Shown here: positions 1-64,000 of the stretch, piece by piece
Position numbering within the stretch: position 1 is the stretch's first letter
How the letters are laid out: each line of letters starts with the position of its first letter
Origin: Kiritimatiellia bacterium
Lineage (GTDB): Bacteria; Verrucomicrobiota; Kiritimatiellia; RFP12; UBA3636
Direction of reading: 5' to 3'
Length of the DNA: 64,000 nt
NCBI GenBank assembly: GCA_045589455.1
Contig: JAZNPC010000066.1
Location: 127,227 to 191,226, forward strand
Position numbers and translations under genes: made by a program
The notes under the pieces: model-generated
What the model was told of the DNA's origin: nothing
Databases searched by the model: none
What the model saw: the letters and a program-made list of their open reading frames with translations, nothing else

Positions 1-105
1 CCAGAAATAGTAAATCGGATTACTGAGGCAGGTGGAAAATATAAGGTCGGTCATCCACGTATTCCTTTAGAGGAATACTTTCTTAAAACGCTTAAAAAAA
101 AGTAA
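1..105 (+). CDS. 3' end of a CDS truncated by the window start; C-terminal tail resembles an ABC transporter ATP-binding protein (...PRIPLEEYFLKTLKKK*).
   Basis: The open frame runs from position 1 to a TAA stop at 103-105. The C-terminal 'LEEYFLK' resembles the ends of ABC ATPases. The next gene downstream is a polytopic membrane protein. Confidence 0.35.
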   Translation, partial: PEIVNRITEAGGKYKVGHPRIPLEEYFLKTLKKK

Positions 106-124
106 ATAATTAAAGAGCATTTAA

Positions 125-1492
125 ATGAAAACATCAATTTTTGCAATAACAAAATTGGCAATCAAGCAATGCTTTAAGACTTGCTTTGTATGGATATTGC
201 TTGCTTTTTCCATTTTGTGTATAGCTGGCGCTATGGGCAAGGGCTCAAATCCTGATATGGTACGCCAAATAGCGTTTTGTTGGCTTCCTACAGGAATACT
301 CACGATATTTGTAGTAGGTGTCCTTTGGATGGGTTGTAGTTCAATTGCCAATGATATAGAAGAAAATAGATTTATTGGAACTGCAGTTGCACCAGTAAGG
401 AAGGGTGTTGTATGGCTTGGTCGCTGGTTAGGATTAATGCTTTCAACAGCCCTTATTTTGGGCGTTGTTTTTGTGCTTATTGGTATAAATGGATTGTATT
501 CTTGTGGTTTAGAACGACCTCGAGAACAACTAGTATTACTGCCAGAAGCTAAGGAACAAACTATTCACGAGATTCATCAGCATTTACTTGCTGAAGAGTC
601 AAAAGCCGCTGGTGGAGAATTCGTCCAAACACCAGAGCAAAGTGAAAGAACAATTAATGAATTGCGTAAAAGATTGGAAAGCCAATATTTCCCATTGCCA
701 GTAGCTTCCTCTCGAGTATGGGATTATTCTTTGAATGGGTTTGATTTTGATGAAGGAGAAACAATTTTTCTCGAGATATCATTTCTCACGAGCTACGGAA
801 CTACTGGTGGAGCTAATGGGTTAGTAAAAGTCTACGGAATACCTAAAGAAAAAAACGCTTCGGTTGTGCATTTATATGATTATCCAACAACAAATGATGT
901 CCATGGAAAAACATTTTTCAATATTCCTACAGAGCATATGGGTGATATGTCTGCGCTACGTATAGTTTTTGAGAATGCTTCAGCGGAGGCGGGTGGAGCT
1001 ACTGTTTTTATTAACTATGGAGAATCTCTTTTGGCTTTTGCACCAAAAGGAACCTTTGGAATTAATTTACTTTATGCATATTTAATGAGCTTAGGTCTTC
1101 TTTCAATAGTAGCAGGAATAGGTGTTACATCAGGTATGCAATTTTCATTTCCGGTTGCGATTTTTAGTGCATTTGTTTTGATGCTTATGGTTGTCATAGC
1201 TAGTGGTGATACAATAGCAAGCTATAGTTATTATTCTGGTCATTCTCATGGGGAAAAACAAGAGCCAAGTGTTGTTACAGAGATTATAGCAGCAAATGCG
1301 AAGATAATATCAAAGGGTGTGCATTATACAACAGAATCATATCTAGAAGAGGAGCCTTTTGCAAAATGGGGTAGAAACCTTTTGATTCACGATAAGAATG
1401 TTTTTGAATGGGTTTTTGTGTCATTTGTAATATTGCCATTTATTTTTTGCTTGGTGGGAAGCTCGACATTGTCGCATAAAGAATTTAAATAA
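125..1492 (+). CDS. Polytopic membrane protein, possibly an ABC-2-type permease partner of the upstream ATPase.
   Basis: ATG-initiated 455-aa ORF. It has several hydrophobic helices at the N- and C-termini and a large central hydrophilic loop. It lies directly downstream of the ABC-ATPase-like tail. Confidence 0.5.
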   Translation: MKTSIFAITKLAIKQCFKTCFVWILLAFSILCIAGAMGKGSNPDMVRQIAFCWLPTGILTIFVVGVLWMGCSSIANDIEENRFIGTAVAPVRKGVVWLGRWLGLMLSTALILGVVFVLIGINGLYSCGLERPREQLVLLPEAKEQTIHEIHQHLLAEESKAAGGEFVQTPEQSERTINELRKRLESQYFPLPVASSRVWDYSLNGFDFDEGETIFLEISFLTSYGTTGGANGLVKVYGIPKEKNASVVHLYDYPTTNDVHGKTFFNIPTEHMGDMSALRIVFENASAEAGGATVFINYGESLLAFAPKGTFGINLLYAYLMSLGLLSIVAGIGVTSGMQFSFPVAIFSAFVLMLMVVIASGDTIASYSYYSGHSHGEKQEPSVVTEIIAANAKIISKGVHYTTESYLEEEPFAKWGRNLLIHDKNVFEWVFVSFVILPFIFCLVGSSTLSHKEFK

Positions 1493-1504
1493 TAAGGTTA
1501 AAAA

Positions 1505-1936
1505 ATGAAGCTATTGATTAAAAAGCTTAGTGAAGAAGCAACCTTGCCACAATATGCACATCCAGAGGATGCTGGTATGGATTTGTATTCAATTGAGGCG
1601 CAAACTATTCAGCCAGGAGAGACGGCTCTCGTTCGCACAGGCATTGCAATTGCGTTACCTCCTAATACTGAGGCACAGGTGCGACCTAGGAGCGGACTTG
1701 CAGCAAAAAATAGCATAACAGTATTAAATACACCAGGAACAGTAGATGAAGGCTATCGAGGGGAAATTAAGGTTATAATGATTAACCTTGGTAAGGCACC
1801 CTTCGTAATAGAGCCCAAAATGCGAATAGCGCAGATGGTAATTTGTCCAGTTCTTCATCCTGAGATTATCTCGGTAGATGAATTAGATGAAACAGCTCGT
1901 GGTGTAGGTGGTTTTGGTTCTACAGGAGTTATTTAG
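1505..1936 (+). CDS. dut: dUTP diphosphatase (dUTPase).
   Basis: 143 aa containing the conserved dUTPase motifs ([38 protein letters not shown]). The start is 12 nt after the stop of the preceding gene. Confidence 0.92.
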
Positions 1937-2036
1937 TAATCTTGCTAAATTTTTTCAAATAAAATGTAAGAAAATTGATTTTAGTTCCGTATTAAATTAC
2001 GGAGATATTGTTTTCAGTCGTTTATTAGGGGAAAAA

Positions 2037-2648
2037 ATGCAATTAGAATGTCCATATTGTGATACCTTGCTAGAAGTAGAAGAAGAGATGGCAGGCATGA
2101 ATGTTGAATGCCCAATTTGTAGTAAAATATTTCTTGTGCCAGCAGAGGCTAGAGTTGTGCCTGCACAGGAAAACGTTGTACCATCAGTCACACCACAAAA
2201 CAATAATCAAGAAGATTTGACATCAAAATCTCGTGCGACAAGGACTGATTATTGGTGTATAACAATAGTTCTTTTAGTTTGGAGTTATTTTTTTAACCCA
2301 TTAGATTATGATTCTATATTACCATTATTATTATTTGCTGGATGTAAAGGTTATTGGTATACAGTATTCTATGGAAGATTAAAAGATATCAATATTTCTG
2401 AAGAAGGATTTGATCTGTTTTGGGATAAACTATTTTTTATTAGTATATTAGGCGAAATTTTTACGTATGTTTATATTCTTACAGGTGAATACATTGATCC
2501 AGCGAAATTTAAAGGAAAGGCACTGCTATTAATTTGCATAGCATATTATGCCCCTTGGGTTTGCATGGCATTGTCGTTTATAGTTGGCTTTATTGATGGA
2601 ACTGTAGGGAGAAATAGATATGGCGCAGATCCAAGAAAAAGAAAATAG
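2037..2648 (+). CDS. Zinc-ribbon plus DUF805-type inner-membrane protein.
   Basis: The N-terminus has CPYC...CPIC (MJ0042-type zinc ribbon). The C-terminal half has hydrophobic helices and the DUF805-like ending GRNRYGADP. ATG at 2037 is preceded by AGGGG; the longer ORF from 1908 overlaps dut and is unlikely. Confidence 0.6.
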   Translation: MQLECPYCDTLLEVEEEMAGMNVECPICSKIFLVPAEARVVPAQENVVPSVTPQNNNQEDLTSKSRATRTDYWCITIVLLVWSYFFNPLDYDSILPLLLFAGCKGYWYTVFYGRLKDINISEEGFDLFWDKLFFISILGEIFTYVYILTGEYIDPAKFKGKALLLICIAYYAPWVCMALSFIVGFIDGTVGRNRYGADPRKRK

Positions 2649-2688
2649 TTATTGATATCCTACAAAATAATATATAGATACTTCAATT

Positions 2689-2724
2689 ACCTAGAAAGCA
2701 TTCTGCTTCTAGGTAATTTTTTTA
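2689..2724 (+). terminator. Rho-independent terminator after the DUF805 gene.
   Basis: Hairpin acctagaaagcattctgcttctaggt followed by aattttttt. Confidence 0.5.
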
Positions 2725-3157
2725 TAAATAGGTTTAATCCTTATTTCGGTATAAAATAGCTGAAATAAGTTTTTTTTCAAAATTTGTATAAAAACAACTT
2801 TTTGTTCCGTATTAATTTAGTAGGTCGTATTGACTATTTAAAAAAAAATTTAATCTAAATGATAAAATTCTAGAATTTGGAGATGTTATGGGAAGAATGA
2901 GTGGAATTAAGAGCTCTGATTAGAGAAATAATAGATTTTTTTATGTAATATAATGTATTCTATTCTTCGTTGTTCGTTAAATAGAAAATATTGATGTCTA
3001 ATAAAGCATCAATTTTACATTTAGTCAATAATTTGACATTGAATGCGAAAATGGTTTTGGATATAATTTTTCTAAAATAATATATAAAGATATTAGTGTA
3101 AAATTTTTCATACCATTGCTAAAAATAATTTTATAACAACTTAATAATTAAAGATTC

Positions 3158-3778
3158 ATGCGTTACTATACATACAAGAGCGATATAACTAGATCAAGCG
3201 TAATGGATGGCGTAAAAGAGGGCACTGAAGCTGCGTGGAGTAGATTTTTTGATTTATATGCTGGCTTTATCTTTGGAATTGCTCGCTCAAAAGGCTTACT
3301 AGAGCAAGAGGCCAATGATGTTGTTCAAAATGTAATGGTAGATGTTATTCATCATTTTGAAAATGGCTTTGTATATGATCGAAAAAAAGGAAATTTTAGA
3401 GCGTGGTTGGGAAATCTCGTTGGTTGGCGTGTAAATGATATTTTGCGCCAGCGTAGTCATATTAGCAATGGTCAAAGAGTGTCCTTTACTCCAATAGATG
3501 AGGTGGATATTTCCCATAATCCAGAATTGGATTCTATCATCGATGAGGAATGGCGTGCTGTTACAATAGGGAGAGCATTAAAGATATTACGAGAAGAGGT
3601 TTCACCGGAGCATTTTCAAATTTTTCACGCTCTTGAAATTGAAGAATGGCCAACAGATAAGGTCTGCCAAACCTTTGGAGCTACGAAAAGTAATGTTTAT
3701 CAGATTCGTAGGCGATTAAGAGAAAAATTTGAAGCAATTTTAAAACGAGAAATAGATAATGACGGATTGCAATCTTAG
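3158..3778 (+). CDS. ECF-type RNA polymerase sigma-70 family factor.
   Basis: Sigma-70 region 2-like (FDLYAGFIFGIARS...) and region 4 HTH-like (EEWPTDKVCQTFGATKSNVYQIRRRLREKF). The alternative start M16 (3203) cannot be excluded. The gene overlaps the downstream kinase by 20 nt. Confidence 0.8.
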   Translation: MRYYTYKSDITRSSVMDGVKEGTEAAWSRFFDLYAGFIFGIARSKGLLEQEANDVVQNVMVDVIHHFENGFVYDRKKGNFRAWLGNLVGWRVNDILRQRSHISNGQRVSFTPIDEVDISHNPELDSIIDEEWRAVTIGRALKILREEVSPEHFQIFHALEIEEWPTDKVCQTFGATKSNVYQIRRRLREKFEAILKREIDNDGLQS

Positions 3779-4916
3779 CAAATATAGTTTCCTTAAGGAG
3801 ATTGGGTCTGGTGCATATGGTAGTGTTTGGCTTGCAAAATCATCAGATGATACTTTTTGCGCAGTAAAAATAGTTAACAAAACATCTATTGGTGATGCTG
3901 CATATGCAAGAGAAATGCGCGGAGTTTCAACATATGGTAGGCTTCCTTGGCATAAGGGTCTTATACCAGTATATGATTTTTGGGAGAATAAAGAAAAAAC
4001 CAAATTCTATAGCGTCATGGCTTTAGCTGATGATGAAAAGACAGGGCGCGAAATTAATCCCGAAACATATCGTCCAAAGACACTTTCTTCAATAATCTCT
4101 AGCCGTGTAGCATTGCCAATGGATGAATGTATTTCAATGGCACGTCTATTGCTGAATGGCCTAGAATATCTTCAAAATAACCATCTAATACATAGAGATA
4201 TTAAGCCAAGTAATGTCCTCATTATAAATGAAGAACCAGTTCTAACAGATTTTGGCTTAGCTATCGATTATAGAGAAGCAAATTCGATCGTTGGAACACC
4301 GGGATATGTACCACCAGAAAACCATGGAAGCGTACAAGGAGATATTTTTAGTCTTGGTAAGCTTTTTTATTCTATAAGCACGGGGCGTTCTGTTGATGAA
4401 TTTGGCTATGCTCCAAGAGCAGAAGCAGATATTTCTTCTCCATTATTTCCAGCTTGGATGAAGATTATTAATAAAGCATGTGCACCCCGTTTGGCGGATA
4501 GATATTTTTCTTCACGAGCCGTACTTGAAGATATTGAGAATATGCTTAAGAGACCACGTAAAAAGAAGCGATTTGTTGTTCTCTATATATGCTTTTTCAT
4601 TGCCTTAATGGCTGCCTTATTCTTTTTTCTCAACAACTTGTTTTTTAATAACATAGATCAAGCACAACCCTCTAATATAAATAAGGCAGAAATAGGGGAA
4701 GGTCAAAATAACGTAGGAGTGCCTGAAAACGTTACTGATGATGAAGCCCATGCTCAACAGGTAGAGCAAGCTAAAGAGACTCTGCGACATTCGGTTGATA
4801 ATCTTTCTCAAGCAATAGAAGAGCAGGTTTTAAGAAATGAAGCAGTTCGAGAAAAAATAGAAGAAAAAACCGAACAAGCGATAGAAGACTTTCATGAATC
4901 AGTAGGCATAGAATAA
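3759..4916 (+). CDS. Membrane-anchored Ser/Thr protein kinase (Hanks-type).
   Basis: Kinase motifs GSGAYGSVW, VAVK-like AVKIV, HRDIKPSNVLI, DFGLA and GTPGYVPPE. One TM helix (FVVLYICFFIALMAALFFFL) is followed by a ~95-aa coiled-coil-like tail. Confidence 0.88.
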   Translation: MTDCNLSKYSFLKEIGSGAYGSVWLAKSSDDTFCAVKIVNKTSIGDAAYAREMRGVSTYGRLPWHKGLIPVYDFWENKEKTKFYSVMALADDEKTGREINPETYRPKTLSSIISSRVALPMDECISMARLLLNGLEYLQNNHLIHRDIKPSNVLIINEEPVLTDFGLAIDYREANSIVGTPGYVPPENHGSVQGDIFSLGKLFYSISTGRSVDEFGYAPRAEADISSPLFPAWMKIINKACAPRLADRYFSSRAVLEDIENMLKRPRKKKRFVVLYICFFIALMAALFFFLNNLFFNNIDQAQPSNINKAEIGEGQNNVGVPENVTDDEAHAQQVEQAKETLRHSVDNLSQAIEEQVLRNEAVREKIEEKTEQAIEDFHESVGIE

Positions 4917-4954
4917 TCCTAATTTAGACAGTTACATGCAAATTTAGGATAGGC
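4914..4954. terminator. Imperfect hairpin in the convergent gap between the kinase gene and priA; possible bidirectional terminator.
   Basis: atcctaatttagacagttacatgcaaatttaggat inverted repeat. Confidence 0.3.
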
Positions 4955-5044
4955 AATGGGAAATAGAAAACAACGTATAGTTTAGGCTTATGAGTTTTGC
5001 TTGTACTCAATAGCGGCATAAAATTTAGCTGTCGTTTTACCCAA

Positions 5045-7282
5045 CTACATCGTATTCATTGCATCAATATCAATTGCAATTCCGACATCGCTTGGTGGAG
5101 GTAGAACACGCTGGGCCTCCTTTAAATAAGCAAGCACAAGATTTGTCTTGTTTGTAAATATCGATATTTGGTGTCGCCAATATTTTTTGATTCGCTCCAG
5201 TGGTGCTGGTGCAGGACCCAATACGCGAAAGCGATTGTTTGCAATCGCTTCTAATTGGCTGGCTAGTTTTTCTGCATAATTGCATACTGCTTCATTTGAC
5301 TCTGACCGTAGTGTGATGCAAATAAATTTTGAATAAGGAGGGTAGTCTAATTCCTTACGATCATCCAATTCCTGACAAGCAAAGGCATCAAAATTTTCTG
5401 TTGCTGCAAATTTAATTGCTGGTGCTTCAGGTGTTTGTGTTTGCACATAAACATCGCCTGGCAATAGCCCGCGGCCAGTACGCCCAGCCATTTGTGCAAT
5501 TAATTGGAAGGTGCGTTCTCCTGCTCTAAAATCTGGTATGTGTAGAGCACTGTCAGCATTCAAAATTCCAGCTAATGATACATTAGGGAAATCTAGCCCC
5601 TTGGTTATCATTTGTGTGCCAATAAGAATATCAATTTCTCGTGCACGAAAACGGGCAAGAATTTCCTCGTGACTATATTTGCGAGAAGTAATATCAGCAT
5701 CCATACGCTGTATTTTTGCATTAGGGAAAAGCTTTTGCGCAATTTTTTCAATTCTTTGTGTGCCGATGCCAGTGAAGCGATAATTTTCATTGCCACATTG
5801 AGGGCATACACTTGGGCAGCTGCGTTCAATACCACAAAGGTGGCAGCGTAACCGATTGTCATCGATGTGATAGGTCATACCTGTGGCACAATCTTCGCAT
5901 TCCTCTGTGTGACCACATGCAGGACATGTAACATGCGGTGCATAGCCACGGCGATTTAAAAATAGCATCACCTGTTCACCGGTTCTAAGCCTTCGTTGAA
6001 TTGCATCAATTAAATCCTTTGAAAACACAGGTGGCGCTGCTTTACCCATCGACTCCAAACGCATATCAATAATAATTGTATTTGGCTTACTCATCTGCTT
6101 TGAAGCGCGATTTGGCATGCTCGCAATAATGTATTTCCCATTCTTCGCATTGTGCCAGCTTTCTAGTGAAGGAGTGGCAGAGCCAAGAATTGTGGCAGCG
6201 TGTTCGTAGCTCGCGCGCATTACTGCAATATCACGCGCATTATAACGGGGAGCCTCCTCTTGCTTGTAGCTTGGCTCATGCTCTTCATCTACGATGATTA
6301 ACCCTAGATTGTGTACAGGTGCAAATACTGCAGAGCGAGGTCCTACAACTACGCGAGCCTCACCAGTATAAATGCGATGCCATTCATCATGTCTTTCTCC
6401 ATCAGAAAGCTTACTATGCAAAACCGCAGTTATTTTTCCGAAGCGTGAAGCAAAGCGTTGAATTGTTTGTGGAGTAAGAGAAATTTCTGGAACAAGAACG
6501 ATTGCAGATTTTCCTGCTGCTAATACTTCCGCAATCGCTTGTAAGAATACCTCTGTCTTGCCACTTGCAGTTACACCAAAAAGGAGAATTGGCTTTGGAG
6601 GTTGTTCTTCTAAATTACAAGCTTGATTAATTGCTTCACAAATTATTTTCTTTGCATTGGCTTGCTCTTCTGTTAGTGGAAGTGGCTTACTTGGAAGAAA
6701 GTTTTTTCCAGCAAGAGGATCACGGCGCTCTGTTTTTTCAAATATTTTAACTAAGCCTCTTTCTTCGAGCTTGCGTAGAGTTGCAGGAGTTGTTTTTTGC
6801 TCATTAGCAAATGCACTAAGAGGAATTGCTCCCTCATTAAATAGAGCAGACAAAAGGGAGTGCTGGCGTTCTGTAAGCTTTAAATCAACTCGTTCGGTGA
6901 GCTCATCTTCATCTTCAATAAGAGCTTCAATGTATAGCCTGCTTTGAAAACCATCGCCTTTATTTGTATTTCGTATTGGAGCGGGAATAACAGCCTTAAG
7001 ACAAAGCTCAATTGGTGCCATATAGTAGGATGCCATCCAGCTTACTAGCTTAAGGATATGCTTAGACATCCAAGGTCTATCCCCGATGACTTCCTTTATT
7101 TCGCGTAGCTTGCCATCGTATTCTGTTGTTTTTGTTGTTGCTAGAACATATCCTTCAAGTGTTCTCTTGCCAAATGGAACAACAACTCGAGACCCCGCCA
7201 TTACTTTGTCTTCAAATTCTGGCGGAATAATATAATCAAACGTTTTGTCTAATGCGGCATCAGTAGCAACCTTCGCAAACAT
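5045..7282 (-). CDS. priA: Primosomal protein N' (replication restart helicase PriA).
   Basis: 745 aa with Walker A (GVTASGKT) and DEEH motifs. It has the PriA-type Cys-rich zinc-binding insert (CPACGHTEECEDCATG...CHLCG...CPQCG) and a C-terminal helicase domain. Confidence 0.92.
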   Translation of the reverse strand: MFAKVATDAALDKTFDYIIPPEFEDKVMAGSRVVVPFGKRTLEGYVLATTKTTEYDGKLREIKEVIGDRPWMSKHILKLVSWMASYYMAPIELCLKAVIPAPIRNTNKGDGFQSRLYIEALIEDEDELTERVDLKLTERQHSLLSALFNEGAIPLSAFANEQKTTPATLRKLEERGLVKIFEKTERRDPLAGKNFLPSKPLPLTEEQANAKKIICEAINQACNLEEQPPKPILLFGVTASGKTEVFLQAIAEVLAAGKSAIVLVPEISLTPQTIQRFASRFGKITAVLHSKLSDGERHDEWHRIYTGEARVVVGPRSAVFAPVHNLGLIIVDEEHEPSYKQEEAPRYNARDIAVMRASYEHAATILGSATPSLESWHNAKNGKYIIASMPNRASKQMSKPNTIIIDMRLESMGKAAPPVFSKDLIDAIQRRLRTGEQVMLFLNRRGYAPHVTCPACGHTEECEDCATGMTYHIDDNRLRCHLCGIERSCPSVCPQCGNENYRFTGIGTQRIEKIAQKLFPNAKIQRMDADITSRKYSHEEILARFRAREIDILIGTQMITKGLDFPNVSLAGILNADSALHIPDFRAGERTFQLIAQMAGRTGRGLLPGDVYVQTQTPEAPAIKFAATENFDAFACQELDDRKELDYPPYSKFICITLRSESNEAVCNYAEKLASQLEAIANNRFRVLGPAPAPLERIKKYWRHQISIFTNKTNLVLAYLKEAQRVLPPPSDVGIAIDIDAMNTM

Positions 7283-7358
7283 TTAAATATACTCCAACAG
7301 CAAAGAAAAGTAGACCATTATTGCACAACAAATATATAGCGCAAAAACCAAGGCAATG

Positions 7359-8816
7359 TTAACCTTGCTGATCCTCTATGCTTGAATTAGGATTAAATGG
7401 TTCATCTGAACGAGATCCATAAACGCGATTACTGAAGCGAGTAAATGAGTCCTCAAAGTTTAACTCTACTTCTCCAGTCGGACCATTACGATTCTTTGCT
7501 ACATCAACGATTGCAAGAGTCTTATCATCAGAATGCTCAGAGCCCTCATACTTACATGGACGGCGAAGCATCATTACAACGTCAGCATCCTGCTCAATCG
7601 CACCAGAGTCACGTAGGTCAGATAGCTTTGGCTTACCGCTCTTATCACGCTGCTCTGGGCTACGTGATAGCTGAGATAGCACGATTACAGGAACATTAAG
7701 CTCCTTGGCCATTGCCTTGATCTGAGAAGAAATGTGAGAGGTTTCTAGCTGACGGCCTTGATGTGAATATGCTTTGCTGTTGAGTAGCTGCAAGTAGTCA
7801 ATCATAATTAACTTTACACCAAAACGCTTGTGCATGCGGCGAGCGCGAGCACGCATTTCCATTACGTCTAAGCCACCAGTATCATCAACATAAATAGGAA
7901 GCTGACTTAAATCATCTGCAGCACGCATTAAGCGCTTGGTCATAACCTGCTTGTCACCAGTTCCCTTCATAATGCTTACAGCAGGAACGCCAGCAGCAGA
8001 GCAGAGCATACGTGTGATAAGTGCCTCTGTTGACATTTCACATGAGAAAATTAAAACAGGATTTGGCTCTGTATGTGTGCCACTTGTTGTTCTTCCTGCA
8101 GCAACATTCTCACAAATATTCATTGCAAGAGATGTCTTACCCATAGAAGGTCGTGCAGCAAGCACAATCATCTCTGTTGGGCGTAAGCCTTGCATGCGGT
8201 TGTCTAGGTCTGTTAATCCTGTAGATAAACCATTCAAGCCATCCGTATGACTCATTAATGAATTTAAATGATCAAATGTTGTCGCTACAGATGATGCCCA
8301 AGTAGGCGCCTTATACTTTTGCTTTTCTGAAATAGAGAGAACAGCTTGCTCTGTTTCGCTTAAAATCAAGTCTGTGCTACGATCGCGTGCATAACACTTT
8401 GTTTCTGCAGATAATGCCACGTCAATGATACGACGTAATAATTCGTTGTCATGTAATATTTCTACATAGTGTGCTGCATATCCAACAGACATAGTGCGTT
8501 CTGCAAGGTGCTCAAGTGTGGCAATGCCACCAATTTCATCAAGCTTACCCATGCGCTGTAGCTCGTCAGAAATAGATACTGGGTCAACCGGCAACCCCTT
8601 GTTATAAAGATCACGTGCAGTTGCAAAAATTATTTTATGAGAATGAATGTAGAAGCTATCCTCAGATATGTCTTCATTAGAGCATAAATCAAGGGTTCTT
8701 TCTGGATCTATAAGAATTGCACCAAGAATTGCGCCCTCTGCTTCAGGATTGTATGGCTGAATCTTTTGTGGCTGCTCTGACTCTATATAGTCTGTTCGTT
8801 TCCGTTTTGGTGGCAT
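7359..8816 (-). CDS. dnaB: Replicative DNA helicase DnaB.
   Basis: 485 aa with the N-terminal DnaB domain (NPEAEGAILGAILIDPE) and the RecA-like core with Walker A (ARPSMGKTSLAMN). Confidence 0.92.
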   Translation of the reverse strand: MPPKRKRTDYIESEQPQKIQPYNPEAEGAILGAILIDPERTLDLCSNEDISEDSFYIHSHKIIFATARDLYNKGLPVDPVSISDELQRMGKLDEIGGIATLEHLAERTMSVGYAAHYVEILHDNELLRRIIDVALSAETKCYARDRSTDLILSETEQAVLSISEKQKYKAPTWASSVATTFDHLNSLMSHTDGLNGLSTGLTDLDNRMQGLRPTEMIVLAARPSMGKTSLAMNICENVAAGRTTSGTHTEPNPVLIFSCEMSTEALITRMLCSAAGVPAVSIMKGTGDKQVMTKRLMRAADDLSQLPIYVDDTGGLDVMEMRARARRMHKRFGVKLIMIDYLQLLNSKAYSHQGRQLETSHISSQIKAMAKELNVPVIVLSQLSRSPEQRDKSGKPKLSDLRDSGAIEQDADVVMMLRRPCKYEGSEHSDDKTLAIVDVAKNRNGPTGEVELNFEDSFTRFSNRVYGSRSDEPFNPNSSIEDQQG

Positions 8817-8867
8817 AAATTGTCTCGTAAATTTATTGTTTTTAAGTACTTAAAAAAACAAGGTGTC

Positions 8868-9857
8868 TTATTTGATTACAATGTTCAAATTTGTTTCCAA
8901 ATTTATATCACGTTTTGCACCTAATTTTAAAGCAAGAGTATAACTCATAATTGCTGCGTCTCTATAGGTTGCAGGATCCATCATCAAAAGAAGATAAGCA
9001 TAATTTACGCGAGCCTCTGCATAATCTGGATATTCTTCTATAATTTTATCTAACTGAAGCATCGCTTCCATGGGCTTCCCTTCTGCAATAGCTAAGGCAG
9101 CAGCCAAGCTACGCACAGAAGGATTATTTGGTTCCAATTCCTTTAGTTTGTTAAGCTCGGATTTTGCTAGTGCTCTATTACCCACAGAAATTAGTGCTTT
9201 AACATATAGGCAGCGTATGGAAATATCTGTCTTATCTCCCTCAATTTCAACGAGTTCGTCTATATAAAGAATAGCATCAGTTGTATATCCGTTTTTAAGC
9301 ATGCTAGTTATAAGTTGAATTCTCTTCTCATTATTTGCTCCAGCAAGAGGATTATTTGGAGAAAATGCGATGCTATACGAATCTTCTGTAGAGTCATCCT
9401 CATTATCTTGTTGAGAGGATGTTTTTTTTACAACAGTTCCTTCTGAGTTAGGCATACCAATATTGATAGGGGCATTGTTACCTGTGGAACCTGCTCCTGC
9501 GAGAACTTCATCTGGAGATGGTACAGATATTTCACCAGACACTATGCCATCTTTAATGATTTTCATTTGATGTTTACATAAGCCCAATCTATCGTTTATA
9601 TGCTCTGATTCAAAACCTGGATATGTATTTTTAATAGATGAATATTGGCTGTGGGCATTAGAAAAAAGAGCCATAGCATCATTTGCTCGGCCTTCTTCAC
9701 AGGCAACAATAGCAGACTCATAGGTATTGTCTGCTTCCTCAAGAGCATCATCCTTTTCGCTGCCAAATAAAGACCAAGCATTAGCTTCGCTAGGCATTGC
9801 AATAAAAGAGATAAATGTAGCGAAGAATAGGATGCGTTTTAAAAAAATGGTTTTCAT
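8868..9857 (-). CDS. Secreted TPR-repeat protein.
   Basis: A signal peptide (MKTIFLKRILFFATFISFIAMPSEANA) from the ATG at 9857 is preceded by AAGGA. TPR-like helical repeats run through the C-terminal half. The longer ORF to 9938 lacks a ribosome-binding site. Confidence 0.7.
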   Translation of the reverse strand: MKTIFLKRILFFATFISFIAMPSEANAWSLFGSEKDDALEEADNTYESAIVACEEGRANDAMALFSNAHSQYSSIKNTYPGFESEHINDRLGLCKHQMKIIKDGIVSGEISVPSPDEVLAGAGSTGNNAPINIGMPNSEGTVVKKTSSQQDNEDDSTEDSYSIAFSPNNPLAGANNEKRIQLITSMLKNGYTTDAILYIDELVEIEGDKTDISIRCLYVKALISVGNRALAKSELNKLKELEPNNPSVRSLAAALAIAEGKPMEAMLQLDKIIEEYPDYAEARVNYAYLLLMMDPATYRDAAIMSYTLALKLGAKRDINLETNLNIVIK

Positions 9858-10044
9858 ATGTAATCCTTTGTTTCTGTATCTGCGGAATATTCTAACATAA
9901 GAAGAAAAAAGTCGCAAGACTTGAAAAAATTCTTCCATAATAGAATAATGTTAATTGATAGTTGTATAAAATATAAGTTTTTTGCTAATAAATGGCGATT
10001 TTAAAGGTAAAAGTGTTTATAATTAAAAAATAATTTTTAAGTGT

Positions 10045-10073
10045 TGACTTGCCAGTCGCGGTTGTGGTAGAAT
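10045..10073 (+). promoter_or_regulatory. Sigma-70-type promoter for tRNA-Phe.
   Basis: TTGACT, a 17-nt spacer containing TG at -15/-14, then TAGAAT. It lies about 35 nt upstream of the tRNA 5' end. Confidence 0.55.
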
Positions 10074-10107
10074 ATGCGCATTCTTTTGACATAAAAGAAG
10101 TTTAAGT

Positions 10108-10183
10108 GGCGAGATAGCTCAGTTGGTAGAGCAGGGGACTGAAAATCCCCGTGTCGGGGGTCCGATTCCCTCTCTCGCCACCA
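10108..10183 (+). tRNA. tRNA-Phe (anticodon GAA), with encoded CCA.
   Basis: 76-nt cloverleaf with acceptor GGCGAGA/TCTCGCC, D-arm AGCTCAGTTGGTAGAGC, anticodon loop CTGAAAA and T-arm GGGGGTCCGATTCCC, ending ACCA. Confidence 0.9.
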
Positions 10184-10193
10184 TTTTTGTTTT

Positions 10194-10219
10194 AAGGCCA
10201 GTCGTTTGACTGGTTTTTT
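10194..10219 (+). terminator. Rho-independent terminator after tRNA-Phe.
   Basis: aaggccagtcgtttgactggtt followed by ttttgttttt. Confidence 0.6.
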
Positions 10220-10584
10220 GTTTTTATAAGTTCTTTTTTTCGCTGTTAAATTTAATTTCAAAAACTTTATTCCTTGTTGTATCCAAATATGGTGTAGTAT
10301 GCAAAAGTAAATGCAACTTTGCACGACTAAATGCACCTTTTCCCATAGAAAACTTTGTGTTTTTACTAAAACCCCTTACTTTTAAAATATTTATGCAACT
10401 CTAATCCCTATCGCACGACTAAACGCACCAAAACAGGTGCATTTAGTTTTGCAAATAACATTCTAAGAATTTGGGACTTTTATGTTTTCTTTTCTGTTTA
10501 CAAATATTTTTTTGTTATGTAGAATGTAAGTCAACAGAGAACATCATACATAATCAGTTGAATAATACATAAGAGAGTTAGACG

Positions 10585-11655
10585 ATGAATAAAAATGCAG
10601 AAATCGTTCCTTGTATGTTAAAAAAGGGAACAGAACCTACGACGAATAAAGTATGTCGCAGACCACAACTTAGGAATAATAGAATAAATTATCAGTTTGG
10701 GTGGTTTTTTGTTACATTCCAGGTGACAGAGAATAAGAGTGAACTAGGTGCGATAGTTGGTGAAAAATGTGTGTTGAATGCACTTGGGGAAGCTGTTGTA
10801 TCACTCATTAAATCATTGCAGCAATATAATCCTGAGGTTTTTGTAGATTCTTTTGTTGTGATGCCAAATCATGTTCATTTAATTTTAAAAATAGAGAATA
10901 AACTTAGTAATGGTGAGCGGCATCTCAGTAAAATTATCGGCAAGCTTAAAAGCCTTGCTGCGTATGAATATCGTTTGCTTAGAAATAATGGGTTGGCACG
11001 TGATATTGGTACAAGTCTTTGGCAAGAGAATTATTGGGAGAAGATAATCTCTTCGTATAAGCAACTTGATGCGATTCGTGTTTATGTGGAGAATAATCCT
11101 AAGTGTTGGTCCATGGATAGATTTGGTCCAGTGACAGCATATTATCTGGGAAATATAGAGCTGTTAAATAAGCCATTCGTTGCTTTTGTGGCGAGTCAGG
11201 AATCAAGAGCTGATGAGCCTGTGTTTAAGTTGGAGCGGAGGCGTGGGACGAGGCGGGGGGCGACGCCCCCGCACCCCGAGAAAATAGATTTTTTGCATTT
11301 AGGGGAAATGGATACTTTGCAGTTGGAGGAATCTTTTTCAGGGGTGTTGGCTCCTGTTATTTCTACTTTTACCAGTCCTCAAGAGCGAGCTGTTCTACGG
11401 CGTATAATAATGAAGAAACGTCGTTTTATAGCAGTTTATCCAGGTGGTTTGCCAACAGTTTTGCCACTAGAGATTGCTGCCTGTGTTAAGTCAGGTATTG
11501 CACTTTTGCTATCTCCGGTTGAATCAGGCACAGGTATCAATAAGCAACGTGCAATTTGGTGTAATGAATATGTAGTTCGCCGTGCAAAAGAGGTGTGGTG
11601 TGGTTATATCAAGCCAGGAGGCACATTAGAATCAATTTTGAAAGCTCTAATGTAA
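10585..11655 (+). CDS. HuH Y1-type (IS200/RAYT-like) transposase homologue fused to a C-terminal DprA-like domain.
   Basis: The N-terminal ~180 aa carry the HuH motif MPNHVHLIL and the catalytic-tyrosine helix SLWQENYWEKII...AIRVYVENNP typical of IS200/REP-associated tyrosine transposases. The C-terminal ~170 aa show a weak DprA-like pattern (FVAFVASQES..., RFIAVYPGG..., LLSPVESGTG..., EVWCGYIKPGG). A GC-rich REP-like palindrome is embedded in the linker. Confidence 0.7.
   Translation: MNKNAEIVPCMLKKGTEPTTNKVCRRPQLRNNRINYQFGWFFVTFQVTENKSELGAIVGEKCVLNALGEAVVSLIKSLQQYNPEVFVDSFVVMPNHVHLILKIENKLSNGERHLSKIIGKLKSLAAYEYRLLRNNGLARDIGTSLWQENYWEKIISSYKQLDAIRVYVENNPKCWSMDRFGPVTAYYLGNIELLNKPFVAFVASQESRADEPVFKLERRRGTRRGATPPHPEKIDFLHLGEMDTLQLEESFSGVLAPVISTFTSPQERAVLRRIIMKKRRFIAVYPGGLPTVLPLEIAACVKSGIALLLSPVESGTGINKQRAIWCNEYVVRRAKEVWCGYIKPGGTLESILKALM
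11255..11285. repeat. GC-rich REP-like palindrome (gcggggggcgacgcccccgc) inside the CDS.
   Basis: It contains the perfect palindrome gggggcg-a-cgccccc. Its reverse-complement partner lies at 11737..11775. Confidence 0.6.
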
Positions 11656-11671
11656 TAAATTTTCTTGTGGA

Positions 11672-11739
11672 GCAAAAATTACCTCACTCAAGTTTATCTC
11701 GGGGTGCAAAAATTGCCTCACTCAAGTTTATCTTGGGGT
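11672..11739 (+). repeat. Tandem direct repeat, 2 x 34 nt (gcaaaaatt[a/g]cctcactcaagtttatct[c/t]ggggt).
   Basis: Two adjacent near-identical copies lie immediately 3' of the HuH-fusion gene, followed by the second GC palindrome. Confidence 0.7.
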
Positions 11740-11775
11740 GCGGGGGCGTCGTCCCCCGCCTTTCCCGCCTTCCCC
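11737..11775. repeat. GC-rich REP-like palindrome (gggtgcgggggcgtcgtcccccgcc), inverted copy of 11255..11285.
   Basis: The stem gcggggg/cccccgc is the reverse complement of the intragenic copy and is flanked by a CCGCC-rich tail. Confidence 0.6.
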
Positions 11776-11840
11776 GCCTCGGATGCGCCCAGATAGTTGG
11801 AGACTGTTGTATGTTGTATTGTTTTCCAAAATGTGAATAA

Positions 11841-11932
11841 TTTCCCCTAATCGCCAAAATCAAGATTAGGGGAAATTTTTTTAAGCCATAAAAAATTTCC
11901 CCTAAATTCAAAAAACGACTTTAGGGGAAATT
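11841..11932. repeat. Two tandem hairpins sharing the stem tttcccctaa/ttaggggaaa.
   Basis: Hairpin 1 is tttcccctaatcgccaaaatcaagattaggggaaa. Hairpin 2 is atttcccctaaattcaaaaaacgactttaggggaaat. Both are followed by T-runs. Confidence 0.55.
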
Positions 11933-11993
11933 TTATTGTTGTATTACCATGCGTAATTTTGTTATATTAAATGCTATAAAAAGGAGTATGGTC

Positions 11994-13424
11994 ATGTTTA
12001 TTGGTAGAGAAAATGCTTTGGATCAGTTAAATGCGCTGTTGCAAAAACAAACCGCATCGCTTGTTACTTGTAGAGGACGTCGACGAATCGGTAAGAGTAC
12101 TCTTATTGAGGTTTTTGCAGAACGCTCTAAAAGCAGATTTATTAAATTAGAGGGGCGTCGTCCAGAAAAAGGACTAACTAACAATGACGAACTTGCTACT
12201 TTTGCTAAACAACTTGCTAACCAAACATCGATAGAATCAACACCTCCATCCAACTGGTTGGATGCGTTTAGAAGAATTGATTCACAAATAAATGATTCTG
12301 AGCGCACAGTTGTCTTGCTCGATGAGGTATCGTGGATGGCATATTATGACAAAAGTTTTGCCTCTGACCTTAAAATGGCTTGGGATAATTTATTCAAAAA
12401 ACATAAAAAATTAATTTTTGTTGTTTGTGGTAGTGTCTCAACATGGATACGAGAAAATATTGTAGATAATGGTGCTTTCTTGGGAAGACGCTCCTTGGAT
12501 ATCGTTCTTAAAGAATTACCAATTTCAGATTGTGTTAAGTTTTGGGGTAAAGCAGCTTCGCGTATAGATGAAAGAGAAATTATAGATGTTCTTTCTGTCA
12601 CAGGCGGTGTTCCTAGATATCTAGAGGAGATAAATCCTTCGCTTTCAGCTTTTGAAAATATTAGACGTCTTTGTTTTATGCCTAATAGTATTCTAAGAAC
12701 AGATTTTGACGAAATGTTTAATGATGTCATAAGTAAAGAACAAGACTTTTCTGCTCAAGTTCTTAGATGTTTAGCGGATGGTTCTAAAACGGGTACGGAA
12801 ATTTCTAAAATGCTTCGAGTAGATAAGGGAGGTAGAGTTTCTGCTGCGTTAAGACGATTAGAAGAAGCAGGGCTTGTTTCTAGTGATGTATCTATCAATC
12901 CTGAGACAGGAAAACCATCAAGAGAAATTCGCTTTCGTTTAAGAGATAATTATTCTAGGTTTTATATAAAATATATAGAACCAATGAAAAGAATTATTGA
13001 TGATGGTGCATTTGATTGTGTTTCTTTAGAAGCATTAGAAGGAATAGAAACCGTACTAGGTTTAGCATTTGAAAATTTAGTAGTTAATAATTATAGAGAG
13101 CTAATCCCACTAATCAATTTAAAAGGGACTTTGGTTACATCTGCTGCACCATATAGACGTGTTGGTGGAAGCAAAAAAGGATGTCAAATAGATTTGCTTA
13201 TACAAACAAGAAGAACCATTTGTGTCGTTGAGATAAAGCGACGTCAAGAAATTGGCAGAGAAATAATAAATGAGGTAGACAATAAAATAAGAGCGATAGA
13301 ACGCCCTTCTGGAGTTTCGGCAAGGGCTGCACTTGTTTATTTAGGTCATCTTTCTCCAGTTGTTGAGGCCGATGGATATTTTGATTCGATTATTCATTTT
13401 AGAAAAGTACTTGGATTATCCTGA
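11994..13424 (+). CDS. ATP-binding protein of the archaeal-type ATPase family (PF01637-like with a DUF234-like C-terminus), STAND-like.
   Basis: The N-terminus FIGRENALDQL...GRRRIGKSTL has a Walker A motif, a Walker B motif (VVLLDEVSWM) and a C-terminal winged-helix-like region. ATG at 11994 lies 7 nt after AAGGAG; upstream ATGs at 11949 and 11988 have poorer spacing. Confidence 0.7.
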   Translation: MFIGRENALDQLNALLQKQTASLVTCRGRRRIGKSTLIEVFAERSKSRFIKLEGRRPEKGLTNNDELATFAKQLANQTSIESTPPSNWLDAFRRIDSQINDSERTVVLLDEVSWMAYYDKSFASDLKMAWDNLFKKHKKLIFVVCGSVSTWIRENIVDNGAFLGRRSLDIVLKELPISDCVKFWGKAASRIDEREIIDVLSVTGGVPRYLEEINPSLSAFENIRRLCFMPNSILRTDFDEMFNDVISKEQDFSAQVLRCLADGSKTGTEISKMLRVDKGGRVSAALRRLEEAGLVSSDVSINPETGKPSREIRFRLRDNYSRFYIKYIEPMKRIIDDGAFDCVSLEALEGIETVLGLAFENLVVNNYRELIPLINLKGTLVTSAAPYRRVGGSKKGCQIDLLIQTRRTICVVEIKRRQEIGREIINEVDNKIRAIERPSGVSARAALVYLGHLSPVVEADGYFDSIIHFRKVLGLS

Positions 13425-13490
13425 TTTTTTATTGATTTTATTATAGATATTGGGAGTATAGATTATCAAATTGCTTTAAAGGAATAGCCT

Positions 13491-14489
13491 ATGTCATTTT
13501 CTTTTAATCCTATTTTCACAAATTCTGCAGTATTTCCGCATTCAAAGCCAATTCGCATATATGGCGAAAGCATTGCTCCAGTCACTGTGTCATTTAATGG
13601 GGTAAAGCTAGAGGCTCAACCAGTTGATGGTAAGTGGTTAGTCACCCTGCCACCGATGGAATGTGGTGGACCCTATGAGCTTGTGGCAGAGTCAGCAGGG
13701 GAGTGCATTTGCCTAAAGGATATTTATGTTGGTGAGGTAATTCTAATTACAGGCCAATCAAATGCAGAAATGAAGCTTGAAAACACAAATGAGCCAAAGG
13801 AAAACTATGCTTCAGAAAATTTGCTTCGCCTTTTCACTATAGATTTTGAGCTCCATACTTGTGAGCATTTTAAAACAAAGGATGGCTGGCAAATCTGCGA
13901 AAAAGAAACTGCTAAGTATTGGACAGCAATAGGGTATTTTATTGGACAAAAGCTTTGTAAGGAACGCGGTGTTGCTGTTGGCATAATCGCATGCTATCAA
14001 GGAGCATCTACAATTCAAAGCTGGCTCGCATACGACCGTGCCACAAAGCCAGAGCTTTTTGTGCCAATGGAAGCACGACATCTTGATTCGATGCACGAAA
14101 CCTATGGGGCGTGGAATGCAGATGGATATTTATATGAAAAGATGATGACAAGACTTATCCCATATTCTCTATCAAGAGTAGTTTTTTATCAGGGAGAGTC
14201 TAATACATCAATGTCAGATGCACAAGTATATGATAAGCTACTGCTAGAATATTTTGATCAGCTTCGCACAGACTTTCAGGATGCAGAGCTTCCAATAACA
14301 ATTGTGCAGATTGCTAACTACATCTGGCGCAAGGATGAAGAATGGAAGGCAATCCAACGCGTGCAGGCCAAAATCCCAGAGCTTGCAAAAGGTGTTAATA
14401 CAGTCCCTTGTGCAGATATTTGTGAAGAAGATGATATTCACCCTCCGTCAAAGCGTGCACTTTCTGAACGCATTGTAGATAGCTTTTAA
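13491..14489 (+). CDS. Sialate O-acetylesterase family (SGNH-type carbohydrate esterase).
   Basis: An N-terminal beta-sandwich-like region (DGKWLVTLPPMECGGPYEL) is followed by the diagnostic ILITGQSNAE motif and a catalytic D...HP near the C-terminus. Confidence 0.7.
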   Translation: MSFSFNPIFTNSAVFPHSKPIRIYGESIAPVTVSFNGVKLEAQPVDGKWLVTLPPMECGGPYELVAESAGECICLKDIYVGEVILITGQSNAEMKLENTNEPKENYASENLLRLFTIDFELHTCEHFKTKDGWQICEKETAKYWTAIGYFIGQKLCKERGVAVGIIACYQGASTIQSWLAYDRATKPELFVPMEARHLDSMHETYGAWNADGYLYEKMMTRLIPYSLSRVVFYQGESNTSMSDAQVYDKLLLEYFDQLRTDFQDAELPITIVQIANYIWRKDEEWKAIQRVQAKIPELAKGVNTVPCADICEEDDIHPPSKRALSERIVDSF

Positions 14490-14521
14490 TCAATGATAAA
14501 AATAAATTGGAGATTTTACCT

Positions 14522-15064
14522 ATGACCATTTTTGAGAAAACACCTAGATTTTGTAAGCTGACAATTTCAAGCACAAGCAGTGTGACAGCAAAAACCTATT
14601 CAATAGTAGCCTTCAATGTTTTTGCTTTTGTATTTGGACAGCTATTAGCATTTGCAGGAGTGTTTTTAATTTTTATTGCAGCATTTATTGGTAAGCCGAT
14701 TTCTGATGTTATATTTTATGTGATTGCACTCATGCTGATTTCAACATTGTTTGGGCTTTATTTTATGTATTGCTTGCTCTTTAGTCCATCCATATCTTTT
14801 GATATGTTGAGAGGGACATTTTCTGTAAAGGGTAAGGGCTTTTTATCAAAGAAGCTTGTAGAAGGAAAGCTTTCTGAGGTTGAAGCAGTTCAAGTTGTGC
14901 CTGTATATATTGATAGCGTTGATTTAGCAACACCTTGGTATTCTATAACGCTTTCGGTATTGCAGCAAGAGGATATTACAATTTGTAGCTTTAAAAATAA
15001 ACATTCTGCAGAGAAGCTTGCAAGAAAGCTTGCAAGGAAGCTTGGCATACAATTATCTTGTTAA
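14522..15064 (+). CDS. Hypothetical small membrane protein.
   Basis: Two predicted TM helices plus a soluble tail. ATG at 14522 is preceded by GGAG; the ORF-track start at 14507 is a TTG. Confidence 0.4.
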   Translation: MTIFEKTPRFCKLTISSTSSVTAKTYSIVAFNVFAFVFGQLLAFAGVFLIFIAAFIGKPISDVIFYVIALMLISTLFGLYFMYCLLFSPSISFDMLRGTFSVKGKGFLSKKLVEGKLSEVEAVQVVPVYIDSVDLATPWYSITLSVLQQEDITICSFKNKHSAEKLARKLARKLGIQLSC

Positions 15065-15068
15065 AAAT

Positions 15069-15959
15069 ATGAGTATTAGAGAAACAAAAATTTGTCATGT
15101 TACATTTATAGGTGCAATAGTGAATATTGCACTATCGTTGGCTAAACTATGTGCTGGAATATTTGGTAATAGTACAGCAATGATAGCGGACGCAATTCAT
15201 TCTATCTCCGATCTAGCTACAGATGTTGCAGTTGTGGTTTTTGTAAGAGTGGCATCAAAGCCATCTGATGAGGATCATGATTTTGGACATGGAAAATACG
15301 AAACACTATCATCTATTTTGGTGGGACTTGCATTGTGTGGAGTTGGATTTGGTATTTTGAAGCATGGAGTAGTTGAAGTATCCAATATTATAAATGGAAG
15401 AGAGATTGCAGGTCCAAGTATTATTGCGTTTGTTGCTGCAATCGTTTCTATAGTTGCAAAGGAGTGGCTTTATAGATTTACCATTAAGCAAGGGAAGAAG
15501 CTTTCTAGCCCTGCAGTGATAGCAAATGCTTGGCATCATCGGTCAGACGCATTTTCTTCTATAGGTACGGCAATTGGTATCGGGGGAGCTATCGCATTGG
15601 GAGATAAGTGGAGTATCTTGGACCCAATAGCAGCGATAATAGTTAGTGTTGTTGTAATTAAAGCAGGAATTGAATTTGTGTTACCTGGAGTTAATGAGCT
15701 TATGGAGCATTCTCTTCCTAAGGAAATAGAAGATGAAATGCTTGCTATTATCAAAAGCAGCAGCCCAATAATTTGTGACCCACATAATTTACGTACACGA
15801 AGCATTGGTGCAAATTATGCGGTTGAGGTGCATATACGACTACCAGAGGATATGCCAGTGGTAGAGGCTCATGAATTAACAAAGAAAATAGAGCTAATGC
15901 TAAAGGAGCGCTTCGGTAAGCGAACACACATAATTGTTCATGTTGAGCCAATAAAGTAG
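15069..15959 (+). CDS. Cation diffusion facilitator (CDF) family metal efflux transporter.
   Basis: CDF signature NIALSLAKLCAGIFGNSTAMIADAIHSISD, six TM helices and a C-terminal cytoplasmic domain. ATG at 15069; the upstream start at 15018 is a TTG. Confidence 0.85.
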   Translation: MSIRETKICHVTFIGAIVNIALSLAKLCAGIFGNSTAMIADAIHSISDLATDVAVVVFVRVASKPSDEDHDFGHGKYETLSSILVGLALCGVGFGILKHGVVEVSNIINGREIAGPSIIAFVAAIVSIVAKEWLYRFTIKQGKKLSSPAVIANAWHHRSDAFSSIGTAIGIGGAIALGDKWSILDPIAAIIVSVVVIKAGIEFVLPGVNELMEHSLPKEIEDEMLAIIKSSSPIICDPHNLRTRSIGANYAVEVHIRLPEDMPVVEAHELTKKIELMLKERFGKRTHIIVHVEPIK

Positions 15960-16281
15960 TAAATAAACACGCAAATTGCGTTGCCTATTTAATTATCTAA
16001 TTTAATGAAATTACGAAAATACCGAGCAGAGATAGCGTAAATTTTATCGCTTGTGCTTAGCCTTCTGTGAAATACTTTTCCTAAGGATTTACGGGTGCAG
16101 ATATAATTGTCTTGATTTGTTTTAGATATTTTGAGATATTATTTAAGTAAATGGTTTCGTTATTGTGTTGATTTGTAAGTAGTTAGATTTTTTATGCAAT
16201 ATAAATGAAACCGTTTTTATTCACCTAATGGGTGAAGTTAACAATTGAATTTATGATTAAGGAAATAACTAAGGGATAATT

Positions 16282-19200
16282 ATGAAAAAGATTATATCGA
16301 TATTGTTTGCATTTGTTACCGTGTTGTCTATTGATGCTTTTGCTGCATGGACTATTGTTTCAGAGGGTTCAAATCCTCAGGTTACAGATGGTAATTGGGT
16401 GATCGAATTAAATTCAAAGTATAAAGCCAAGTTTGTATCTAAGGCTGATGGCGGAAGCACTGTTCTTGATATGTCAACCTTGAATAGCGACTTGGCTGCT
16501 GCTGGCTATTCGTATACATGTACTGAGTTTGATGCAAATGGCTTCCGAGGTAACGCTTATGCTATTCTAAAAACAGAGCTTACGGAAATTTATTTCCCAG
16601 ATGAGGTTACAAAAATCGGTCAGCAGTGTTTCCAAAATTGTAATGCCCTAGTAACAGTTGAGTTAGGAAGTAACTTCACCTCTTTTGCTAATACTCACGG
16701 CTTTTCACAGTGTCATTCATTAACGACATTATACACACGTGGAGAAGAAAAGGTTGTTGGTACAATTAAGCTTCCTGATGCGGTTACAACACTTCCAAAC
16801 TACACATTTGAAGCCTGTAAATCATATACTAACATGATTGCTAGAGGTGTAAAAAAAATTGGTCAGGCAACATTTTATCAAAATGGAGCAGTATGTAGCA
16901 TTGAGCTATCTCCAGAGTTATATTCTGTAACTAGTGGTAATAATAATGGAACAATGTATCAAAACTGGAACTTAACAAATTTTTATCCATCTGTTATGGC
17001 TTTAACAGATAATGTTGGAAATAGCTCCTTCCGTGAACTCCCTTTAAAGCACGGACTTGATTTTTCAAAATCAACCTTTACTGCTGTTGAAGAAAGTTCT
17101 TTTTATGGTATAGCATTGCCTAATGATAAAAAAATTATTTTGCCTTCAACACTGAACAACGTCGGCGCAAATGCATTTCGTCAGCAACAGAATGGCAGAA
17201 CGGAGTATGTAAATCTTCGTTTTCTTGGTGAGGTCCCTGTAACTTTGGGAACAGACTGCTTTACTCCACGTAATAGTGGCAGACATAATGTATTATATGT
17301 TGATGCAAAGAAGTGCACATCTTGGACAGCACAAAATTTCACTCCTCTAACAGAGGATATGAAGAGCGAAGCCTCTTATCCTGGAGAGAAGACACTTGGT
17401 AAGTCAACAATTGGTGTGAACCAAAGCGGCTGGTGGAACTGGCTTGTTCAGGAGGATCTTCCAAAGGGACCAACTGAGTGGAATATCGTTTCAGAAAATG
17501 ATGATGGCTCTATTACAATTTGTAATACTGTAGACACCTGGACCTTTAAGCTAATCCCAGATGGAAATGGTGCTTATCTTGTAAAATACGTTTCTGATGA
17601 GTTGGCTGCTGATGCAACTGTTGAGCTTGAGCTAGTAAAAATTTCTGATGACTTGGAAATTGAAATTGCAGGCTTGGCAGATGAAGCATTTAAGGGCGTG
17701 ACAAAGATTAGTAAGCTTATTCTCCCTGTAGGTGCAGATTATATGGGTGATTATGCTTTGGAAAATTGCACAAATCTTAAAGAGCTAATTCTTTCTTCCG
17801 GCTTTAATTATAATGAAGCAGGTAAGGGTGCATTCAAGGGCTGCTCAAGTCTAAGTATTGTAGGTCTTTCAACTCAATCAATTACTGCAGGTGTTGTTGT
17901 GCTTCCAGATAGTGTTACATCAATATCTGAAGAACTATTTGCAGGTTGCACAAGCATCACACAAGTTACTGGTAAGGGAGTTGCCACAATTGGTGCAAAT
18001 GCTTTTGCTAATGCTTCTGCTCTTGCACGTGTTGCATTCTCTAAGGATCTTGGTGCGCTAACCTTAGGTGAGGGATCATTCATGGGTACAGCACTTATTC
18101 AGACAATTGATTTAACACTAACACCAATGACAAAAATTCCAGCAAATGCATTTGCAAATTGCTCTGGAATTTCACTTGTTATTGTTCCTGCATCTGTAAC
18201 TGAAATCGGTGCTAATGCATTTGCTAATATGGCAGGTGGCGCAAATATCAGCTTTGCTGGTTCTGTTCCAACGCTTGGTGCAAATGCTCTAATGCCTTCA
18301 AGTGGTGCCGCAGGTTCTCGTTATGTTATCCGTGTAGAGGATGAGTATAAGGCATCATGGCAGGAAAATAACTTTACAGCTATTACAGATTCTATGATGG
18401 AGGAGTCTGATTATTATTCAAACTTCTATGTAGGACAAACTACTGCTGGTACAGACGGTACTGCAAACTGGATGTTCTGCAAAGATCCTTCAAAGACTTG
18501 GTGGATCAGTGGTGTTGGTACATATACACGCCTAGATAACAATCAGAAATTTTCTACTCAGACTGTAACTGATGGCACTTACATTATGCATGTAGTTAAA
18601 GACGGAGGAAAGCTATATCTTGCTCCAAGCGTTTGTGTTGCTGGCGGTGTTCTTGATATGTCAACATTGGATGTTGATATTGGTCTTGAGCCAGTGTCAC
18701 TACATGCAAGAGCTTTCTTTAAATTTGAAAATACACCTGCTGTTGTAAGACTGCCTGATAGTATGACATCTATCGGTTATCAAGCATTCCACGAAAATAA
18801 GAAAATTGTTGAGGTTGAACTAGGTGCTGGCATCACATCATTAGGTGATAGCCCATTTAGAGAGTGCGAGGCTTTCTCTACAATGTATCAGCGCGGAACA
18901 GCAGAGCGCATTGAGGGTCAGGTAAATATCCCTGCAACAGTAACATCTATTTCTGCTGGTGCAGAATTCTTTAATTGCGATGGCATTAAAGAGGTTATCG
19001 CTACTGGAGTAGTTGTTGTAGGTAATTCAACATTCTACGAGTGCAGCTATGTCACAAATATTGTTTTATCTCCTGATCTTTATGAATTTAAGGCAGGTGG
19101 ACAAGGTGCTTTCTATCAGTGTAAGTCGCTAAAAACAATTAGTCCAAATGAGATGAAGCTTGTAGCAACAGGCTCCGGAACCTTCCGTGAGTTACGTCTT

Positions 19201-19677
19201 TCCCATGGTTTGGATCTGTCTAAGAGTACATTCACATATGTTGGCGATAAGGCTTTCTATGCAACAAAGTGTACTGATGAAAATGGCTTTGCATGCCCAA
19301 TGGTAATGCCAAAGACTGTTACAAAACTAGATGGACAGGCATTCTGGGGCCAGAATGGAAATGGTAATCAGATTATCGTCTTCAAGGGTGATAAGCCAAC
19401 AAGCGTTCAATCAAACTCGTTAGATACAAATAATAATGGTCTGAATACTCTTGTTGTTGATGCTGAGGCATACCCAGCTTGGCTGGATGCTGGTGAGTTT
19501 ACACCTGCTTCAGAGCTTCCTGAGGCTGATGTTGCAAAGATTAATCTTCAGCTTAATTCAAATCCAAATTATCCTGGCGTAAAGCTTCTTGGTAAACTAT
19601 CAACAGGAACAGCTGGAAAATATCTAAACTGGATTGCTCAGCTTGAACAGCCTTTGACAATGATTATTATTAAATAA
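16282..19677 (+). CDS. Large secreted surface protein (1131 aa) with BspA-type LRR (LRR_5) modules and an internally duplicated two-domain architecture.
   Basis: Signal peptide MKKIISILFAFVTVLSIDAFA. Two homologous halves share VLDMSTL... and FRELxLxHGLDxSKSTFT... modules. LRR_5-like modules (e.g. GAFKGCSSL, ANAFANCS) are present. The C-terminal tail is ...EQPLTMIIIK. Confidence 0.85.
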   Translation: MKKIISILFAFVTVLSIDAFAAWTIVSEGSNPQVTDGNWVIELNSKYKAKFVSKADGGSTVLDMSTLNSDLAAAGYSYTCTEFDANGFRGNAYAILKTELTEIYFPDEVTKIGQQCFQNCNALVTVELGSNFTSFANTHGFSQCHSLTTLYTRGEEKVVGTIKLPDAVTTLPNYTFEACKSYTNMIARGVKKIGQATFYQNGAVCSIELSPELYSVTSGNNNGTMYQNWNLTNFYPSVMALTDNVGNSSFRELPLKHGLDFSKSTFTAVEESSFYGIALPNDKKIILPSTLNNVGANAFRQQQNGRTEYVNLRFLGEVPVTLGTDCFTPRNSGRHNVLYVDAKKCTSWTAQNFTPLTEDMKSEASYPGEKTLGKSTIGVNQSGWWNWLVQEDLPKGPTEWNIVSENDDGSITICNTVDTWTFKLIPDGNGAYLVKYVSDELAADATVELELVKISDDLEIEIAGLADEAFKGVTKISKLILPVGADYMGDYALENCTNLKELILSSGFNYNEAGKGAFKGCSSLSIVGLSTQSITAGVVVLPDSVTSISEELFAGCTSITQVTGKGVATIGANAFANASALARVAFSKDLGALTLGEGSFMGTALIQTIDLTLTPMTKIPANAFANCSGISLVIVPASVTEIGANAFANMAGGANISFAGSVPTLGANALMPSSGAAGSRYVIRVEDEYKASWQENNFTAITDSMMEESDYYSNFYVGQTTAGTDGTANWMFCKDPSKTWWISGVGTYTRLDNNQKFSTQTVTDGTYIMHVVKDGGKLYLAPSVCVAGGVLDMSTLDVDIGLEPVSLHARAFFKFENTPAVVRLPDSMTSIGYQAFHENKKIVEVELGAGITSLGDSPFRECEAFSTMYQRGTAERIEGQVNIPATVTSISAGAEFFNCDGIKEVIATGVVVVGNSTFYECSYVTNIVLSPDLYEFKAGGQGAFYQCKSLKTISPNEMKLVATGSGTFRELRLSHGLDLSKSTFTYVGDKAFYATKCTDENGFACPMVMPKTVTKLDGQAFWGQNGNGNQIIVFKGDKPTSVQSNSLDTNNNGLNTLVVDAEAYPAWLDAGEFTPASELPEADVAKINLQLNSNPNYPGVKLLGKLSTGTAGKYLNWIAQLEQPLTMIIIK

Positions 19678-19703
19678 AAGTTTACCATTTTAAGTAAAGA
19701 AGA

Positions 19704-19744
19704 ATGCTCCTGCTACATAGAATTGTGGTAGGGGCATTTTTTTT
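19704..19744 (+). terminator. Rho-independent terminator after the 1131-aa gene.
   Basis: An imperfect 14-bp stem atgctcctgctaca...tgtggtaggggcat is followed by T8. Confidence 0.55.
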
Positions 19745-19892
19745 ACACTATTTGTCTTGTGGAGAGATTTGACGCTAGAGATTGCGTCAATTTGGATTCA
19801 CGAACACCAATTGGGCATGCTATTGCACGCATGCCTATGGCGTGAACAAGTGTGATGCGTGAGCTATCATGTGCACAACAAATCCATCTTCT

Positions 19893-19933
19893 CTATTTTA
19901 GAAAAATGTAAAAAAGTTAAAAATCTAAAATAG
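19893..19933 (+). repeat. 41-bp repeat, copy 1 (ctattttagaaaaatgtaaaaaagttaaaaatctaaaatag), with 9-bp terminal inverted repeats.
   Basis: Identical to copy 3 at 21253..21293. The termini ctattttag/ctaaaatag are reverse complements. Confidence 0.8.
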
Positions 19934-19967
19934 GTTGTTGATTTTCTGCTTACAAAATGATATATTT

Positions 19968-20008
19968 CTATTTTAGAAAAACACAAAAAAGTTAAAAATC
20001 TAAAATAG
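19968..20008 (+). repeat. 41-bp repeat, copy 2 (variant ...aaaaacacaaaaaag...), 8 nt upstream of the ATPase ATG.
   Basis: 38 of 41 positions are identical to copies 1 and 3. Confidence 0.8.
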
Positions 20009-20016
20009 AGACACCT

Positions 20017-21249
20017 ATGAAAATTAAAAGAGACTTTTATTTGACACAGCTAATTGATCGAAAGCATAATCGGATGATCAAAATAGTGAGTGGTATTAGG
20101 CGATGTGGCAAATCATATTTACTGTCTGAATTATTTACTCAACATTTACTAGATGAAGGTGTTGATAGGCATCATATCATACATATTGATTTAGATACTA
20201 GAGACAATTTAGAATATAGGAATCCAGATGCATGTAATCAATATGTAAAATCATTAATTAAGGATGATAACATGTACTATCTTCTTTTGGACGAGGTCCA
20301 ATTGATGGAGGACTTTGTTAGTGTTTTAAATGGCTTTTTGCATATTAAAAATCTTGATGTTTATGTAACAGGAAGCAATTCAAAGTTTTTATCATCTGAT
20401 ATTGTCACAGAATTTAGGGGACGCGGGGATGAAATAAGGGTATATCCATTAAGCTTTGCAGAAATTTATCCTATTTATGACAACAATTGGGAGAAAGCCT
20501 GGGGTGATTACACTGTTTATGGTGGAATTCCTTTAGTTTTTACCTATCAAAAGGAAGAAGACAAGGTTAAGTATTTGAAAAATTTGTTTAAAGAAACCTA
20601 TTTAAAGGATATTATTGAGAGAAATAGAATTAAAAGCACAGAGGAACTAGAGGAATTATTAAATATATTAGCATCTAACATAGGTTCTTTGGTTAATCCC
20701 CAAAAATTGACCGCAACCTTTAAAAGTGTAAAAAAAGTAGACTTATCAGCTCCAACAATAAAGCAATATTTAGATTATTTACAGGATGCATTTTTTGTTA
20801 ATAAAGTACTTAGGTATAATATTAAGGGGAAGAAATATATTAATACACCATTTAAGTGTTATTTTACAGATATTGGATTAAGGAATACTAGCCTTTATTT
20901 CCGCCAAATAGAAGAGACACATATTATGGAGAACATCATATATAATGAATTACAAATTCGTGGTTATAATGTAGATGTTGGGGAGGTGAATATAGGCGGC
21001 AACAGAATGACAGAGGTAGATTTTATAGCAAATCTTGGCAACAAGAGGTATTATATTCAATCTGTATTATCTATGCCAACAGTAGAAAAAATTATGCAGG
21101 AAAAGAAATCCTTACTAGGGATAAGAGACGGCTTTAAGAAAATAATTATTACAAAAGAGAATATATTGCGAGCATATCAGGATGAGGATGGAATAACCAT
21201 TATGAGTTTAAAAGAATTTCTCTTAAATAAGAACAGTTTAGATATATAG
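20017..21249 (+). CDS. AAA_14/DUF4143-family ATP-binding protein.
   Basis: Walker A GIRRCGKSYLL, LLLDEVQLM, the sensor region TGSNSKFL...RGRGDEIRVYPLSFAEI, and a C-terminal DUF4143-like EVDFIANLG. Confidence 0.85.
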   Translation: MKIKRDFYLTQLIDRKHNRMIKIVSGIRRCGKSYLLSELFTQHLLDEGVDRHHIIHIDLDTRDNLEYRNPDACNQYVKSLIKDDNMYYLLLDEVQLMEDFVSVLNGFLHIKNLDVYVTGSNSKFLSSDIVTEFRGRGDEIRVYPLSFAEIYPIYDNNWEKAWGDYTVYGGIPLVFTYQKEEDKVKYLKNLFKETYLKDIIERNRIKSTEELEELLNILASNIGSLVNPQKLTATFKSVKKVDLSAPTIKQYLDYLQDAFFVNKVLRYNIKGKKYINTPFKCYFTDIGLRNTSLYFRQIEETHIMENIIYNELQIRGYNVDVGEVNIGGNRMTEVDFIANLGNKRYYIQSVLSMPTVEKIMQEKKSLLGIRDGFKKIIITKENILRAYQDEDGITIMSLKEFLLNKNSLDI

Positions 21250-21252
21250 AAT

Positions 21253-21293
21253 CTATTTTAGAAAAATGTAAAAAAGTTAAAAATCTAAAATAG
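21253..21293 (+). repeat. 41-bp repeat, copy 3, immediately 3' of the ATPase stop codon.
   Basis: Exact copy of 19893..19933. Confidence 0.8.
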
Positions 21294-21525
21294 GGAACAT
21301 TACTCCCCGCAGAACTTAGTACTCCACATTCGAGTATCCCTTAGCTTCCCTCTGAATATATATTTTTTGTGAGTCTGCAAAAAAAATGCAAATAACACAT
21401 TTTTTATTGTAGAAAGAATAGCACTAGTCTTGACAAATATGCAAGATAGATGATATATTTATTATTAAATATATAAGTGGTTAAACCATTGATATATAGA
21501 ATTTTGTAATCAAATAAGGACTTTT

Positions 21526-22791
21526 ATGAAAAAATCATTGTTCGTTTTGACAATCGGTGCTTTAACAGCACTATGCTTCGCAGATCCAGTTTGGACAGAA
21601 ACAGCAGATTCAACATCCTCAAATCGCAGGGCTACGGACGGAAATTTCGTTGTTGGTTGGGATGGCACAGGTGGTTCAGCATGGCGGCTATATTATGTTT
21701 CTCATGATGCTTCTGTGAGCACTGTGCTTGATATGACAACACTTTGCTCTGATATGGATGCAGCAGGAATAAAATATCCTAATACAGTAAATGGATCTGG
21801 ATTTGCTAATAAATCTGGAATTACAAGAATTGTTTTCCCTGAGGAGATTATTTATTTTCATCAAAATGCTTTCTCATCTATGTCAGACCTAGAGTCTGTT
21901 GTAATTTCTTCTAAGACAACTTGGTCGCCTAGCTCAAATCCTAAGCAGTGCTTCAGTAGTTGTACTTCTCTTTCTATGATTACACCTCGTGGTGTTGCAG
22001 AAACGAATGGTGTTGTATATCTTCCTGAGGGTTGTACCGCAATCCCAAACAATATGTTTCAGTTTTGTTATGATGCACCAATTAAGCATGTTATAGCTCC
22101 TTGGGTTGTTTCTATTAAGGAAGCTGCATTTTACACCATGTCTAAACTTGAAACAATAACAGTTTCACCAGATATACATACTATTGGTGGTAATTACCCT
22201 ATAAGCGACTGTGCCTCTCTTACAAAAATCATAGCAGGAGATAACTCTTTTAGAAACTTATCTTCATTGGATGGTAGTCAAGTTTTTAAAAATTGTAAAA
22301 ATTTTTCTATGCCATTAAATTTTTCAAAGTCAACTTTTACCTCTATCCCATATAGATGTTTTTGGGGTACAACTGACAAGGTGCCTGAAATACATTTGCC
22401 AGCTACATTAACTTATGTTGGGAAGAATGCTTTTCGTATGGACAATACTATAATGCAAAATTTATTCTATTTCTATGGCATGCCACCAACCTTTGAGTGT
22501 GATGAGGATAATATATTTGGTAAGCATGGATGTTCTTCTTCTACTCACCCAAGGCGTATTGTTTTTATTAAAGCTGAATACAAGACGGAATGGTTAACAA
22601 TGTTTGGGGATAAGTTAGCTCCTATAACAGATGCAGATAAGGCAAGAGACGATTATCCAACAAAGTCTGAAGTTGTAAAGGTTGTAGGTGCAAACGTTTT
22701 AGGTGTATCTACATATGAATCTCGCTATTGCCCATACTATGTTTGCACATTTGTTGAGCCAAATATGCCTCTATCAATCATAATAAAATAA
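21526..22791 (+). CDS. Secreted protein (421 aa), paralogue of the N-terminal half of the 1131-aa surface protein.
   Basis: Signal peptide MKKSLFVLTIGALTALCFA. Shared VLDMTTLCSDM and SKSTFTSI modules. C-terminal tail ...EPNMPLSIIIK. Confidence 0.85.
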   Translation: MKKSLFVLTIGALTALCFADPVWTETADSTSSNRRATDGNFVVGWDGTGGSAWRLYYVSHDASVSTVLDMTTLCSDMDAAGIKYPNTVNGSGFANKSGITRIVFPEEIIYFHQNAFSSMSDLESVVISSKTTWSPSSNPKQCFSSCTSLSMITPRGVAETNGVVYLPEGCTAIPNNMFQFCYDAPIKHVIAPWVVSIKEAAFYTMSKLETITVSPDIHTIGGNYPISDCASLTKIIAGDNSFRNLSSLDGSQVFKNCKNFSMPLNFSKSTFTSIPYRCFWGTTDKVPEIHLPATLTYVGKNAFRMDNTIMQNLFYFYGMPPTFECDEDNIFGKHGCSSSTHPRRIVFIKAEYKTEWLTMFGDKLAPITDADKARDDYPTKSEVVKVVGANVLGVSTYESRYCPYYVCTFVEPNMPLSIIIK

Positions 22792-22851
22792 ATCGCCTTA
22801 AACAAAGTAAATTAACATATGAATTACTTGTTTTAAAGAGGACTATGTAAT

Positions 22852-24111
22852 ATGAAAAAATCATTGTTTGTTTTGACAATCGGTGCTTTAACAGCACTAT
22901 GCTTTGCAGATCCAGTTTGGGTAGAAACAGCAGATTCAACATCCTCAAAGCGTAGAGCTACTGACGGAAATTTCGTTGTTGGTTGGGAAGGCGGAAGACT
23001 GTATTATGTCTCTCATGATTCATCAGTAGGAACAGTGCTTGATATGACAACACTTTGCTCTGATATGGAAGCAGCAGCAATAGGATATCCAACAATTGTT
23101 AATACGGAAGGATTTCTCAGTAAATCTGGAATTACAAGAATTGTATTCCCAGAGGAGATTGTTACTTTTTATAAGAAAGCCTGCTCATCTATGCCAGACC
23201 TAGAGTCTGTTGTGATTTCTTCCAAGACTGCGTGGGATAAAAAATCATATCCACAGCAGTGTTTTTCTTCTTGTACAAATTTATGTTCAATTACACCTCG
23301 TGGTGTTGCAGAAACAAATGGTGTTGTATATCTTCCAGAGGGTTGCACAAGTATTGCAAACAATATGCTTCAGTCATGTAATAATGCACCGATAAAGCAT
23401 ATTATTGCTCCATGGGCTACAGCTATTACGGAAGCAGCTTTTCAATATTGCTATAATCTTGAAACAGTAACGGTTTCAAAGGATTTGCAAACTATAGAAT
23501 CTTTTGCATTTCAGAATTGCTCATCTTTTACAAATCTTATAGCAGGGGATAATTCTTTTGAGAAGCTTTCATCAATGGGAGGATCAAGATCCTTTCAAGG
23601 ATGTTCTAAGTTAGCTCAAAAGTTTGATTTTTCAAAGTCAACATTTACTTCTATAGGATCTCAGTTTATGTATGGAGCAGACAATGTTTCAGAGATTCAT
23701 TTGCCAGCGACATTAACTCAAGTATCAGGACAAGCTTTTCGTGCAGATACCCGACCAGTGCAGCGCTTGATTTATTTCTATGGTGCTCCTCCAACATTTA
23801 ATGATGGTGAAAAGCTTGCTTTAGGTAGTACAAATAATAATCCAACGCCTAGATTTATTGTATTTATCAAAGATGAGTATAAAGAGGAATGGTTGGAATT
23901 ATTTGCAACAGATTCCTTTAATGAAATAACCGATGCAGATAAGGCAAGAGACGATTATCCAACAAAGTCAGAGGTCGTAAAAGTCTCTGCAAATCGCGTT
24001 TTAGGTACTTCAACATTTATGGCTCACTTTAATAATGGAAATAAACTTTCTACATACTATGTTTGCACATTTGTTGAGCCAAACCTACCTCTTACAATTA
24101 TAATTAAATAA
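22852..24111 (+). CDS. Secreted protein (419 aa), tandem paralogue of 21526..22791.
   Basis: The first ~70 nt are nearly identical to the previous gene, giving the same signal peptide. Protein identity is ~60%. C-terminal tail ...EPNLPLTIIIK. Confidence 0.85.
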   Translation: MKKSLFVLTIGALTALCFADPVWVETADSTSSKRRATDGNFVVGWEGGRLYYVSHDSSVGTVLDMTTLCSDMEAAAIGYPTIVNTEGFLSKSGITRIVFPEEIVTFYKKACSSMPDLESVVISSKTAWDKKSYPQQCFSSCTNLCSITPRGVAETNGVVYLPEGCTSIANNMLQSCNNAPIKHIIAPWATAITEAAFQYCYNLETVTVSKDLQTIESFAFQNCSSFTNLIAGDNSFEKLSSMGGSRSFQGCSKLAQKFDFSKSTFTSIGSQFMYGADNVSEIHLPATLTQVSGQAFRADTRPVQRLIYFYGAPPTFNDGEKLALGSTNNNPTPRFIVFIKDEYKEEWLELFATDSFNEITDADKARDDYPTKSEVVKVSANRVLGTSTFMAHFNNGNKLSTYYVCTFVEPNLPLTIIIK

Positions 24112-24153
24112 AACAAAATTATTAAAAGATAAATTACCCATAGGAAATAGAAA

Positions 24154-27100
24154 ATGAAAAGAGCACAAAATATATTTCTAGCATTTTTTGCTTTATTTCT
24201 GATGGCACAAGAAGCAAATGCTACTGTGTATAGACCAGGTTTCCAACAGTTCAGATATAGCTGTGCTAAGGACAAGGAAGCTGATTTAACAGTTACCTAT
24301 GATTCTATTACAGATGCAAATAAACGTGATATTACAGCCACAACACTCATGGCAAGCATCAATGGCACAGGTAGTGTTGTTAATCCACTTACTGGTAAAA
24401 CTTGGAATTGGTCAGACAATACCACCTTTGGCTATGAATCACAAATTTGGTTGGAGCCAGGTACTTATACCTTCTGGGGACGCTATGATGATGGTGGTGC
24501 AGTTCTTATCAATGGTGATGTGATTTATACACATGGTGCAAAATCAGGTTATAATGAATCTCCAGCTTCAGGAGATTTTGTTGTTACAAAAGCTGGTTGG
24601 TATGATTTCCGTGGCTATGTATGGGACTGGTCTGGTGGTAAGAACCCTATGGGAGAAGCTAAGAGTGCTATCCAAATGAAAAAGGATGGCGGAGCCTGGA
24701 TTATCAATATGGAGGGTGTTCCTGCTCGTTATGCAACAGGTGTAGAATATTTAGAAATCCAAAAAGCTGTTGCTTCTGAAACAGAAGGTTGCTTTGATGT
24801 GACTGTTGCTGCAACATTTCCAAGTGGAACAACGGCTCAGGTTTGGGCATTAGCTACAAATGGTAATGTTGGTCATTTACCTAAAGATAAATGGAGTTCT
24901 TCTTCTGAAGCACAGTCTATAACTAGTGATGGAACAACACAAATTTTAACTTTTACAGTCGATGCTTCTGCTCTCGGAAATCCATATGTTGTTGCATATT
25001 CAGAAAATGTTTATACAGATATTTTGACAGAGGAATCTGCAGCAAATCCAGATTTTAATTTAGAAAAAGCATATTCTTCACTTGTTCCTGTGGCTACCGC
25101 TGCAGCAGGCTATATAATAATTGATGAAGTTAAGTATTTAGATGTTGATATATTTACAAATATTGATAGTTTTGGTGTGGGAGCAACTGGTGTTGAGGGA
25201 ACAATTGAGGTTAGTACTTCAGTAGATTTCTCTAATCCTATAACTGTAGAATTAGGCTCTTTAGCTTTTGGTGCTTCACTACATACTATCTCGGGTTTAA
25301 CAACGAATGTAACCTATAATATTCGCCTTGTGATGGTCAATAGCGAAGGAGCAACAACATATACAGATCCTGTAGAGTTTACAACATTGAATCCTCAACC
25401 TGCGATTATTACTTCTACGCTTTATACCACAGAGTATAATGTGTTTAAACCAACTGTAATACTTGAGTCTTATGGTGCTGGTTCTACCACAGCAACAGTC
25501 AGCTATCAAGTTTCTACAACAGAGGATTTCTCTGATATTGTAATAGAACAAGAAGTTCCAAATGCTATGCTTGGGCAAGGGGTAGAGATTAAAATTAACA
25601 AATTAGATGACGGTTCACCACTTGTTGGAGCAAGTACTTACTACTTCCGCCCAGTTGTTGTTAATGAGTGGGGGCTTGTCACCTATGGTGATACAATTAA
25701 AGCACAATTGGCTGATACTATTATTACCTATAATGGATTTGGGTATAATAAAACCGATGCTGGTTTAGAGCTTGTTGCCTATGTCACATACGTTCTAGAA
25801 GATGCAATCTTTGATGCAACCCTAGAAATCAACAATGTTGTAGTTAAAGAGTGGAATGGTATAAATGCTGCAACTACCTTAGCATATACTATAGAAAATG
25901 ATTCACTAAAATCTCAAAATACTGCAAAACTAACATTTGATATCACAACAAATAATGGCCAAACCGTTGAAGTGCTGGAGGAAGAGTTTATCAAGAATCA
26001 GCAACGTGTTATGGCTTTTAGCTCAATTGCAGAATTGGATAATAATGATGCAAGCTATACAATAGCTAAGATTGGTGATGTGATTAAGATGCCTAAGCTC
26101 ATCGACGATAACGAAAATTATGTTGCTGGTGATACTCGCGTGGCAAGGCTCTTAGAAGATGGTAATTCTATTGAAATTATCGGTCATGGATTCACTAAGA
26201 TTACAAAGCGCATAGTTGATCCTGCCTCTGGAAATATAACGCTAGAGCGTGGTCTTGTGGTTGTTCCTCCAACTCCAGCAGGTGAGGGCAATGTTTATAT
26301 GCTAATCATTCCTCAGGCAGATAGATATTGGGATACAACTCACTGGAAAAACTTAACCAATCCAGAGGCTGGTGGCTATCCTTCTAAGAAGGATGATATC
26401 GCTATGATTTTTATGTATGGCACAAAGAGTATGTTTGTTAATACTGATATTACAGTAGGTCAGATTTGGATTGGTGTAGAAGGAGGAAACTTCTACTTAC
26501 GAGGACAACAAGGCGGCGAAGGAGCTAAAACAGTCACATTTGAGCGTAGCGATAAAGAGATGCCTCTTTTCAGAATTTCTGGTTTAGAGCAGACAGATGG
26601 CGTTGTTCTTCCTTGGGCATTGCCACACTTTTATATTCAACCAAGCTTAAAAACCCCTCTAATATTTGACTGTTCAAATGATTTATTATTTGATGCAGGA
26701 TGTCCTTTTGATCCTTTAAGTAGAGATGATGTAACAGGTAAGTCTCTTCAGAGAGTTTCATTAGAAACAGGATTTATTTTAAATATACCAAAGGGAGCAA
26801 GGGTTGTTTTTGATGGAACAAATGCAGGCAATAGAGATGGTGATACCCAAAGAGGTAATGTAACCTTCCGTTTTTCGAGTAACGCTTTTGTTGGAGAGGG
26901 AACAGTTGATTATAATGGACCAAGTAGTGTGTGCTTTACTCCAGATGCATCAGATTTTAATGGTGTATTTGATTTGACCCACATGAATAAGTACGATTCC
27001 TTTGGAATTGGAGATCGTGGTGGTGGTGTATACATGCTATTCTGGGAGGGCAGTCAACCAGGAGCAAATGCTTCTCAGCGTCTTGAGGGGCATATTGGCT

Positions 27101-28419
27101 TAGGGTCTTCTTCTAATGTTTATGCTTGGAATGATTCCTTTGGTATTATTAACTGTGGATCGGCTCACGGATATGGTTCATATGGCCCAGTGCCTAATCA
27201 CTTTGCCCCTAAAGCATTCTATTCGCGCGGTGGTGGTATAAATATTAATAATCAGAATAATGGAGATTGGGCAGCTAAGGGAATTCTAGATTCTATCTAT
27301 GCTTCTGAGCAACTTGTTCTTGAGGATGGTTTATTGTGCGCAAATTCAGAACCAACAGATGCGGCTAATTATCCAACAAATTCTCTATTATTTGCAGAAG
27401 TAAGCAATCCAGACGGAAAAGGCGTTTTTGCTGTTAATTTCAGGCATATTAGAGAGTCAAGCAACCAATCTACTGTTACTAATGGTGTTTCAAAATATAA
27501 GGGAAGAGTTCAAATTGGAAACTTCCAAGATATAGCAATTGGTGAAGGCTCTTCAGAAAATGCAAAAATTGTCCCTTGGATAGTAAATGCTATTGGTGGT
27601 TCACAATTTTGGTATTTTGCAAAAGCAGACGAGGATGGATTCTTGCTTCCAGCAGGTTATCCTTCAACAGAAAACCTAAGAAATTTCGCTTCAACTGCCA
27701 ATGCATACTGCGTAAATGGAAACTCCTTGAATCTATTGCAAGATAAGACTGTTAATTCTCTAGTTCTAAAGGGGCTTACTGGAGATAGGTCAACATTGGG
27801 TGAGGGTATGACTGCAACAATTACCTCTGGTGGTCTAATCTTTACTTCTGATATTTCTCATATTGATTCAGAAGAGGTTTATAATGCTGGAACACGAGGT
27901 AATCTAGTATTCCCTAATCGAGCATTTATCTTCGCAGGTATAAAGTCAACAACTTCACCATCAGAGATTTGGGCAAATATTTCTGCACCAAAGGGTATGA
28001 CAATTACTTACCCTGGAACATTGTTGCTTGGTGGTGATCAGACTGGTATTGATAAGGAAATACATATTTCCAATAGTAATCTAATTCTTGGTAAGAATAC
28101 AACTCCAGCAGTGATTGATGTGCCAATTTCTATGCACTCTGGTGGTTCTTCATTAACTATTGCTAATGCAGGTTCTTTGTGCAAGCAGGAGATTGTATGT
28201 ACAACAGCAACTCGCCAGTTCCCTAAAATCAATGTTGCCTTTGATGGAACAGAAAATTGCCAAAAGCTAACAATTGATGGCGAAACTCTACCAAGAGGTA
28301 CTTATGGTGCAACAGGCTCAGGAGCTGAATTTATCAACGATAAAATATTTACTGGTGTAGGTATATTGAAGGTCTTGAGCGACGATTTACTACAGCCTAC
28401 AATAATTTTTATTAGGTAA
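24154..28419 (+). CDS. Giant secreted protein (1421 aa) with an N-terminal PA14-like domain and repeated beta-sandwich-like domains.
   Basis: Signal peptide MKRAQNIFLAFFALFLMAQEANA. The PA14-like motif is GTYTFWGRYDDGGAVLINGDVIYTH...AGWYDFRGYVWDWSGG. The body is long and rich in S, T, G and N. C-terminal tail ...LLQPTIIFIR. Confidence 0.85.
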   Translation: MKRAQNIFLAFFALFLMAQEANATVYRPGFQQFRYSCAKDKEADLTVTYDSITDANKRDITATTLMASINGTGSVVNPLTGKTWNWSDNTTFGYESQIWLEPGTYTFWGRYDDGGAVLINGDVIYTHGAKSGYNESPASGDFVVTKAGWYDFRGYVWDWSGGKNPMGEAKSAIQMKKDGGAWIINMEGVPARYATGVEYLEIQKAVASETEGCFDVTVAATFPSGTTAQVWALATNGNVGHLPKDKWSSSSEAQSITSDGTTQILTFTVDASALGNPYVVAYSENVYTDILTEESAANPDFNLEKAYSSLVPVATAAAGYIIIDEVKYLDVDIFTNIDSFGVGATGVEGTIEVSTSVDFSNPITVELGSLAFGASLHTISGLTTNVTYNIRLVMVNSEGATTYTDPVEFTTLNPQPAIITSTLYTTEYNVFKPTVILESYGAGSTTATVSYQVSTTEDFSDIVIEQEVPNAMLGQGVEIKINKLDDGSPLVGASTYYFRPVVVNEWGLVTYGDTIKAQLADTIITYNGFGYNKTDAGLELVAYVTYVLEDAIFDATLEINNVVVKEWNGINAATTLAYTIENDSLKSQNTAKLTFDITTNNGQTVEVLEEEFIKNQQRVMAFSSIAELDNNDASYTIAKIGDVIKMPKLIDDNENYVAGDTRVARLLEDGNSIEIIGHGFTKITKRIVDPASGNITLERGLVVVPPTPAGEGNVYMLIIPQADRYWDTTHWKNLTNPEAGGYPSKKDDIAMIFMYGTKSMFVNTDITVGQIWIGVEGGNFYLRGQQGGEGAKTVTFERSDKEMPLFRISGLEQTDGVVLPWALPHFYIQPSLKTPLIFDCSNDLLFDAGCPFDPLSRDDVTGKSLQRVSLETGFILNIPKGARVVFDGTNAGNRDGDTQRGNVTFRFSSNAFVGEGTVDYNGPSSVCFTPDASDFNGVFDLTHMNKYDSFGIGDRGGGVYMLFWEGSQPGANASQRLEGHIGLGSSSNVYAWNDSFGIINCGSAHGYGSYGPVPNHFAPKAFYSRGGGININNQNNGDWAAKGILDSIYASEQLVLEDGLLCANSEPTDAANYPTNSLLFAEVSNPDGKGVFAVNFRHIRESSNQSTVTNGVSKYKGRVQIGNFQDIAIGEGSSENAKIVPWIVNAIGGSQFWYFAKADEDGFLLPAGYPSTENLRNFASTANAYCVNGNSLNLLQDKTVNSLVLKGLTGDRSTLGEGMTATITSGGLIFTSDISHIDSEEVYNAGTRGNLVFPNRAFIFAGIKSTTSPSEIWANISAPKGMTITYPGTLLLGGDQTGIDKEIHISNSNLILGKNTTPAVIDVPISMHSGGSSLTIANAGSLCKQEIVCTTATRQFPKINVAFDGTENCQKLTIDGETLPRGTYGATGSGAEFINDKIFTGVGILKVLSDDLLQPTIIFIR

Positions 28420-28583
28420 GTAGTAGGTAAGAGTAAAGTTTATAATTAAAGCAGCTATGGACACATAAAGTCTGTAGCTGCTTTTATATTTAATATCGTA
28501 ATTATGCTAAAATATGTAGCGAAATGAGTTTTTTCATAAAAAATGCTTGCGTTTTTACCCAGTTATATGAGAAAATTAACGCC

Positions 28584-28649
28584 ATGAAAACAAATATTAC
28601 TTTTAATCAATTCAATTTACGACTTACAAGCCTTACATTGCTTAGCTAA
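28584..28649 (+). CDS. Candidate leucine leader peptide (21 aa, MKTNITFNQFNLRLTSLTLLS).
   Basis: Five of its last ten codons are Leu. It lies 150 nt upstream of leuA and directly abuts the 5' arm of a predicted antiterminator. Confidence 0.35.
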   Translation: MKTNITFNQFNLRLTSLTLLS

Positions 28650-28695
28650 TGCGGGGATTGTGCGTATTGTATTTGTGTTAATAGTAGTAAGAAGA

Positions 28696-28733
28696 GCCCC
28701 GCAGGATAATTTATTAGCTCCTGGGGGTTTTTT
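28696..28733 (+). terminator. Attenuator terminator hairpin upstream of leuA.
   Basis: Stem gcccc-g-cagga / tcctg-gggg(t) with a 12-nt loop, followed by TTTTTT. The alternative pairing tgcgggg (28650-28656) with ccccgca (28697-28703) would prevent its formation. Confidence 0.5.
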
Positions 28734-28799
28734 AGTAACTCCGTCAAGCTCCTTGGAGTTGTTGGTTATAGACGGAGAAAATAGTAGGAAAGAAGATAT

Positions 28800-30344
28800 A
28801 TGAGTACCCAAGATTCAAGAAAAATTCGTATTTTTGATACAACACTTCGCGATGGTGAGCAATCTCCTGGTTGCACAATGAACCTACGTGATAAGCTTCT
28901 TGTTGCTGAGATGCTCGAAGCAATGAAGGTAGATATCATTGAGGCCGGCTTTGCTATTGCTTCTACTGGTGACTTTGAGTCTGTTAATTCCATTGCAAAG
29001 CTTGTTAAGAATTCTACAGTTGCAAGCTTGAGTCGTGCATTGGTAAAGGATATTGATTGTGCATGGGAGGCAGTAAAGGTTGCTCCTCGCCCACGCATTC
29101 ACACATTTTTGGCAACATCACCACTACACATGGCTGCAAAGCTACGTAAGACACCTGATGAGGTTTATGCTCAGGCAGTAGAGGCAGTGAAGTATGCACG
29201 TAATTTGTGTGATGATATTGAGTTCTCACTAGAGGATTGCTCTCGCAGTGAGCGTCCTTTTATCTACAAGGTTGTTGAGGGCGTAATTGCAGCAGGTGCA
29301 ACAACAGTTAATATCCCAGATACAGTTGGCTATGCAATCCCTGAGGAATTTGGTGCATTGATTCGTGATATTCGCAATAATGTTCCAAATATTGATAAGG
29401 CTGTTATTGCTGTACACTGCCACAATGATTTGGGCTTGGCTGTGGCAAACTCATTGGCAGCTATCGCAGCAGGTGCAGGTCAGGTTGAGTGTACTATCAA
29501 TGGTATCGGCGAGCGTGCTGGTAATGCAGCTATGGAAGAAATTGTTATGGCTCTAAAGACACGCCATGAGTGCTTCCATGCTCACACTGATATTGATACA
29601 ACAAAGATTTATGCAGCAAGTCGCTGTGTTTGCAATGTCACAGGCAGTCGCGTACAGGCCAATAAGGCAATTGTTGGCGAGAACGCATTTGCTCATGAGT
29701 CTGGAATCCATCAGCATGGCGTAATGGCAAATCCGTTGACCTATGAGATTATGACACCGGAGTCAATTGGTGTTCCTCGCAATAAGATGGTATTGGGTAA
29801 GCATTCCGGTAAGCATGCATTTGCTCAACGTCTTGAGGATTTGGGCTTCCATTATGATGACGATTATGTAACCGAGCTATTCACAAAGTTCAAGGCATTG
29901 GCAGATCGTAAAAAGACAGTGTCTGACGCTGATATTGAGGCATTGGCAAGCAAGGCTGGTGTAAATGAGGTTCAGCTAGCAAAGCTAGATCGCTTTAGCT
30001 CAATGGCAAGTAATGCAATTACCTCAGTTAGCACAATCCGCTTAGCAGTCGGGGATCGCTTGATTGAGAAGGTTGCAACAGGCGATGGACCAATCAATGC
30101 TTCCTTCCGTGCAATTTGCGATATTCTGGGTGTGACCTGCCGTTTGGAGGACTTCCAGCTTTCAGCAGTCACAGAGGGTATGGATGCACAGTGCGAGGCA
30201 AGTGTTCGCGTGCTATTTGAGGACGGCAGAACATATCGTGGTAGAGGTGTTTCTACCGATATTGTTGAGGCATCTATTCTTGCATATTTGCAAGCTATCA
30301 ATACTGCAATTAGCGAAGGTGCTCCAAGTATTCTAACTCACTAA
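28800..30344 (+). CDS. leuA: 2-isopropylmalate synthase.
   Basis: 514 aa with the HMGL-like TIM-barrel (IFDTTLRDGEQSPG, HCHNDLGLAVANSLAAI) and the C-terminal LeuA dimerisation/regulatory domain. Confidence 0.95.
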   Translation: MSTQDSRKIRIFDTTLRDGEQSPGCTMNLRDKLLVAEMLEAMKVDIIEAGFAIASTGDFESVNSIAKLVKNSTVASLSRALVKDIDCAWEAVKVAPRPRIHTFLATSPLHMAAKLRKTPDEVYAQAVEAVKYARNLCDDIEFSLEDCSRSERPFIYKVVEGVIAAGATTVNIPDTVGYAIPEEFGALIRDIRNNVPNIDKAVIAVHCHNDLGLAVANSLAAIAAGAGQVECTINGIGERAGNAAMEEIVMALKTRHECFHAHTDIDTTKIYAASRCVCNVTGSRVQANKAIVGENAFAHESGIHQHGVMANPLTYEIMTPESIGVPRNKMVLGKHSGKHAFAQRLEDLGFHYDDDYVTELFTKFKALADRKKTVSDADIEALASKAGVNEVQLAKLDRFSSMASNAITSVSTIRLAVGDRLIEKVATGDGPINASFRAICDILGVTCRLEDFQLSAVTEGMDAQCEASVRVLFEDGRTYRGRGVSTDIVEASILAYLQAINTAISEGAPSILTH

Positions 30345-30349
30345 AATTA

Positions 30350-30404
30350 GCTTTTAGCCCATGCTTGCAAACAAGGCTTGCATGGGCTTCTTTATGAAAA
30401 GGAG
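30350..30404 (+). terminator. Hairpin after leuA (agcccatgcttgcaaacaaggcttgcatgggct), U-rich 3' side.
   Basis: An 8-9-bp stem gcccatgc/gcatgggc is followed by ttctttatg. Confidence 0.4.
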
Positions 30405-30409
30405 AAAAA

Positions 30410-31222
30410 ATGAATGTTTTAATGATTGGAAATAGTTTTTCAATTTGCGTTGGCTCTCATCTGCCACAATGCACAAAGTCTGTGCCTGGCAATGAGTTAG
30501 GTTTAACCTCGCTATATATTGGTGGTTGCTCTTTGGAGAGACATTGGAACAATATAGTTGAGCTTGAAAAGGATAGCTCATTTTGTCCTTATGGAATCCG
30601 TGACTGGGGCTATGCTGAGGGCGAGGGACCTGTTGCGAAGCTAGGTATAGAGGCAGCAAATGTTGTGGATATGCTAAAATTCTGCAAATGGGATGTGGTG
30701 ACCATTCAGCAGGCAAGCCATGAGAGCTGGGATTATACAAAATATCAGCCATTTGCTGATAAGCTAATTGCAAAAATTAAAGAGCTTTGCCCAACCGCTG
30801 AAATTGTAATTCAAGAGACTTGGGCATATAGCACAGCAGATTGGCGAATCTCCGATAAAAGCGACTGGGGGTTTGGTCAGGCAGAAATGCACACTCGCTT
30901 GCGAGCTGCTTATAAGAAACTTCAAGAGGCTACCGACTTCCGTGTAATTCCAACTGGTGATGCTGTTGCACTCGTTCGTGCAAAGACAAATAGTGACCCT
31001 GCATGGGAGCCAGTGAATAGTGGAGGCCCAGATGGCACTGGCGATACCTTCCACCTAAACATGAAAGGTGAGTATTTGCAGGCTTGCGTTTGGTTTGGCG
31101 CATTGTTTGGTCAAGATCCAGAGCTAATTAGTTATTTCCCAGAGGAAATGACTGAGGATGAAGCAAAATTCTATAGAGCCTGTGCAAAAGAGGCTCTAGC
31201 TAATGGCTATTGGAAAATATAG
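30410..31222 (+). CDS. SGNH/GDSL-like hydrolase family protein (DUF4886-like).
   Basis: N-terminal MIGNSFS motif typical of SGNH/DUF4886. It is 270 aa and has no signal peptide. Confidence 0.5.
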   Translation: MNVLMIGNSFSICVGSHLPQCTKSVPGNELGLTSLYIGGCSLERHWNNIVELEKDSSFCPYGIRDWGYAEGEGPVAKLGIEAANVVDMLKFCKWDVVTIQQASHESWDYTKYQPFADKLIAKIKELCPTAEIVIQETWAYSTADWRISDKSDWGFGQAEMHTRLRAAYKKLQEATDFRVIPTGDAVALVRAKTNSDPAWEPVNSGGPDGTGDTFHLNMKGEYLQACVWFGALFGQDPELISYFPEEMTEDEAKFYRACAKEALANGYWKI

Positions 31223-31283
31223 TTTTATTAATCTAAAGAACTTTGTGTTTATAACAAAGGATTTGCATTTTATAATAAACCTT

Positions 31284-31318
31284 AGAACTGCGGCAGTATT
31301 GTCGCAGTTCTGTTTTTT
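31284..31318 (+). terminator. Strong Rho-independent terminator.
   Basis: Perfect 9-bp stem agaactgcg/cgcagttct followed by gtttttt. Confidence 0.75.
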
Positions 31319-31406
31319 CTAACAATTTGTTGATATGCTTGCTCTTAATCTAAGGTTTTTGATAAAATATAAATGTAAAGTTGAGAATCGTTAATTTAAT
31401 ATTATT

Positions 31407-33548
31407 ATGAGCATAGAATCTAATTTTAAGGTAGCTACTCCAGTTTGGGAGCAGGGGACAACAAAGCAGATGAATCGTAGTCTAAGCTTTTGCTGCGATG
31501 TTCCAGGTCTTCCATCAGCAAAGCTTTCTCTAACAGCCTCCTGTTCGTTCATAGTTTTAGTTAATGGAGAATTTGTTGCTCATGGCCCAGCACGTTGTGC
31601 TCATGGCTTCTTTCGTGTAGATGAATATGAGCTTGCTCCATATCTAACAAAGGAACAAAATCGCGTAGCGATTCGTGTAGTAGGATATAATGTAAATTCA
31701 TATTGCTACCTTAATCAGCCATCATTTTTAGTCGCTGAAATTGTTTCAAATAATTCTATTATTGCAGCAACTGGTGCCGATGGCTTTTATTGCTTTTTAA
31801 CAAATGAGCGTGTAATAAAAACGCAACGCTTCTCCTTCCAACGTTGCTTCGTAGAAGCATATAATTTTACTTCAGAAGCACCTTTTGTTTATGAGCAAGA
31901 GTGTGGTGCCGTTGGTACAATGGTAGAGCTTGCTCCAGCAACTGCCGGAAAATTTATTGCCCGTGAAATTCCTTATTCAGAAAACGAGAGTCTAAAGCCA
32001 GTAAGCTTATTCCAAAAAGGAAGTGTCGCATATTCAGAAAAAGGAAAATATTATGATGGACGCGAGCTCTTCCCTTCGCCTGAATTTATTACTTATAGCC
32101 TAGATGAACTAGACATCGCCACACACATTGAAGCAGGGAAAATAGATTTTTCCGAACCAATAGCTACCTCCAATTGTGATACTGAAGAAATAGCAATTGA
32201 AACGGATTCATATGTTGATATAGATTGGGGAGTAAATTATTCTGGTATATATGATTTTACTGTTGAAGCAGCTGGTGATGGCGAGCTATTTGTTATCTTT
32301 GATGAAATTCTATCTGATAATCAAATCTACGCAAATCGCCTTGGTGCTTCGCAGTTAATTTATTTTAAGCTACAAAAAGGACAATGTCATTTTGTTTCAG
32401 CGGAGCCTTATGTTATGCGTTATACTCGCTTAGTTGCAAAAGGCGCGAATATTAAAATTAGTAAGCTTTGTCTTCGCCACATAGCATTCCCACAAGCAGA
32501 GATAAAAACACGCTTTGTTGGGGCTGACGAAAAGATGGCAAAAATCTATGCTGCAGCTGTTGAGACGTTTCGTGCAAACGCTGTAGATATTTACATGGAT
32601 TGTCCATCTCGTGAGCGTGCAGGCTGGTTATGCGATAGCTTCTTTACTTCGCGTGTTGAATATGCTCTAACAGGAAAATCAACATTAGAAAAGTGCTACC
32701 TTGAGAATTTTCTTCTACCAGAAAGGTTTGAGTTTCTTCCTAACGGAATGCTCCCAATGTGTTATCCTGCAGATCATAACGATAAAACATTTATCCCTAA
32801 TTGGTCAATGTGGTATGTGCTAGAGCTAGGCGAATATTTTAAACGTACAAGAGATAGAGCATTGATTGATAAAGCAAAGCCAAGAATGTTTGCTTTATTA
32901 GATTATTTCAAAGGCTTTGAAAATGAGTATGGCTTATTAGAGAAGCTACAGAGCTGGGTGTTTGTGGAGTGGTCTCGCTGTAATTCTCTAGTGCAGGATG
33001 TCTCCTTCCCAAGCAATATGATTTATGCGCTTGTTTTGGAAACGATGGCAGAGCTTTACAATGCACCTGAGCTAGCAGAAAAAGCATCAGCAATTAAATC
33101 CACCATAAATAAGCTTTCAATGACACCATCTGGATTTTATTGTGACAATGCAATCCGTAAAGAGTCTGGTGAGCTAGAGCTTAGTGGTGAGCGAACAGAG
33201 GCATGCCAATACTATGCCTTCTTCTCAAATGTCGCTACACCAACAACCCATCCAGAGCTTTGGAAAATTCTAGTAAATGATTTTGGTTATGATAGGGCAG
33301 AGAAGGGATTATATCCTGAGATTTGGCCAGCCAATGCCTTTATTGGAAATTATTTGCGACTTGAGCTACTTAATCGCTATGGCTATAAAGACGAGCTTTA
33401 CGATAATATCAAGGGCTACTTCTATTATATGGCAGAGCGTACAGGCACACTCTGGGAGAATGTTGGCACAGAAGCCAGCTGCAACCATGGCTTTGCCTCT
33501 CATGTAATCTATTGGCAAAAGCTTCTCGGTCTTTTGGTAGATTGTTAA
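31407..33548 (+). CDS. Six-hairpin glycoside hydrolase, alpha-L-rhamnosidase (GH78)-like.
   Basis: 713 aa carrying YMDCPSRERAGWLCDSF, which matches the GH78 DCPxRERxGWxGD catalytic-domain signature. It has no signal peptide. Confidence 0.65.
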   Translation: MSIESNFKVATPVWEQGTTKQMNRSLSFCCDVPGLPSAKLSLTASCSFIVLVNGEFVAHGPARCAHGFFRVDEYELAPYLTKEQNRVAIRVVGYNVNSYCYLNQPSFLVAEIVSNNSIIAATGADGFYCFLTNERVIKTQRFSFQRCFVEAYNFTSEAPFVYEQECGAVGTMVELAPATAGKFIAREIPYSENESLKPVSLFQKGSVAYSEKGKYYDGRELFPSPEFITYSLDELDIATHIEAGKIDFSEPIATSNCDTEEIAIETDSYVDIDWGVNYSGIYDFTVEAAGDGELFVIFDEILSDNQIYANRLGASQLIYFKLQKGQCHFVSAEPYVMRYTRLVAKGANIKISKLCLRHIAFPQAEIKTRFVGADEKMAKIYAAAVETFRANAVDIYMDCPSRERAGWLCDSFFTSRVEYALTGKSTLEKCYLENFLLPERFEFLPNGMLPMCYPADHNDKTFIPNWSMWYVLELGEYFKRTRDRALIDKAKPRMFALLDYFKGFENEYGLLEKLQSWVFVEWSRCNSLVQDVSFPSNMIYALVLETMAELYNAPELAEKASAIKSTINKLSMTPSGFYCDNAIRKESGELELSGERTEACQYYAFFSNVATPTTHPELWKILVNDFGYDRAEKGLYPEIWPANAFIGNYLRLELLNRYGYKDELYDNIKGYFYYMAERTGTLWENVGTEASCNHGFASHVIYWQKLLGLLVDC

Positions 33549-33601
33549 TGTAGTTTTATGATATAATCAAAAGGTAAAATTAATTAAGAAAGAAAACTTA
33601 T

Positions 33602-34423
33602 ATGAATTTTGTTAATCCAGATACAGCACCAATTTTTGAGAAGAAGCTTTATATTTTTGATATGGATGGCACCATATATCTTGGAAGCAAGATATTTCCA
33701 TTTGCTATTCGCTTTATAAATAATCTTCGGGCAGCAGGAAAGAAAATTTTGTTTTTCACAAATAATGCTTCTCACACAACAGATTTTTATGTGAATAAAT
33801 TGACTAAGCTTGGCTTTTCTCCAACTCGTGAGGAAATTATGACATCAGGTGATGTTACAATTGAATTTCTAAAGCGTCATCGTGAAGGAAAGAGTGTATA
33901 TCTCGTTGGAACAGATGAATTGGTGGAGAATTTCCGTGAGAATGGAATACAAATGCTTTCTGGCAAAGAGGAGTGTGGTGATATTGTTGTAACAAGCTTT
34001 GACACAACTCTTACATATGAGAAGTTAGATAATGCCTGCCGTATGGTTAGAAATGGTGCAGAGTATCTTTCTACACATCCAGATTACAATTGCCCAACAG
34101 AGAGCGGCTTTATTCCTGATAGTGGAGCAATTGCTGCATTTGTAACAGCATCTACAGGTAAGACCCCAACATACTTTGGTAAGCCACATAAAGAAACAAT
34201 TGAAATGATTTGTGAGGCAACCGGCTTTGATTGTAGCGAGATGTGTATCTTTGGTGATCGCCTATATACAGACATCGCCGTAGGTAAGCGTCATGGCGTT
34301 ACAGCAATTCTTGTGCTTTCTGGTGAAACCACAACCGAGGATGTTGATGCAGCAGCAGATGCAGATAAGCCAGACTATGTTTTTGATTCACTAGATAATG
34401 TAGATCAAATCATGTTTAAATAA
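33602..34423 (+). CDS. HAD-superfamily hydrolase, subfamily IIA (NagD-like sugar phosphatase).
   Basis: FDMDGTIY (motif I), FFTNNAS, GKP and FGDRLYTDIAVGKRHG (motif IV). Confidence 0.8.
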   Translation: MNFVNPDTAPIFEKKLYIFDMDGTIYLGSKIFPFAIRFINNLRAAGKKILFFTNNASHTTDFYVNKLTKLGFSPTREEIMTSGDVTIEFLKRHREGKSVYLVGTDELVENFRENGIQMLSGKEECGDIVVTSFDTTLTYEKLDNACRMVRNGAEYLSTHPDYNCPTESGFIPDSGAIAAFVTASTGKTPTYFGKPHKETIEMICEATGFDCSEMCIFGDRLYTDIAVGKRHGVTAILVLSGETTTEDVDAAADADKPDYVFDSLDNVDQIMFK

Positions 34424-34460
34424 ATTTTGATGCACCAAGATGGTTGTGCGCAAATAGTAT

Positions 34461-34813
34461 GGAGAAGCGACTTCTAGTCGCTTTGCGTCTCTGCGTCCCT
34501 TCGGCGTCACGTGCATCATGCTCGCTCTGCGCTTCTTGTTGATTGTTTTTTCCCGCTCCTTGTCTCAAAAGCCTTGGTGGGTCGTACACATTAGCGCTTG
34601 GCAGTTGCCTTATTGCTTCGCCAGATTTAGCAATAATTAAGGCAACAACAAGCGGTAATGTGCGCGTCAGCGCCCCATCACCACACCCATCACACCAGCC
34701 CAGCGCCCTCCGCGTCCTTTGCGTCTCTGCGTCCCTTCGGCGTCACGTTCACCATGCTGTTGATTGTTGGCTGTTGTATCGTTTTCCCGCTCCTCGTCTT
34801 AAAAGCCTTGTTG
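34461..34813. repeat. GC-rich intergenic repeat block: two copies of a ~90-nt unit (ctttgcgtctctgcgtcccttcggcgtcacgt...gttgattgtt...ttcccgctcct...aaaagccttg) plus the tggagaagcgacttctagtcgctttgcgt module.
   Basis: Copy 1 is ~34481-34570 and copy 2 is ~34717-34813. The tggagaagcgacttctagtcgctttgcgt module recurs exactly at 53636-53664. Confidence 0.7.
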
Positions 34814-34837
34814 TATATTCTAAAGCGAGGTCGTTGG

Positions 34838-36061
34838 TTATATTAATGCAACCGGGATAATATAATTTTGTTTATCAATTGCTGATAGAGATTCTGCCAT
34901 GCAAATGATTGCCCCATTCCCCCTTGGGATTGTTGTTTTATCCAATACTTTAAATTGTCTTGTTAATTCTGTGCCTGGGTTCGAAGTACGCTTAATTTCA
35001 ATTGGATGTAATTCTCCGTCGCTTTCCATTACTAAGTCAATTTCGTTATTATTTGTATCTCTATAGTACCACAAAAGACAGTCTTTTGCATTGTTATGAT
35101 ATGTTTTAATAATTTCAGAAATTACAAAATTTTCAAGTATAGCTCCGTTCATTGCTCCATTAGCAAGGATTTCTGGAGAAGAATATCTAGTGAGATATGC
35201 TACAAGACCTGTATCGAAAAAATAAAGCTTTGGAAATTTAATAGTCCTTTTCAATAAATTGTTTGAGTAGGAACGTAAGAAAAATATGATATCCGATTTT
35301 TCTAGAATCTTAAACCAACGCTTTGCTGTGTCAACGGATATGCCTACATCTTTTGCAATGTCTGAAAAATTAAGAATTTGACCCACTCGACATGCAGCAG
35401 AACGAATGAAGTCTGTGAATTGTAGTACATCTGTAATATTCGCAAAATCTCTAATATCTCGTTCAATGTATGTTTGTAAATAACTACTGTAAAATAAATC
35501 TCTATCAGTATATTTTCCGCTTATATGACCTGGCATAGAACCATTCCAAATACGTGTATAAATTTCTTTAGTATCTGCTTTTTTATTTGATTTGTTTCGG
35601 TTCTTTAGGTTTTCTAGGTTAATGGCAAAAGGTTCGGTTGGGCCCTTTCCAAAAATTTCATGTTGTGAAAGTGTGGGTAGGTGAATTACCGCAATTCGTC
35701 CAGCAAGTGATTCCTGTGCAAGCTCCATTAGTTTGAATGGCTGAGAACCAGTGAGCCAAAATGATGATGGTGCAGCACCATTATCTATTGCCATTTTTAT
35801 ATATGAAAAGAGTTCGGGTGCATACTGAACCTCGTCAATTAGAATTGGCAATGAATGCATTTGAAGAAATAGTGCTGGATCGTTAGCAGCAAGATGTCTT
35901 TCTTGCAAATTATCTAGAGAAACAACAGTCCTATTCTTTGACATTAGTTGTTTAAGCAATGTTGTTTTACCAACTTGACGGGCACCTGTGATAAGAATAC
36001 AAGCATATTCTTTAGAAATAGATTGTATTTTTTTTTCTATATCTCGAGTAATGTATCTCAT
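34838..36061 (-). CDS. AAA_14/DUF4143-family ATP-binding protein (second paralogue).
   Basis: Walker A ITGARQVGKTTLLKQL, ILIDEVQYAPEL and a C-terminal DUF4143-like region. ATG at 36061 is preceded by AAGGAG. Confidence 0.85.
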   Translation of the reverse strand: MRYITRDIEKKIQSISKEYACILITGARQVGKTTLLKQLMSKNRTVVSLDNLQERHLAANDPALFLQMHSLPILIDEVQYAPELFSYIKMAIDNGAAPSSFWLTGSQPFKLMELAQESLAGRIAVIHLPTLSQHEIFGKGPTEPFAINLENLKNRNKSNKKADTKEIYTRIWNGSMPGHISGKYTDRDLFYSSYLQTYIERDIRDFANITDVLQFTDFIRSAACRVGQILNFSDIAKDVGISVDTAKRWFKILEKSDIIFFLRSYSNNLLKRTIKFPKLYFFDTGLVAYLTRYSSPEILANGAMNGAILENFVISEIIKTYHNNAKDCLLWYYRDTNNNEIDLVMESDGELHPIEIKRTSNPGTELTRQFKVLDKTTIPRGNGAIICMAESLSAIDKQNYIIPVALI

Positions 36062-36627
36062 AAAATCTCCTTTTTTTGATAAAACTATATATAAAACGTT
36101 TTAAAATTTCAAGTAAAATTTACGATGCAATCGTAAATTTTACTAAAATTGTGTGCGCTTATTCCTTAATTCAGTAGTTAGATTTTAGTGCGCGTTAAAG
36201 CCACAATGAGCATTGCGAGACCTTAAAATTGCAATAGTAATTTTTCTCGCGCTAGACCAAATGATGGAGGAGCAGATGTTTTGCATTGCAAAACATAGGT
36301 GAGAAGTAAGAAGTAAAAGGTAAGAGATTCGGTATGTGCGTGCGCGGGCGGCTAACGCATGCGCACCGCTCTCGCCTACGGGAAGATTGGAAGCTGGGGA
36401 GGATGGGAGGTTTGTCTGATGGGTGGTGTGGTTGTGGCGCTAGCGCGTACATTTGTGTCGTGTGCGCTGTAAAATGTGCGCCAGCCAAGCTGCACAAAAA
36501 TGTAATTATTTCTATCATTATAGGTTTAAATGGTTTGCATAAATTATATCGGTATTTTGTTTGACTGATTTTGTTAAATAGTTGTAAAATATCAATAAAT
36601 TTAAATAAAGTTATTTTGGAGATTCTT

Positions 36628-37476
36628 ATGAAAAAATATTTTTCGTTGACGATATTGTTGTTTGCTTGTCTTGCTGTAACATCTTATGCAGATAGTGAAG
36701 GTAAGGTGAATATAGAAATTATTTATGGTGTTGAATGGGAATATACATCCTGTGATAATGGTGTAGAGATTTTAGGTGCAAATGCAGAGGGAGATGTTAA
36801 AATACCTTCTAAATTAGGAAATCTTCCTGTAACATCCATCGGCGAAGAAGCGTTTTCTGATTGTGGTAGTTTAACCAGTATTGTAATTCCAGATAGTGTA
36901 ACATCCATCGGCGACGATGCGTTTTCTGGCTGTTATAGTTTAACCAGCATTGTAATTCCATCAAGTGTAACATCCATCGGCGACGGTGCGTTTTCTTACT
37001 GTGGTAGTTTAACCAGCATAGAAGTTGCAAAAGGCAATCGAAATTATGTTTCAGTAGATAATGTATTGTTCTCTAAAGACATGAAAAAGATTATTTGTTG
37101 CTCTAAGAACAAAGCATCATATTCTATTCCTGAAGGTGTAACATCCATCGGCGACCATGCGTTTTCTGTCTGTGATAGTTTAACCAGCATTGTAATTCCA
37201 GATAGTGTAACAACCTTCGGCGAAGAAGCGTTTTCTGGCTGTTATCGTTTAACCAGCATTGTAATTCCATCAAGTGTAACATCCATCGGCGAAGAAGCGT
37301 TTTATGGCTGTCGGAGTTTAACCAGCATTGTAATTCCAGATAGTGTAACATCCATCGGCGATAGGGCGTTTTCTGGCTGTGAGAGTTTAACCAGCATAAT
37401 ACTACCAAGAAAATTTTCAGAAGACCGAGAGCGACTTGCTAATGAAAATTATGGAGAAATCATACCGAACGACTAA
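36628..37476 (+). CDS. Small BspA-type LRR (LRR_5) surface protein.
   Basis: Signal peptide MKKYFSLTILLFACLAVTSYA, then ~8 repeats of IP(D/S)SVTSIG(D/E)xAFSGCxSLTSIVIP. The start at 36628 is preceded by TTGGAG. Confidence 0.8.
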   Translation: MKKYFSLTILLFACLAVTSYADSEGKVNIEIIYGVEWEYTSCDNGVEILGANAEGDVKIPSKLGNLPVTSIGEEAFSDCGSLTSIVIPDSVTSIGDDAFSGCYSLTSIVIPSSVTSIGDGAFSYCGSLTSIEVAKGNRNYVSVDNVLFSKDMKKIICCSKNKASYSIPEGVTSIGDHAFSVCDSLTSIVIPDSVTTFGEEAFSGCYRLTSIVIPSSVTSIGEEAFYGCRSLTSIVIPDSVTSIGDRAFSGCESLTSIILPRKFSEDRERLANENYGEIIPND

Positions 37477-37602
37477 ACTATAAATTAAAACGAGAGAGGA
37501 TAATCGCTTCTCTCGTTTTAATTTTAGGTAATAGTTTCGGTAAAATTATAATTTGCCTGATTTATATCACGAGAGCCCTGCGTATCCCTCTGTGCCTCCC
37601 AA

Positions 37603-37690
37603 ACCACCGTCCTGTCCACCGTCCTGTCCACCGTAGTTTTAACGCAGGTGGAAGTTTTAACCTAGGAGGAAGTTTTAACGTAGGAGGTTG
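37603..37690. repeat. Short tandem repeats (ccaccgtcctgt x2; ttttaac[gc][ct]aggtggaag-like 18-nt unit x3).
   Basis: Direct inspection of the region just 3' of the mrp-like gene. Confidence 0.6.
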
Positions 37691-37745
37691 CGTCCCTTCT
37701 TCGTGCGCATAGTCATCACGCACGCTGGCAGCTACCACAGTAGCA

Positions 37746-38600
37746 TTACTGTGGTAGCTTTTCGCAGATGCTGTTGAAGGCATCGCGGATTGGAGATGGT
37801 GTGTCTTCGCCTGCAATTGGATTACCAGAATCACCACCCATGCATACGATTGGATCAATTGGAATCTGACCCAATAGAAGTGTGTTAAATTCCATTGCTA
37901 GCTTCTTACCTGCGCCCTCAGCAAAGATGTTTGTTAGTTCACCACACTTTGGACAAATGAAGCCACTCATATTCTCAACAATACCTAGGATTGGGAATTC
38001 TAGCTTTAAGCAGAAGTTGAGTGATTTACGTACATCATTTGCCGCAACCTCCTGTGGAGTTGTAACAATGATTGCGCCGGTTGGATCAGGAATGCGCTGA
38101 CAAATGCCTAGAGGCTCGTCACCTGTTCCTGGAGGGCAGTCGATAAACAAATAATCTAGCTCACCCCAAACAACATCAGAAATGAATTGCTGGATTACGC
38201 CATTCTTTGCAGGACCACGCAAGATGATTGCATCATCTGGATTAGGTAGGAAATATCCAATAGAAACTACCTTGATTCCGTGTGTCTCGTGAGGAATTAG
38301 CTTGCCATTCTCAGAATAAACATCTGCACAAACATTACCCAACATTTTTGGAATACTTGGTCCATTGATATCAACATCTAGTAGGCCAACCTTTTTACCT
38401 TGCTTTGCAAGTGCAATTGCCAGATTTACTGCAACAGTGCTTTTACCTACGCCACCTTTGCCAGACATAATAGCAACCTTGTGCTTAACATTTGCTAAGC
38501 AGCTGCGGATTTTCTTCTCTGAATCATCTTGGCAATTTCCTGAACCCTTGCAATCGCCACAAGCATCTGTCCTATTTGGACAAGTATTTTCCTCTGACAT
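37746..38600 (-). CDS. apbC: Mrp/NBP35/ApbC-family Fe-S cluster carrier ATPase.
   Basis: Deviant Walker A SGKGGVGKST, the C-terminal CPxC-type cysteines (FICPKCG) and an N-terminal Cys-rich extension. Confidence 0.85.
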   Translation of the reverse strand: MSEENTCPNRTDACGDCKGSGNCQDDSEKKIRSCLANVKHKVAIMSGKGGVGKSTVAVNLAIALAKQGKKVGLLDVDINGPSIPKMLGNVCADVYSENGKLIPHETHGIKVVSIGYFLPNPDDAIILRGPAKNGVIQQFISDVVWGELDYLFIDCPPGTGDEPLGICQRIPDPTGAIIVTTPQEVAANDVRKSLNFCLKLEFPILGIVENMSGFICPKCGELTNIFAEGAGKKLAMEFNTLLLGQIPIDPIVCMGGDSGNPIAGEDTPSPIRDAFNSICEKLPQ

Positions 38601-38630
38601 TTTATAATTTCCTTCGTATATATTTGTGTT

Positions 38631-40367
38631 TTAAACTTTAATTAAATTTGTTGAAATTGTTTTTTGTGTTTTTGCTACAAACAAAGCTTCACTATTCTTT
38701 ACAAGAGTTGCTTCATTATTGGCAATTTTAATTTCTAGCTGCGCATCAGCATCGCGTGCTTTCAAAATGGTTGCAAGCATGATTGCTTGCTCAAGCCCAT
38801 CGCCACACTGATAGTTCCAAACTTCGTCTGGTTGCGAAAGTCTAAATGCTTCCTCGTAAATTGATTCGTTAGTAATCGATGAAGCAATTGCTTCGCATAG
38901 CGCATTCTCGTCAGTAAATTGCTTGGTTTCTTCAATGCAGACAGGATTGCGCTCAAGCGCAGCCTTCATAAATGGCTCTAGCTCTGTATTGCTTAAATCG
39001 CGCCAAGCATAAAGAGCCATCTTGCAGTATTCGTTCTCTTCTTTGAGCTCATAGACGCGCTTAATAATTTCCTCGCGCTCCATTCCAGGTGTAATATCTA
39101 GTGGTGTGCCTTGGCTAACAAATTGTTTGTCGCTATGCTTAGGAAGGCGAGGAGTTGTTTTGCAGAAAGCAATCAGATGCTGAAGTGTTTCCTTAATATC
39201 TATGCACTTGGTGCAGAGGCGTTGCTCAAGTCGAGCAATATCCTCTTGTGAATTTATATCAACAGGATATTGGCGAAGATAGCTTTCCAAATCATCAAGA
39301 ACAATGCATTGGCTACAAATAGCGGAATGCATTTCCTCCTGGTCAATTGTTGCTAGCAATTGAGGGCGTGTATTATCAGTAACCTTAAATGGTGTATCTC
39401 GTTCATAAGCGAAGGCTCTTGATAGAGGTAGATAATGGAGATGCCCATTGATTACATATTTTAATACAAAGCAATTTTGTGCATCAGGATATTGGCGAAG
39501 GAAGTTACCAAGTATCTCAGGTGTGAGGCTTGTGGCAAGGTAATCAGTAAGCTTTGTTGAGAAGCTCTTAATTGCATCCTTTGAAATTGTGGCAGTGTCA
39601 TAAATTGTATGAATCCAACCAGAGCAGTGTGTGACAAAGGTAATGTTTTCATGTTCAATAGCACGACGTGCCTGAGCGGAAAGCTCTGTTCCATTGAACC
39701 ACATGTTCTTTGTAACAATGCGGCGATTGTTTGTAATTATGCCTTCTCCTAAATCAATAAAGTTTTGTGAGTGAAGTGGAGTTGCCATCAAATATATCTG
39801 CTCAAGAGGAATGTCTAGCACAACAAATAGGGCAGCAGCATAAAGAGCAGCAAGAGAAACACATTCTCCGGCACCGGTGCTATAGCCTGGCTTTCTTGAG
39901 AATGCGGTCATGGCCTCAAGGGTTTCTGTCTTCCAATATGGGATTACATTTGTATTATATTTATCTAGACCAAAGTGTCTACGAATGTCAATATCAAAAT
40001 AATACTTGTCTCCCTCATAGCCAAACAATGCATTTGATTTTGAAAGAGTATCTCTATCAATAAAGCTATTGAAGCGTGCTAGCTCTTTCTCTTGGGTTGT
40101 AAGTCCCCATGTCTCAAGATCAAGATTAAAGGTATAGTGATCCATTATGTATTGCTTGAGACGATTTATTCGAGCCACAGTGCCACGCTTATTAAACTCA
40201 GTAAACCAAGGGTCTTCACGCCAGCGCCAAAGGATTGGCGACATAATATTTGCCAACACAAGGCTAAATATCAGATCTGGAAAAATAAACATTTCCATAT
40301 CTGATAGGGAAATTGCGGAGGATTTCTTTTCAAGCTCGCGCTGTTGCTCAGGAGTTATTTCTTTCAT
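38631..40367 (-). CDS. Hypothetical 578-aa protein, translationally coupled to the upstream GspE-like gene; possible transglutaminase-like Cys/His core.
   Basis: ATG at 40367 overlaps the TAA of the GspE-like gene (TAATG). Motifs GAGECVSLAALYAAAL ... PLHSQNFID resemble a Cys-His-Asp papain/transglutaminase-like core (weak). No other recognisable domain. Confidence 0.55.
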   Translation of the reverse strand: MKEITPEQQRELEKKSSAISLSDMEMFIFPDLIFSLVLANIMSPILWRWREDPWFTEFNKRGTVARINRLKQYIMDHYTFNLDLETWGLTTQEKELARFNSFIDRDTLSKSNALFGYEGDKYYFDIDIRRHFGLDKYNTNVIPYWKTETLEAMTAFSRKPGYSTGAGECVSLAALYAAALFVVLDIPLEQIYLMATPLHSQNFIDLGEGIITNNRRIVTKNMWFNGTELSAQARRAIEHENITFVTHCSGWIHTIYDTATISKDAIKSFSTKLTDYLATSLTPEILGNFLRQYPDAQNCFVLKYVINGHLHYLPLSRAFAYERDTPFKVTDNTRPQLLATIDQEEMHSAICSQCIVLDDLESYLRQYPVDINSQEDIARLEQRLCTKCIDIKETLQHLIAFCKTTPRLPKHSDKQFVSQGTPLDITPGMEREEIIKRVYELKEENEYCKMALYAWRDLSNTELEPFMKAALERNPVCIEETKQFTDENALCEAIASSITNESIYEEAFRLSQPDEVWNYQCGDGLEQAIMLATILKARDADAQLEIKIANNEATLVKNSEALFVAKTQKTISTNLIKV

Positions 40368-41956
40368 TAAAATTGACCGATAGATGCGATTAGCTCTGCT
40401 GGGGTTGTGATGTGGTCGCGTAGCTTTTGTGCTGCATCGTCCTTCATTGCACACCAGGTTTGCTCGTTTGCTACAATTTCACGAAGCTCATTTGCGGAAA
40501 GTTTGCCAGAGTGAATTGCTGCTGCCACATTTGGAGTGCATGGCATAAATTCAAATATACCGATTCGACCGATAAAGCCTTCGCGACACTTTGGGCAGCC
40601 CTTTGCGACGGCAATTGTTTTTGCGCCTGCGGCTTCTGCGATTGCTGCCTCGTGTGGTGGCAGGGTGGAGATATCTGCAACCTCGTGGCAGTGTGGGCAA
40701 ACGCAGCGTACTAGGCGCTGAGCAAGTACACCGCGCAAGCACGATGCAAGCAAGTATGGTTCAATGCCCATATCTGTTAAGCGCATAACTGCAGCAGGTG
40801 CATCATTTGTGTGAAGTGTTGTTAGCACAAGGTGACCAGTTAATGATGAGCGAACAGCAATCTCTGCGGTCTCAGCATCACGAGTTTCACCAACGAGAAT
40901 TACATCTGGGTCTTGACGCAAAATATGGCGTAAGCCAGAAGCAAAGGTTAGTCCAATTTTTGGCTTAACTTGAATTTGAGCGATATTTGGAATGCGATAT
41001 TCAATTGGGTCTTCAATCGTAAGAATATTTCTACGAACTGAATCCATTGTGCCAAGTGCAGAATAAAGAGTTGTTGTTTTACCAGAGCCAGTAGGACCAG
41101 AAACAACGATTATACCATTTGGCTGATTCAATGCATTTGAGAAGCCCTCCAGCGCATTCTCTGGCATACCCAAATGATTTAGAGGGAGAAGAGAGCGGTC
41201 ACGGTTAAGTAGACGCAATACCACGCGCTCACCAGCTGCAACAGGAATTGTTGAAACACGAATATCTACAATGCGATTTGCCACACGAACCTGAGTCATG
41301 CCATCCTGAGGAAGTCTGCGCTCAGTAATATCCATGCTAGACATAACCTTGATGCGTGAAACAATCTGGAGAACTTGATTAGGCTGTGAGCTTTGGTAAT
41401 CATAGAGCTTACCATCTAAGCGATAGCGAATACGCACAGCACCATTTTCTTCTGGCTCAAGATGTATATCTGAAGCATCTCTACGGATAGCCTCAAGAAT
41501 GATGTTGTTGATAAATTGTGTGATAGGCTGATTATCGGAATCAGAAAGCAAATCAGAGAAATGAGTTTGTGCTGCTGGTGTAGTTACTGTTGCTTTTGGT
41601 GCTGTTTGTGGCAGAGTGTCGAGCGTATCCTTTGAGGTGGCACCTGCGCGAGGAATGTCTGCTGCAGCACCGAGCTCTAGCTTTTCTAAAATTCCAAGAA
41701 TGCACTCCTTTGGAGCGAATGCAGGTTCCAACTCTTTACCCAATAATAGTCCTGCTTGTTGAATAACAGAAATGCTTTCTAGCTTTGACATTGCTAGATA
41801 TAGCTTTTCTTCAATAAGAACCGGTATAACACAAAAGTCCTTTGCCCATGGTAGTGGCAAAAGAGAAAGTAGCTCTTTAGGTAGCTGGTCCACGGTAATC
41901 TCAGGAAGATATGGTAGCTCATATTCTTCAGCTAGCTTTTCTAATGTGCTATTCAT
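40367..41956 (-). CDS. GspE/PilB-family secretion ATPase (type II secretion / type IV pilus assembly ATPase family).
   Basis: N-terminal T2SSE_N-like domain, Walker A GPTGSGKTT, Asp and His boxes, and the tetracysteine zinc motif CPHC...CPKC. Confidence 0.88.
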   Translation of the reverse strand: MNSTLEKLAEEYELPYLPEITVDQLPKELLSLLPLPWAKDFCVIPVLIEEKLYLAMSKLESISVIQQAGLLLGKELEPAFAPKECILGILEKLELGAAADIPRAGATSKDTLDTLPQTAPKATVTTPAAQTHFSDLLSDSDNQPITQFINNIILEAIRRDASDIHLEPEENGAVRIRYRLDGKLYDYQSSQPNQVLQIVSRIKVMSSMDITERRLPQDGMTQVRVANRIVDIRVSTIPVAAGERVVLRLLNRDRSLLPLNHLGMPENALEGFSNALNQPNGIIVVSGPTGSGKTTTLYSALGTMDSVRRNILTIEDPIEYRIPNIAQIQVKPKIGLTFASGLRHILRQDPDVILVGETRDAETAEIAVRSSLTGHLVLTTLHTNDAPAAVMRLTDMGIEPYLLASCLRGVLAQRLVRCVCPHCHEVADISTLPPHEAAIAEAAGAKTIAVAKGCPKCREGFIGRIGIFEFMPCTPNVAAAIHSGKLSANELREIVANEQTWCAMKDDAAQKLRDHITTPAELIASIGQF

Positions 41957-41972
41957 AAAAAATCCTTTTGTG

Positions 41973-42467
41973 TTAATTATTCTTGTTTTTGTGCAAAGCA
42001 GATGTGATTAGCTCCGGAGGAAGTGAAATGGCATTTTCGTGATGTGTAATTTCAAAAGTGTCTGCGTTTGGTGATGTCTTAGTTACCTCAATGATGTCAA
42101 AGCGTATGGCATGTGGCTTAGAAAAATTTTTCTTCATATAGCCTTTTGCTGCTCTCGTAAGAGCCTTGCGCTTACGTTTATCAACCGCAGCCTTACCTCC
42201 ACCAAATAAGTTCGAGGAGCGTGTTTTTACCTCAACAAATACAAGCTGCTCAACCATTGAGTTTCTAAAATCAATTGCGATTAAATCTAGTTCATCAATC
42301 CCTACGTGTACGCGCTCACCAATTATTTTGAACCCTTTTGTTTTTAAATGCTCTGCTGCAAGTTTTTCTCCTCTAATACCAAGAGCATCTTTATCAAGGA
42401 TTGCTTGGGTATTAGCCGTGGATTGCTTTCTTGGGAAAAGCTTTACAAGGAGTTCTCTAATTGTCAT
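41973..42467 (-). CDS. YraN-family (UPF0102) endonuclease-like protein.
   Basis: GEKLAAEHLKTKGFKIIGERVHVGIDELDLIAID...LVFVEVKTRSS...RFDIIEV matches the YraN/UPF0102 pattern. Confidence 0.7.
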   Translation of the reverse strand: MTIRELLVKLFPRKQSTANTQAILDKDALGIRGEKLAAEHLKTKGFKIIGERVHVGIDELDLIAIDFRNSMVEQLVFVEVKTRSSNLFGGGKAAVDKRKRKALTRAAKGYMKKNFSKPHAIRFDIIEVTKTSPNADTFEITHHENAISLPPELITSALHKNKNN

Positions 42468-42470
42468 TCT

Positions 42471-43844
42471 CTATGTGTTTAATCCGTATTTCTTAATTAA
42501 ACGCTGGAGATATGTTCTTTCAATATCTGCTTCGCGGGCTGATTTAGAAACATTACCATTGTTGCGTGCTAAAAGCTCTTTGATATATTGGCGTTCAAAA
42601 TCGTCGATTAGGCGATTCTTCTCATCCTTAAATGGCTTGGTGGTGTCAACATTATTTGAAACAGAATTTTCGTCGTCGTTTGAACCGTTGTTTGATTGCT
42701 TTAATAAAGTGCCACCTTGTTGGCATTGAAGGATATCAACAGGCTTTTGAATGTGGTAATAAGCGCGATCAATAAGGTTGCGGAATTCACGAATATTACC
42801 TGGCCAATCGTAACGCATCAATGCATTCATTGCATTGTCAAAGTCTTGAATTTCATCACGTGCCTTAGCATTATGCAAGCGCTTCATAAAGGTCTCAGCG
42901 AGAAGAGGGATGTCCTCTTTGTGTTCTCTAAGAGGAGGTAGCTCTATATTTACAACAGATAGGCGATAGTATAAATCTTCACGGAAATTGCCTTCGCTAA
43001 TTTCCTTTTTGATATTTCTATTTGTTGCACAAATTATTCTTACATCAATTTTGCGAACCTCATTAGAGCCAACACGTTTGATTTCACGTTTTTCTAGTAC
43101 ACGCAATAGCTTTGGCTGAAGCTCTTGAGGAAGCTCTCCAATTTCGTCAAGAAATACCGTGCCACCATCAGCGCTTTCAAAGGCACCAGGGCGGTCGCTT
43201 GTTGCGCCAGTAAATGCTCCCTTAATGTGGCCAAATAATTCACTCTCCACGATATCACGAGAAATTGATGTGCAGTCAATAACAACAAATGGTTTCTCAG
43301 AACGCTTGCTATGTTTGTGAATTTCCTCTGCAAGAATTTCCTTACCTGTGCCTGTTTCACCAGTAAGCATAATTGTTGCATCAGTTGGTGCATAGCTTTC
43401 TGCTAAATAGAAAATGCGACGCATTGGGTCACTAGCACCAATAGCATTACCAAAGTGATCGTTTTGGCTTAATGGAATATCTGCAAATTCTAGAGAAGGA
43501 GAAAATAGTAGGCGAGTATTGCCTAGGCGAAGCTCTGAGCCTGGGGTGAGATATGCATGCATGATGCGTAGCCCACAAAGGAATGAGCCATTTGTGCTAT
43601 TAGTATCTTCAATAGAAAAGGTGTGACCATCAGAGTTGATGATGCAGTGCTTGCGTGAAACTGCTGTGTCTTTTAGCTGCAAATCACAGCTGTCACTAGA
43701 GCCAATTGAAAAAGGAGTGTTTTCAATAATAATTTCTTTTCCTTGCTGTGGACCAGAAAGGATTAGTATTGATGCTTTTTTCTTAATGAGAGGACGCTCT
43801 TCATTTTTTGCTGGTACAACAAAGGTTTGATGTGCTTCTTTCAT
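42471..43844 (-). CDS. Sigma-54-dependent transcriptional activator with an N-terminal FHA domain.
   Basis: FHA motifs ([21 protein letters not shown]...NGSF), the AAA+ sigma-54-interaction domain ([21 protein letters not shown]) and a C-terminal Fis-type HTH. ATG at 43844; the ORF-track start at 43868 is a TTG. Confidence 0.88.
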
Positions 43845-43885
43845 AAGATATCCATTGATGAAATTCAAATTTGCGCAATCAAAAA

Positions 43886-45052
43886 TTAGGCATTAACAAA
43901 AGGTGAAATTTTGCGTAGCTTATCTACGATTCCAGGCATTACTTCTATAACCTGATTGATATCATCCTCTGTGTTGTAGCGGCTTAGGCTAAAACGTAGG
44001 GATCCATGAACTGCGGTGAAAGGAACACCCATTGCACGAATAACATGTGATGGCTCAAGAGAACCAGATGAGCATGCAGAACCAGATGAAGCACAAATTC
44101 CTGCATCACTTAGGTGATAAAGAAGTGCTTCTCCTTCGATAAATTCAAAGCTGATATTAAGTGTATTTGGAAGGCGCTTTGTTAGAGAGCCATTGAGGCG
44201 TGCATCTGGAAGCTTTAGTAGCTCCTCTTGAAGCTTATCGCGCAAACGAGCAATACGTTCAATTTCATCTGAGGCAAGATCTGCCTTTGCGAGCTCAGCT
44301 GCTTTACCTAGACCAACAATGTAAGGAACATTTTCTGTGCCTGCGCGGCGGCCATTCTCTTGGTGTCCTCCAAGTAGGAAAGGATTAATATGTGTACCCT
44401 TACGTACATATAGCGCGCCAATGCCCTTAGGTGCATGTAGCTTGTGGCCAGAAAGTGAAAGCATATCAGCAGGAATCTCTGCCATATTTACTTCAGAGAG
44501 CTTACCCATCGCTTGGACAGCATCTGTGTGGAAATAAGCTCCTGCTGCCTTTGCAAGCTCAGCACACTCCTTGATTGGGAAGATAACGCCAGTTTCATTG
44601 TTTGCCCACATCATGGTAACAAGCTTTTTGCCAGGAGCAGATAGTGCTGCCTTATACTCGTCCATATCAAGTGTGCCATCGCCATGCACGCCAATCTCAA
44701 AAACCTTGTAGCCCATTTCCTTTAGCTTGCGGCAAGGCTGAAGTACAGCAGGGTGCTCAACGCGAGTGGTAATGATTGTTCCGCCAGGGCCAATTGAATT
44801 TGCTGCGCCGAAAATTGCTGTGTTGTCAGATTCGCTACCGCAGCTTGTGAAAATAATTTCTGATGGGTCTGCGTGTACAAGGTCAGCTAGCTTCTCACGT
44901 GCTGCATCAACCTTCTTTTGTACAACGCCACCAAAGGCATGCATACTAGAAGGATTGCCATAATACTCCTTAAAGAATGGTAGCATTTCCTCTAGCACCT
45001 CAGGTGCCACCTGAGTTGTTGCATTGTTGTCTAAATAAGCAAGTCTGCTCAT
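43886..45052 (-). CDS. nifS: Cysteine desulfurase (NifS/IscS family).
   Basis: YLDNNATT, the PLP-binding SLSGHKLHAPKG and the active-site SSGSACSS. Confidence 0.9.
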   Translation of the reverse strand: MSRLAYLDNNATTQVAPEVLEEMLPFFKEYYGNPSSMHAFGGVVQKKVDAAREKLADLVHADPSEIIFTSCGSESDNTAIFGAANSIGPGGTIITTRVEHPAVLQPCRKLKEMGYKVFEIGVHGDGTLDMDEYKAALSAPGKKLVTMMWANNETGVIFPIKECAELAKAAGAYFHTDAVQAMGKLSEVNMAEIPADMLSLSGHKLHAPKGIGALYVRKGTHINPFLLGGHQENGRRAGTENVPYIVGLGKAAELAKADLASDEIERIARLRDKLQEELLKLPDARLNGSLTKRLPNTLNISFEFIEGEALLYHLSDAGICASSGSACSSGSLEPSHVIRAMGVPFTAVHGSLRFSLSRYNTEDDINQVIEVMPGIVDKLRKISPFVNA

Positions 45053-45054
45053 TT

Positions 45055-45903
45055 TTATGCCTCGCCTTCCTCTACAACAGTAATTTCAGGAGTTACAAAT
45101 TCCTTTAGCTTTGCTTCAACAAGAAGCTGCTTTGTAATGTGAGCAGAACGGCAGCCTGCGCACATGCCACGGAATGCAATTACTACTTCATTGCCACGAA
45201 CATCGACTAGCTCAATATCACCACCATCGCGCTGTAATAGTGGGCGAACTTCTGTATCGATTGTTTGCTCAACAAGCTTAATCTTTTGTAGCTGAGTCAT
45301 AGCGCGTGGCTTTGCTTCTTCCTTTGGCTCTGGAGCAGTGTGAGTAACAGAGTTTAGAACCTCTTGAATGTCTGCCTTACATTTGCCACATGCGCCACCA
45401 GCTTTGCAGTAGTTTGTGATTTGCTCTACTGTGGTTAGGTGATTCTCTGTTGCTAGGCGCACGATTTCAGATTTATGAATATCAAAGCATTGGCAGATTA
45501 CAGGGTCCTCACCAACAGAGCGCATAGAGGTTTCACCAGTCTTGTAATTGTGAATTGCTGCCTCAAGAGCTTCACGACCCATAACGGAGCAGTGCATCTT
45601 TTCTTCAGGAAGTCCACCAAGAAATTCTGCGATGTCTTGGTTTGTTACATTCTGTGCTTCCTCAAGAGTCATGCCCTTAATCATTTCTGTTAGAGCAGAT
45701 GAGGACGCAATTGCAGATGCGCAGCCAAAGGTTTGGAACTTAACATCGGCGATTCTTCCATTTTCGTCGAGCTTAAACATAAGAGTAAGTGCGTCGCCGC
45801 AAGCGAGTGCACCAACCTGGCCAATGCCATCTGGGTTTTCGATTTTTCCTACATTGCGTGGGTTATGAAAATGATCTAAAACTTTATCTGTATAATTCCA
45901 CAT
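45055..45903 (-). CDS. nifU: NifU-type Fe-S cluster assembly scaffold (full three-domain NifU).
   Basis: N-terminal IscU-like domain (GALACGD...FGCASA), a central CxxC ferredoxin-like domain (GGACGKC) and a C-terminal Nfu domain (CAGCRSA). ATG at 45903 is preceded by GAGG; the longer ORF starts with TTG. Confidence 0.85.
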   Translation of the reverse strand: MWNYTDKVLDHFHNPRNVGKIENPDGIGQVGALACGDALTLMFKLDENGRIADVKFQTFGCASAIASSSALTEMIKGMTLEEAQNVTNQDIAEFLGGLPEEKMHCSVMGREALEAAIHNYKTGETSMRSVGEDPVICQCFDIHKSEIVRLATENHLTTVEQITNYCKAGGACGKCKADIQEVLNSVTHTAPEPKEEAKPRAMTQLQKIKLVEQTIDTEVRPLLQRDGGDIELVDVRGNEVVIAFRGMCAGCRSAHITKQLLVEAKLKEFVTPEITVVEEGEA

Positions 45904-45999
45904 AATTAGCCTCATAAAAAAGCTTAAAAACAATTCGTTTACTTAAGTTATAATTATAACATAATTATACGGAGGAAAGCAAATAACAAAATGCGCAAG

Positions 46000-46680
46000 A
46001 AAAGTGCACATTTCAAGAACACGGACACACGGATGGGGTTTTTGGGGGTGCTTGTGTGATGGCTAGGCGTGCGAGGATTGGCGTGCGGGGCACGCGAGTG
46101 CGCTCTCGCGCAGGAACAGGATTGGCAGGATTATGCAGGATGGTCATGATTGCTTGGGTGTGTGCGTAGCGCACGACACTAGCGCTTGACGTTGGACATG
46201 GTCTTGCTCTCGTTGTCGCAAGGCCAACTTACAAGCGCTAGTGTGGGGGCAACCCATGTGCTTGTGTGGTGTTTCTTTTGACAGGATTAACTGGATTTGT
46301 GCGGATGCTGGGCTGGTGTGCTATAGGATTCAAGACACTAGCGCTTGTTGTTGCCTTAATTATTGCAAAATCTATGAAGCAATAAGGCACCATCCAAGCG
46401 CCAGTGTTTTGGATGCACCAAGCTTGGTTGTGCGCTGCGCCGCGTGCGGCGCAGTTTGAGCGTAGCGTATGTGCAAAACTCTCTCGCACCAGAGCGGGCA
46501 CTGAGCACTGCGAGACACAAAATGCTCTTGCATTTTTGGCTCGCGCCAGACAAAACGATGGAGGAGCCCTGTCACTATTGTTCTCGGCACCTCCATCAAC
46601 CGAAAGGAGTGGCGCGCGGCTTACCACACTGCCAATTGTGGCAAAACTCTTAAGACTGCTATTAATGAACTAGCATCGTA
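46000..46680. repeat. GC-rich non-coding repeat block of the 'CACGGAT / GGCTAGGCGTGCGAGGAT / GTGTGGGGGCAACCCATGTGCTTGTGTG' family.
   Basis: It shares a 26-nt exact match and several other modules with 52128..52440. It is GC-rich in an AT-rich genome. All ORFs in it are short, overlapping and of low complexity. Confidence 0.7.
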
Positions 46681-46929
46681 GGAATAATGCTAGGAGGATT
46701 TTATAGGAGAGTTAATGGGTTCATCCCGCATTATCTTTCAACAATTTTTAAAAAAAACAATTGCTAACTGTTTGCTCTTGTTTTGCCTCTCTTATTGGGT
46801 TCTTGTATAAAAAAATAGAAAAAAATGACAAATTTCTAAGATTAAATCTTCAAAAATTAAAAAAAACATTATATAATTATTGATAAATAAAGTGTTATTC
46901 TATGTTTTGTTATAAAATTGGGGTCCAAT

Positions 46930-49053
46930 ATGACTTCTGAAATTAAAAAATTTGTAAAAATGCTTATTGCTGAAGCTAATGAGCGAGAAGAAAAGCTCAC
47001 CCTTAAAGCTTGGGGTAAAGAGCGTACATTTGTTGCTTTTGATTTGTTTGATGATACTTTTATTTTTGAGGAAGGAATTTGGGATAATCTTGAAAATAAA
47101 GATTCTGTAATTCTTGTACCAAAATCAGCATTTTCACCTCCAAATCCAGAAGGGAAAAAGCGCCGTACCTTTGGTAATATCATGACAATTAGCTCTGGAA
47201 ACCATGCTGTTACGTCTATTCCATTACTTTCTGGCCAATTTTGGGATATTCCTGGAGTGCCAGAGGAGCAACGCTCAGATACGCTTGTAAAACGTCTTGT
47301 ATGTGCAAATGTTGTAGGAAATACAATTGAAATATCTCAGCGTGATGTTGCCACACCTGATGTTGTAGAAATGGATGATTGGTTGCAAGCACTTGGTTGC
47401 CCTATGCGTAGTGTTGTTTTAATTGACCGAATTGATTCAACACTTCAATACTACAACAAGCGAGGACAAGAATGGCGCATCAAACCGCTTGCGTGGACAT
47501 TTTCTGAGATGAATGCTGCTATACGCTCTTCAATTAGCCATATGCATTCTTGCATTAAATATTATCACAATGTAAAAGGTGTTCATTTTTTAACATATAA
47601 AAATTTCTGCACATGGGGTGAGCAAATAGAGGAAAATTACTCTGAATTTTTAAGTGGTTTGACAGAGCTTGCTGGAACAAGTGAATTAACCCAAGTGCCT
47701 AATTTGCTATTAAGCAAATATCGTACTCATCACGAGGTTGAGCTATTTGGTCTTCCTGATGGTGTGGCAGAGCGTATAATTATTCCTGAGCTTCTTGAGC
47801 TATACAAAGAGGTTAATGAGGAAAAATATCAGCCTCGTGATGTACGAGAGCGCTTCAATGCAATTGAAAGTACATTTAGAGCATCTTTGTTAGAGCCAGG
47901 TTTGTTGGAAGAAGATAGTCCGGATTTTATACAAAATCTTTATCGTAATATTACTGGGCAGATTTATTTTGACGAGACATATGGCTTAGTATCTAGTGCT
48001 TTTGATGACATGCGTACTGCACTTCCTGGTGCAACCTATATGCTTGGTAATCGCTTTATTCATGATGGTGCAGATGCTCGTACAGTTGCAATACTTGACG
48101 TTTTAGAGCGTGAAATTAGTCATGGTGATAGAATTGAACATGTAAATATTTACGAGATTCGCTCAAACAGTGAGAAAATTCACCTCGGTGAAGGTAAGTC
48201 CCGTGAAATCGTGTTCAAGACAATGTGGAACCCAAAGGATACACGTATTATTGAAAAGCGTTTGGCACACAGCTCAACTGGTTATGGTGCATATACACTT
48301 GCTCGTGTTTCTGCATTTCGTAGCCTTGGTATTTCATATGGTCGCCATCGTTTGATTGCCCGTAATGATGGTGCAGCTGGTGATATTCACTACTTTACAC
48401 GTGCACGTTATCCTGGAATACCTTTTAACAAGATTCCAAAAATGCTTTTCTGTAATCGTGATTTAAATACAGGTAAGTATGATTTATCAAAGGAATCTGC
48501 AGATATTGTTCGCGCATTGATTCGACTTCTTGGCGGATCTGCCGCAGAGGCAATGATTCTTAAGAAATATCGTAAAGGACAGGAAAATCACTATTGCGAT
48601 AGCAAGGAAATTATCGAATTTGGCTATGACGTACGCTACGGAAAAGAGATGCCAATTGGGCTACATCTTTGCTCAATCCGCGGAACAATGGGTTGGGAGG
48701 ATACTAGCCTGACTGAAGATAATCTTCTTAAAATGTTTGACTTTTTTATGAGTGAATTTGTTAAAACTGTAAAAAAATATGCAGAAGATCATCCTGTGCT
48801 TTCTCGTTATGATATAGCAGATGCTTTCTTCGAGGGATTTTCTGCAAAGACTCGCGAGGTGTATTGGAATTACATGAATAGGCGTGATCAATTCGATAAC
48901 TATTCTCCACGAGTTTATGGCGATTATCGTTTTACCGAAAAATGGTCATTTGTGCTTTGGAGCCTTCAAGAGCAGCGCAAGCGTCTAGATTATCTTTATG
49001 ATTTATTCAATGAGAAATTGGCTCGTGAATATCCAGAAGAGCTAGAAGGCTAA
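46930..49053 (+). CDS. Hypothetical protein (~707 aa), no recognisable domain.
   Basis: Long, clean ORF with normal amino-acid composition. ATG at 46930; the track start at 46918 is a TTG. Confidence 0.6.
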   Translation: MTSEIKKFVKMLIAEANEREEKLTLKAWGKERTFVAFDLFDDTFIFEEGIWDNLENKDSVILVPKSAFSPPNPEGKKRRTFGNIMTISSGNHAVTSIPLLSGQFWDIPGVPEEQRSDTLVKRLVCANVVGNTIEISQRDVATPDVVEMDDWLQALGCPMRSVVLIDRIDSTLQYYNKRGQEWRIKPLAWTFSEMNAAIRSSISHMHSCIKYYHNVKGVHFLTYKNFCTWGEQIEENYSEFLSGLTELAGTSELTQVPNLLLSKYRTHHEVELFGLPDGVAERIIIPELLELYKEVNEEKYQPRDVRERFNAIESTFRASLLEPGLLEEDSPDFIQNLYRNITGQIYFDETYGLVSSAFDDMRTALPGATYMLGNRFIHDGADARTVAILDVLEREISHGDRIEHVNIYEIRSNSEKIHLGEGKSREIVFKTMWNPKDTRIIEKRLAHSSTGYGAYTLARVSAFRSLGISYGRHRLIARNDGAAGDIHYFTRARYPGIPFNKIPKMLFCNRDLNTGKYDLSKESADIVRALIRLLGGSAAEAMILKKYRKGQENHYCDSKEIIEFGYDVRYGKEMPIGLHLCSIRGTMGWEDTSLTEDNLLKMFDFFMSEFVKTVKKYAEDHPVLSRYDIADAFFEGFSAKTREVYWNYMNRRDQFDNYSPRVYGDYRFTEKWSFVLWSLQEQRKRLDYLYDLFNEKLAREYPEELEG

Positions 49054-49090
49054 ACAAAATTGTTTGTTGTTATATAGGCGAGGAATTGTT

Positions 49091-50665
49091 ATGAAAGCAT
49101 TACACACAACAACAATATATGAACTTGATAGAGTGACATCCGCTTGGAATCGAAGTGGTGTAACACCTGATAACTTGGCATTGATGAATGATGCTGTTGT
49201 TGGTATTTCTGATTTCATAATAAATCAAATTTCTGCAAAAGATAAATTTCGACACATTATTTGCTGCATAGGTGCTGGGAATAATGGCTTTGATGCTTTG
49301 TGGAGCGGCTGGATATTAGAGCAATCAGGATATACAGTAGATTATTTTGCTATTGCAGAAGAGGAGAAATACTCTTCACAAATGCAAGGATTTATGGGAT
49401 TTCTTGATTCAAAAGGAATCTTTGTCCATTATGCAGACAAGGAGGGGAAGTGCTGGGAAGAACGCCGCCATATGTCTTTCCCCAAAAATCCAATTATTTT
49501 AGATGGTATTCTTGGCATTGGCTTTGATCCAAGCCGTAGCCTTTCCACAGGCACAGCAAAAGCAATTGATTGGATTAATTCGTGGCAGGGTCATGCTCAA
49601 ATTGTAGCGATAGATATTCCTTCTGGTTTACCAGCTAATGTGGCAGGGTCAGATTATAAAGAATTTGTGCAAAAGCATGATGCAAAGATTGTTCATGCAT
49701 CAGCAACTCTTACTATGGGTTGCCCAAAGCTTGTTATGCAAGAGCCTTCTTCTGCTGAGTTTTGTGGCAGTGTGTATGTTATCGATTTAGGTTATCAGCC
49801 GCCAGCTCCATCTTCTCCAATTGATTTTGTGACAGAGGCTGCTGTCCAACCATTTTCTATGATGCAACAACCATGGAATGCACATAAGGGTAGCCTTGGC
49901 CATGTTGCAGTAATTGCTGGCAGTGAAAAATATTCAGGAGCAGCGGCATTGGCTTCTCTTGGGGCATTGCGAGGTGGGGCAGGGCTATGCACCTGCTATA
50001 CATTGCCATGTTGTACTAACCGTGTTGGTGCTGTGGCTCCAGAGCTAATCGTACAATCCGTTACTCAAGAACAAGCAGCTGAATGGAAGCCAAATTTTAT
50101 CGAAGCATTGCTTCCATCTCTTGTTGGTAAGACAATTGTTTGTGGTCCTGGTATGGGTAATACACCGGCTGTGGCAGAGTGTGTGAAGCTGCTTCTTCAA
50201 GCACGCTGCAAGGGGCTTATATTTGATGCAGATGCACTTAATGCCATTGCTTCAAATCCATCTATTTTGCGTGAAGCATCTGTTCCTGTAATAATTACAC
50301 CACATCCTGGTGAGGCTGCTCGCTTGCTCAACTGTAGTGTAGCGGAGGTTGAAGCAGACAGACAGACGGCTGTTAGAAAGCTACGAGAGCTTACTGGTGC
50401 TATAGTAATCCTAAAGGGCGCTCGTACATTGATTTGTGGCAATGAATTACATATGCTAATCAATGGTAATCAAGCTATGGCTACGGGTGGAGGAATGGGG
50501 GATGTTCTTGCGGGACTTTGTGCTGCATATTTTGCTCGTTCTAATGGTGATGCAGAAGGTGCTGCTTGTGCTGCAACGTGGGCTCATGCACACGCTGGTG
50601 ATTTAATGCATTGGTTGAGTCCACATGCACCTGTCCGTGCTAGCGAATTAGCCAATTTAATCTAA
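49091..50665 (+). CDS. nnr: Bifunctional NAD(P)H-hydrate repair enzyme Nnr (NAD(P)HX epimerase / ADP-dependent dehydratase).
   Basis: N-terminal YjeF_N domain (CCIGAGNNGFDA) and a C-terminal carbohydrate-kinase-like domain (HVAVIAGSEKYSGAAALAS...GGMGDVLAG). ATG at 49091 after AGGCGAGGAA. Confidence 0.85.
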   Translation: MKALHTTTIYELDRVTSAWNRSGVTPDNLALMNDAVVGISDFIINQISAKDKFRHIICCIGAGNNGFDALWSGWILEQSGYTVDYFAIAEEEKYSSQMQGFMGFLDSKGIFVHYADKEGKCWEERRHMSFPKNPIILDGILGIGFDPSRSLSTGTAKAIDWINSWQGHAQIVAIDIPSGLPANVAGSDYKEFVQKHDAKIVHASATLTMGCPKLVMQEPSSAEFCGSVYVIDLGYQPPAPSSPIDFVTEAAVQPFSMMQQPWNAHKGSLGHVAVIAGSEKYSGAAALASLGALRGGAGLCTCYTLPCCTNRVGAVAPELIVQSVTQEQAAEWKPNFIEALLPSLVGKTIVCGPGMGNTPAVAECVKLLLQARCKGLIFDADALNAIASNPSILREASVPVIITPHPGEAARLLNCSVAEVEADRQTAVRKLRELTGAIVILKGARTLICGNELHMLINGNQAMATGGGMGDVLAGLCAAYFARSNGDAEGAACAATWAHAHAGDLMHWLSPHAPVRASELANLI

Positions 50666-50678
50666 AGATAAGGTTTTT

Positions 50679-52127
50679 ATGAAAGAAATTAAACTAAATG
50701 AATTTGCAAAGCTGGAATGCTTTGTAGACGAGAGTTCTCAATCCCAAGCTCCTGCACCAGCACTATTGATTCTTCCTGGTGGCGGCTATGGTTGCATCTG
50801 TTACGACACAGAGGGTGGCCCAATGGTAGACCGCTTTACTAAGCTAGGGCTACGCTGCTTTGTTTTGCATTATCGTGTAGGTGAGAATCAAACCTATCCT
50901 GATGCTTTGCGTGATGGAGTGGAGGCAATTCAACTTATCCGTAAAAATGCAGCTGAGTGGGGTGTTATCCCTGAAAATCTTGCTGTAGTTGGTTTTTCTG
51001 CTGGCGGACATCTTGCTGCAGCATTGGGTACTCTTTGCACAAAGCTCCCTCGTGAGCTTCTAACGGATGATGCTTCAACGCCATATATTCCTAATGCAAT
51101 GCTACTTTCATTTGCTGTTCTTTCTGGCTCAGAAATTGGTCATGTTGGCTCTATGAAATCATTCTTCCACACAGAGGAGCTAACAGAAGAGCAAAAAGAG
51201 CTTTTCTCACTAGAGAAGCAAATTACGGACAAGACTCCACCTGCATTTCTTTGGGCAACAGTAGAGGATCAGGTTGTGCCATTTGAAAATTCTTCACGCT
51301 TCCATCTTGCAATGGTTAAAGCAAAGCGTACTGCTGAGCTTCACGTTTACCCAGTTGGCGTTCATGGCATGCAATTTGGCTATGGACGTAATGACATTGT
51401 GCGTTGGCCAGAGCAAGCCGTTACCTTCTTAAAGGATACATGTGGCTTCAAGTTCCCATCAGAAGCACCAAAAAAACGCATTGTGCTTTCATTTGATGAT
51501 GCTGTAGTAAATCATTGTACATTCGTTGCTCCTGTTCTTAAAAAATACGGCTTTAATGCAACCTTCTTCATTAGTGGTTTTGATAAGAAATGGTATGAGG
51601 AGCATAATGCAGAAAATCTCATGACTCCGGAGCAGATTCGTTCACTTCACGAGCAGGGCTTTGAAATCGGCAACCACACTGCCACACATAATATGGGAAC
51701 AAAAGAGGAGTGTGAAAAAGAATTGGATGCAATGACAGAGTATTTGACAAAGGATTGCGGTGTTCCTGTACCAATATCTTTTGCATATCCTGGTGGTCCA
51801 TATTCTGATGAGATGGCAGCAGTTCTAAAGGAGCGTGGCTATAAATATGCTCGCACCTGTGATGAACGCTTCTATCAGCCAGCAACTGATGATCCTTTAA
51901 AGGTCCCTGCATTTAATATTTGCTATCAAACATACTTCGGTTATTTTTCAAGAATAAATAAAAATTTGCCTTCATTAAATTTTGATGAGAATGTTCCTGT
52001 TTTTGTATTCCACGGAATACCAGATGTAGAGCATCCATGGGTAAATATGGATCCATATCATTTTGAGCATTTTATTGCTTTCCTAGCAGGAAATGGCTAT
52101 CAAGGCATTGCTTTTAAGGATTTGTAA
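50679..52127 (+). CDS. Fusion protein: alpha/beta-hydrolase esterase domain plus polysaccharide deacetylase (NodB/CE4-like) domain.
   Basis: The N-terminal half has the GxSxG motif (VGFSAGGH), the oxyanion HGGG-like LPGGGY and D/H residues. The C-terminal half has LSFDDAVVNHCTFVAPVLKKYGFNATFF...H motifs typical of CE4. Confidence 0.8.
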   Translation: MKEIKLNEFAKLECFVDESSQSQAPAPALLILPGGGYGCICYDTEGGPMVDRFTKLGLRCFVLHYRVGENQTYPDALRDGVEAIQLIRKNAAEWGVIPENLAVVGFSAGGHLAAALGTLCTKLPRELLTDDASTPYIPNAMLLSFAVLSGSEIGHVGSMKSFFHTEELTEEQKELFSLEKQITDKTPPAFLWATVEDQVVPFENSSRFHLAMVKAKRTAELHVYPVGVHGMQFGYGRNDIVRWPEQAVTFLKDTCGFKFPSEAPKKRIVLSFDDAVVNHCTFVAPVLKKYGFNATFFISGFDKKWYEEHNAENLMTPEQIRSLHEQGFEIGNHTATHNMGTKEECEKELDAMTEYLTKDCGVPVPISFAYPGGPYSDEMAAVLKERGYKYARTCDERFYQPATDDPLKVPAFNICYQTYFGYFSRINKNLPSLNFDENVPVFVFHGIPDVEHPWVNMDPYHFEHFIAFLAGNGYQGIAFKDL

Positions 52128-52440
52128 ACACGGATGAGCACGGATGGGTGGTTTTCAAGAACACGGATGGACACGGATAGTCACGGATGGGGGCTAGGGT
52201 TGCTTGTGTGGTGGTGTAAAGTGTGGGTTCAAGAACACGGATGGACGCGGATGGACACGGATAGTCACGGATGGGGGCTAGGGTTGCTTGTGTGGGGGCA
52301 ACCCATGTGCTTGTGTGTTGGCTAGGCGTGCGAGGATCAAGAACACGGATGGACACGGATAGTCACGGATGGGTGATGGGGATGCTTGGGTTTATGGGTA
52401 GTTTAATGTCGTGGCATGGTAGGCTCAGCCCTATCATGAA
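52128..52440. repeat. GC-rich repeat block, tandem (c/a)cacggat(a/g)g units plus modules shared with 46000..46680.
   Basis: cacggatgg is repeated more than 12 times. It carries the same gtgtgggggcaacccatgtgcttgtgtg and ggctaggcgtgcgaggat modules as the block 6 kb upstream, in the same orientation. Confidence 0.75.
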
Positions 52441-52478
52441 ATTTTGAATGGTTTTGTAAAAGAGGATGTAAGAATAAG

Positions 52479-53501
52479 ATGAATCCAATGATTTCTACTG
52501 AGCATAAGTTCTTTCTCTTCGGTATGGGCGATAGAGAAAAATTTATCTACATGAATGGTAAGCTCATCCGGGTAGTAGATGGAACAACAGCCTTTGAGTG
52601 GGACGTTGCTAATGAAGAGTTTTTACTTGCAGAATATACAGTAAAGCTTCAGTTGGCATCTGGTGCTAACCTTATTCTCCGAGAGGATGAAACGGGCTTC
52701 TACATTGATGAAAAGTGCATCACAGCTTCTTCTATAAATCTTCCAAGCTTTGCTGGATATAAGTATGCTGAGCAGCTACGCATTTTGCATCAAGAGATAC
52801 TGTTCAATATAAAGGATGGAAAGCCTCTTCCAAATATTTTTGTATATGACAAGCCATGGTATCGTGATGGAGCAATGGTTGGTATGGTGTTAAAGTATAC
52901 CAATAACCTACATCTTATTAAGGATTGGATTCTTGGAATAACTGAGCTCTACGATAGAAACAATAAAGGAAATTGCGAACCAGATAACCTTGGACAGCTA
53001 CTATATTTAATTTCTCTTGTTGCAGATAAGTCTCATCCAATAGTTAGTAAAATCATTGATGAGGCAAAGCGTATTACAGAGGGTGGACTTTTGCGAGGCA
53101 TAACAGATTATTCCAAGCATGAGATTTATTCTTCTCTTTGGCTTGATTATGCATTACAGCAACTAGGTATTGATAACTCATTTATTTGCATTCCTAATGA
53201 ATTTGATAATTATTCACGAATGTTTTGGATGGATAGAACAAAGGTTGAACGCACAACACTTTATGAAAATAAATATAACGAAAAGTATCCTTATCTTTGG
53301 TGGGCAGTAAAGCATTTTGAAAATGAGCCAATTGATGAAGAGTATCTTCAAATTACTTATCCAATGAGTTGGGAAATTTGTGCTAGCGAAGCTAATTATG
53401 AAGGAAGCCGAATTATTTCCGATAAATATGTAGAGAATAGGGTTGGTGCACCACACACGTGGCACGCTGCAGAAATGTTTCTCTACCTCATCGAAAAATA
53501 A
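52479..53501 (+). CDS. Hypothetical protein (340 aa).
   Basis: Clean ORF with no recognisable family. Confidence 0.55.
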   Translation: MNPMISTEHKFFLFGMGDREKFIYMNGKLIRVVDGTTAFEWDVANEEFLLAEYTVKLQLASGANLILREDETGFYIDEKCITASSINLPSFAGYKYAEQLRILHQEILFNIKDGKPLPNIFVYDKPWYRDGAMVGMVLKYTNNLHLIKDWILGITELYDRNNKGNCEPDNLGQLLYLISLVADKSHPIVSKIIDEAKRITEGGLLRGITDYSKHEIYSSLWLDYALQQLGIDNSFICIPNEFDNYSRMFWMDRTKVERTTLYENKYNEKYPYLWWAVKHFENEPIDEEYLQITYPMSWEICASEANYEGSRIISDKYVENRVGAPHTWHAAEMFLYLIEK

Positions 53502-53504
53502 AAA

Positions 53505-54420
53505 ATCCCTCATGCAGAGTGGATGCACATACACGGATGTGAGATTTGTCGCTAGCGCTCAAGCCTTCGGCGAAACACGGAGCACACGTAGTGTGATTTT
53601 CCTGAGAACGGAGGCACGGAGAGGATGCTAGTGGTATGGAGAAGCGACTTCTAGTCGCTTTGCGTGCGGTAGCACGCTTTAAAAGTGCGAAAAAGGGACG
53701 CAGAGACGCAAAGGACGCAGAGGACGCAGAGGACGCAGAGGACGCAGGGCTTGCGTGATGGCTTGTATGGTGGTATCGATGATAACACTACCGCTTGTCG
53801 GTGCCTTGTTTTGCTCCTGTTGTTGCAAAGGCAACTTCCAAGCGCTAGTGTGTTCGCCCACAAGAATGCAAAGACGCGGAGCTTATGCACGTGATGGCTA
53901 AAAGTGCGAAGAAGAGACGTTAGACGCGAGACGGTTAAACGACGTTAGACGTGAAAATGGAGAAAAACCAATTAACTCTACCTAAATTCTTCATTTTTCA
54001 TTCTTCATTCTTCATTTATTATAATGCGTTGCCTCCGCATCTTAATAGGCTTCTAGGCGAGGACACTAGTGGATGAGATTTGCCAAATTGCTTCGATAGA
54101 TAAAGCAATAGCCAAGGCAAAGTTCATTCCGCTAGTGTATTTGTTGCGTCACGGCTCTGCGACCTCTGCGACCTCCGCGTCTCTGCGTCCCTTTGGCGTC
54201 ACGTGCATCACGGTACACGGATTTGACGCTCCCGCTGTAGCCTTCGGCGAAACGCGGAGAATAAAGAGAACGGAGACACGGAGGGGTTCTGGGGGTTATT
54301 GTTGATGGTTGCTAGCATAGTTCTCCCTTGTCCTCCGTGAAAACCACACTATGTGTGTCCGTGTTAGGCGAAAGCAATATGTGCGAAAAAGGGACGCAGA
54401 AACGCTAAGAACGCTGAGTG
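53505..54420. repeat. GC-rich modular repeat cluster upstream of the giant BspA gene.
   Basis: Module C (gccttcggcgaaacacggagcacacgtagtgtgattttcctgagaacggag) recurs at ~59738-59800. A gacgcagag tandem run (53690-53750) is the reverse complement of the ctctgcgtc module at 34481-34500. The aattaactctacctaaattcttcatt...tattataatgc module recurs at ~60156-60230. A ~170-nt module (54231-54400) recurs at 59938-60110. Confidence 0.75.
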
Positions 54421-54953
54421 AGCATGGCTTGCGGTAAGCGAAATCCGGATAAATACCGATTGGCTTTCCGGGGTCTCATAAAGAGTGCGTCATGTGCGTG
54501 GCGTAAGTGTCTTTATCCATGCAAATTGCGTTATACAATTTTACCATATTATTAGGGTTTAAATCATTGATTTAGAGCGAAAAAAATCATATAATATGGG
54601 CATATCTTTTAAATAGAATGATTTGTTTTTCTTTTTTAGAGATATATTACATAGGTATGCAATGAAAGTTACATACTGTTGAACTAATCGCTTTTGAATG
54701 TAAAAGATTCAAAAGGAATAGTGTTAGTACGCAAGCTTGCGTATTTAGCTTTGATTGAAAATCGCCAATTTCCCATCTAACTAAGCTGAATATGTAAGGT
54801 GCGCTACGTGGTATTTTCCCGCGTGGCGTGTCTTCTTTTCATGTTTAGTTAGAGGCGTTTGGCGATGCCCCAATCAGAATATGAAAATTATGGCACGCCA
54901 CGTCTTTTTTGTGCAAGACGCTTCGTGTCCAATAAATGCACAAAAGGTATTAT

Positions 54954-57900
54954 ATGAAAAAGTTATTGTTGGGTTTTATAGTTGCAGTTACTGCGATTCC
55001 ATTGTTTTCAGACATTGCCATTATTGATGGTATGATGTGTCACTATCAAGTAAATGATGGCCAAGCTAGTATTTATAATGGTGGTTGGAGTTCTGCAATA
55101 CCATCTACAACTAAAGGGTCAATAACAATCCCATCAACCATTGGTGGTTATCCAGTAACTAGCATTGGAGATAGGGCGTTTTCTGGTTGCAGTGGTCTTA
55201 CGAGCATAACGATACCCGATAGCGTGACGAGCATCGGAAGTTGGGCGTTTGAGGATTGCAGTGGTCTTACGAGCATAACGATACCCGATAGCGTGACGAG
55301 CATTAGGGTTGGTGCGTTTTCTGGTTGCAATAACATTAAATCTGTGACTGTGGGTCAGTATATATGTAGCAAAGGATTAGATGTATTTCCATCCTATCAA
55401 TCAATAATAAATGTTGTTATTTCGGATGGTGTAACGAGCATCGAAAGTTGGGCGTATGAGGATTGCAGTGGTCTTACGAGCATAACGATACCCGACAGCG
55501 TGACGAGCATTGGATCTGGTGCGTTTTCGGGTTGCAGTGATTTACTATATGATACCACAACAATACAAGGTGTGAAGCTTGTTGATGATTGGGTTGTTGG
55601 TTATACGGATTCTTGTCCATCAGTTCTTGATTTAACAGATATAAGAGGAATTGGAGATCGCGCGTTTTCAGGTTGCATAGGACTTACAAGTATTACAATT
55701 CCAGATAGCGTGACTAGCATTGGCAATTCTGCGTTTGTGAATTGCAGTGGTCTTACGAGCATAACGATACCAGATAGCGTAACGAGCATTGGCTCTTCTG
55801 CGTTCCAAAATTGCAGTGGTCTCACCAGCATAACGATTCCAGATAGCGTAACTAGCATTGGCTCTTCTGCGTTCCAAAATTGCAGTGGTCTCACGAGCAT
55901 AACGATACCAGATAGCGTGACGAATATTGGCTCTTCTGCGTTCCAAAATTGCAGTGGTCTCACAAGCATAACGATTCCAGATAGCGTAACTAGCATTGGC
56001 TATTCTGCGTTTTGTTATTGCGATGGTCTAACAAGCATAACAATACCGAATAGCGTGACGAGCATCGGAAGTTGGGCGTTTTCAGGTTGCATAGGACTTA
56101 CAAGTATTACAATTCCAGATAGCGTGACGAGCATTGGCAATTCTGCGTTTTCTTATTGCGATGGTCTAACAAGCATAACAATACCGAATAGTGTGACGAG
56201 CATTGGCTCTTCTGCGTTCCAAAATTGCAGTGGTCTCACAAGCATAACGATTCCAGATAGCGTGACGAGCATTGGAGATAATGCGTTTGATGGGTGCAGT
56301 GGTCTCACGAGCATAACGATTCCAGATAGCGTGACGAGCATTGGATGGGATGCGTTTGTAGATTGCAGTGGCCTTACCAATTTTATAGTAGATTCCAATA
56401 ATCCCAACTATAAGTCAGTTAATAGTTTGCTACTTTCCAAAGATGGTAAATCTCTTATTGCGGGTATAAATGGTAATGTCGTAATTCCTAATAGCGTGAC
56501 TAGTATTGGCAATAGTGCGTTTGAGGATTGCAGTGGTCTCACGAGCATAACGATACCCGATAGCGTGACGAGCATTGGAGATAATGCGTTTGATGGGTGC
56601 AGTGGTCTCACGAGCATAACAATTCCCGATGGCGTGACTAGTATTGGCAATAGTGCGTTTGAGGATTGCAGTGGCCTTACGAGCGTCACGATACCTAATG
56701 GCGTGACGAGCATTGGCGATTATGCGTTTGAAGGTTGCAATGATTTTATATATGATACCACAACAATACAAGGTGTGGAGCTTGTTGATGGTTGGGTTGT
56801 TGGTTATACGGATTCTTGTCCATCAGTTCTTGATTTAACAGGTGTAAGAGGAATTGCCGATACTGCGTTTTATGATTGCAGTGGTCTAACAAGCATAACT
56901 ATACCCAACAGCGTGACGAGCATTGGGTATAGTGTGTTTACTGGTTGCAGTGGCCTTACGAGCATAACAATACCTGATAGCGTGACGAGCATTGGCGATT
57001 ATGCGTTTGAAGGTTGCAGTGGTCTTACGAGCATAACGATACCCGATAGCGTGACGAGCATTGGAGATGGTGCGTTTGGTGGTTGCAGTGGTCTTACGAG
57101 CATAACAATCCCAGATAGCGTGACGAGCATTGGAGATGATGCGTTTGGTGGTTGCAGTGGTCTAACAAGCATAACAATCCCAGATAGCGTGACGAGCATT
57201 GGAGATGATGCGTTTAGGGGTTGCAGTGGTCTAACGAGCGTGACGATCCCCGATAGCGTTACGAGCATTGGATGGGATGCGTTTTGGGGGTGTGATAATA
57301 TCAAGACTGTAACTGTAGGTCAGTATATATGCAGTAATGGTATATTTTCGTCGCATCAATCAATCACTAATGTTGTGATTTTAGATGGCGTAACTAGCAT
57401 TGGAGATGAGGCGTTTAGGGGTTGCAGTGGTCTAACAAGCATAACAATCCCAGATAGCGTGACGAGCATTGGGGATGAGGCGTTTGCTTGGTGCGATGGT
57501 CTTACGAGCGTGACGATCCCCGATAGTGTTACGAGCATTGGCAGATGGGCGTTTGAGTATTGCGATGGTCTTACGAGCTTGACGATAGGAAATAGCGTAA
57601 CAAGCATTGGAAGAGGTGCGTTTGAGTATTGCTATGGTCTTACAAGCATTACCATTCCTAATAGCATAACAAACATGTACATATATGAATTTGAGCATTG
57701 CGATAAAATCAAGAATTTAATAATAGGGCAATATATATGTACAAATGACATTTATCGTATGTTTCCTGAGTCATTTTCAATAATAGAAAATATTGAAATT
57801 TTAGATGGTGTAACGAGTATAGGTGATTGGACATTTCAAGGATGTTCTAGCATTACAAGTATAACAATTCCTGATAGCGTAACGAGCATTGGTAGAGCTC

Positions 57901-59591
57901 CGTTTTATCGAAGTGGTCTGACATCATTTTCCGTATCACCAGGCAATTTAAACTATAAATCAGAAAATGGGCTTTTATTGACTAAAGACGGAACAACACT
58001 TATCGCAGGAATAAATGGGATTGTTGTGATTCCCGATGGTGTGACGAATATTGGCGATTATGCGTTTTATGGTTGCACTGGTCTAACAAGTATAACGATA
58101 CCGAATAGCGTGACGAGCATTGGCGATTATGCGTTTCGTTATTGCAGTGGTCTTACGAGCATAACAATACCCGATAGCGTGACGAGCATTGGAAGTAGGG
58201 CGTTTGAAGGTTGCAATGATTTTCTATATGATACCACAACAATACAAGGAGTGAAACTAGTTGATGGATGGGTTGTTGGTCATACGGATTCTTGTCCATC
58301 AGTTCTTGATTTAGCAGGTGTAAGAGGAATTGGCGGTAGTGCGTTTTCTGGTTGCAGTGGCCTTACGAGCATAACGATACCCGATAGCGTGACGAGCATT
58401 GGAGATAATGCGTTTGATGGTTGCAGTAGTCTTACAAGCATAACGATACCCGATAGCGTGACGAGCATTGGAGATGGGGCGTTTTCTGGTAGCCGTAGTC
58501 TTACCCTGTTTATAGTAGATTCCAATAATCCAAGCTATAAGTCTGTTAATGGATTATTACTTTCAAAAGATGGTAAAACTCTTATTGCTGGAGTAAAAGG
58601 TGATGTCACTATACCGAATAGCGTTACGAGCATTGGCTCTTCTGCGTTTGGAGGTTGCAGTGGTCTAACAAGCGTAATAATTCCAGATAGCGTTACGAGC
58701 ATTGGAGATAATGCGTTTTTTGATTGCTATGGACTTACGAGCATAACCATTCCAGATAGCGTGACGAGCATTGGAAGTTATGCGTTTTATTGGTGCAGGG
58801 GTCTCACAAGCATAACGATTCCAGATAGCGTAACGAGCATTGGAAGTTATGCGTTTTATTGGTGCTATAACTTAAAATCTGCAATTTTCCTTGGGGATGC
58901 ACCAAGGAATATCGGAGATTATATTTTTGATGATTGTGCCGATGATTTTACAATCAAGGTTAAGAAAGGCACTAAGGGCTGGAATGGCGATCCAAATTCA
59001 ACGGAATTACCAGAAACTTGGTATGGCTATCCTATTGAATATGCAACTGAGGATGATTTATACCCAGTACTTGATGCTAATGCAACAGCTGAGGATGTAG
59101 CAAATGCTTTGTCTGGCTCAGTGGATGAAAACCTAGCTAAAAACATTACAAGCGTTGAGATGTACAATAACTATCGTGAATGGGCATTGTCTGTAAAGGC
59201 TCCTACAGGTGATGATGCAGCTGGCGTTGAGGCTGTTATGGCATCAACTACAGCTTGGATGTCCTTCGCTCTTGACCAGTCACGGCTTATTGCTAATGAG
59301 CCAGTTGAGGGTGATGTTGCTATCGCATCATTGGATGCAGTTGCAGCTGATGGCTCCTTTGAGTTTACTGTAAATATCAATCAAATTGATGTTGGTGATG
59401 GGGCAGTGGAAGAAAATCTGAAAAAGCTCTTCAAAATTGAAGGTGCAACATCACTCGGAAATGATGCGAACTTCTCAAGCGAAAATGTTGAAATTGAGCT
59501 TGCAGAGCCAGTTAATGGTGATGTTAAATTCAAGATATTACCTAAGAATTCGCCAGATTCCTTCTTTATAAGAGCAAAACTCTTGAAATAA
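54954..59591 (+). CDS. Giant BspA-type LRR (LRR_5) surface protein (~1545 aa).
   Basis: Signal peptide MKKLLLGFIVAVTAIPLFS; the start at 54954 has a better ribosome-binding site than 54936. It has ~50 copies of IPDSVTSIGxxAFxGCSGLTSITIP. Three copies of a non-LRR insert (DFxYDTTTIQGVxLVDGWVVGxTDSCPSVLDL) and two of VTVGQYICS are present. The C-terminal ~200 aa are non-repetitive. Confidence 0.9.
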   Translation: MKKLLLGFIVAVTAIPLFSDIAIIDGMMCHYQVNDGQASIYNGGWSSAIPSTTKGSITIPSTIGGYPVTSIGDRAFSGCSGLTSITIPDSVTSIGSWAFEDCSGLTSITIPDSVTSIRVGAFSGCNNIKSVTVGQYICSKGLDVFPSYQSIINVVISDGVTSIESWAYEDCSGLTSITIPDSVTSIGSGAFSGCSDLLYDTTTIQGVKLVDDWVVGYTDSCPSVLDLTDIRGIGDRAFSGCIGLTSITIPDSVTSIGNSAFVNCSGLTSITIPDSVTSIGSSAFQNCSGLTSITIPDSVTSIGSSAFQNCSGLTSITIPDSVTNIGSSAFQNCSGLTSITIPDSVTSIGYSAFCYCDGLTSITIPNSVTSIGSWAFSGCIGLTSITIPDSVTSIGNSAFSYCDGLTSITIPNSVTSIGSSAFQNCSGLTSITIPDSVTSIGDNAFDGCSGLTSITIPDSVTSIGWDAFVDCSGLTNFIVDSNNPNYKSVNSLLLSKDGKSLIAGINGNVVIPNSVTSIGNSAFEDCSGLTSITIPDSVTSIGDNAFDGCSGLTSITIPDGVTSIGNSAFEDCSGLTSVTIPNGVTSIGDYAFEGCNDFIYDTTTIQGVELVDGWVVGYTDSCPSVLDLTGVRGIADTAFYDCSGLTSITIPNSVTSIGYSVFTGCSGLTSITIPDSVTSIGDYAFEGCSGLTSITIPDSVTSIGDGAFGGCSGLTSITIPDSVTSIGDDAFGGCSGLTSITIPDSVTSIGDDAFRGCSGLTSVTIPDSVTSIGWDAFWGCDNIKTVTVGQYICSNGIFSSHQSITNVVILDGVTSIGDEAFRGCSGLTSITIPDSVTSIGDEAFAWCDGLTSVTIPDSVTSIGRWAFEYCDGLTSLTIGNSVTSIGRGAFEYCYGLTSITIPNSITNMYIYEFEHCDKIKNLIIGQYICTNDIYRMFPESFSIIENIEILDGVTSIGDWTFQGCSSITSITIPDSVTSIGRAPFYRSGLTSFSVSPGNLNYKSENGLLLTKDGTTLIAGINGIVVIPDGVTNIGDYAFYGCTGLTSITIPNSVTSIGDYAFRYCSGLTSITIPDSVTSIGSRAFEGCNDFLYDTTTIQGVKLVDGWVVGHTDSCPSVLDLAGVRGIGGSAFSGCSGLTSITIPDSVTSIGDNAFDGCSSLTSITIPDSVTSIGDGAFSGSRSLTLFIVDSNNPSYKSVNGLLLSKDGKTLIAGVKGDVTIPNSVTSIGSSAFGGCSGLTSVIIPDSVTSIGDNAFFDCYGLTSITIPDSVTSIGSYAFYWCRGLTSITIPDSVTSIGSYAFYWCYNLKSAIFLGDAPRNIGDYIFDDCADDFTIKVKKGTKGWNGDPNSTELPETWYGYPIEYATEDDLYPVLDANATAEDVANALSGSVDENLAKNITSVEMYNNYREWALSVKAPTGDDAAGVEAVMASTTAWMSFALDQSRLIANEPVEGDVAIASLDAVAADGSFEFTVNINQIDVGDGAVEENLKKLFKIEGATSLGNDANFSSENVEIELAEPVNGDVKFKILPKNSPDSFFIRAKLLK

Positions 59592-59612
59592 TAGGGGATA
59601 ACTTTGTGGTTA

Positions 59613-59644
59613 GGCGTGCAGACAAGAAATTGTTTGCACGCCTA
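59613..59644 (+). terminator. Hairpin 20 nt after the BspA stop (aggcgtgcagacaagaaattgtttgcacgcct), possible terminator.
   Basis: Perfect 9-bp stem with a weak T-tract (aattgttt). Confidence 0.4.
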
Positions 59645-59649
59645 ATTGT

Positions 59650-60300
59650 TTGCGGTGGAGAGAATTGCCCTCAGTGTTTCTGCGTCCCACCAGTATCATG
59701 GCACACAAATTTGTCGCTCTCGCTCTAGCCTTCGGCGAAACACGGAGCACACGTAGTGTGATTTTCCTGAGAACGGAGACACGGAGAGTATTCTTGGGTT
59801 ATTATTGCTTGCACTTTCCCTCCTTATCTCCGTACTCCGTGTTAAGCGAAAGCAATGAGTGTAATAATTAGCATAGTACTCCTTTGTCCTCCGTACTCCG
59901 TGTTAAGCGTAAGCAATAAGTGTAACGATTTAAACGCTTGCGCTGTGGCCTTCGGCGAAACACGGAGGTAAAAGAGAACGGAGACACGGAGGGGTTCTGC
60001 GGTTATTGTTGATGGTTGCTAGCATAATGCTACCTTGTCCTCCGTGAAAACCACACTATGTGTGTCCGTGTTAGGCGTAAGCAATGAGTGCGAAGAAGGG
60101 ATGCTGCGACGCGGAGGACGCAGCGGACGAGATTAGACGCGATAGCAAAAAACAATTAACTCTACCTAAATTCTTCATTCTTCACTCTTCATTCTTCATT
60201 TATTATAATGCATCGCCTCCGCGTCTCTGCGTCCCTTTGGCGTCACGTGCATCACGATCCGCGTCACGTGCATCACACTAGCAGATGGGTTGCAGAGCAC
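59650..60300. repeat. GC-rich modular repeat cluster downstream of the giant BspA gene, sharing modules in direct orientation with 53505..54420.
   Basis: The ~170-nt module at 59938-60110 is ~90% identical to 54231-54400. Module C, the aattaactctacc...tattataatgc module and the gcgtctctgcgtccctttggcgtcacgtgcatcac module are all shared with the upstream cluster. Confidence 0.75.
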
Positions 60301-60325
60301 TAGCAACAAATATCAACGAGGGGGA

Positions 60326-62419
60326 TTACTTATCCGTGAATGTGCAGCTAACAGTTTTATTGCCTGTTAGTGCTTCACTGCGAGCGTCTGGTTGAGAGAA
60401 GCCTGCGTAGATTGTGAAGGTGTTGGAGCGGATAGCACGCTCGCCATTGTCATCAACTGTTGTGAATGAACGTGGGGCAAGGTCAATCTCTACCTGTTTT
60501 TCTTCTCCAGCAGCAAGGCTTACACGCTTAAATGCACAAAGCCTATGGTTAAGAACATCACAGCCACTCTTTTCATCCTTAATGTAGATTTGAAGAACAT
60601 CCTCTGTGGCAAAGTCGCCTTCATTTTTAACTGTAACAGTGAGCTTTGCATTTGATGTATTGCCAGAAGCAGTGATAGCTGTTGCCTTGCAATTTCCGTA
60701 TGTTAAACCATAGCCAAAAGGATAGAGTGGTTTGCCTTCAAAGTACCTATAGGTCCTATTCTTCAATGAATAATCATGGAAGTCTGGTAAATCTTCATCA
60801 CTATTATAGAATGTAATTGGAAGCTTTCCTGAAGGGGATACTTCACCAAACAAAATGTCAGCAATGTCCTTGCCAGCTCTTGCTCCAGGGTACCATGCTT
60901 GAATAATTGCTCTTGCTTTTTCGTCGTGAATGCGCATGTCCATTGCACTACCAGTCATATTGATAACAACGACTGGCTTGCCACAAGCATATACAGCATC
61001 TGTTAGTTGGCGTTGAGGTTCTGGGTATTGAAGAGATGTTTTATCTCCAATGCCAGCATCACCTTCCTCACCTTCAATTTTTTCATCAAGTCCTAATACG
61101 AGAAATACAATATCTGATTCATCGCAAACAGCTTGTGCTTCAGCTAATTGATCAGAAATTCCCTTCTTGGATAGACCTTGAAGTCTATCCCACCAAACGT
61201 GGCAACCCTCTGAATAGAATACACGAGCAGAGTCACCAACATAGTCTTGGATGCCTTCGAGAACAGTGGTGTATCTAGATGATGTGCCATGGTAGTTACC
61301 CATTAGAGCAATGCGGCTATTTGCATTTGGACCAATTACACCAATCTTCTTTATTGAATCCTTCTTAAGAGGTAGAATGCCATCATTCTTAAGCATAACG
61401 ATGCACTCTTTTGTAGCACGTTTTGCAACATCTAGGTGTTCCTTGCATTCAACTACATCAAAAGGTATTTCGTCTAATTCTGTTTTATCAAACAAACCAA
61501 GAAGGAATCTTGTTGTGAATAGGCGAATGCATGATTGATCAATATACTTCTCATCAATTAAGCCTTGTGCATGAGCATCAAGAATTCTTTGATATGTGCA
61601 GCCGCAATTTACATCACAGCCCTTTTCAAGAGCTAGCTTTACAGATTGCTCAGGTGTTTCTGTGATTTTGTGGGTCTCGTGGAAGTTTTTGATTGCCCAG
61701 CAATCAGAAACATAATGACCTTGGAAGCCCCATTTGCCACGTAGGTATTCATTCATAAGAACCTCGTGTGCGCAGCATGGCTCTCCATTAGTTCTATTAT
61801 AAGCTCCCATAACAGCTTCAACATTTGCTTCTGTTACACATGCTTCAAATGCTGGAAGATATGTTTCTTCCATATCCTTTTTGGAGGCAATGGCATTGAA
61901 GTGATGTCTTTCTGGCTCTGGACCAGAATGCACGGCAAAGTGCTTTGCACAAGCAGCAGCCTTAAGGTATTCGCCATCGCCTTGTACACCCTTTACAAAT
62001 TGCACACCAAGGCGTGAGGTTAGGTATGGGTCTTCGCCATAAGTTTCTTGACCACGACCCCAGCGAGGATCTCTAAAAATATTTACATTTGGTGACCAGA
62101 AGGTTAGACCTTTATAAATATCTCTATCACCACGAGTGCTTTGCATATTGTATTTAGCACGACCCTCTATTGCAATAATCTCGCCAATTTTAAATAGTAG
62201 GTCTTCATCAAAGGTTGCAGCAAGAGCAATAGATTGAGGGAACATTGTGGCAGTTCCTGCACGAGCTACACCATGAAGAGCTTCATTCCACCAATTGTAT
62301 TCAGGGATACCAAGTCTTTCAATAGCAGGTGCATCAAATCTTAATTGTGATGCTTTTTCTTCGAGTGTCATTTTTGCAACAAGCTCGGTTGCACGTTTTT
62401 TTGCTTCTTGTCTATTCAT
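60326..62419 (-). CDS. Glycoside hydrolase family 3 (beta-glucosidase / beta-xylosidase type) with a C-terminal Fn3-like domain.
   Basis: GH3 N-terminal domain (EKASQL, NWWNEALHG, KHFAVHSG), the catalytic Asp region (GYVVSDWGA-like HYVSDCWAI), a GH3 C-terminal domain and an Fn3-like tail. Confidence 0.9.
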   Translation of the reverse strand: MNRQEAKKRATELVAKMTLEEKASQLRFDAPAIERLGIPEYNWWNEALHGVARAGTATMFPQSIALAATFDEDLLFKIGEIIAIEGRAKYNMQSTRGDRDIYKGLTFWSPNVNIFRDPRWGRGQETYGEDPYLTSRLGVQFVKGVQGDGEYLKAAACAKHFAVHSGPEPERHHFNAIASKKDMEETYLPAFEACVTEANVEAVMGAYNRTNGEPCCAHEVLMNEYLRGKWGFQGHYVSDCWAIKNFHETHKITETPEQSVKLALEKGCDVNCGCTYQRILDAHAQGLIDEKYIDQSCIRLFTTRFLLGLFDKTELDEIPFDVVECKEHLDVAKRATKECIVMLKNDGILPLKKDSIKKIGVIGPNANSRIALMGNYHGTSSRYTTVLEGIQDYVGDSARVFYSEGCHVWWDRLQGLSKKGISDQLAEAQAVCDESDIVFLVLGLDEKIEGEEGDAGIGDKTSLQYPEPQRQLTDAVYACGKPVVVINMTGSAMDMRIHDEKARAIIQAWYPGARAGKDIADILFGEVSPSGKLPITFYNSDEDLPDFHDYSLKNRTYRYFEGKPLYPFGYGLTYGNCKATAITASGNTSNAKLTVTVKNEGDFATEDVLQIYIKDEKSGCDVLNHRLCAFKRVSLAAGEEKQVEIDLAPRSFTTVDDNGERAIRSNTFTIYAGFSQPDARSEALTGNKTVSCTFTDK

Positions 62420-62470
62420 GTGTAGATTCTTTTGTTTTAAGTTATAATGTTGAAGCTTGAATTTAAGAGA

Positions 62471-64000
62471 TTAAATTTGTTTTTTTGATCTATTAAAAAA
62501 GATAATTATTCCTGTAATAATAGCCCAAATTACAAGCATGACACAGCTTACGATAAATACCTTAACCCAACCAATCGTAAAGACTAATGTTAAAGCAAAT
62601 GCTGTCCATAAACCTCCACCCATAATTGGCTCGTGAATTAACTGTTTATAACCAAAGGTTGCTACTGCATCTGTTTTATTCTCAGGATCTACCGTGCGGA
62701 GTAGCATCAAGCCTGTAGCTGTAACACCTGTTGCTTGGCCAAATTCAGCAATTGCTTTTTCAAACCAATTTTTCTTAAATAACTTTGGAGATACAAAAAT
62801 TACCATTAGGATACAGAAAATAGCACCAGTTGCAACCATAATGATAAGAGGGATGAAATTATCTGCAACAACACTTAATTGAATTGTGGCAATAGCAGCA
62901 ACCACTAGAAAATCAAGTGAAGCACCAGAAAGACGTTGCATTTGTTCCTTGTTGATTAGATTGCCAATATTAACTTTATTAAGCAATATCTGAAGTATAA
63001 CGCCACCAATCATACACAAAGGGAAGAGAGGAAAACCACTAAAGAAACGTATTTTAGCTTCTGGGAAGAAATAAATTTCTCCAAATTGTAAGCCTTTTAA
63101 AATTCCAAAACCAATTAGAATTGAGATACCAATTAATGAGATGTGGAATGCAAGTGAGTCAATGGAATCAGGGAATACAGTTTGTAAGCCTGCAGAGGGG
63201 CGTTGGTCTGACTTGTATACACCGATTCGCTCCATAAAACTGCGATCGTTGTAGGTTCTGATTTCTTTAACATGTCCCTTTTTTAGTGCCCAGTTGACCA
63301 TAGCCATTCCTGCAATAATACCGATTATCATGCCAAATGTTGCAACTGTAAATCCTAGGGCTACACCATCCTCCCAATTGAAATTTTGAAACACCTCAGT
63401 TACACCGCCAACAGTGCCATGTCCACCTTGAAATCCAATTTCCAATAGGTTGCCAAAAGCAGGGTTAAGGTTGAACATAGGTAAAAAAATGAAGCCGGCT
63501 AATCCAAGACCTATTACATATTGACCCCAAGCGAGGAGTTGTCCCATACAAATTTGTGGGAATGCAGTTTTAAAAACAGTTTTAAGTTTTGGAGTAACTG
63601 TCCCAAGAAATAGGGTAGCAAAGATTACATTAATCATAAAACCAGGAATTTTCTTTGTTCCTGCAATGATTTCATCGTACGTGATTGGATTTTTGTTTGA
63701 AGCTCCAATTTTATTCTTTGATTTATTTGCAATGCTTTCAGATTCGTTACTAGTGTTCGACGTTTTTACTTCCGGTTCAATTTCTTTAGCTGGTTCACTA
63801 ACCTTCTCAGTAATTGAGCTGGCTTCTATTACCTCGTTGACGATGTCATCATTGTTTGATTCGTTGGCGATATAATATCCCCATATAGAAAACAAGATAA
63901 GTCCAAGAATTCCTCCAATTACAGAACTAGGTAGATATAACTTTTGGAGCAATGGTATTGTTGTTCGTAATATTTTTCCTAATATAAGTAGTAGGGAGAG
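62471..64000 (-). CDS. gltS: Sodium/glutamate symporter GltS-family transporter; 5' end runs past the window edge.
   Basis: GltS-like N-terminus (LLILGKILRTTIPLLQKLYLPSSVIGG), the GltS signature GFQGGHGTVGG and the C-terminal GQATGVTATGLMLLRTV. The frame is open up to position 64000; the ORF-track start at 63952 is a TTG. A ~70-aa hydrophilic insert follows TM1. Confidence 0.6.
   Translation of the reverse strand, partial: LSLLLILGKILRTTIPLLQKLYLPSSVIGGILGLILFSIWGYYIANESNNDDIVNEVIEASSITEKVSEPAKEIEPEVKTSNTSNESESIANKSKNKIGASNKNPITYDEIIAGTKKIPGFMINVIFATLFLGTVTPKLKTVFKTAFPQICMGQLLAWGQYVIGLGLAGFIFLPMFNLNPAFGNLLEIGFQGGHGTVGGVTEVFQNFNWEDGVALGFTVATFGMIIGIIAGMAMVNWALKKGHVKEIRTYNDRSFMERIGVYKSDQRPSAGLQTVFPDSIDSLAFHISLIGISILIGFGILKGLQFGEIYFFPEAKIRFFSGFPLFPLCMIGGVILQILLNKVNIGNLINKEQMQRLSGASLDFLVVAAIATIQLSVVADNFIPLIIMVATGAIFCILMVIFVSPKLFKKNWFEKAIAEFGQATGVTATGLMLLRTVDPENKTDAVATFGYKQLIHEPIMGGGLWTAFALTLVFTIGWVKVFIVSCVMLVIWAIITGIIIFFNRSKKQI

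Follow-up and report, generated by a model that had tools for sequence, protein, structure and literature searches.

A leucine-rich leader ORF with alternative RNA hairpins upstream of leuA in Kiritimatiellia: a likely ribosome-mediated transcription attenuator

The leader that precedes leuA in a Kiritimatiellia bacterium is most probably a ribosome-mediated (leader-peptide) transcription attenuator which, judging from sequence comparison and folding models, would couple leuA to the supply of charged tRNA-Leu. It lies in a window of 64,000 nt, that is the whole stretch of DNA analysed (contig JAZNPC010000066.1, positions 127,227-191,226 of the forward strand, assembly GCA_045589455.1). Ribosome-mediated attenuation by Leu had been proposed from the letters of this window, and the proposal is now supported by the same module in 15 of 16 related leuA loci, by covariation of the two alternative helices (2:3 and 3:4) and by folds in which a ribosome footprint was masked.

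Results

Organisation of the leuA leader in the window

The window leuA stands alone, with no adjoining leuBCD. Downstream it is followed, with no terminator between, by a DUF4886 gene, after which a terminator is found at 31283-31312. Directly upstream of the leader region lies a 1421-aa ORF (24154-28419) for which no Pfam or NCBIfam match was obtained; it has its own terminator hairpin (28448-28484, a perfect 15-bp stem) and is itself preceded by a BspA-type leucine-rich-repeat protein (22852-24111). The elements between this terminator and leuA, and leuA itself, are the following.

28546-28576, + strand: predicted sigma-70 extended -10 promoter (conserved columns of alignment A1)
28546-28552, + strand: -35 element cTTGCGT, with TTGCGT at 28547-28552 (promoter consensus)
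28568-28569, + strand: TG of the 18-nt spacer (promoter consensus)
28571-28576, + strand: -10 hexamer GAAAAT (promoter consensus)
28584-28649, + strand: leader ORF of 21 codons, MKTNITFNQFNLRLTSLTLLS and stop, from ATG 28584 to TAA 28647-28649 (sequence)
28617-28619, + strand: regulatory Leu codon L12, TTA (sequence)
28623-28625, + strand: regulatory Leu codon L14, CTT (sequence)
28632-28634, + strand: regulatory Leu codon L17, CTT (sequence)
28638-28640, + strand: regulatory Leu codon L19, TTG (sequence)
28641-28643, + strand: regulatory Leu codon L20, CTT (sequence)
28618-28641, + strand: segment 1, 5' arm of P1 (anti-antiterminator), codons R13-L20 (MFE of the full leader)
28645-28666, + strand: segment 2, core tgcgggg at 28650-28656, pairing with segment 1 (P1) or with segment 3 (antiterminator) (folds)
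28691-28706, + strand: segment 3, terminator 5' arm, core ccccgca at 28697-28703 (folds and covariation)
28719-28733, + strand: segment 4, terminator 3' arm tcctggggg at 28719-28727 and U6 at 28728-28733 (folds and covariation)
28800-30344, + strand: leuA, 2-isopropylmalate synthase (NCBIfam equivalogs NF002086 and TIGR00973, E 1e-218 and 1e-209)

The 21-codon ORF ends at 28649 with five Leu among its final 10 codons, exactly as had been claimed, and these are interspersed in the order L-x-L-x-x-L-x-L-L rather than forming a run. Given that Leu makes up 8.4% of the codons in the long ORFs of the window, five Leu in nine consecutive codons have a P of ~ 4e-4 at a fixed position. The strongest argument against chance comes from conservation, since the same ORF, G-run and terminator stand before leuA in 14 other distinct loci. 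No Shine-Dalgarno sequence is found on the leader ORF of the window or on any other of the 15 leaders, and several of the leader-bearing loci have an AGGA/AGGAG ribosome-binding site before leuA itself.

Segment 3 takes part in two hairpins: with segment 2 it forms the antiterminator, with segment 4 the terminator. The complementary segments tgcgggg and ccccgca are present at the coordinates originally given for them, and the intrinsic terminator with its U6, announced at about 65 nt before leuA, is found at a measured distance of 66 nt between the end of the U tract and the start codon at 28800. In the terminator, gccccgcagga (28696-28706) pairs with tcctggggg (28719-28727), followed by T6 at 28728-28733; the hairpin 28691-28727 folds by itself at -19.6 kcal/mol and is also part of the regional MFE, as the 28560-28745 transcript folds into a long 5' hairpin and then the terminator at -44.3 kcal/mol (z = -2.3). 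The antiterminator of the window is made of just 7 strong pairs closing a 40-nt AU-rich loop. While these two hairpins are as originally described, a third one, 1:2 (P1), had been overlooked. In P1, CCUU (28631-28634) pairs with GGGG (28653-28656) and UACG (28618-28621) with CGUA (28663-28666), so that the Leu codons are paired with the G-run and the leader acquires the full four-segment, trp-type architecture. The stop codon TAA (28647-28649) sits at the 5' edge of segment 2.

A simple terminator scan did not list the terminator of the leuA leader, because its loop is of 12 nt when 3 to 8 nt are allowed. Terminator scans did find other window genes ending in intrinsic terminators, hence the genome makes use of this type of terminator. 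Between the terminator and leuA, a second hairpin, CUCCGUC...GACGGAG, is seen at 28739-28777. In the 96% identical L001 it reads CUCCAUC...GAUGGAG, which amounts to one compensatory double change, and it is missing in more distant relatives, L161 having only ~ 24 nt in that place.

Conservation of the module across leuA loci

The comparison covered the DNA upstream of leuA in 16 distinct related loci, window included. A scan of genome contigs gave only 3 usable relatives, all Kiritimatiellae/Kiritimatiellia MAGs, whose LeuA are the closest found in genome contigs (L001 from cattle rectum at 96%, L002 at 70% and L003 at 67% identity), and a scan of metagenome contigs gave one close match with just 76 nt of upstream DNA. 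The remaining loci were obtained through a homologous-protein search and the contigs encoding its matches; this search returned ~ 120 LeuA clusters of 64-99% identity, and the source names, where given, are Kiritimatiellia, Lentisphaerae or Verrucomicrobiota. L081 was left out as its upstream DNA is too short to judge, and all related sequences are from uncultured MAGs or metagenomes.

Orthologues without the Leu-rich ORF and the alternative pairing had been named in the original prediction as the observation that would speak against it. Instead, the same module of a Leu-rich short ORF, a G-rich segment and a terminator was present in 15 of the 16 loci, the window among them, which belong to Kiritimatiellia-type MAGs with LeuA identities of 65-96%. 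None of the 15 leaders lacks the terminator, its U tract being weaker in L162 and L166, and the gap from the U tract to leuA is only ~ 24 nt in L161 and L175. The neighbours of the leader-leuA unit differ in nearly every lineage and include GFO/IDH oxidoreductases, a Na/Ca exchanger, ribosomal protein S16, ADP-ribosylglycohydrolase, Rnf subunits and a histidine kinase; the constant partner of the leader is thus leuA alone. In L171 (4054-4308), ilvD follows leuA after a gap of ~ 250 nt. When the leader was used as an nhmmer profile, neither the window nor more than 150 other loci, mostly from other phyla, gave a second copy.

The one locus of the 16 without the module, L173/L174 (68% identity, labelled Lentisphaerae), shows no leader peptide or terminator in the 145-nt upstream region. 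In L173 (2501-5829) leuA heads a leuA-leuC-leuD operon, and the same is true of L174. In this sample, the attenuator accompanies the stand-alone leuA arrangement.

Leader peptides and codon-level evidence

The leader peptides of the 15 loci are as follows.

Window: MKTNITFNQFNLRLTSLTLLS
L001: MKANIIVSQFSSRLTNLALLS
L161: MSSNAFRNSFRLTSLALLSSGVYGVA
L175: MSSNAFRNSIRLTSLALLSSGVCGIA
L163: MRSQAIQTSFRLTSLALRRRGVLSFA
L166: MTTQAIRISLRLTSLALRFRGVSSFA
L162: MKQVFDSFVFRLTLLAACCGRGVCVVSF
L168 (GTG start): NGTKTAFGLRLNGLWLLGSHGNMAV
L170: MNHVITAFELRLTGLWLLSGHGIFAV
L176: MNWVVTVFELRLTGLRLLSSHGIPDV
L177: MNKGIQGFALLLTGLWLLSNHGRTGV
L171: MNDKSTVCLFRLNGLGLLRACRRVTV
L003: MHIIFANNRLTGLLAAQR
L002: MHHKSHSHRLSLPTPRIGAGVSAVA
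L178: MKWITNLILPEGLLGLFSSPGRISRT

The frame is open in 15/15 leaders, one of which (L168) needs a GTG start, and stops occur in the other two frames in 12/14. The ORF counts 26 codons in 10 of the 15. Each leader has 2 to 6 Leu in the 9-codon block, usually 4 or 5, with only 2 or 3 in L002 and L003. Among the 14 leaders with the RL motif, Leu is invariant at two positions in 13, L002 being out of register at the second. At these two and at two nearly invariant Leu positions, the codons CTT, CTC, CTA, CTG and TTG are all used across lineages, i.e. the changes are synonymous and include CTN to TTG exchanges; likewise, the codon of a conserved Ser, AGC in the window, is TCA in L161 and L175. Third codon positions are the most variable in the conserved block (entropy 1.23, compared to 0.85 and 0.75). 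The residues that separate the Leu positions are free to vary, and the first ten codons, the N-terminal third, are unconstrained in sequence and constrained only in number. L178 has an unrelated peptide, MKWITNLILPEGLLGLFSSPGRISRT, which is again of 26 codons and Leu-rich and precedes RNA segments with the same logic; conservation thus concerns Leu content and geometry, not a particular peptide. Leu codons kept at a set distance from RNA segments are, as far as sequence comparison goes, the signature of a regulatory leader peptide and not of a functional protein.

A motif R-L-[T/N/S] is present in 13/15 leaders, with its R at codon 11 in 9 of them and a distance of ~ 33 nt to the G-run in most; L177 has L in place of the R, and L178 is without the motif. 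At the nucleotide level the stretch CGACTTAC (Arg-Leu-Thr; window 28620-28627, A1 columns 81-88) is near-invariant while leader GC varies widely. CGA represents just 9% of the Arg codons in the window, and the stretch is base-paired within P1 in per-sequence folds. A pairing constraint on the RNA is the simplest explanation for this near-invariance, and a slow-decoding role of the CGA-containing stretch is still conceivable.

A promoter and a probable leaderless start

All 14 leaders of alignment A1 share, without exception, CTTG, T..G (TG) and the A and T of the hexamer. The start codon follows the end of the hexamer by 7 nt in 12 of the 15 leaders, the other distances being 6 nt in L176, 8 nt in L170 and 10 nt in L002 and L003. 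A generic promoter scan did not list the promoter at 28546-28576. From the promoter consensus only, we infer that transcription starts at ATG 28584 or 1 nt before. Since the leader ORF has no Shine-Dalgarno sequence and its start codon lies 7 nt past a conserved extended -10, it is probably translated from a leaderless mRNA. The ORF had been correctly placed at first, but the leaderless start had been overlooked.

The pattern cTTGC-N17-18 (with TG)-NANNNT precedes every leader. Furthermore, a CTTGCG-N17-CACACT version precedes leuA of L173 (~ 2445-2480), a locus without the leader, and in this clade housekeeping promoters may generally take the form cTTGC...TG...NANNNT.

Position of the leader stop codon

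A stop directly before the G-run, adjoining tgcgggg as originally claimed, is observed in the window and in L001 and is peculiar to them; most relatives have 26 codons with the stop ~ 18 nt past the G-run, in a GCG-UAA-UCG stretch, so that this part of the claim does not extend to the family. In the relatives, GCG-UAA-UCG pairs in P1 (with CGACUUACG) and in the inner antiterminator helix. The window and L001 keep an in-frame relic, GCG TAT at 28662-28667, compared to GCG TAA in the relatives. With either arrangement the terminating ribosome lies on antiterminator sequence.

Covariation of the alternative helices

Covariation of the alternative pairing in relatives had been proposed as a check, and both the 2:3 and the 3:4 helix covary. 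They were scored on alignment A1 (14 leaders) against 500 shuffles and slid controls. For the 2:3 antiterminator, 80.7% of the cells are paired (slid controls 35-51%), and 4 pairs are changed on both sides (CG to UA, GC to AU and UA to GC, in either direction); for the 3:4 terminator, 84.9% of the cells are paired (slid controls 39-67%), and 5 pairs are changed on both sides. In both cases, 0 of the 500 shuffles reached the score. The variants of segment 2 and segment 3 illustrate this exchange.

Window: UGCGGGG / CCCCGCA
L163: CGCGGGG / CCCCGCG
L168, L170, L176 and L177: CACGGGA / UCCCGUG
L171: CCUGCAGGAG / CUCCCGCAGG

The independent covariation events are few, as subclades share variants, CACGGGA/UCCCGUG being common to one subclade.

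A P1-type hairpin, formed by the Leu-codon block with the G-rich segment, together with the terminator is the unconstrained MFE of 14/14 leaders folded. RNAalifold gave no consensus helix for the P1 region of nine 26-codon leaders. This is due to a different register of P1 in the two main subclades (CGCCUUGC/GCGGGGUG compared to GUGGCUGC/GCAGCCAC), hence no common helix for RNAalifold. P1 is therefore a hairpin predicted only by per-sequence folds, not by covariation.

Folds with a masked ribosome footprint

The alternative structures were compared with the transcript ended before the 3' terminator arm, which corresponds to the moment of decision, and with the ribosome footprint masked. In the window without a ribosome, P1 forms (-22.0 kcal/mol) and 0/16 arm nucleotides are paired upstream. 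With Leu12, Leu14 or Leu17 in the A site, 10/16 arm nucleotides pair with 28650-28661 (-17.2 to -18.9 kcal/mol); with Leu19 in the A site, 8/16 are paired; and with Leu20 in the A site or the ribosome on the stop codon, the 2:3 pairing is gone. These shortened transcripts display the switch that had been predicted, in which a ribosome at the stop blocks the antiterminator arm and a stall at Leu codons frees it.

L001, L161, L175, L162, L168 and L177 show the same masking behaviour as the window. In L163, L166, L170, L176, L171 and L178, the ribosome-free shortened transcript already favours the antiterminator. The branch in which no translation means termination is thus not general, and according to the folding model the default state without translation may differ in these six leaders.

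Full-length equilibrium folds keep the terminator under all masks, with 15/15 pairs in the window. Given that the terminator wins at full-length equilibrium, the switch must be kinetic, like that of classical attenuators; and as attenuation decisions are co-transcriptional, this result was not counted against the model.

Proposed mechanism

Transcription would start at or next to ATG 28584 and give a leaderless mRNA, whose 21-codon Leu-rich ORF would be translated by a ribosome as RNA polymerase moves on. When Leu-tRNA is scarce, the ribosome would stall with Leu12, Leu14 or Leu17 in its A site and cover segment 1. Segment 2 would then be left free to pair with segment 3 once the latter has been made, and this 2:3 pairing would prevent the terminator from forming, allowing leuA to be transcribed. 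When Leu-tRNA is plentiful, the ribosome would reach the stop at 28647-28649 and cover segment 2; segments 3 and 4 would pair, and transcription would end at U6 (28728-28733). With no ribosome at all, segments 1 and 2 would pair in P1, and termination is predicted for the window in this case too.

Discussion

Alternative explanations

Part of the leader ORF is highly conserved in its nucleotides, CGACTTAC being near-invariant with a CGA codon that is rare in the window and being paired in P1, and the ORF has no Shine-Dalgarno sequence. These features could point to an untranslated RNA switch that responds to a small molecule, a protein or uncharged tRNA, the short ORF being incidental. We regard such a switch as very unlikely, given that no Rfam family was matched even at E<=10, T-box and all riboswitches included, and that, its hairpins apart, the leader of 150 nt shows no complex fold that is conserved. 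Moreover, the ORF is open in every leader, with a conserved length and a fixed distance to the promoter, its N-terminal third is unconstrained, and it shows synonymous Leu changes (CTN to TTG and back), a Ser codon-family switch and stops in the other frames, all of which argue against such a switch. L178 in particular retains a Leu-rich 26-codon ORF and loses CGACTTAC. The R-L-[T/N/S] motif in 13/15 leaders, at a mostly fixed distance from the start (R at codon 11 in 9 leaders) and from the G-run (~ 33 nt), would also be expected of a sequence-specific arrest or sensor peptide of the TnaC/SecM type, whose R-L-T-x-L would act in the ribosome tunnel and possibly sense free leucine or another signal instead of tRNA-Leu charging. 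However, L177 has L for R, and L178 lacks the motif yet keeps the Leu block and the RNA logic, which weakens R-L-T as a universal arrest motif; the residues between the Leu positions vary freely, and the pairing of the motif nucleotides in P1 explains their conservation at the RNA level. An arrest peptide is, in consequence, a highly improbable reading, rated just below the RNA switch.

The least probable explanation of all is that the hairpin just ends a separate small gene or sRNA, or stops part of the transcripts constitutively, the 7-mer complementarity being due to chance and leuA having its own downstream promoter and escaping regulation through the hairpin. Such a layout would find some room in the 66-nt spacer of the window, with its additional hairpin between the U tract and leuA, but the ~ 24 nt of L161 and L175 leave no room for a promoter. 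Furthermore, the ORF, G-run and terminator are linked to leuA in 15 loci despite differing upstream neighbours, the 2:3 pairing covaries, and the leader profile matches nothing else in the window or in the more than 150 other loci. Attenuation by a translated Leu-rich leader hence stays the preferred reading. A more ambitious version of it joins three propositions: the leader as the founding example of a family of leaderless Leu attenuators specific to the phylum Kiritimatiellota (PVC group); a near-invariant block of Arg (CGA, rare), Leu (CUU) and Thr codons acting as a programmed slow-decoding or arrest site which sets the sensitivity of the switch; and leaderless initiation by 70S ribosomes at the first transcribed nucleotide, which would enforce transcription-translation coupling because the ribosome loads only on nascent RNA. 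Taken jointly, these propositions are improbable, if less so than the three alternatives above.

Significance

For Kiritimatiellia, a lineage of gut and sediment bacteria that has been little studied and is for the most part uncultured, the leader gives leuA a concrete cis-regulatory annotation which can be tested, and it would add a PVC-group example to the phyla with leader-peptide attenuation. It predicts a conserved promoter type and leaderless translation in the clade, and the 15 leader sequences are material for an Rfam-style family, i.e. a candidate new RNA/leader family. The mechanism itself is textbook trp/leu-type attenuation and brings no change to how attenuation is understood.

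Among the papers listed by a full-text literature search of incomplete coverage, none links leader-peptide attenuators with Kiritimatiellia or Verrucomicrobia, and both the leader family and the phylum appear uncatalogued in this respect. The original statement that such attenuators are far less catalogued outside Proteobacteria is fair in general terms, but they are known in Actinobacteria, Firmicutes and Deinococcus (PMC1262725, PMC2965389, PMC5794164, PMC4007540).

Comparison with known systems

Rfam gave no relevant family for the whole window at gathering score or for 28350-28900 at E<=10, what was matched being noise from miRNA and sRNA families over the terminator hairpin next to it. 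Leu_leader (RF00512) and the leu/phe leader (RF01743) were rejected, with no match at gathering score in the window or at E<=10 in 28350-28900, and so was the T-box leader (RF00230), which is not matched even at E<=10 and compares with a leader of only ~ 150 nt here.

The enterobacterial leu attenuator consists of a Leu-rich ORF, leuL, of segments pairing as 1:2, 2:3 and 3:4, and of a terminator before the first gene of leucine biosynthesis. The Kiritimatiellia leader is like this leu operon (leuL, RF00512) and the trp-type model in its Leu-rich ORF, its four segments and its terminator. It differs from leuL in that it has no similarity in sequence or by covariance model, its Leu codons are interspersed instead of four in a row, its ORF has no Shine-Dalgarno sequence and is probably leaderless, it precedes a stand-alone leuA and not leuABCD, and its host belongs to the PVC group. 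The way in which the position of the ribosome decides the outcome of attenuation has been summarised elsewhere (PMC4007540).

A leader peptide without a ribosome-binding site, beginning at or next to the transcription start, would be shared with Deinococcus deserti and Corynebacterium. In D. deserti 14 leaderless leader peptides have been predicted with transcription starts mapped by RNA-seq (PMC4007540), and the ilvB leader of Corynebacterium diphtheriae is likewise leaderless (PMC5784534). The leaderless leaders of these genera precede genes for amino-acid biosynthesis or tRNA synthetases, and a Corynebacterium leu leader, MNRANLLLLRRGGSQA, is found upstream of leuA (PMC4007540, PMC5784534). 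In contrast to those starts, mapped by RNA-seq, the present one is deduced from a conserved extended -10 promoter; the sequences show no relationship, and the phyla differ.

In Staphylococcus aureus, the ilv-leu operon has a leucine-rich attenuator peptide (PMC5794164). This leader and the lactococcal leu/phe leader (RF01743) resemble the one described here in their Leu codons, in the control of branched-chain amino-acid genes and in being found outside Proteobacteria, whereas the Kiritimatiellia leader has no Rfam match, precedes a single leuA instead of a whole ilv-leu operon and is unrelated in sequence. The actinobacterial LEU element, which has been described as a pseudoknot with a base stem made of a Leu-codon run and the leuA Shine-Dalgarno box, exerts translational control with no obvious terminator (PMC1262725). 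It is alike in having an upstream ORF with Leu codons before leuA, and it was rejected as a model for the window since the Leu codons pair there with the G-run (28645-28666), not with the leuA RBS region (~ 28785-28799), and a terminator intervenes. In the Kiritimatiellia leader the Leu codons have as their partner a G-rich segment that lies 150 nt upstream of leuA, with an intrinsic terminator as the output.

Follow-up and report, generated by a model that had tools for sequence, protein, structure and literature searches.

The genes described here lie on the minus strand of a 64,000-nucleotide stretch of a Kiritimatiellia contig, which was analysed as a whole and is hereafter called the window. 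A Pfam scan revealed a string of seven genes with gaps of −1 to 30 nt between neighbours, in the same order that a previous sequence-only reading had proposed. This string consists of nifU (45055-45933; NifU_N, Fer2_BFD and NifU domains), nifS (43886-45052; Aminotran_5), a gene for an enhancer-binding protein with FHA, Sigma54_activat and HTH_8 domains (42471-43868), yraN (UPF0102, 41973-42467; PF02021, 7.6e-23), gspE, which encodes a type II secretion ATPase of 529 aa (40367-41956; T2SSE, 2e-126), an unannotated gene encoding a protein of 578 aa (38631-40367), and mrp/apbC, encoding an Fe-S carrier ATPase of the NUBPL type (37746-38600; PF10609, 2.4e-98). YraN is thus encoded immediately upstream of gspE, and Mrp immediately downstream of the 578-aa gene. 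The junction between the two central genes, ...CAATTTTAATGAAAGAA..., contains the TAATG stop/start overlap already described for this locus (40365-40369), in which the stop codon TAA of the ATPase gene (40369-40367) has one A in common with the ATG codon at 40367-40365. The longest reading of the downstream ORF, from the first possible GTG codon, extends over 38631-40454 (minus strand) and would yield 607 aa. In the family alignment (A1), homologues start within about 10 residues of the ATG and none of them reaches the GTG, so the ATG start, corresponding to 578 aa, was preferred. A scan of positions 37000-46800 for sigma-70 promoters and terminators gave counts not above those of shuffled sequences, and operon boundaries could therefore not be assigned. 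The sigma-54 promoter pattern had 47 matches, vs 44.5 expected.

The remaining components of a secretion apparatus were searched for in the same DNA. The ORFs of 150 aa or more in the 64-kb window contained no T2SSF, secretin or N_methyl domain, a second T2SSE gene was not found either, and the prepilin motif search over the window returned a single match, which was out of frame and due to chance. The initial description of the ATPase as an orphan, with no platform, secretin or pilin gene nearby, is thus correct at the scale of these 64 kb and for ORFs of that size.

The sequence of the ATPase was examined with regard to its identity. The T2SSE domain scored 421.9 bits against Pfam PF00437, whose gathering cut-off is 24.9, and the best NCBIfam model was that of GspE (TIGR02533, 508.4 bits), with PilB next at 458.9 bits. 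The N-terminal domain (residues 12-96; 41669-41923) corresponds to Pfam PF05157 MshEN, formerly named T2SSE_N (5e-8). The ATPase core, as delimited by Pfam and by motif reading (residues 140-522; 40391-41539), includes the Walker A motif GPTGSGKT at residue 287 (41075-41098) and the CPHC...CPKC zinc motif at residues 420 and 454 (40586-40699). The T2SSE_N domain, the Walker A motif and the tetracysteine motif that had been read from the sequence were all found, together with the Walker B motif ILVGETRD at residue 353, the His box TGHLVLTTLH at 373 and the Asp box DIRVS at 231. The closest solved relative is EpsE from V. cholerae (PDB 1p9r, 355 bits), and the structures of this protein (1p9r/4ksr) have in common with the window ATPase the T2SSE core, the Walker A and B motifs, the Asp and His boxes, the tetracysteine motif and an N1E-type N-terminal domain. 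In contrast with GspE/EpsE, the window gene is not adjacent to any gspF, gspD, gspL or pseudopilin gene, and its product scores below the equivalog cut-off of TIGR02533 (508.4 vs 630.25 bits). The motif for c-di-GMP binding in MshEN domains has the form RLGxx(L/V/I)(L/V/I)xxG... By direct reading, the RLG..G motif is absent from the N-terminus of the window GspE (MNSTLEKLAEEYELPYLPEITVDQLPKELL...), whereas the MshE-like ATPases of loci L055, L148 and L163 do carry it (LRLGDILVEQGV).

Sequence comparisons assign the window GspE to one orthologous group with the GspE proteins of gspD-gspE-gspF clusters in related PVC bacteria. The canonical protein P0385, whose gene in L178 is flanked by those for Secretin and T2SSF, is 51% identical to the window GspE, and the N-terminal segment LPLPWAKDFCVIPV of the latter could be aligned to LPVDWARANCLLPV of the former; other T2SSE paralogues are merely 34-38% identical to the window protein. 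In the tree, the window GspE groups with P0283, P0285, P0282 and P0289, and the sister clade holds P0385. These results do not agree with the earlier designation of the window protein as a GspE paralogue, since it clusters with the L178 GspE that sits between gspD and gspF. The difference from the compact cluster of L178 is one of gene arrangement: in the window subclade gspE has left the gspD-E-F cluster, and it is set among unrelated genes in the window, L004, L094, L096 and L177.

The 578-aa ORF had been listed as having no known function, and indeed no match to its product was obtained in Pfam, NCBIfam (E ≤ 0.01), PADLOC or PHROGs; the negative results with the last two databases place it outside the known defence and phage modules. 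According to the AlphaFold2 model (pLDDT 90.1, pTM 0.90), the protein contains two transglutaminase/papain-like domains. The first core spans residues 140-260 approximately (39588-39950) and includes Cys169 (39861-39863), His199 (39771-39773) and Asn214 (39726-39728). In the model, Cys169 stands at the start of helix 169-182 and His199 lies just before strand 200-204. Residues C169, H199, N214 and R216 are invariant in the family alignments, and C169 and H199 are also invariant in 33 homologues and in distant paralogues. The second transglutaminase-like domain (residues 500-578 approximately; 38634-38870) has no cysteine, with G522-D523-G524 in that place, preceded by the invariant residues P513-D514-E515. 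A possible Cys...His...Asp arrangement had been put forward from the motifs GAGECVSLAALYAAAL and PLHSQNFID. Both motifs are found in the protein. Cys169 and His199 are invariant among homologues, in contrast to D205, the Asp within 'FID'; the invariant candidates for the third catalytic residue are N214 and D514/E515. The hydrophobic stretch 166-188 was also considered as a membrane helix, and this possibility was discarded because in the model, a globular fold predicted with confidence, the stretch forms the helix of the catalytic core.

Comparison of the model with the PDB by Foldseek gave nothing below E 0.26, and comparison of the family profile with PDB sequences gave only noise, with nothing below E 0.2. 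Sequence identity was about 10-13% with BDI_1141, a putative protease from Parabacteroides distasonis (PDB 3kd4), and with eukaryotic proteins containing transglutaminase-like domains, from which the 578-aa protein differs in the absence of cysteine from its C-terminal module. LapG, one of the bacterial transglutaminase-like cysteine proteases, is described in its PDB entry (4fgo) as periplasmic and calcium-bound, with a length of 181 residues. In contrast, the 578-aa protein carries no signal peptide by reading and has two transglutaminase-like domains, and no match between the two proteins was found at the sequence level.

Homologues of the 578-aa protein form 6023 clusters at 90% identity (E ≤ 1e-3), and the best 120 of these correspond to proteins of 562-612 aa that are 53-98% identical. 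At least 596 relatives were found in GTDB species genomes and at least 587 in metagenome contigs, and most of the matches listed belong to Kiritimatiellia, Lentisphaerota and Verrucomicrobiota. The protein is among the better-conserved ones in this analysis, with about 55% identity across classes, and dN/dS values of 0.07-0.11 for its gene across the compared genomes reveal purifying selection. We found no description of the gene pair or of the 578-aa family in the literature on secretion in Kiritimatiellota/Lentisphaerae or on GspE and transglutaminase-like proteins. The 578-aa protein represents a large unannotated family that is new, but of known fold.

To quantify how often the two genes are neighbours, 160 loci from two collection scans were inspected for a T2SSE gene within 6 kb of the 578-aa gene. 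Any such gene was present in 8 of them, distributed over two lineages: a GspE orthologue was found in a single locus (L013), at 3.7 kb and on the opposite strand, and the remaining seven loci, all from one high-GC lineage, have a different, MshE-like ATPase nearby. More than 90% of the scanned loci thus show no T2SSE linkage. When 578-aa proteins were clustered at 70% identity, 5 out of 58 clusters had a T2SSE neighbour. The adjacency looks commoner than a rough chance expectation of about 1% per locus, a value that was assumed for a family with a few copies per genome and not measured. When the flanking ORFs were clustered, every neighbour family was limited to 12 or fewer of the 160 loci, and T2SSE, with its eight loci, was among the ten most recurrent ones. 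Furthermore, no 578-aa gene was found within 10 kb of the GspE orthologues in L177 and L178. A linkage conserved across genomes, which had been set beforehand as one of the tests of the sequence-only proposal, is therefore mostly absent.

Where the two genes do occur together, several arrangements were observed. The order gspE, 578-aa gene, mrp is found in the window genus and in L094/L095 (60% identical). The TAATG overlap is also present in L088/L089 and L093, and spacers of 18 nt and 12 nt are found in its place in L091 and L094, respectively. In L096 the order is inverted, with the 578-aa gene followed by gspE through a 4-bp overlap, behind a glycosyltransferase gene, and in L004 gspE is divergent from the 578-aa gene at a distance of 3.6 kb. 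Finally, in the high-GC lineage the MshE-like ATPase gene is divergent from the 578-aa gene at 0.15-2.7 kb. The first three of these arrangements may not be independent from one another.

In two sister lineages (L090 and L008) gspE has been deleted and the 578-aa gene is intact. In L090 the deletion left an 18-codon scar, MNSILEKLAELIASIGQF followed by the stop, made of the first and last ~9 codons of gspE, and the 578-aa proteins of this genome and of L093, which bears gspE, are 97% identical. In L008 the yraN stop was fused onto the old ...AATTTTTAATG junction. The dN/dS values of the 578-aa gene were 0.08-0.11 in genomes without gspE vs 0.07-0.10 in those that bear it. These losses, together with the low frequency of linkage, are at odds with the idea of a dedicated partner protein that had been suggested for this ATPase. 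A recent insertion of gspE in the window species was ruled out, since the member that branches off first in the genus (L091) carries the gene, and the deletion scars in L090 and L008 are also against it.

Taken as a whole, the data lead us to favour, with a probability of about 60%, a lineage-specific operon juxtaposition of two genes that function separately. Since the two genes are neighbours in few lineages, GspE and the 578-aa protein probably do not constitute a fixed two-part machine. GspE, as a hexamer, uses ATP hydrolysis on the cytoplasmic side of the inner membrane to drive the assembly of the pseudopilus, and in one Kiritimatiellia subclade its gene has become detached from gspD and gspF, which would be encoded elsewhere; the situation in relatives suggests that this also applies to the genome of the window. 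The 578-aa product would be a soluble cytoplasmic protein from a family found chiefly in Kiritimatiellota, Lentisphaerota and Verrucomicrobiota. The Cys169-His199-(Asn214) centre of its first domain would act through a thioester intermediate, most likely as a thiol hydrolase or an acyl/amidotransferase (protease, amidase or transamidase), and the second domain, having lost the cysteine, probably has a role in binding the substrate. In the window genus both genes would be co-transcribed in the seven-gene string with nifU, nifS, the sigma54 activator gene, yraN and mrp. In the window species they would be translationally coupled by the TAATG overlap, with neither product dependent on the other. 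Given the recurrent adjacency, a loose functional link between both proteins may nevertheless exist.

A closer relationship, in which GspE and the 578-aa protein are functional partners and the latter is a cytoplasmic accessory factor of the T2SS/T4P-type ATPases of PVC bacteria, is unlikely, and it is still the alternative that best withstands the data. Such an enzyme might control how the ATPase assembles, or it might have the ATPase, a pseudopilin or a secretion component as a substrate to be processed or modified. A functional partnership would make T2SSE ATPase genes settle repeatedly beside the 578-aa gene, and the distinct arrangements observed, at least four in number and with ATPases from two T2SSE subfamilies, are consistent with this prediction, as are the start/stop overlaps in two gene orders (the window, with TAATG, and L096, with 4 bp) and the rank of T2SSE among recurrent neighbours. 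In addition, GspE retains its N-terminal partner-binding domain, and no GspL-type partner adjoins any of the GspE orthologues examined. However, linkage is lacking in the great majority of loci, the two gspE deletions lie beside a 578-aa gene that remains under constraint, the canonical gspD-E-F cluster of L178 has no 578-aa gene near it, and no fusion proteins were found among the 150 best representatives of the family. Furthermore, the four architectures with a GspE orthologue all belong to one subclade, may stem from a single ancestral adjacency, and in three of the four cases were found by a biased route, in which contigs of equal length were paired across the two lists of matches.

Somewhat more doubtful is the general proposal that the ATPases of type II secretion/type IV filaments are assisted in the cytoplasm by the protein with the double transglutaminase fold, as an accessory enzyme so far unrecognised. 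This would explain why a gspE or MshE-like ATPase gene stands beside the 578-aa gene in at least four different arrangements. If this were true, the protein could act, for instance, as a thiol protease or transamidase on the ATPase, pseudopilins or a secretion component in Kiritimatiellota, Lentisphaerota and their relatives. Members of these two phyla degrade polysaccharides and abound in guts, rumens and sediments. Their glycoside hydrolases and sulfatases are presumed to leave the cell by type II secretion (Kiritimatiella glycovorans genome paper, PMC5148204). The gene pair described here is found in one group of gut Kiritimatiellae. If the weak, recurrent link to secretion ATPases were true, the minimal secretion systems of PVC bacteria, which are poorly understood, would gain a new component in the cytoplasm; if false, the case would be a useful caution that two genes do not make up a system just because their stop and start codons overlap tightly in one genome. 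The tandem transglutaminase fold with its Cys-His centre also gives a large family of 'hypothetical proteins' a hypothesis to start from that can be tested.

We consider it improbable that the gspE copy of this locus is redundant and on its way to being lost, the pairing with the 578-aa gene being biologically meaningless. The two independent deletions within one genus would fit such a situation, as would the second T2SSE gene located 6 kb downstream of mrp in L091, but the latter encodes a different paralogue (38% identical), and gspE, where present, is intact, keeps all its motifs and evolves under strong purifying selection, with dN/dS of 0.05-0.08 for dS values as high as 1.6.

The least probable explanation is that the 578-aa protein serves Fe-S/sulfur trafficking along with NifU, NifS and Mrp, in which case Cys169 would carry a persulfide or thioester and gspE would be a passenger in the operon. 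The core nifU-nifS-EBP-yraN-(gspE)-578aa-mrp of the window genus persists after gspE deletion, mrp also follows the 578-aa gene in L094/L095, NifS and NifU-like genes lie directly downstream in L174, and rhodanese/lactamase_B, TusA and DsrE_2 genes lie directly upstream in L001. This reading was ranked low because such neighbours are sporadic (3-4 cases), NifS, NifU and Mrp being absent beside the gene in about 155 other loci as searched by tblastn. To our knowledge, the transglutaminase fold has no members acting in sulfur relay. Envelope genes (Lnt-like, LptF/G-like, OmpA, GlmM and glycosyltransferase) are at least as frequent neighbours of the 578-aa gene.

The gspE gene of the window (40367..41956, minus strand; 529 aa) was followed on the same strand by the 578-aa gene (38631-40367), which starts at the ATG within the junction CAATTTTAATGAAAGAA. 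Since the TAA stop codon of gspE and this ATG overlap by one base, the product of the second gene has 578 aa. A mechanical ORF listing placed its start at an upstream GTG, resulting in a 607-aa protein; the other homologues in an alignment of 33 begin at most about 10 residues from the ATG, which identifies the shorter product of 578 aa as the genuine one. The pair belongs to a string of seven co-oriented genes with intergenic gaps of -1 to 30 nt, identified through Pfam as nifU (45055-45933), nifS (43886-45052), an FHA-domain sigma54 enhancer-binding protein gene located between nifS and yraN (42471-43868), yraN/UPF0102 (41973-42467), gspE, the 578-aa gene and mrp/NUBPL (37746-38600). These results confirm the two overlapping ORFs and the gene order of the sequence-only reading. 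Its statement that no platform, secretin or pilin gene lies nearby also holds within the 64-kb window: when the remaining ORFs of 150 aa or more were scanned with Pfam, neither a T2SSF platform nor a secretin nor a prepilin-type protein was detected, a prepilin motif search gave a single, out-of-frame match, and no second T2SSE gene was found by tblastn. No enrichment of the sigma54 promoter pattern was observed in the window. In L088/L089, loci of the window's species, the gene caller had merged the FHA-sigma54 protein and YraN into a 623-aa product.

Analysis of the ATPase sequence revealed a T2SSE domain (2e-126) and an N-terminal MshEN/T2SSE_N domain in Pfam, along with Walker A, Walker B, Asp box, His box and CPHC...CPKC zinc motifs. 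The top family model was GspE (508 bits, ahead of PilB, the strict cut-off being 630), and the best solved relative was Vibrio cholerae EpsE. In a distance tree, the protein grouped with the Kiritimatiellia homologues P0282, P0283, P0285 and P0289 (56-59% identity), and the sister clade (50-51% identity) included P0385, whose gene is flanked by secretin and T2SSF genes in a gspD-gspE-gspF cluster (locus L178); the second T2SSE gene of L091, a locus of the window's genus, and the MshE-like ATPases showed only 34-38% identity. Altogether, these relationships argue that the window ATPase belongs to the canonical secretion ATPase orthogroup and is GspE proper by orthology, not the special paralogue that had been proposed. 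Within the GspE/PilB family, to which it belongs, it scores below the strict GspE equivalog level and lies outside the usual local operon context, and gspE is habitually apart from gspD and gspF in the window's subclade (L004, L094, L096, L177). The presence of a type II secretion system in the phylum is documented in the Kiritimatiella glycovorans genome paper (PMC5148204). In L177, the gene for an 878-aa protein without Pfam match (7368-10004) occupies the position of gspD in L178, sharing 4 bp with the beginning of the GspE orthologue; its product could be a highly divergent secretin or some other partner.

The 578-aa protein had no match in Pfam, NCBIfam, PADLOC or PHROGs, and lies outside every curated family. 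A word-indexed search returned 6023 clusters, the best 120 of which were all 562-612 aa long, 53-98% identical to the query, named just "hypothetical protein" and derived from Kiritimatiellia, Lentisphaerae and Verrucomicrobiota. Pattern scans confirmed at least 596 relatives in GTDB species genomes and at least 587 in metagenome contigs. Clustering at 50% left about a dozen full-length representatives; the farthest relatives form a paralogue family of about 495 aa (P0196, P0232). In the predicted structure, a helix opens with Cys169, and His199 comes before the next strand, an arrangement typical of the transglutaminase superfamily. Cys169, His199, Asn214 and Arg216 were invariant, also in paralogues at 27-28% identity, as was P513-D514-E515 family-wide, including distant paralogues. 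The papain/transglutaminase-like Cys...His...Asp arrangement suggested earlier holds for the fold, Cys169 and His199, and not for the Asp of PLHSQNFID, which was not conserved among the 33 aligned homologues. Residues 262-578 modelled alone (window 38634-39584, C-terminal two-thirds) again gave a transglutaminase fold, with G-D-G at the cysteine position, so that the protein is predicted to pair, in tandem, an apparently active transglutaminase-like domain with a degenerate one. No signal peptide was seen, and strong hydrophobicity is confined to the catalytic core helix, pointing to a probable cytoplasmic location. The protein resembles bacterial transglutaminase-like cysteine proteases in fold and, putatively, in mode of action, and differs from LapG in size, apparent location and sequence.

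With a probability of roughly 0.6, we consider the locus to hold a canonical secretion ATPase gene that has been separated from the rest of its machinery and lies beside an independent, housekeeping-type thiol enzyme in a lineage-specific operon. GspE would power pseudopilus assembly with components encoded elsewhere, and the 578-aa protein would work independently of it in the cytoplasm, Cys169 and His199, possibly with Asn214 or Asp514 as third residue, hydrolysing or transferring an acyl or amide group on a substrate whose binding the degenerate second domain may aid. The extreme conservation of the protein suggests that this substrate is itself conserved. Literature searches gave no description of this family or of the gene pair. 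The result is best classed as a new family of known fold next to a known ATPase.

The strongest alternative is a real, though facultative, partnership of the 578-aa protein with T2SS-type ATPases. Outside the window's genus, among 160 loci from GTDB and metagenome scans (median flank about 5 kb per side), the GspE orthologue was present only in L013, on the opposite strand 3.7 kb upstream; seven others, all from one high-GC lineage (L055, L057, L082, L148, L151, L162, L163), had instead an ATPase of another, MshE-like type, encoded divergently 0.15-2.7 kb upstream. Adjacency was observed in L094/L095 (60% identity), where the 578-aa gene follows gspE after 12 nt and precedes mrp, and, with the gene pair in reverse order, with a 4-bp overlap, in L096 (57% identity), behind a glycosyltransferase that also precedes the 578-aa gene in the L009-L012/L014 lineage. 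T2SSE neighbours thus recur, in 5 of 58 clusters at 70% identity with all loci pooled, and the association looks somewhat enriched against an expectation of about 1% per locus, which is an assumption, not a measurement, for a family with a few copies per genome. However, three of the five clusters were found by the biased route of matching the two homologue lists, and the four cases with GspE orthologues, within one subclade, may share one ancestral adjacency. An adjacent gspE was absent in the four distant contexts examined first, no 578-aa gene lay within 10 kb of the GspE orthologues of L177 and L178, and all-against-all clustering of flanking ORFs yielded no neighbour family shared by more than 12 of these loci. 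Such a partnership is unlikely, and a looser functional link is possible; the proposed non-canonical ATPase-driven system is unsupported as stated.

The commonest neighbours, assigned by eye, were OmpA-like, LptF/G-like, permease, GlmM-like, Lnt-like, T2SSE ATPase and glycosyltransferase genes. In one lineage (L066, L067, L069, L132, L144, L147, L165, L052 and neighbours), the 578-aa gene begins inside the gene of a protein of about 540 aa that by eye resembles Lnt (apolipoprotein N-acyltransferase), and OmpA/thrombospondin-repeat and LptF/G-like genes lie downstream, giving some contexts an envelope-biogenesis flavour. In the high-GC lineage, the MshE-like ATPase has a true RLGDILV..G c-di-GMP-type motif. 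Its gene precedes those of a COQ7-like protein (173-204 aa; 183 aa in L163) and a B12-binding radical SAM enzyme; the three are oriented divergently to the 578-aa gene, and no pilus or secretion genes adjoin them.

Within the window's genus (578-aa proteins 81-98% identical), gspE separates yraN from the 578-aa gene in L088/L089, L093 and the most basal member, L091/L092. L090, whose 578-aa protein shares 97% identity with its L093 counterpart, has just ATGAATAGCATATTAGAAAAGCTAGCAGAACTAATTGCATCTATCGGTCAATTTTAA at this position, that is MNSILEKLAELIASIGQF*, the first and last approximately nine gspE codons joined in frame, which looks like a clean internal deletion at GCAGA(A/G) microhomology; this 18-codon remnant lies at 7905-7961, between yraN and the 578-aa gene. 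A different deletion was observed in L008, a Kiritimatiellae MAG from yak rectum and the closest genomic relative among the matches listed: gspE is wholly missing, and the yraN stop is joined to the old gspE/578-aa junction, ...AATTTTTAATG. The gene in basal L091/L092 and the traces in L090 and L008 argue that gspE is ancestral to the genus and has been lost through at least two deletions. Conservation of the TAATG overlap does not extend across the genus: L091 has an 18-nt spacer instead. Given these deletions and the single orthologue among 160 loci, a partner dedicated to GspE is not borne out. That gspE is here a redundant copy in decay is improbable, since dN/dS values of 0.05-0.11 for both genes reflect strong purifying selection; constraint on the 578-aa gene was unchanged in genomes lacking gspE.

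Least probable of all is an action of the 578-aa protein with the Fe-S and sulfur genes that flank it in the window, such neighbours being sporadic elsewhere and in unrelated lineages. They comprise NifS (45%) and a NifU-like gene directly downstream in L174 (2862-5025), and a rhodanese/lactamase_B protein, TusA and DsrE_2 directly upstream in L001 (7865-9936).

Elsewhere in the window, ORFs 24154-28419 and 46918-49053 (1421 and 711 aa) had no Pfam match at E<=1e-4. Five BspA-type leucine-rich-repeat proteins (16282-19677, 21526-22791, 22852-24111, 36571-37476, 54936-59591) were observed, one of 1551 aa with 12 LRR_5 stretches; abundant repeat surface proteins are associated with host-associated anaerobes. 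An IS200-like Y1 transposase domain within a 356-aa ORF (10585-11655) and two AAA_14/DUF4143 ATPase genes (20017-21249, 34838-36061) hint at mobile or variable DNA.

What the first reader, a model, noticed from the sequence alone, without database searches (positions are those of the whole stretch)
46000..52440. A second pair of GC-rich direct repeats ('CACGGAT' family) brackets a 3-gene block (unknown 707-aa protein, Nnr, esterase-CE4 fusion)
46000-46680 and 52128-52440 share the exact 26-mer gtgtgggggcaacccatgtgcttgtgtg. They also share ggctaggcgtgcgaggat and ttcaagaacacgga(c/t)..cacggatgg, all in the same orientation. The downstream block is dominated by more than 12 tandem (c/a)cacggat(a/g)g units.

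The intervening 5.4 kb holds three co-oriented genes. The repeat blocks are ~60% GC against a ~40% background and produce only low-complexity overlapping ORFs, so they are non-coding elements.

The 'CACGGAT' family and the 'GACGCAGAG' family (see 34461-34813 and 53690-53750) share some words, such as gcgctagtgtg.
Basis: seen in the sequence. Interest (0 to 1): 0.5.

Follow-up and report, generated by a model that had tools for sequence, protein, structure and literature searches.

The report
Dispersed intergenic repeat mosaics, not cassette
The two GC-rich blocks are real copies of short non-coding repeat modules that this Kiritimatiellae-type bacterium scatters between many genes; they sit where gene order and strains differ, but they do not make the three genes between them a mobile unit.

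Summary
Blocks 45991-46841 and 52128-52478 share an exact 28-mer, an exact 18-mer and a TTCAAGAAC-ACGGAT lead, all in the same orientation and far beyond chance. The blocks are not one collinear direct repeat. They are mosaics of short modules: CACGGAT decamer arrays, a ~160-nt unit I call X, a ~75-nt hairpin I call H, and small GC hairpins. The same or sister modules recur at 34.4, 37.6, 53.5-54.9 and 59.6-60.3 kb.

Relatives settle the bracketing question.
- A 76%-identical relative has the same three genes with 28-nt and 1-nt junctions and no repeats.
- An 87-90% relative has block B at the same site, with one copy of X instead of three partial tandem copies. It lacks block A and has a different upstream gene.
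- Block A fills a synteny breakpoint exactly, on both sides.
- 98%-identical strains carry three different repeat alleles at another such site, and their contigs end inside the repeats.

So these are fast-turnover, REP/BIME- or MITE-like extragenic repeats, not cassette ends.

By-product: three-unit CACGGAT arrays, usually as 30-nt inverted arms of ~130-nt hairpin elements, occur in more than 120 genome loci, 72% of them from the PVC superphylum. No Rfam family or paper was found. The mobilising enzyme and the function remain unknown.

The parts
45991..46841 (.). Block A: an 851-nt lineage-specific mosaic of repeat modules that fills a synteny breakpoint between the NifU side and the 707-aa gene side.
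   Evidence: Homology to the 82% relatives L128-L133 ends at 45990. Homology to the 87-90% relatives L121/L125 begins at 46842. No remnant of the relatives' neighbouring genes is present.
46013..46172 (+). Element X, full-length copy. It consists of the lead TTCAAGAAC, two CACGGA(T) units, the G-rich tail ...TGCTTGTGTG, the 18-mer GGCTAGGCGTGCGAGGAT, two small GC hairpins, a CAGGATTGG 9-mer array (46117-46152), and ...GATTGCTTGGG.
   Evidence: 88.9% identical over 153 nt to L125 8670-8820, which in that relative lies at the block B position. Alignment A2. TRF array.
46176..46245 (+). Hairpin module H, copy 1 (ACACTAGCGCTTG ... CAAGCGCTAGTGT).
   Evidence: RNA fold -37.2 kcal/mol, z = -4.5. DNA fold z = -4.7. 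Five copies in the window share the fold.
46241..46268 (+). Exact 28-mer shared with block B. It overlaps the 3' stem of H1.
46335..46408 (+). Hairpin module H, copy 2. It is 92% complementary to the copy at 34623-34661.
   Evidence: I1, I2; z = -7.3.
46849..46877 (+). Sigma-70-like promoter match (TTCAAA-17-TATAAT) for the 707-aa gene. It lies just inside the segment conserved with relatives.
   Evidence: The conserved segment starts at 46842. This is a consensus match only.
46930..49053 (+). 707-aa conserved protein of unknown function, possibly with a protein-kinase-like fold.
   Evidence: No Pfam, NCBIfam or PDB sequence hit. 543 homologues; every informative source name among them is Kiritimatiellae/Kiritimatiellia/Kiritimatiellaeota. 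AF2 model pLDDT 87, with weak Foldseek hits to kinases.
49064..50665 (+). Nnr (YjeF_N + carbohydrate-kinase domains). The likely ATG start is at 49091.
50679..52127 (+). Alpha/beta-hydrolase (BD-FAE) + CE4 polysaccharide deacetylase fusion.
52128..52478 (+). Block B: an insertion between the esterase gene and the 340-aa gene. It holds a 2-unit array (52129-52147), then three tandem partial copies of X's 5' part (arms at 52152-52190, 52226-52274 and 52334-52372; start-to-start spacings 84 and 98 nt), then an AT-richer tail with an RBS for the next gene.
   Evidence: (D14-D17). L125 has one copy of X at this site. L126 has a 1-nt junction here. The arrays do not fold: ssDNA z = +2.6.
52290..52337 (+). 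28-mer (52290-52317) followed, after 2 nt, by the 18-mer (52320-52337). In block A the two are about 160 nt apart and in the opposite order.
34457..34813 (.). Sister mosaic block: GACGCAGAG-family arms (reverse orientation), one H hairpin, and a 42-nt internal duplication.
37590..37745 (.). Sister block just 3' of the ParA/Mrp gene: 18-mer and 12-mer arrays. The site has three different alleles among 98%-identical strains.
53502..54440 (.). Sister mosaic block C: CACGGAG arms, a GACGCAGAG array (53697-47) with its inverted partner at 54155-94, two H hairpins, and an ATTCTTC array.
   Evidence: Its start is conserved in L125. A 181-nt module recurs at another locus in L121.
59700..60290 (.). 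Sister mosaic block D. It shares 162-, 80- and 76-nt modules with block C in direct orientation, on either side of the 1551-aa LRR gene.

Best explanation
Blocks A and B are two of at least six clusters of short, non-coding, extragenic repeat modules in the 34-60 kb part of this window.

**Source organism.** It is a ~40% GC member of the Kiritimatiellae (PVC superphylum).

**Module types.**
- Solo 'arms' made of 2-4 decamers, (N)CACGGATNG. Sister words are CACGGAG and GACGCAGAG.
- A ~160-nt composite unit, X.
- ~75-nt long hairpins, H.
- Small GC hairpins.

**Shown.**
- The modules are multi-copy and dispersed in this lineage and in its ~88% relative.
- They are absent from the corresponding sites of more distant relatives.
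- They sit only between genes, often starting at the stop codon.
- They are inserted into formerly tight gene junctions (block B) or fill rearrangement junctions (block A).
- They are amplified in tandem: one copy of X in the relative, three partial copies here.
- They differ between 98%-identical strains at another such site (3' of the ParA/Mrp gene, window 37745).

**Inferred.**
- The modules spread as non-autonomous elements.
- They are moved either by a trans-acting enzyme that recognises hairpin or array ends (REP/RAYT- or MITE-like) or by recombination between copies.
- They are then reshuffled by slippage, unequal crossing-over and gene conversion at micro-homologies such as TGCTTGTGTG. 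That process produced the identical 28-mer in both blocks.

**Consequence.** The direct-repeat arrangement around the three genes is a coincidence of repeat density. It is not the boundary of a mobile cassette. At most it offers 18-31-nt substrates for rare deletion or duplication of the block.
For: **Dispersal.**
- In-window self-comparison of intergenic DNA finds the modules in five blocks; a sixth, at 37590-37745, carries private 18- and 12-mer arrays.
- A 181-nt module (window 54032-54212) is 90.6% identical to L121 171-351, which lies next to a different gene.
- X at window 46019-46169 matches L125 8670-8820, which sits at the block B site.

**Insertion and absence.**
- L126/L127 have GH94 | 28 nt | 707 | Nnr | esterase | 1 nt | 340-aa homologue.
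- L125 has block B but not block A, and EpsH upstream.
- L128-L135 carry TP_0789-like | ~190 nt | NifU, and homology to the window stops at 45990.
- No module matches were found in those 19-kb loci.

**Turnover.**
- There are three alleles 3' of the ParA/Mrp gene in 95-99%-identical contigs (five of six at 98-99%).
- All six contigs end within 100 nt of the gene, inside the repeats.

**Tandem amplification.** 48-nt and 37-nt stretches are 100% identical among the copies of block B.

**Structure.**
- H copies fold with z = -4.5 to -7.3, with some compensatory pairs.
- The CACGGAG arms pair with each other (z = -2.6).

**Non-coding.**

**Wider class.** The three-unit CACGGAT array is found in more than 120 genome loci. 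Its usual form is AAC-[CACGGATNNA]x3 ... loop of ~71 nt ... [ATCCGTGTNN]x3-GTT.
Against: - No transposase or other enzyme has been tied to the modules.
- The only HUH/Y1 (RAYT-like) gene in the window (10585-11655) has its own, different flanking hairpins. No homologue lies near 127 other loci.
- No target-site duplication is visible at block B.
- The copy number in the whole source genome could not be measured.
- In this window the CACGGAT arms are solo, unstructured and all on one strand. They therefore do not themselves have the hairpin form on which the mobility analogy rests.
- Block A has no independent assembly supporting it.
Confidence: 0.72

Rival explanations
1. The two blocks are the ends of a mobile or recombinational cassette (a translocatable unit). 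Recombination between the direct repeats would excise the three genes as a circle and insert them elsewhere.
For: Same-orientation exact 28-mer and 18-mer on both sides. The upstream neighbour of the block differs between relatives.
Against: - The downstream neighbour (the 340-aa gene) is the same in the window, L125 and L126, so the block has not moved relative to it.
- L126/L127 have the block with no repeats at all.
- The shared segments are only 18-31 nt long and are not collinear.
- No integrase or transposase lies in or next to the block.
- An identical style of 'bracketing' is seen around the LRR gene.
Confidence: 0.04
2. The modules are selected functional RNA or DNA elements rather than selfish repeats. 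Candidates are 3'-UTR or intercistronic stabiliser or processing hairpins, insulators, outward promoters, or small RNA genes. They would be kept because they tune expression of the flanking genes.
For: - Strongly folding hairpins with a few compensatory changes.
- Arrays start exactly at stop codons or 10-25 nt from start codons, both in the window and in PVC loci.
- Block B separated a formerly translationally coupled gene pair, and its 3' tail carries an RBS.
- The arm word is the same in genomes of 33-68% GC.
Against: - Presence/absence and allele replacement occur among 98%-identical strains and close relatives.
- No Rfam family matches.
- The canonical element has a T-run before and an A-run after the hairpin, the reverse of an intrinsic terminator.
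- Block B arrays are unstructured.
- The constancy of the word is partly an ascertainment effect of the search pattern.
Confidence: 0.14
3. The decamer arrays are protein-binding arrays. Three sites spaced one helical turn apart would lie on one face of the DNA. The binding protein could be a conserved PVC DNA-binding protein such as a nucleoid, partition or regulator protein, or a transposase with multiple end-binding sites as in IS21 or Tn7.
For: - A 10-nt period, with exactly three units in 163 of 178 arrays.
- An invariant AAC at the outer end.
- Strong PVC enrichment: 87 of 120 loci.
Against: - No candidate protein is linked by neighbourhood.
- Sister words with 9-nt periods exist.
- There are no experimental data.
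Confidence: 0.08
4. The NifU | block A | 707-aa junction is an assembly chimera made by joining two loci through a shared repeat. On this view the 'bracketing' does not exist in the cell.
For: - Short-read assemblies of this species and its relatives break at these repeats.
- Block A coincides with breakpoints on both sides.
- No independent contig spans block A.
Against: - Block A is 851 nt of mostly unique mosaic sequence, not a single shared repeat.
- Block B and the ParA-site allele of the window are each confirmed by independent assemblies (L125, L139).
- GC skew is uniformly positive across the junction.
Confidence: 0.08

Closest known systems
REP / BIME clusters of Enterobacteria and Pseudomonas, with their RAYT (TnpA-REP) transposases
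   Same: - Extragenic and high-density.
- Hairpin-forming.
- Assembled into mosaics of several short motifs, with tandem amplification and strain-to-strain variation.
- A RAYT-like Y1/HUH gene is present in the same window.
   Different: - Modules are 70-160 nt long or are decamer arrays, not 20-40-nt palindromes.
- No GTAG/CGTC tag.
- The RAYT-like gene is flanked by other hairpins, not by these modules.
- The arrays in blocks A and B are unstructured solo arms.
MITEs such as Neisseria Correia/NEMIS elements, pneumococcal RUP, and enterobacterial ERIC/IRU
   Same: - The canonical PVC form is about 130 nt long with ~30-nt terminal inverted repeats.
- It is intergenic and often abuts gene starts or stops.
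- It is multi-copy and able to form long hairpins in transcripts.
   Different: - The terminal repeats are themselves three tandem decamers.
- No target-site duplication and no parent IS were found.
- The same arm word occurs across phyla, while loops are unrelated.
- The window copies lack the second arm.
STRR (short tandemly repeated repetitive) heptamer arrays of heterocystous cyanobacteria
   Same: Short tandem units, several sister 'words' in one genome, intergenic location, unknown function.
   Different: - Units are 9-10 nt, not 7.
- There are typically only three units.
- Arrays are frequently paired as inverted arms.
- The phyla are different.
Composite transposon or IS-bounded translocatable unit
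   Same: Direct repeats on both sides of a few genes.
   Different: The repeats are 18-31-nt shared words, not IS copies. There is no transposase and no evidence that the block moves.

Membership tests
REP/BIME-RAYT system | Repeat unit is a 20-40-nt imperfect palindrome | tested here: not met
   H hairpins are 70-80 nt long. CACGGAT arrays do not fold (z = +2.6). X has only two small internal hairpins.
REP/BIME-RAYT system | Conserved unpaired GTAG or CGTC tetranucleotide at one end of the palindrome (Di Nocera et al. 2013, PMC3733652) | tested here: not met
   H stems begin ACACTAG.../...CTAGTGT. No GTAG or CGTC foot appears in any of the 5 copies.
REP/BIME-RAYT system | Extragenic and arranged in mosaic clusters with other short motifs, with tandem amplification | tested here: met
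REP/BIME-RAYT system | A cognate RAYT gene flanked by the same repeats (REPtron) | tested here: not met
   ORF 10585-11655 matches Y1_Tnp (E = 3.9e-9) and NCBIfam REP_Tyr_transpos (50.5 bits, below the cutoff of 80). Its flanking hairpins are private to 10.3-11.9 kb. The rest of the genome was not available.
MITE (Correia-like) | Terminal inverted repeats bounding a 100-400-nt non-coding unit | tested here: inconclusive
   Met for the canonical PVC form: 93 of 178 arrays have an inverted partner within 400 nt downstream, against 12 upstream, and L036 folds with z = -10. Not met for the CACGGAT arms of blocks A and B, which have no partner arm in the window.
MITE (Correia-like) | Target-site duplication flanking the element | tested here: not met
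   The filled site (window, L125) compared with the empty site (L126) at the esterase | 340-aa junction shows no duplication. In PVC loci the flanks are palindromic (TTK-AAC ... GTT-MAA), not direct.
MITE (Correia-like) | Ends match those of an autonomous IS in the same or a related genome | tested here: inconclusive
   No pair of arms enclosing a transposase-sized ORF was recognised in 120 loci. No plasmid or phage match. Whole genomes were not searched.
Composite transposon / mobile cassette | The bracketed genes occur at different loci together with the flanking repeats | tested here: not met
   The downstream neighbour is constant in the window, L125 and L126. Repeats are absent in L126/L127.
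Described structured RNA families (Rfam 15) | Match to a covariance model at gathering score | tested here: not met
   The only hit in the window is tRNA-Phe. Nothing significant appears in E-value mode on the blocks. Nothing but one tRNA appears in 15 PVC loci carrying canonical elements.
CRISPR array | Regular repeats separated by unique spacers of similar length | tested here: not met
   Units are contiguous decamers, and clusters are separated by repeated G-rich tails. No cas genes were found among the ORFs scanned.

The most novel reading that the evidence does not exclude
The three-decamer arm AAC-[CACGGATNNA]x3, with sister words such as CACGGAG, GACGCAGAG, CACGAAT and CGCAGAT, may define a previously undescribed, PVC-centred superfamily of 'array-armed' hairpin elements. 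On this reading the ends are conserved across phyla because one conserved protein recognises three sites spaced a helical turn apart. That protein would be a transposase or a chromosomal DNA-binding factor. The Kiritimatiellae mosaics seen here would be its decayed, recombined products.
Probability: 0.3. Interest if true: 0.62.

Novelty: new variant of a known kind. Interest (0 to 1): 0.4.

Why it matters
- **For this genome.** The blocks explain why short-read assemblies of this gut or rumen-type Kiritimatiellae lineage fragment. They mark where its gene order and strains differ, including next to the variable BspA-type surface-protein genes.
- **For annotation.** The blocks should be recorded as repeats, not as the low-complexity ORFs that gene callers tend to emit.
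- **More generally.** The arrays connect to a very widespread PVC element with an unusual end architecture: three decamers per arm. It is not in Rfam 15. I found no paper carrying its sequence in the open-access library (8 million papers). If one protein reads these ends, this is a tractable entry point to extragenic-repeat biology in phyla where almost nothing is known about it.

Tried and rejected
- **Exact-protein look-ups** for the esterase, the 340-aa protein, the 707-aa protein, NifU and NifS were all not on record. Only the ParA/Mrp protein was found.
- **Metagenome scans** for the 22-nt core of the 28-mer and for the H hairpin termini gave 0 hits. The lineage seems absent from that collection, so no census was obtained.
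- **Plasmid and phage BLAST** of block A and of a canonical element gave no match.
- **Viral contigs** gave only 3 hits, so the element is not phage-borne.
- **Rfam** gave nothing.
- **Literature.** No paper contains the array sequence. REP/RAYT surveys (PMC3733652, PMC6006769) describe other repeats.
- **RAYT link.** tblastn of the RAYT-like protein against 127 loci gave no hit, and its private hairpins are not in the blocks.
- **Arrays tied to gene starts?** My crude ORF calling shows that they abut starts and stops about equally, so I rejected this.
- **Intrinsic terminator reading.** Rejected, because the T-run is on the wrong side.
- **Remnants of the relatives' neighbouring genes** in block A: none found.
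Full report
**1.

- GTGTGGGGGCAACCCATGTGCTTGTGTG is 28 nt long, not 26. It occurs exactly twice in 64 kb, at 46241 and 52290, on the same strand. None is expected by chance, even with 3 mismatches allowed.
- GGCTAGGCGTGCGAGGAT also occurs exactly twice, at 46061 and 52320.
- The lead TTCAAGAACACGGA occurs at 46012, 52154, 52228 and 52336.
- CACGGATGG with up to 1 mismatch gives 21 hits against 5.7 expected. Twelve of them lie in 52129-52372, all on the + strand, in four clusters of 2, 3, 4 and 3 units.
- GC content is 52.7% and 54.6%, against 39.6% for the window, rather than ~60%.
- ORFs in the blocks are short, overlapping and compositionally odd.

The shared pieces are not collinear. In block A the 18-mer comes about 160 nt before the 28-mer. 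In block B the 28-mer comes first, with 2 nt between them, and the two share the micro-homology TGCTTGTGTG.

**2. What the blocks are made of.**

Self-comparison of all intergenic DNA shows GC-rich mosaics at 34424-34837, 45934-46917, 52128-52478, 53502-54935 and 59592-60325. A smaller one lies at 37590-37745. Intergenic regions in the first 34 kb are AT-rich and lack these modules.

The recurrent modules are:
- **(i) Short arrays of 9-10-nt units.** The words are CACGGAT, CACGGAG and GACGCAGAG.
- **(ii) A ~160-nt composite unit, X.** It runs: lead, CACGGAT units, G-rich tail, 18-mer, two small GC hairpins, CAGGATTGG array, GATTGCTTGGG (alignment A2).
- **(iii) A ~75-nt hairpin, H.** Its form is ACACTAGCGCTTG...CAAGCGCTAGTGT. 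There are five copies, each folding far better than shuffles (z = -4.5 to -7.3), with some compensatory inner-stem changes.
- **(iv) Larger shared modules.** Pieces of 162, 80 and 76 nt are shared in direct orientation by the two blocks that flank the 1551-aa LRR gene.

Being 'bracketed' by same-orientation repeats is therefore common in this region.

The CACGGAG and GACGCAGAG arrays have inverted partners. The CACGGAT arrays of blocks A and B have none in the window, and as single strands they are less structured than shuffles (z = +2.6).

No Rfam family matches, at gathering score or in E-value mode.

**3. Organism and relatives.**

The 707-aa protein has no Pfam, NCBIfam or PDB sequence match. 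It has 543 homologues, and every informative source name among them is Kiritimatiellae, Kiritimatiellia or Kiritimatiellaeota. The NifU hits agree.

Contigs encoding close homologues gave four levels of comparison.

*(a) L126/L127, 76% nt identity.*
- The arrangement is GH94 | 28 nt | 707 | Nnr | esterase | 1 nt | homologue of the 340-aa gene.
- There are no repeats on either side.

*(b) L121/L125, 87-90% nt identity.*
- The arrangement is exosortase EpsH (opposite strand) | 350 nt | 707 | Nnr | esterase | 272 nt | 340-aa gene.
- Homology to the window starts at 46842, just upstream of a promoter-like site. Block A is therefore absent and the upstream neighbour differs.
- Block B is present at the same site but contains one array followed by a full X.
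- That X is 88.9% identical to window 46019-46169, that is, to the X of block A.
- The window's block B is thus three tandem partial copies of X's 5' part. Stretches of 48 and 37 nt are identical between copies, and the central part of X is missing.

*(c) L128-L135, 82% nt identity.*
- The arrangement is ...secretin, methyltransferase, TP_0789-like | ~190 nt | NifU-NifS-...-ParA.
- Homology to the window is exactly 37745-45990. It ends where block A begins.
- No module occurs in these 19-kb loci.

*(d) L139-L144, 95-99% nt identity (five of six at 98-99%; they encode the identical ParA/Mrp protein).* Just after the gene's stop, three different GC-rich alleles exist:
- the window's own allele (L139);
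- a GACGCAGAG-family module (L142-L144);
- another GC palindrome (L140/L141).

All six contigs end inside these repeats.

L121 also carries a 1.1-kb mosaic next to a pseudouridine synthase gene. It is built from modules of the window's blocks C and D, including 181 nt at 90.6% identity.

**4. Interpretation.**

These comparisons support the following points.
- The three genes plus the 340-aa gene are an old syntenic run.
- Block B is an insertion into a once tight, probably translationally coupled, junction. It was made before the window and L125 lineages split, and it was amplified afterwards.
- Block A fills a junction that is novel on both sides.
- The modules are multi-copy, dispersed and replaced at the strain level.

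This is the behaviour of extragenic repeat families such as REP/BIME clusters or MITEs.

The identical 28-mer is embedded in otherwise 89-97% similar material. I read it as the trace of recent exchange between copies. This is an inference.

The cassette reading fails for three reasons.
- The downstream neighbour never changes.
- Relatives have the genes without repeats.
- No recombinase lies nearby.

**5. Mechanism: what is and is not known.**

A Y1/HUH ORF at 10585-11655 matches Pfam Y1_Tnp (E = 3.9e-9). Its best NCBIfam match is 'REP-associated tyrosine transposase' (50.5 bits, below the cutoff of 80). It carries HVH and Y...NNP motifs.

It is the only candidate enzyme in the window for hairpin-repeat mobilisation. 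However, the hairpins around it (AATTTCCCCTAA, GCACGACTAAATGCACC, GC-rich arms at 11238-11284 / 11728-11780) are private to that locus. No homologue lies in 127 other loci. The link is therefore untested.

No target duplication is seen at block B.

I commit to the following model, with the mobility step inferred rather than shown:
- non-autonomous spread, by a trans-acting end-recognising enzyme or by recombination between copies;
- followed by slippage, unequal crossing-over and gene conversion.

**6. The wider class.**

- By record title, 87 of 120 loci are from the PVC superphylum: 69 Verrucomicrobiota, 10 Planctomycetota, 3 Kiritimatiellae, 3 Lentisphaeria, 1 Omnitrophica and 1 'PVC group'.
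- The rest are scattered, and some are probably mis-binned.
- Only the arrays match the window.

The usual form is (T-rich)K-AAC-[CACGGATNNA]x3, a loop with a median of 71 nt, then [ATCCGTGTNN]x3-GTT-M(A-rich).
- 163 of 178 arrays have exactly three units.
- 93 have an inverted partner within 400 nt downstream, against 12 upstream.
- One example folds as a 30-bp hairpin with z = -10.

These elements are intergenic and abut gene starts and stops about equally. Several can occur per 8 kb. Sister words occur in the same loci: CACGAAA, CACGAAT, CGCGAAG, CGCAGAT, CACAGAG and GACGCAG. The T-run precedes the hairpin and the A-run follows it, so they are not intrinsic terminators.

They are nearly absent from 2.9 million viral contigs (3 hits) and absent from plasmid records. 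They are not in Rfam. I found no paper containing the sequence. REP surveys of PVC genomes describe GTAG-tagged repeats instead.

One caveat applies. The constancy of the word is partly imposed by my search pattern.

The arms in blocks A and B differ from this form in three ways.
- They begin GAAC-ACGGAT, one C short of the canonical AAC-CACGGAT.
- They are followed by a G-rich tail.
- They have no partner arm.

I regard them as solo or decayed members embedded in a lineage-specific composite (X).

**7. Verdict.**

The finding is a true repeat observation. Its 'bracketing' interpretation is not supported.

The blocks are a new, lineage-specific variant of the known kind 'mosaic extragenic repeats'. 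They are linked to an apparently undescribed, PVC-wide array-armed hairpin element.

Interest is moderate. It is ordinary as genome furniture. It is worth a note because of the strain-level turnover next to surface-protein genes, and because of the unusual, widely conserved three-decamer ends, whose reader protein is unknown.

**8. Side result.**

An AlphaFold2 model of the 707-aa protein has pLDDT 87.2 and pTM 0.76. It gives only weak Foldseek-PDB matches, all to protein-kinase-like folds: Vps34, amicoumacin kinase and CotH, with E = 3e-4 to 1e-2 and TM no higher than 0.35. This hints at an atypical kinase domain and nothing more.

Noticed in passing
window 10585-11655 (with flanks 10300-11950): - ORF of 356 aa with an IS200/RAYT-like Y1 HUH domain (residues ~66-172), located next to tRNA-Phe (10108-10183).
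- It is surrounded by private hairpins: GCACGACTAAATGCACC x3 and AATTTCCCCTAA x5.
- There is also a ~50-nt GC-rich inverted pair (11238-11284 / 11728-11780). The first arm of that pair lies in-frame inside the ORF, so the C-terminal 120 aa may be a fusion.
   Followed up: partly
Genome-contig loci L001-L120 (e.g. L036 1189-1290, L005 4677-4830, L014): - A ~130-nt hairpin element centred on the PVC superphylum, with arms made of three CACGGATNNA decamers and an invariant outer AAC/GTT.
- 87 of 120 sampled loci are PVC.
- It is not in Rfam 15, and no paper with the sequence was found.
   Followed up: partly
window 37590-37745; L139-L144 3' ends: Among 95-99%-identical contigs of the same species (five of six at 98-99%), the DNA just after the ParA/Mrp gene stop has three unrelated GC-rich repeat alleles. 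Every contig ends inside the repeat.
   Followed up: yes
window 53502-54935 and 59592-60325: Two mosaic blocks flank the 1551-aa BspA-type LRR gene. They share 162-nt (91%), 80-nt (95%) and 76-nt (93%) modules in direct orientation, a stronger 'bracket' than the one in the finding.
   Followed up: partly
window 19892-19934, 19967-20009, 21252-21294: A 43-nt AT-rich near-palindrome (TCTATTTTAGAAAAATGTAAAAAAGTTAAAAATCTAAAATAGG) occurs on both sides of a DUF4143/AAA_14 ATPase gene (20017-21249). This is a different, AT-rich repeat family.
   Followed up: no
window 16282-19677, 21526-22791, 22852-24111, 36571-37476, 54936-59591: Five BspA-type leucine-rich-repeat genes with 69-nt coding repeats. 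The genes at 21526-22791 and 22852-24111 are tandem paralogues (77-94% nt identity over their aligned segments).
   Followed up: no
window 46930-49053: - The 707-aa protein belongs to a large family (543 homologues) with no Pfam/NCBIfam model; every informative source name among the homologues is Kiritimatiellae/Kiritimatiellia/Kiritimatiellaeota.
- A confident AF2 model (pLDDT 87) has only weak similarity to protein-kinase-like folds.
- Its neighbours vary between relatives (GH94, aldose epimerase, exosortase).
   Followed up: partly
window 53986-54016 and 60170-60200: ATTCTTC heptamer arrays (4.4 units) are followed by ATTTATTATAATGC. They lie inside a 76-nt module shared by blocks C and D. 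The TATAAT-like tail might be an outward promoter.
   Followed up: no
window 52400-52478 vs L126 11150-11170: The repeat insertion separated a gene pair that is only 1 nt apart in a more distant relative. In the window the 340-aa gene has a new upstream region with an AGAGGA ribosome-binding site that came with the inserted segment.
   Followed up: partly

Follow-up and report, generated by a model that had tools for sequence, protein, structure and literature searches.

We find that the 4.6-kb BspA gene of this Kiritimatiellia bacterium lies, with a probability that we put at about 80%, between two arrays of lineage-specific, high-copy, short GC-rich non-coding interspersed repeats resembling REP, BIME and NIME sequences. 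Within the 64,000-nucleotide stretch of DNA that was analysed (hereafter the window), the gene (54936-59591) is bracketed by four direct-repeat pairs of 48-198 nt and 86-94% identity. All four had been described in the original prediction and were recovered in direct orientation with slightly shifted limits; the pair given there as a module of about 170 nt at about 90% identity is real, but measures 198 nt at 86%:

54217-54414 and 59925-60121 (+/+): repeat pair 1, 198 nt, 86% identity
53544-53637 and 59709-59802 (+/+): repeat pair 2, 94 nt, 90% identity
53963-54042 and 60147-60226 (+/+): repeat pair 3, 80 nt, 92.5% identity
54172-54219 and 60216-60263 (+/+): repeat pair 4, 48 nt, 94% identity

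The longest exact runs common to both flanks are of 52, 45, 41, 29, 27, 26 and 26 nt. Chance is excluded for these repeats, since the 20-mer GCCTTCGGCGAAACACGGAG (CGl, allowing up to three mismatches) and a 30-mer core of the right arm GAr each occur four times in the window against 0.00 expected. The earlier description of the modules as mosaic and GC-rich also holds, with island GC contents of 0.48-0.56 compared to 0.34 in the remaining intergenic DNA and 0.40 in coding DNA.

At least two non-coding families, the CG element and the GA element, make up the arrays on both sides of BspA, with HP, T1 and PAL hairpins interleaved. Alignment of 35 copies defines the CG element as a hairpin unit about 145-160 nt long, while the GA element spans 170-530 nt and possesses inverted arms of about 45 nt, made of runs of the 9-nt word GACGCAGAG, around an AT-rich, promoter-like TTCTTCA core. 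HP hairpins are 67-75 nt in length and the PAL hairpin 19 nt. Units are nested or joined head to tail, so that a whole island is a composite palindrome and the two islands share modules in different order, the same units having been concatenated differently on each side. In the module annotation, a recurring module order is common to about 90 loci. The upstream island is composed as follows:

53525-54435 (+): upstream repeat island, 911 nt, GC 0.50, all parts repeated in related genomes
53531-53637 (+): left half of a CG element, 90% identical to 59709-59802, with the leader ACACGGATG (module annotation)
53563-53582 (+): left arm CGl of this half element
53583-53601 (+): its PAL hairpin, CACACGTAGTGTG
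53607-53624 (+): its ACGGAG words
53638-53680 (+): T1a module, two small GC hairpins (AGCGACT...AGTCGCT and GCGTGC...GCACGC), DNA fold -15.9 kcal/mol, z = -5.4
53681-54212 (+): GA element, long form, copied elsewhere (e.g. L026, 85% over 633 nt)
53682-53747 (+): its inverted arm GAl, tandem GGACGCAGA x5.9
53785-53851 (+): HP hairpin in the long GA element
about 53916-53950 (+): tandem GACGTTAGAC words in the long GA element
53963-54030 (+): TTCTTCA module of the long GA element, ATTCTTC x4.4
53995-54022 (+): promoter-like TTTTCA-16-TATTAT inside the TTCTTCA module
54064-54137 (+): inverted HP hairpin in the long GA element
54150-54212 (+): inverted arm GAr, end of the long GA element
54213-54380 (+): complete CG element with PAL in the right arm, aligning with 34 other CG units and 86% identical to 59925-60121
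54378-54435 (+): partial GAl arm (AGTGCGAAAAAGGGACGCAGAAACGC...) ending the island, 89% identical to 53685-53722 and 82% to 60088-60125

BLAST coverage against related loci amounts to 13-93 copies over 53525-54435 and is 0 from 54440. The island folds as a single nested palindrome (RNA dG -367 vs -298 +/- 7 for shuffles, z = -9.4; DNA fold z = -8.75), in which the left-half CG element pairs with 54309-54372. The inverted arms of the long GA element are 90% complementary over 40 nt (53692-53731 and 54155-54194), and its module order recurs in four related loci (L046, L028, L026 and L052); T1a is found again at 34461 and in many related loci. The arms of the HP hairpins covary, with double changes in 7 of 20 pairs and a score that none of 500 shuffles reached. 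Of five ORFs within the islands, the two that were searched against Pfam (78 and 73 aa) gave no match, and no flipped GA core, with its inverted arms and promoter-like sequence, was present among the copies examined.

Between the arrays lies the gene itself, which contains internal 69-nt repeats and encodes a protein with a signal-peptide-like N-terminus, preceded by a unique 5' region and followed by the downstream island:

54436-54935 (+): unique, AT-rich BspA 5' region (GC 0.37), coverage 0, i.e. not repeated
54567-54595 (+): promoter-like TTGATT-17-TATAAT in the 5' region
54796-54834 (+): hairpin and T-run in the 5' region
54936-59591 (+): BspA-type LRR surface-protein gene, 1551 aa (Pfam LRR_5, E = 0)
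59609-59646 (+): perfect 16-bp hairpin 3' of the BspA stop codon, DNA fold -16.3 kcal/mol, z = -6.7
59703-60265 (+): downstream repeat island, 563 nt, GC 0.48, between the convergent BspA and GH3 genes
59706-59858 (+): complete CG element with PAL in the left arm, its left 94 nt 90% identical to 53544-53637
59869-59924 (+): solo right arm (CGr) of a CG element, 90% identical to 59828-59869
59925-60087 (+): complete CG element with PAL in the right arm, 86% identical to 54217-54414 and 89.7% to L029
60086-60263 (+): GA element, short form, arms pairing over 29 bp, same module order in L029
60088-60129 (+): GAl of the short GA element
60147-60211 (+): TTCTTCA module of the short GA element, with promoter-like TTCACT-17-TATAAT at 60181-60209
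60209-60263 (+): GAr of the short GA element

The hairpin at 59609-59646 is probably a terminator, and does not belong to the repeat family. The DNA fold of the downstream island has a z-score of -4.46.

Three further sites in the window (34461-34813, 46000-46680 and 52128-52440) had been proposed to carry related modules. The first two do share modules with the BspA flanks, whereas the third proved to be a related but different array:

34450-34760 (+): island with T1a, GAr, HP and GAr, all common to the BspA flanks, between convergent HAD-hydrolase and DUF4143 genes
46010-46440 (+): island with ACGGA and CAGGATT word arrays and two HP hairpins, in common with the BspA flanks, between divergent NifU and 711-aa genes
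52128-52400 (+): G-rich array of three tandem units of about 90 nt with ACACGGATGG words

The G-rich array has no BLAST-level similarity to the BspA flanks and no hairpin (fold z = +1.35); it is missing from the relative L001, and CAGGATT words occupy its place in L003. Within the window, the CG element is confined to the BspA locus.

The expectation that the modules recur beyond BspA is borne out above all in related genomes, where about 600 kb from 4-5 herbivore-gut MAGs, given as Kiritimatiellae or Verrucomicrobia in their record titles, contain at least 120 copies. One CG-element 20-mer is found in at least 90 stretches, with about 120 exact copies, and the matches listed lie nearly all in the MAGs JAFUOX01, CALDQE01, JAGCJJ01 and JAFPBK01, often at contig ends; a JAFUOX01 locus (L034) is 98.3% identical to window positions 27945-28485 (541 nt). 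No matches to the modules were detected in 740 kb of unrelated metagenome control contigs, in viral contigs, or in plasmid and phage collections. For two window proteins, however, the best named homologues carry the labels Clostridia or Butyrivibrio. Of island bases, 77% fall outside ORFs, against 18% of background bases, and islands are present in every gene-orientation context, including divergent promoter regions, with modules in both orientations. The median distance of islands is 83 nt to a gene 3' end, vs 194 nt to a start codon (p = 1e-10). Because the related loci were chosen for containing the repeat, densities and neighbour statistics are biased.

The content of the arrays also differs between close relatives. 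Within the 98%-identical pair, the island in L034 is missing at window position 28486, and L015 and L075 have flanks that are 97% identical around differing modules. The island 3' of GH3 is common to L174, where it contains different words, and is missing in L175 to L177; window 60065-60325 is syntenic in L174 (86.6% nucleotide identity), whose contig stops there.

Our best reading is that these repeats are an undescribed family in the REP/BIME/NIME class of intergenic mosaic repeats. NIME arrays of Neisseria are intergenic, combine many short repeat families in mosaic order with patterned GC, have dRS3 inverted repeats separating RS elements, can keep syntenic positions between relatives while their content varies, are linked to surface-protein genes and have been proposed as recombination substrates (PMC1797815). 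The arrays described here similarly combine many families, with patterned GC and syntenic positions of variable content (L174; L015 vs L075). As regards the association with surface-protein genes and the elevated exchange or divergence of flanking genes that go with NIMEs, islands are enriched beside LRR genes in a repeat-selected sample, and one island-bounded gene is highly identical between MAGs. However, the two share no sequence relationship; in place of 20-bp inverted repeats separating spacers, the units here are long hairpins whose arms consist of word repeats, and the 20-bp dRS3 repeat ATTCCCNNNNNNNNGGGAAT has no match in the window at up to one mismatch. Moreover, the host belongs to an uncultured herbivore-gut lineage, and no recombinase or phage link was found.

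Several other known systems share part of this organisation. BOX elements of Streptococcus pneumoniae (boxA-boxB(n)-boxC) and Correia elements of Neisseria are likewise modular, hairpin-forming non-coding repeats with variable numbers of internal modules and some promoter-like copies (here the TTCTTCA core), yet they are unrelated in sequence to the repeats described here, no duplication of a TA target was observed, and nesting and arrays are larger here. Like integron attC sites, the units are imperfect inverted repeats that can form hairpins and that flank a gene in direct orientation, and the right arm GTTAGGC or GTTAAGC fits GTTRRRY; unlike integron cassettes, which have one attC per ORF in a single orientation next to an IntI gene, they form multi-unit arrays without intervening ORFs, in both orientations and scattered among housekeeping genes. 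Of the 38 window ORFs of at least 150 aa, 37 were examined and none encodes an integrase. The inverted arms and promoter-like core of the GA element invite comparison with invertons, promoter-bearing segments between inverted repeats that exist in both orientations in a population and lie near an invertase; the window encodes no recombinase.

It had been suggested that the BspA locus has a cassette-like organisation. In the dedicated form of this reading, for which NIME arrays offer a precedent (PMC1797815), the flanking repeats would exist to excise, amplify or replace the antigen gene by homologous or site-specific recombination. We regard such a dedicated arrangement as unlikely, although part of the suggestion stands. 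Exact direct matches of 41-52 nt occur on both sides of BspA, and would in principle suffice for the recombination that the direct repeats were said to permit. LRR gene ends adjoin islands in 12 of 19 cases in related genomes, compared with 144 of 746 for the remaining gene ends (Fisher p = 5e-5, odds ratio about 7; range 7-21, p = 5e-5 to 2e-6), in a repeat-selected sample whose paralogues share flanks. This excess may stem from 3' flanks duplicated together with their genes among paralogues, and from insertions being better tolerated beside monocistronic accessory genes. Module and gene maps place islands on both sides of four LRR genes (in the window, L076, L022 and L066), or two by a stricter 300-nt test. 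The last 1 kb or so of BspA, with about 215 nt beyond it that include the first downstream module, is 88-93% identical to other loci (L009, L076 and L015), among them a surface-protein gene of non-LRR type. Two MAGs carry an FGE-sulfatase gene whose limits coincide exactly with islands and whose copies are 97% identical, while their other aligned segments are 71-86% identical and the outer neighbours differ, and this sequence comparison appears to provide the single clear case of a cassette-like pattern with high inter-MAG identity. Against these points, 112 of 126 island regions (89%) have no LRR neighbour, of the window's five LRR_5 genes four are without islands, and no integrase or recombinase gene lies near the BspA locus. 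Nor did the search for alternative BspA structures in relatives yield an excision, amplification or allele-replacement product of the locus among the contigs examined: those that enter a BspA-flank island all end inside it (L003 and L174), and a more distant relative (L175) has no island at that site.

REP sequences, known from enterobacteria and Pseudomonas, are imperfect palindromes of 20-40 nt, often arranged as inverted doublets, with a cognate single-copy RAYT gene flanked by the same repeats. The arrays resemble REP, BIME and REPIN sequences as extragenic palindromic units in mosaic clusters with other motifs at gene 3' ends, at high copy and restricted to a lineage, and a RAYT-like Y1 protein is encoded in the window. 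One proposal, which we consider doubtful, is that the units are non-autonomous transposable elements of REPIN or MITE type that are mobilised in trans, possibly by this Y1 (HUH) transposase (10585-11655). As in MITEs, the units are small hairpin or inverted-arm elements without coding capacity, and their presence differs within the 98%-identical pair noted above. The window protein has an HUH motif, its best NCBIfam match is the REP-associated tyrosine transposase (50.5 bits, below the cut-off of 80 bits), some of its homologues are named RayT in their sources, and its gene occurs once in the window and is absent from about 625 kb of related loci. However, this gene is flanked by unrelated small hairpins rather than by CG or GA elements, as it is in 95-97% homologues (L178 and L179). 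The units, at 67-530 nt with arms of short tandem words, are far longer than classical REPs, only PAL (19 nt) and two T1 hairpins falling in the REP size range. Isolated copies lack target-site duplications, and no autonomous insertion sequence with the same termini was found, there being no ORF-bearing element between GAl and GAr arms in the roughly 625 kb of related loci. Copies share a median of about 87% identity with their closest counterpart, and none at 95% or more were seen within one genome. Recent transposition has thus left no trace in these data, but young repeats are places where short-read MAGs collapse or break.

That the modules are instead a structured ncRNA family or cis-regulatory RNA (terminators, stabilisers or protein-titrating GGA-rich RNAs) seems improbable. 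The strong hairpins, the location of islands near gene 3' ends and the roughly 2:1 sense bias of the CGl arm (35 vs 17) point in this direction, as do the many words containing GGA (ACACGGAUG, CAGGAUU and ACGGAG), which presumably resemble CsrA-type binding motifs. However, the Rfam screen that had been recommended (Rfam 15) returned no match in either BspA-flank island even at E = 1, tRNA-Phe being the one family to reach the gathering threshold anywhere in the window; modules are found in either orientation, and also in divergent promoter regions, the CG-unit alignment is without compensatory changes, and the arms are conserved in sequence, as DNA repeats would be. By far the least probable explanation is that the flanks are locus-unique remnants of a single local duplication, or of BspA insertion into one pre-existing sequence: all four CGl 20-mers in the window flank BspA and two complete CG units of its flanks share the window-specific variant GTGAAAACCACAC, but modules recur in the window, hundreds of copies elsewhere rule out a duplication unique to the locus, and copies in other genomes (85-90%; downstream vs L029 89.7%, upstream vs L034 and L026 85-87%) are as close as, or closer than, the two flanks are to each other (86%).

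Under the preferred reading of an undescribed REP/BIME/NIME-like family, the arrays would change as units are gained or lost, as word runs slip and as copies recombine, and the direct-repeat bracket of BspA would be a by-product of two same-family arrays lying in the same orientation. The repeat arrays are not specific to BspA, and fill many intergenic gaps in this bacterium and its relatives. A role in recombination or gene exchange is nonetheless plausible: with the exact homologies on either side of BspA as substrates, the 6-kb segment could be deleted or duplicated in a RecA-dependent way, or could be replaced by DNA from relatives anchored in them.

The GC-rich repeats on either side of the large BspA-type gene (an upstream island at 53525-54435 and a downstream island at 59703-60265) appear, judging from their sequence, to represent an undescribed family of intergenic repeats of the REP/BIME/NIME class, originating from a poorly studied phylum. 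The four pairs of modules originally predicted to be shared by the two flanks were all found, in direct orientation and a few bases away from the coordinates first proposed; the long module is present, but its identity is nearer to 86% than to 90%. The longest exact runs common to both flanks are 52, 45 and 41 nt, each of two core motifs is found at four places in the window (shuffles predict 0.00), and the GC content of the islands is 0.48-0.56, compared to 0.34 in the remaining intergenic DNA.

Table. The BspA-type gene and the direct repeats around it
54936-59591, forward strand: BspA-type LRR gene, 1551 aa; Pfam LRR_5, "BspA type leucine rich repeat", E = 0
54217-54414 and 59925-60121, direct: repeat pair 1, 198 nt, 86% identical
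53544-53637 and 59709-59802, direct: repeat pair 2, 94 nt, 90% identical
53963-54042 and 60147-60226, direct: repeat pair 3, 80 nt, 92.5% identical
54172-54219 and 60216-60263, direct: repeat pair 4, 48 nt, 94% identical

In translation, the 1551-aa protein has a signal-peptide-like N-terminus. Its gene is preceded by a unique, AT-rich leader region of 500 nt (54436-54935), which includes TTGATT-17-TATAAT at 54567-54595, a good match to a sigma-70-like promoter, and, ~100 nt 5' of the start codon, a 16-bp hairpin with a T-run behind it (54796-54834) that could be a leader or attenuator.

By sorting copies, mapping 14 module motifs in all loci and aligning 35 units, we were able to resolve the mosaic into a few unit types, CG, GA, HP and T1, together with the insert PAL. 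The CG element is ~145 nt long (~160 nt with an extra PAL hairpin), and consists of the leader ACACGGATG in its 5' part, a left arm formed by GCCTTCGGCGAAACRCGGAG and then words of ACGGAGACACGGAGG, a loop, and the right arm CCTCCGTACTCCGTGTTARGCGWAAGCAA. PAL is a 19-nt hairpin, CACACGTAGTGTGRTTTTC, that some CG units carry in one or other arm, at mirror-image positions. The GA element has a left arm of AAAGTGCGAAAAAGGGACGCAGAG followed by more 9-nt GACGCAGAG words, and a complementary right arm ending in CTCTGCGTCCCTTTGGCGTCACGTGCATCAC (40 nt with 90% complementarity in the upstream island); between the arms lies an AT-rich module of ATTCTTC heptamers with a sigma-70-like -35/-10 pair and, in some copies, GACGTTAGAC words as well as one or two HP hairpins. 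HP is itself a hairpin of 67-75 nt, ACACTAGCGCTTG...CAAGCGCTAGTGT, and T1 a pair of small GC hairpins. The modules had been described as differing in order between the two flanks, which they do, and concatenation of units explains every shared module as well as the order.

Table. Order of units in the two islands
Upstream island: CG left half with T1; GA element, long form; CG element; partial GA arm
Downstream island: CG element; solo CG right arm; CG element; GA element, short form

The upstream composite recurs in a related locus (L026, 85% identical to window 53710-54324 over 633 nt), and the modules of another (L029) follow the same order as in the downstream island. CG units frequently form head-to-tail arrays, and we infer, rather than observe, how such arrays grow. 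A G-rich tandem array at 52128-52400, composed of three ~90-nt units that each carry ACACGGATGG three or four times, occupies the interval that separates two co-directional genes.

Since their units are palindromic and partly nested, entire islands fold much better than shuffles. As RNA, the upstream island reaches -367 kcal/mol against -298 +/- 7 for shuffles (z = -9.4), with helices in which 53566-53634 pairs with 54309-54372 and 53685-53745 with 54137-54202, continuing inward; as DNA, the upstream island gives z = -8.75 against shuffles and the downstream island z = -4.46. The ACACGGATGG array at 52128-52400 shows no fold (z = +1.35). Across 27 copies of HP, 94% of cells are paired, both-side changes occur in 7 of 20 pairs, and the covariation score is 0.117, compared to 0.050 +/- 0.008 in shuffles, none of 500 attaining it, and a maximum of 0.045 in slid controls. 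Complementarity of the HP arms is therefore maintained, at the DNA or RNA level. The CG unit yielded no compensatory change in the covariation test, its arms being nearly invariant, hence leaving little to score. The suggestion that the modules could be a structured ncRNA family gained nothing from Rfam, in which no module had a match even at E = 1.

Scanning the 20-mer GCCTTCGGCGAAACRCGGAG across one genome per species identified at least 90 stretches, with at least ~120 exact copies. Nearly all copies, among the matches listed, belong to four MAGs, with one more true copy among these matches on a short contig from a "Bacilli" MAG.

Table. MAGs containing nearly all of the GCCTTCGGCGAAACRCGGAG copies among the matches listed
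JAFUOX01: RGIG4692, roe deer rectum, titled "Kiritimatiellae bacterium"
JAGCJJ01: yak, titled "Kiritimatiellae bacterium"
JAFPBK01: cattle, titled "Kiritimatiellae bacterium"
CALDQE01: titled "uncultured Verrucomicrobia"

Single matches in unrelated taxa have no similarity around them, and fit the few chance matches expected. Two window proteins have best named homologues labelled Clostridia or Butyrivibrio, at 65-76%, so that a class assignment taken from MAG titles is provisional. Short matches in related loci cover 53525-54435 at 13-93x, falling to zero coverage at 54440. The repeat modules are absent from 740 kb of distant relatives' contigs that served as a negative control (metagenome contigs found with the 340-aa protein encoded upstream of BspA, relatives at most 63% identical), and have no match in viral contigs or in plasmid or phage records. 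We found no account of such repeats in this lineage in the Kiritimatiellae and Verrucomicrobia literature on BspA, genomes and repeats. Contig ends coincide with many repeat matches, and the closest Logan contigs for neighbouring genes stop inside modules; an assembly artefact was rejected, given that independent MAGs and Logan contigs carry the same modules. CRISPR and coding pseudogenes were also rejected as the identity of the modules.

A census of 126 island regions, drawn from the window and ~625 kb of related loci, places 77% of island bases outside ORFs of at least 100 aa, while such ORFs account for 82% of all bases. Co-directional, convergent and divergent gene contexts all occur, as do both orientations, the strongest bias (that of the CG left arm) being at most 2:1. 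The median distance to a gene's 3' end is 83 nt, compared to 194 nt to a start codon (p = 1e-10), and several islands are immediately preceded by a stop codon. In the window, five islands make up 3.9% of the sequence.

Table. LRR_5 genes in the window
16282-19677: no adjacent island
21526-22791: no adjacent island
22852-24111: no adjacent island
36571-37476: no adjacent island
54936-59591: islands on both sides

An LRR gene is a neighbour in 14 of the 126 island regions. With the window included, 12 of 19 LRR gene ends lie at most 300 nt from an island, compared to 144 of 746 other gene ends (odds ratio 7, p = 4.7e-5), and without the window 11 of 13 compared to 138 of 678 (odds ratio ~21, p = 1.8e-6), counts that come from loci chosen for containing the repeat and in which paralogues share flanks. 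LRR genes bracketed on both sides number four in the module and gene maps (the window and loci L076, L022 and L066), and two under a stricter 300-nt test.

The last ~1 kb of the BspA gene and ~215 nt 3' of it, up to the end of the first CG left half, are 88-93% identical in three related loci.

Table. Shared BspA 3' segment
Window 59248-59807
L015:225-702
L076:3222-4349
L009:140-1342

This segment comprises the C-terminal ~115 aa, a terminator hairpin and the beginning of the first CG element; in L015 it supplies the C-terminus of another surface protein, one that is not of LRR type and has Flg_new and CHB_HEX_C domains. The comparison suggests a 3' module that may be common to surface-protein genes. 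Local duplication, by which the repeats shared across the BspA gene would be copies of one another, was rejected: other genomes contain closer or equal copies of the BspA-flank modules, so that the two flanks are not each other's closest relatives.

Islands turn over between close relatives. A JAFUOX01 (RGIG4692) locus, L034, matches window 27945-28485 at 98.3% identity as far as a terminator hairpin (~28450-28485). Directly beyond this hairpin L034 has an island at least 640 nt long (L034:1-1182 compared), where the window has unique sequence; very close relatives are thus polymorphic for the presence of an island at this site (window 27945-28500). The 347-nt spacer at 52128-52473 is missing in an 81% relative, in which two genes abut (L001:5440-5446), and in a 94% relative (L003:1-60) CAGGATT words replace CACGGAT words at this site; at 52128-52400 and in relatives, the modules seem to share one template and to vary in the short words that fill it. 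Loci L015 and L075 have flanks 97% identical and different modules. The island 3' of the convergent GH3 gene is common to the window and to a relative, L174 (86.6% nt), in which it has GACGTTAGAC words instead of GACGCAGAG words, extra TTCTTCA copies and no PAL. Consequently, an array can be old and keep its syntenic position even as its content is replaced. In L175 (82% nt), GH3 is followed by purA after 89 nt, with no island, and in L176 and L177 a SIS-domain gene comes next. Islands fall where gene order breaks.

Gene order around the GH3 beta-glucosidase (60326-63952) is different in every relative found (L174, L175, L176), its upstream neighbour being a GH2 gene or Glt symporter (L176 has an upstream LRR_5 gene) and its downstream neighbour purA, a SIS-domain gene or an island; the best named homologues of this window's GH3 are labelled Clostridia or Butyrivibrio, and the MAGs are titled Kiritimatiellae. 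An apparent 60-kb inversion relative to L175 was considered and rejected, as purA and purB of L175 have no nucleotide match in the window. For the 340-aa gene, the closest contigs (94%, 81%) end inside repeats, and a 75% relative has other neighbours and no BspA.

Within a genome, the nearest copy of a CG unit is ~87% identical, equal to the nearest copy in another genome, and two large samples contained no CG-unit copies at least 95% identical within a genome. There is no evidence of recent bursts, whose young copies short-read MAGs would lose. Isolated copies showed no target-site duplications.

As extragenic mosaic repeats, the islands resemble BIMEs, BOX elements and especially NIMEs. However, the dRS3 motif of NIMEs is absent from the window, the units are far longer than REPs, and the cognate arrangement with a REP-associated tyrosine transposase (RAYT) is absent. 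Identity with integron attC sites was rejected, as no integrase was found among 37 of the 38 window ORFs of at least 150 aa. Lacking dRS3, a RAYT arrangement, target duplications and an integrase, and with over-long units, the repeats are not members of the BIME, BOX or NIME families. The window does encode one candidate mobiliser.

Table. Candidate mobiliser
10585-11655, forward strand: RAYT-like Y1/HUH protein, 356 aa, PF01797, adjoining tRNA-Phe

This protein combines a Y1_Tnp domain (E = 3.9e-9) with an HUH motif, its top NCBIfam model is "REP-associated tyrosine transposase" (50.5 bits, under the 80-bit cut-off), and some homologues are named RayT by their sources. It occurs as a single copy in the window, and tblastn detected none in ~625 kb of related loci. 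Its gene flanks (10300-10460, 11660-11935) hold three copies of a GCACGACTAAAYGCACC hairpin and two of AATTTCCCCTAA...TTAGGGGAAATT, and a 34-nt direct repeat occurs twice downstream; CG and GA modules are absent from these flanks, in the window and in 95-97% homologues, where there are other small hairpins. L049, L063 and L091 carry the GCACGACTAAAYGCACC hairpin too, and contig L178 begins inside it. The protein may be regarded as a lead, not a link, to the mobiliser of the units.

NIME arrays have been proposed as homology anchors for exchange, and a 2007 comparative meningococcal genome paper reported that such arrays were not observed outside Neisseria (PMC1797815). Most aligned segments between CALDQE01 and JAFUOX01 are 71-86% identical, and three short accessory genes, all beside islands, stand out.

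Table. Accessory genes that stand out between CALDQE01 and JAFUOX01
L004/L092: Fic/RhuM, 98.3%
L025:2930-4293 and L068:387-1753: FGE-sulfatase-domain gene, 1.36-kb segment, 97.3%
L030/L059: AbiEi, 95.5%

In both genomes, islands mark the exact limits of homology on either side of the FGE-sulfatase gene, and both the content of the bounding islands and the outer neighbours differ between genomes. This pattern would be expected if islands anchor homology, as proposed for NIMEs, in what is one clear case, limited by a sample in which every aligned block contains an island. More broadly, the islands might be recombination hot-spots equivalent to NIMEs, by which flanked genes (BspA-type adhesins, and the accessory FGE-sulfatase, Fic/RhuM and AbiEi genes) would be cassette-swapped among loci and related gut species, perhaps with the help of an enzyme, for example the RAYT-like Y1 protein, that recognises hairpins or word arms; we consider this unlikely. 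The original prediction was partly borne out, regarding the dispersal of the repeats, the feasibility of recombination and the association with LRR genes; the repeats are at most a candidate BspA cassette system.

The repeated ending of contigs inside modules explains why MAGs of this herbivore-gut lineage are fragmented, and the module set can be used to mask or scaffold genomes and to seek structural variants with long reads. If the enrichment beside BspA-type adhesin genes and the island-bounded segments of high inter-MAG identity hold in complete genomes, these islands would provide a second independent case of intergenic mosaic arrays promoting the exchange of surface-protein genes.
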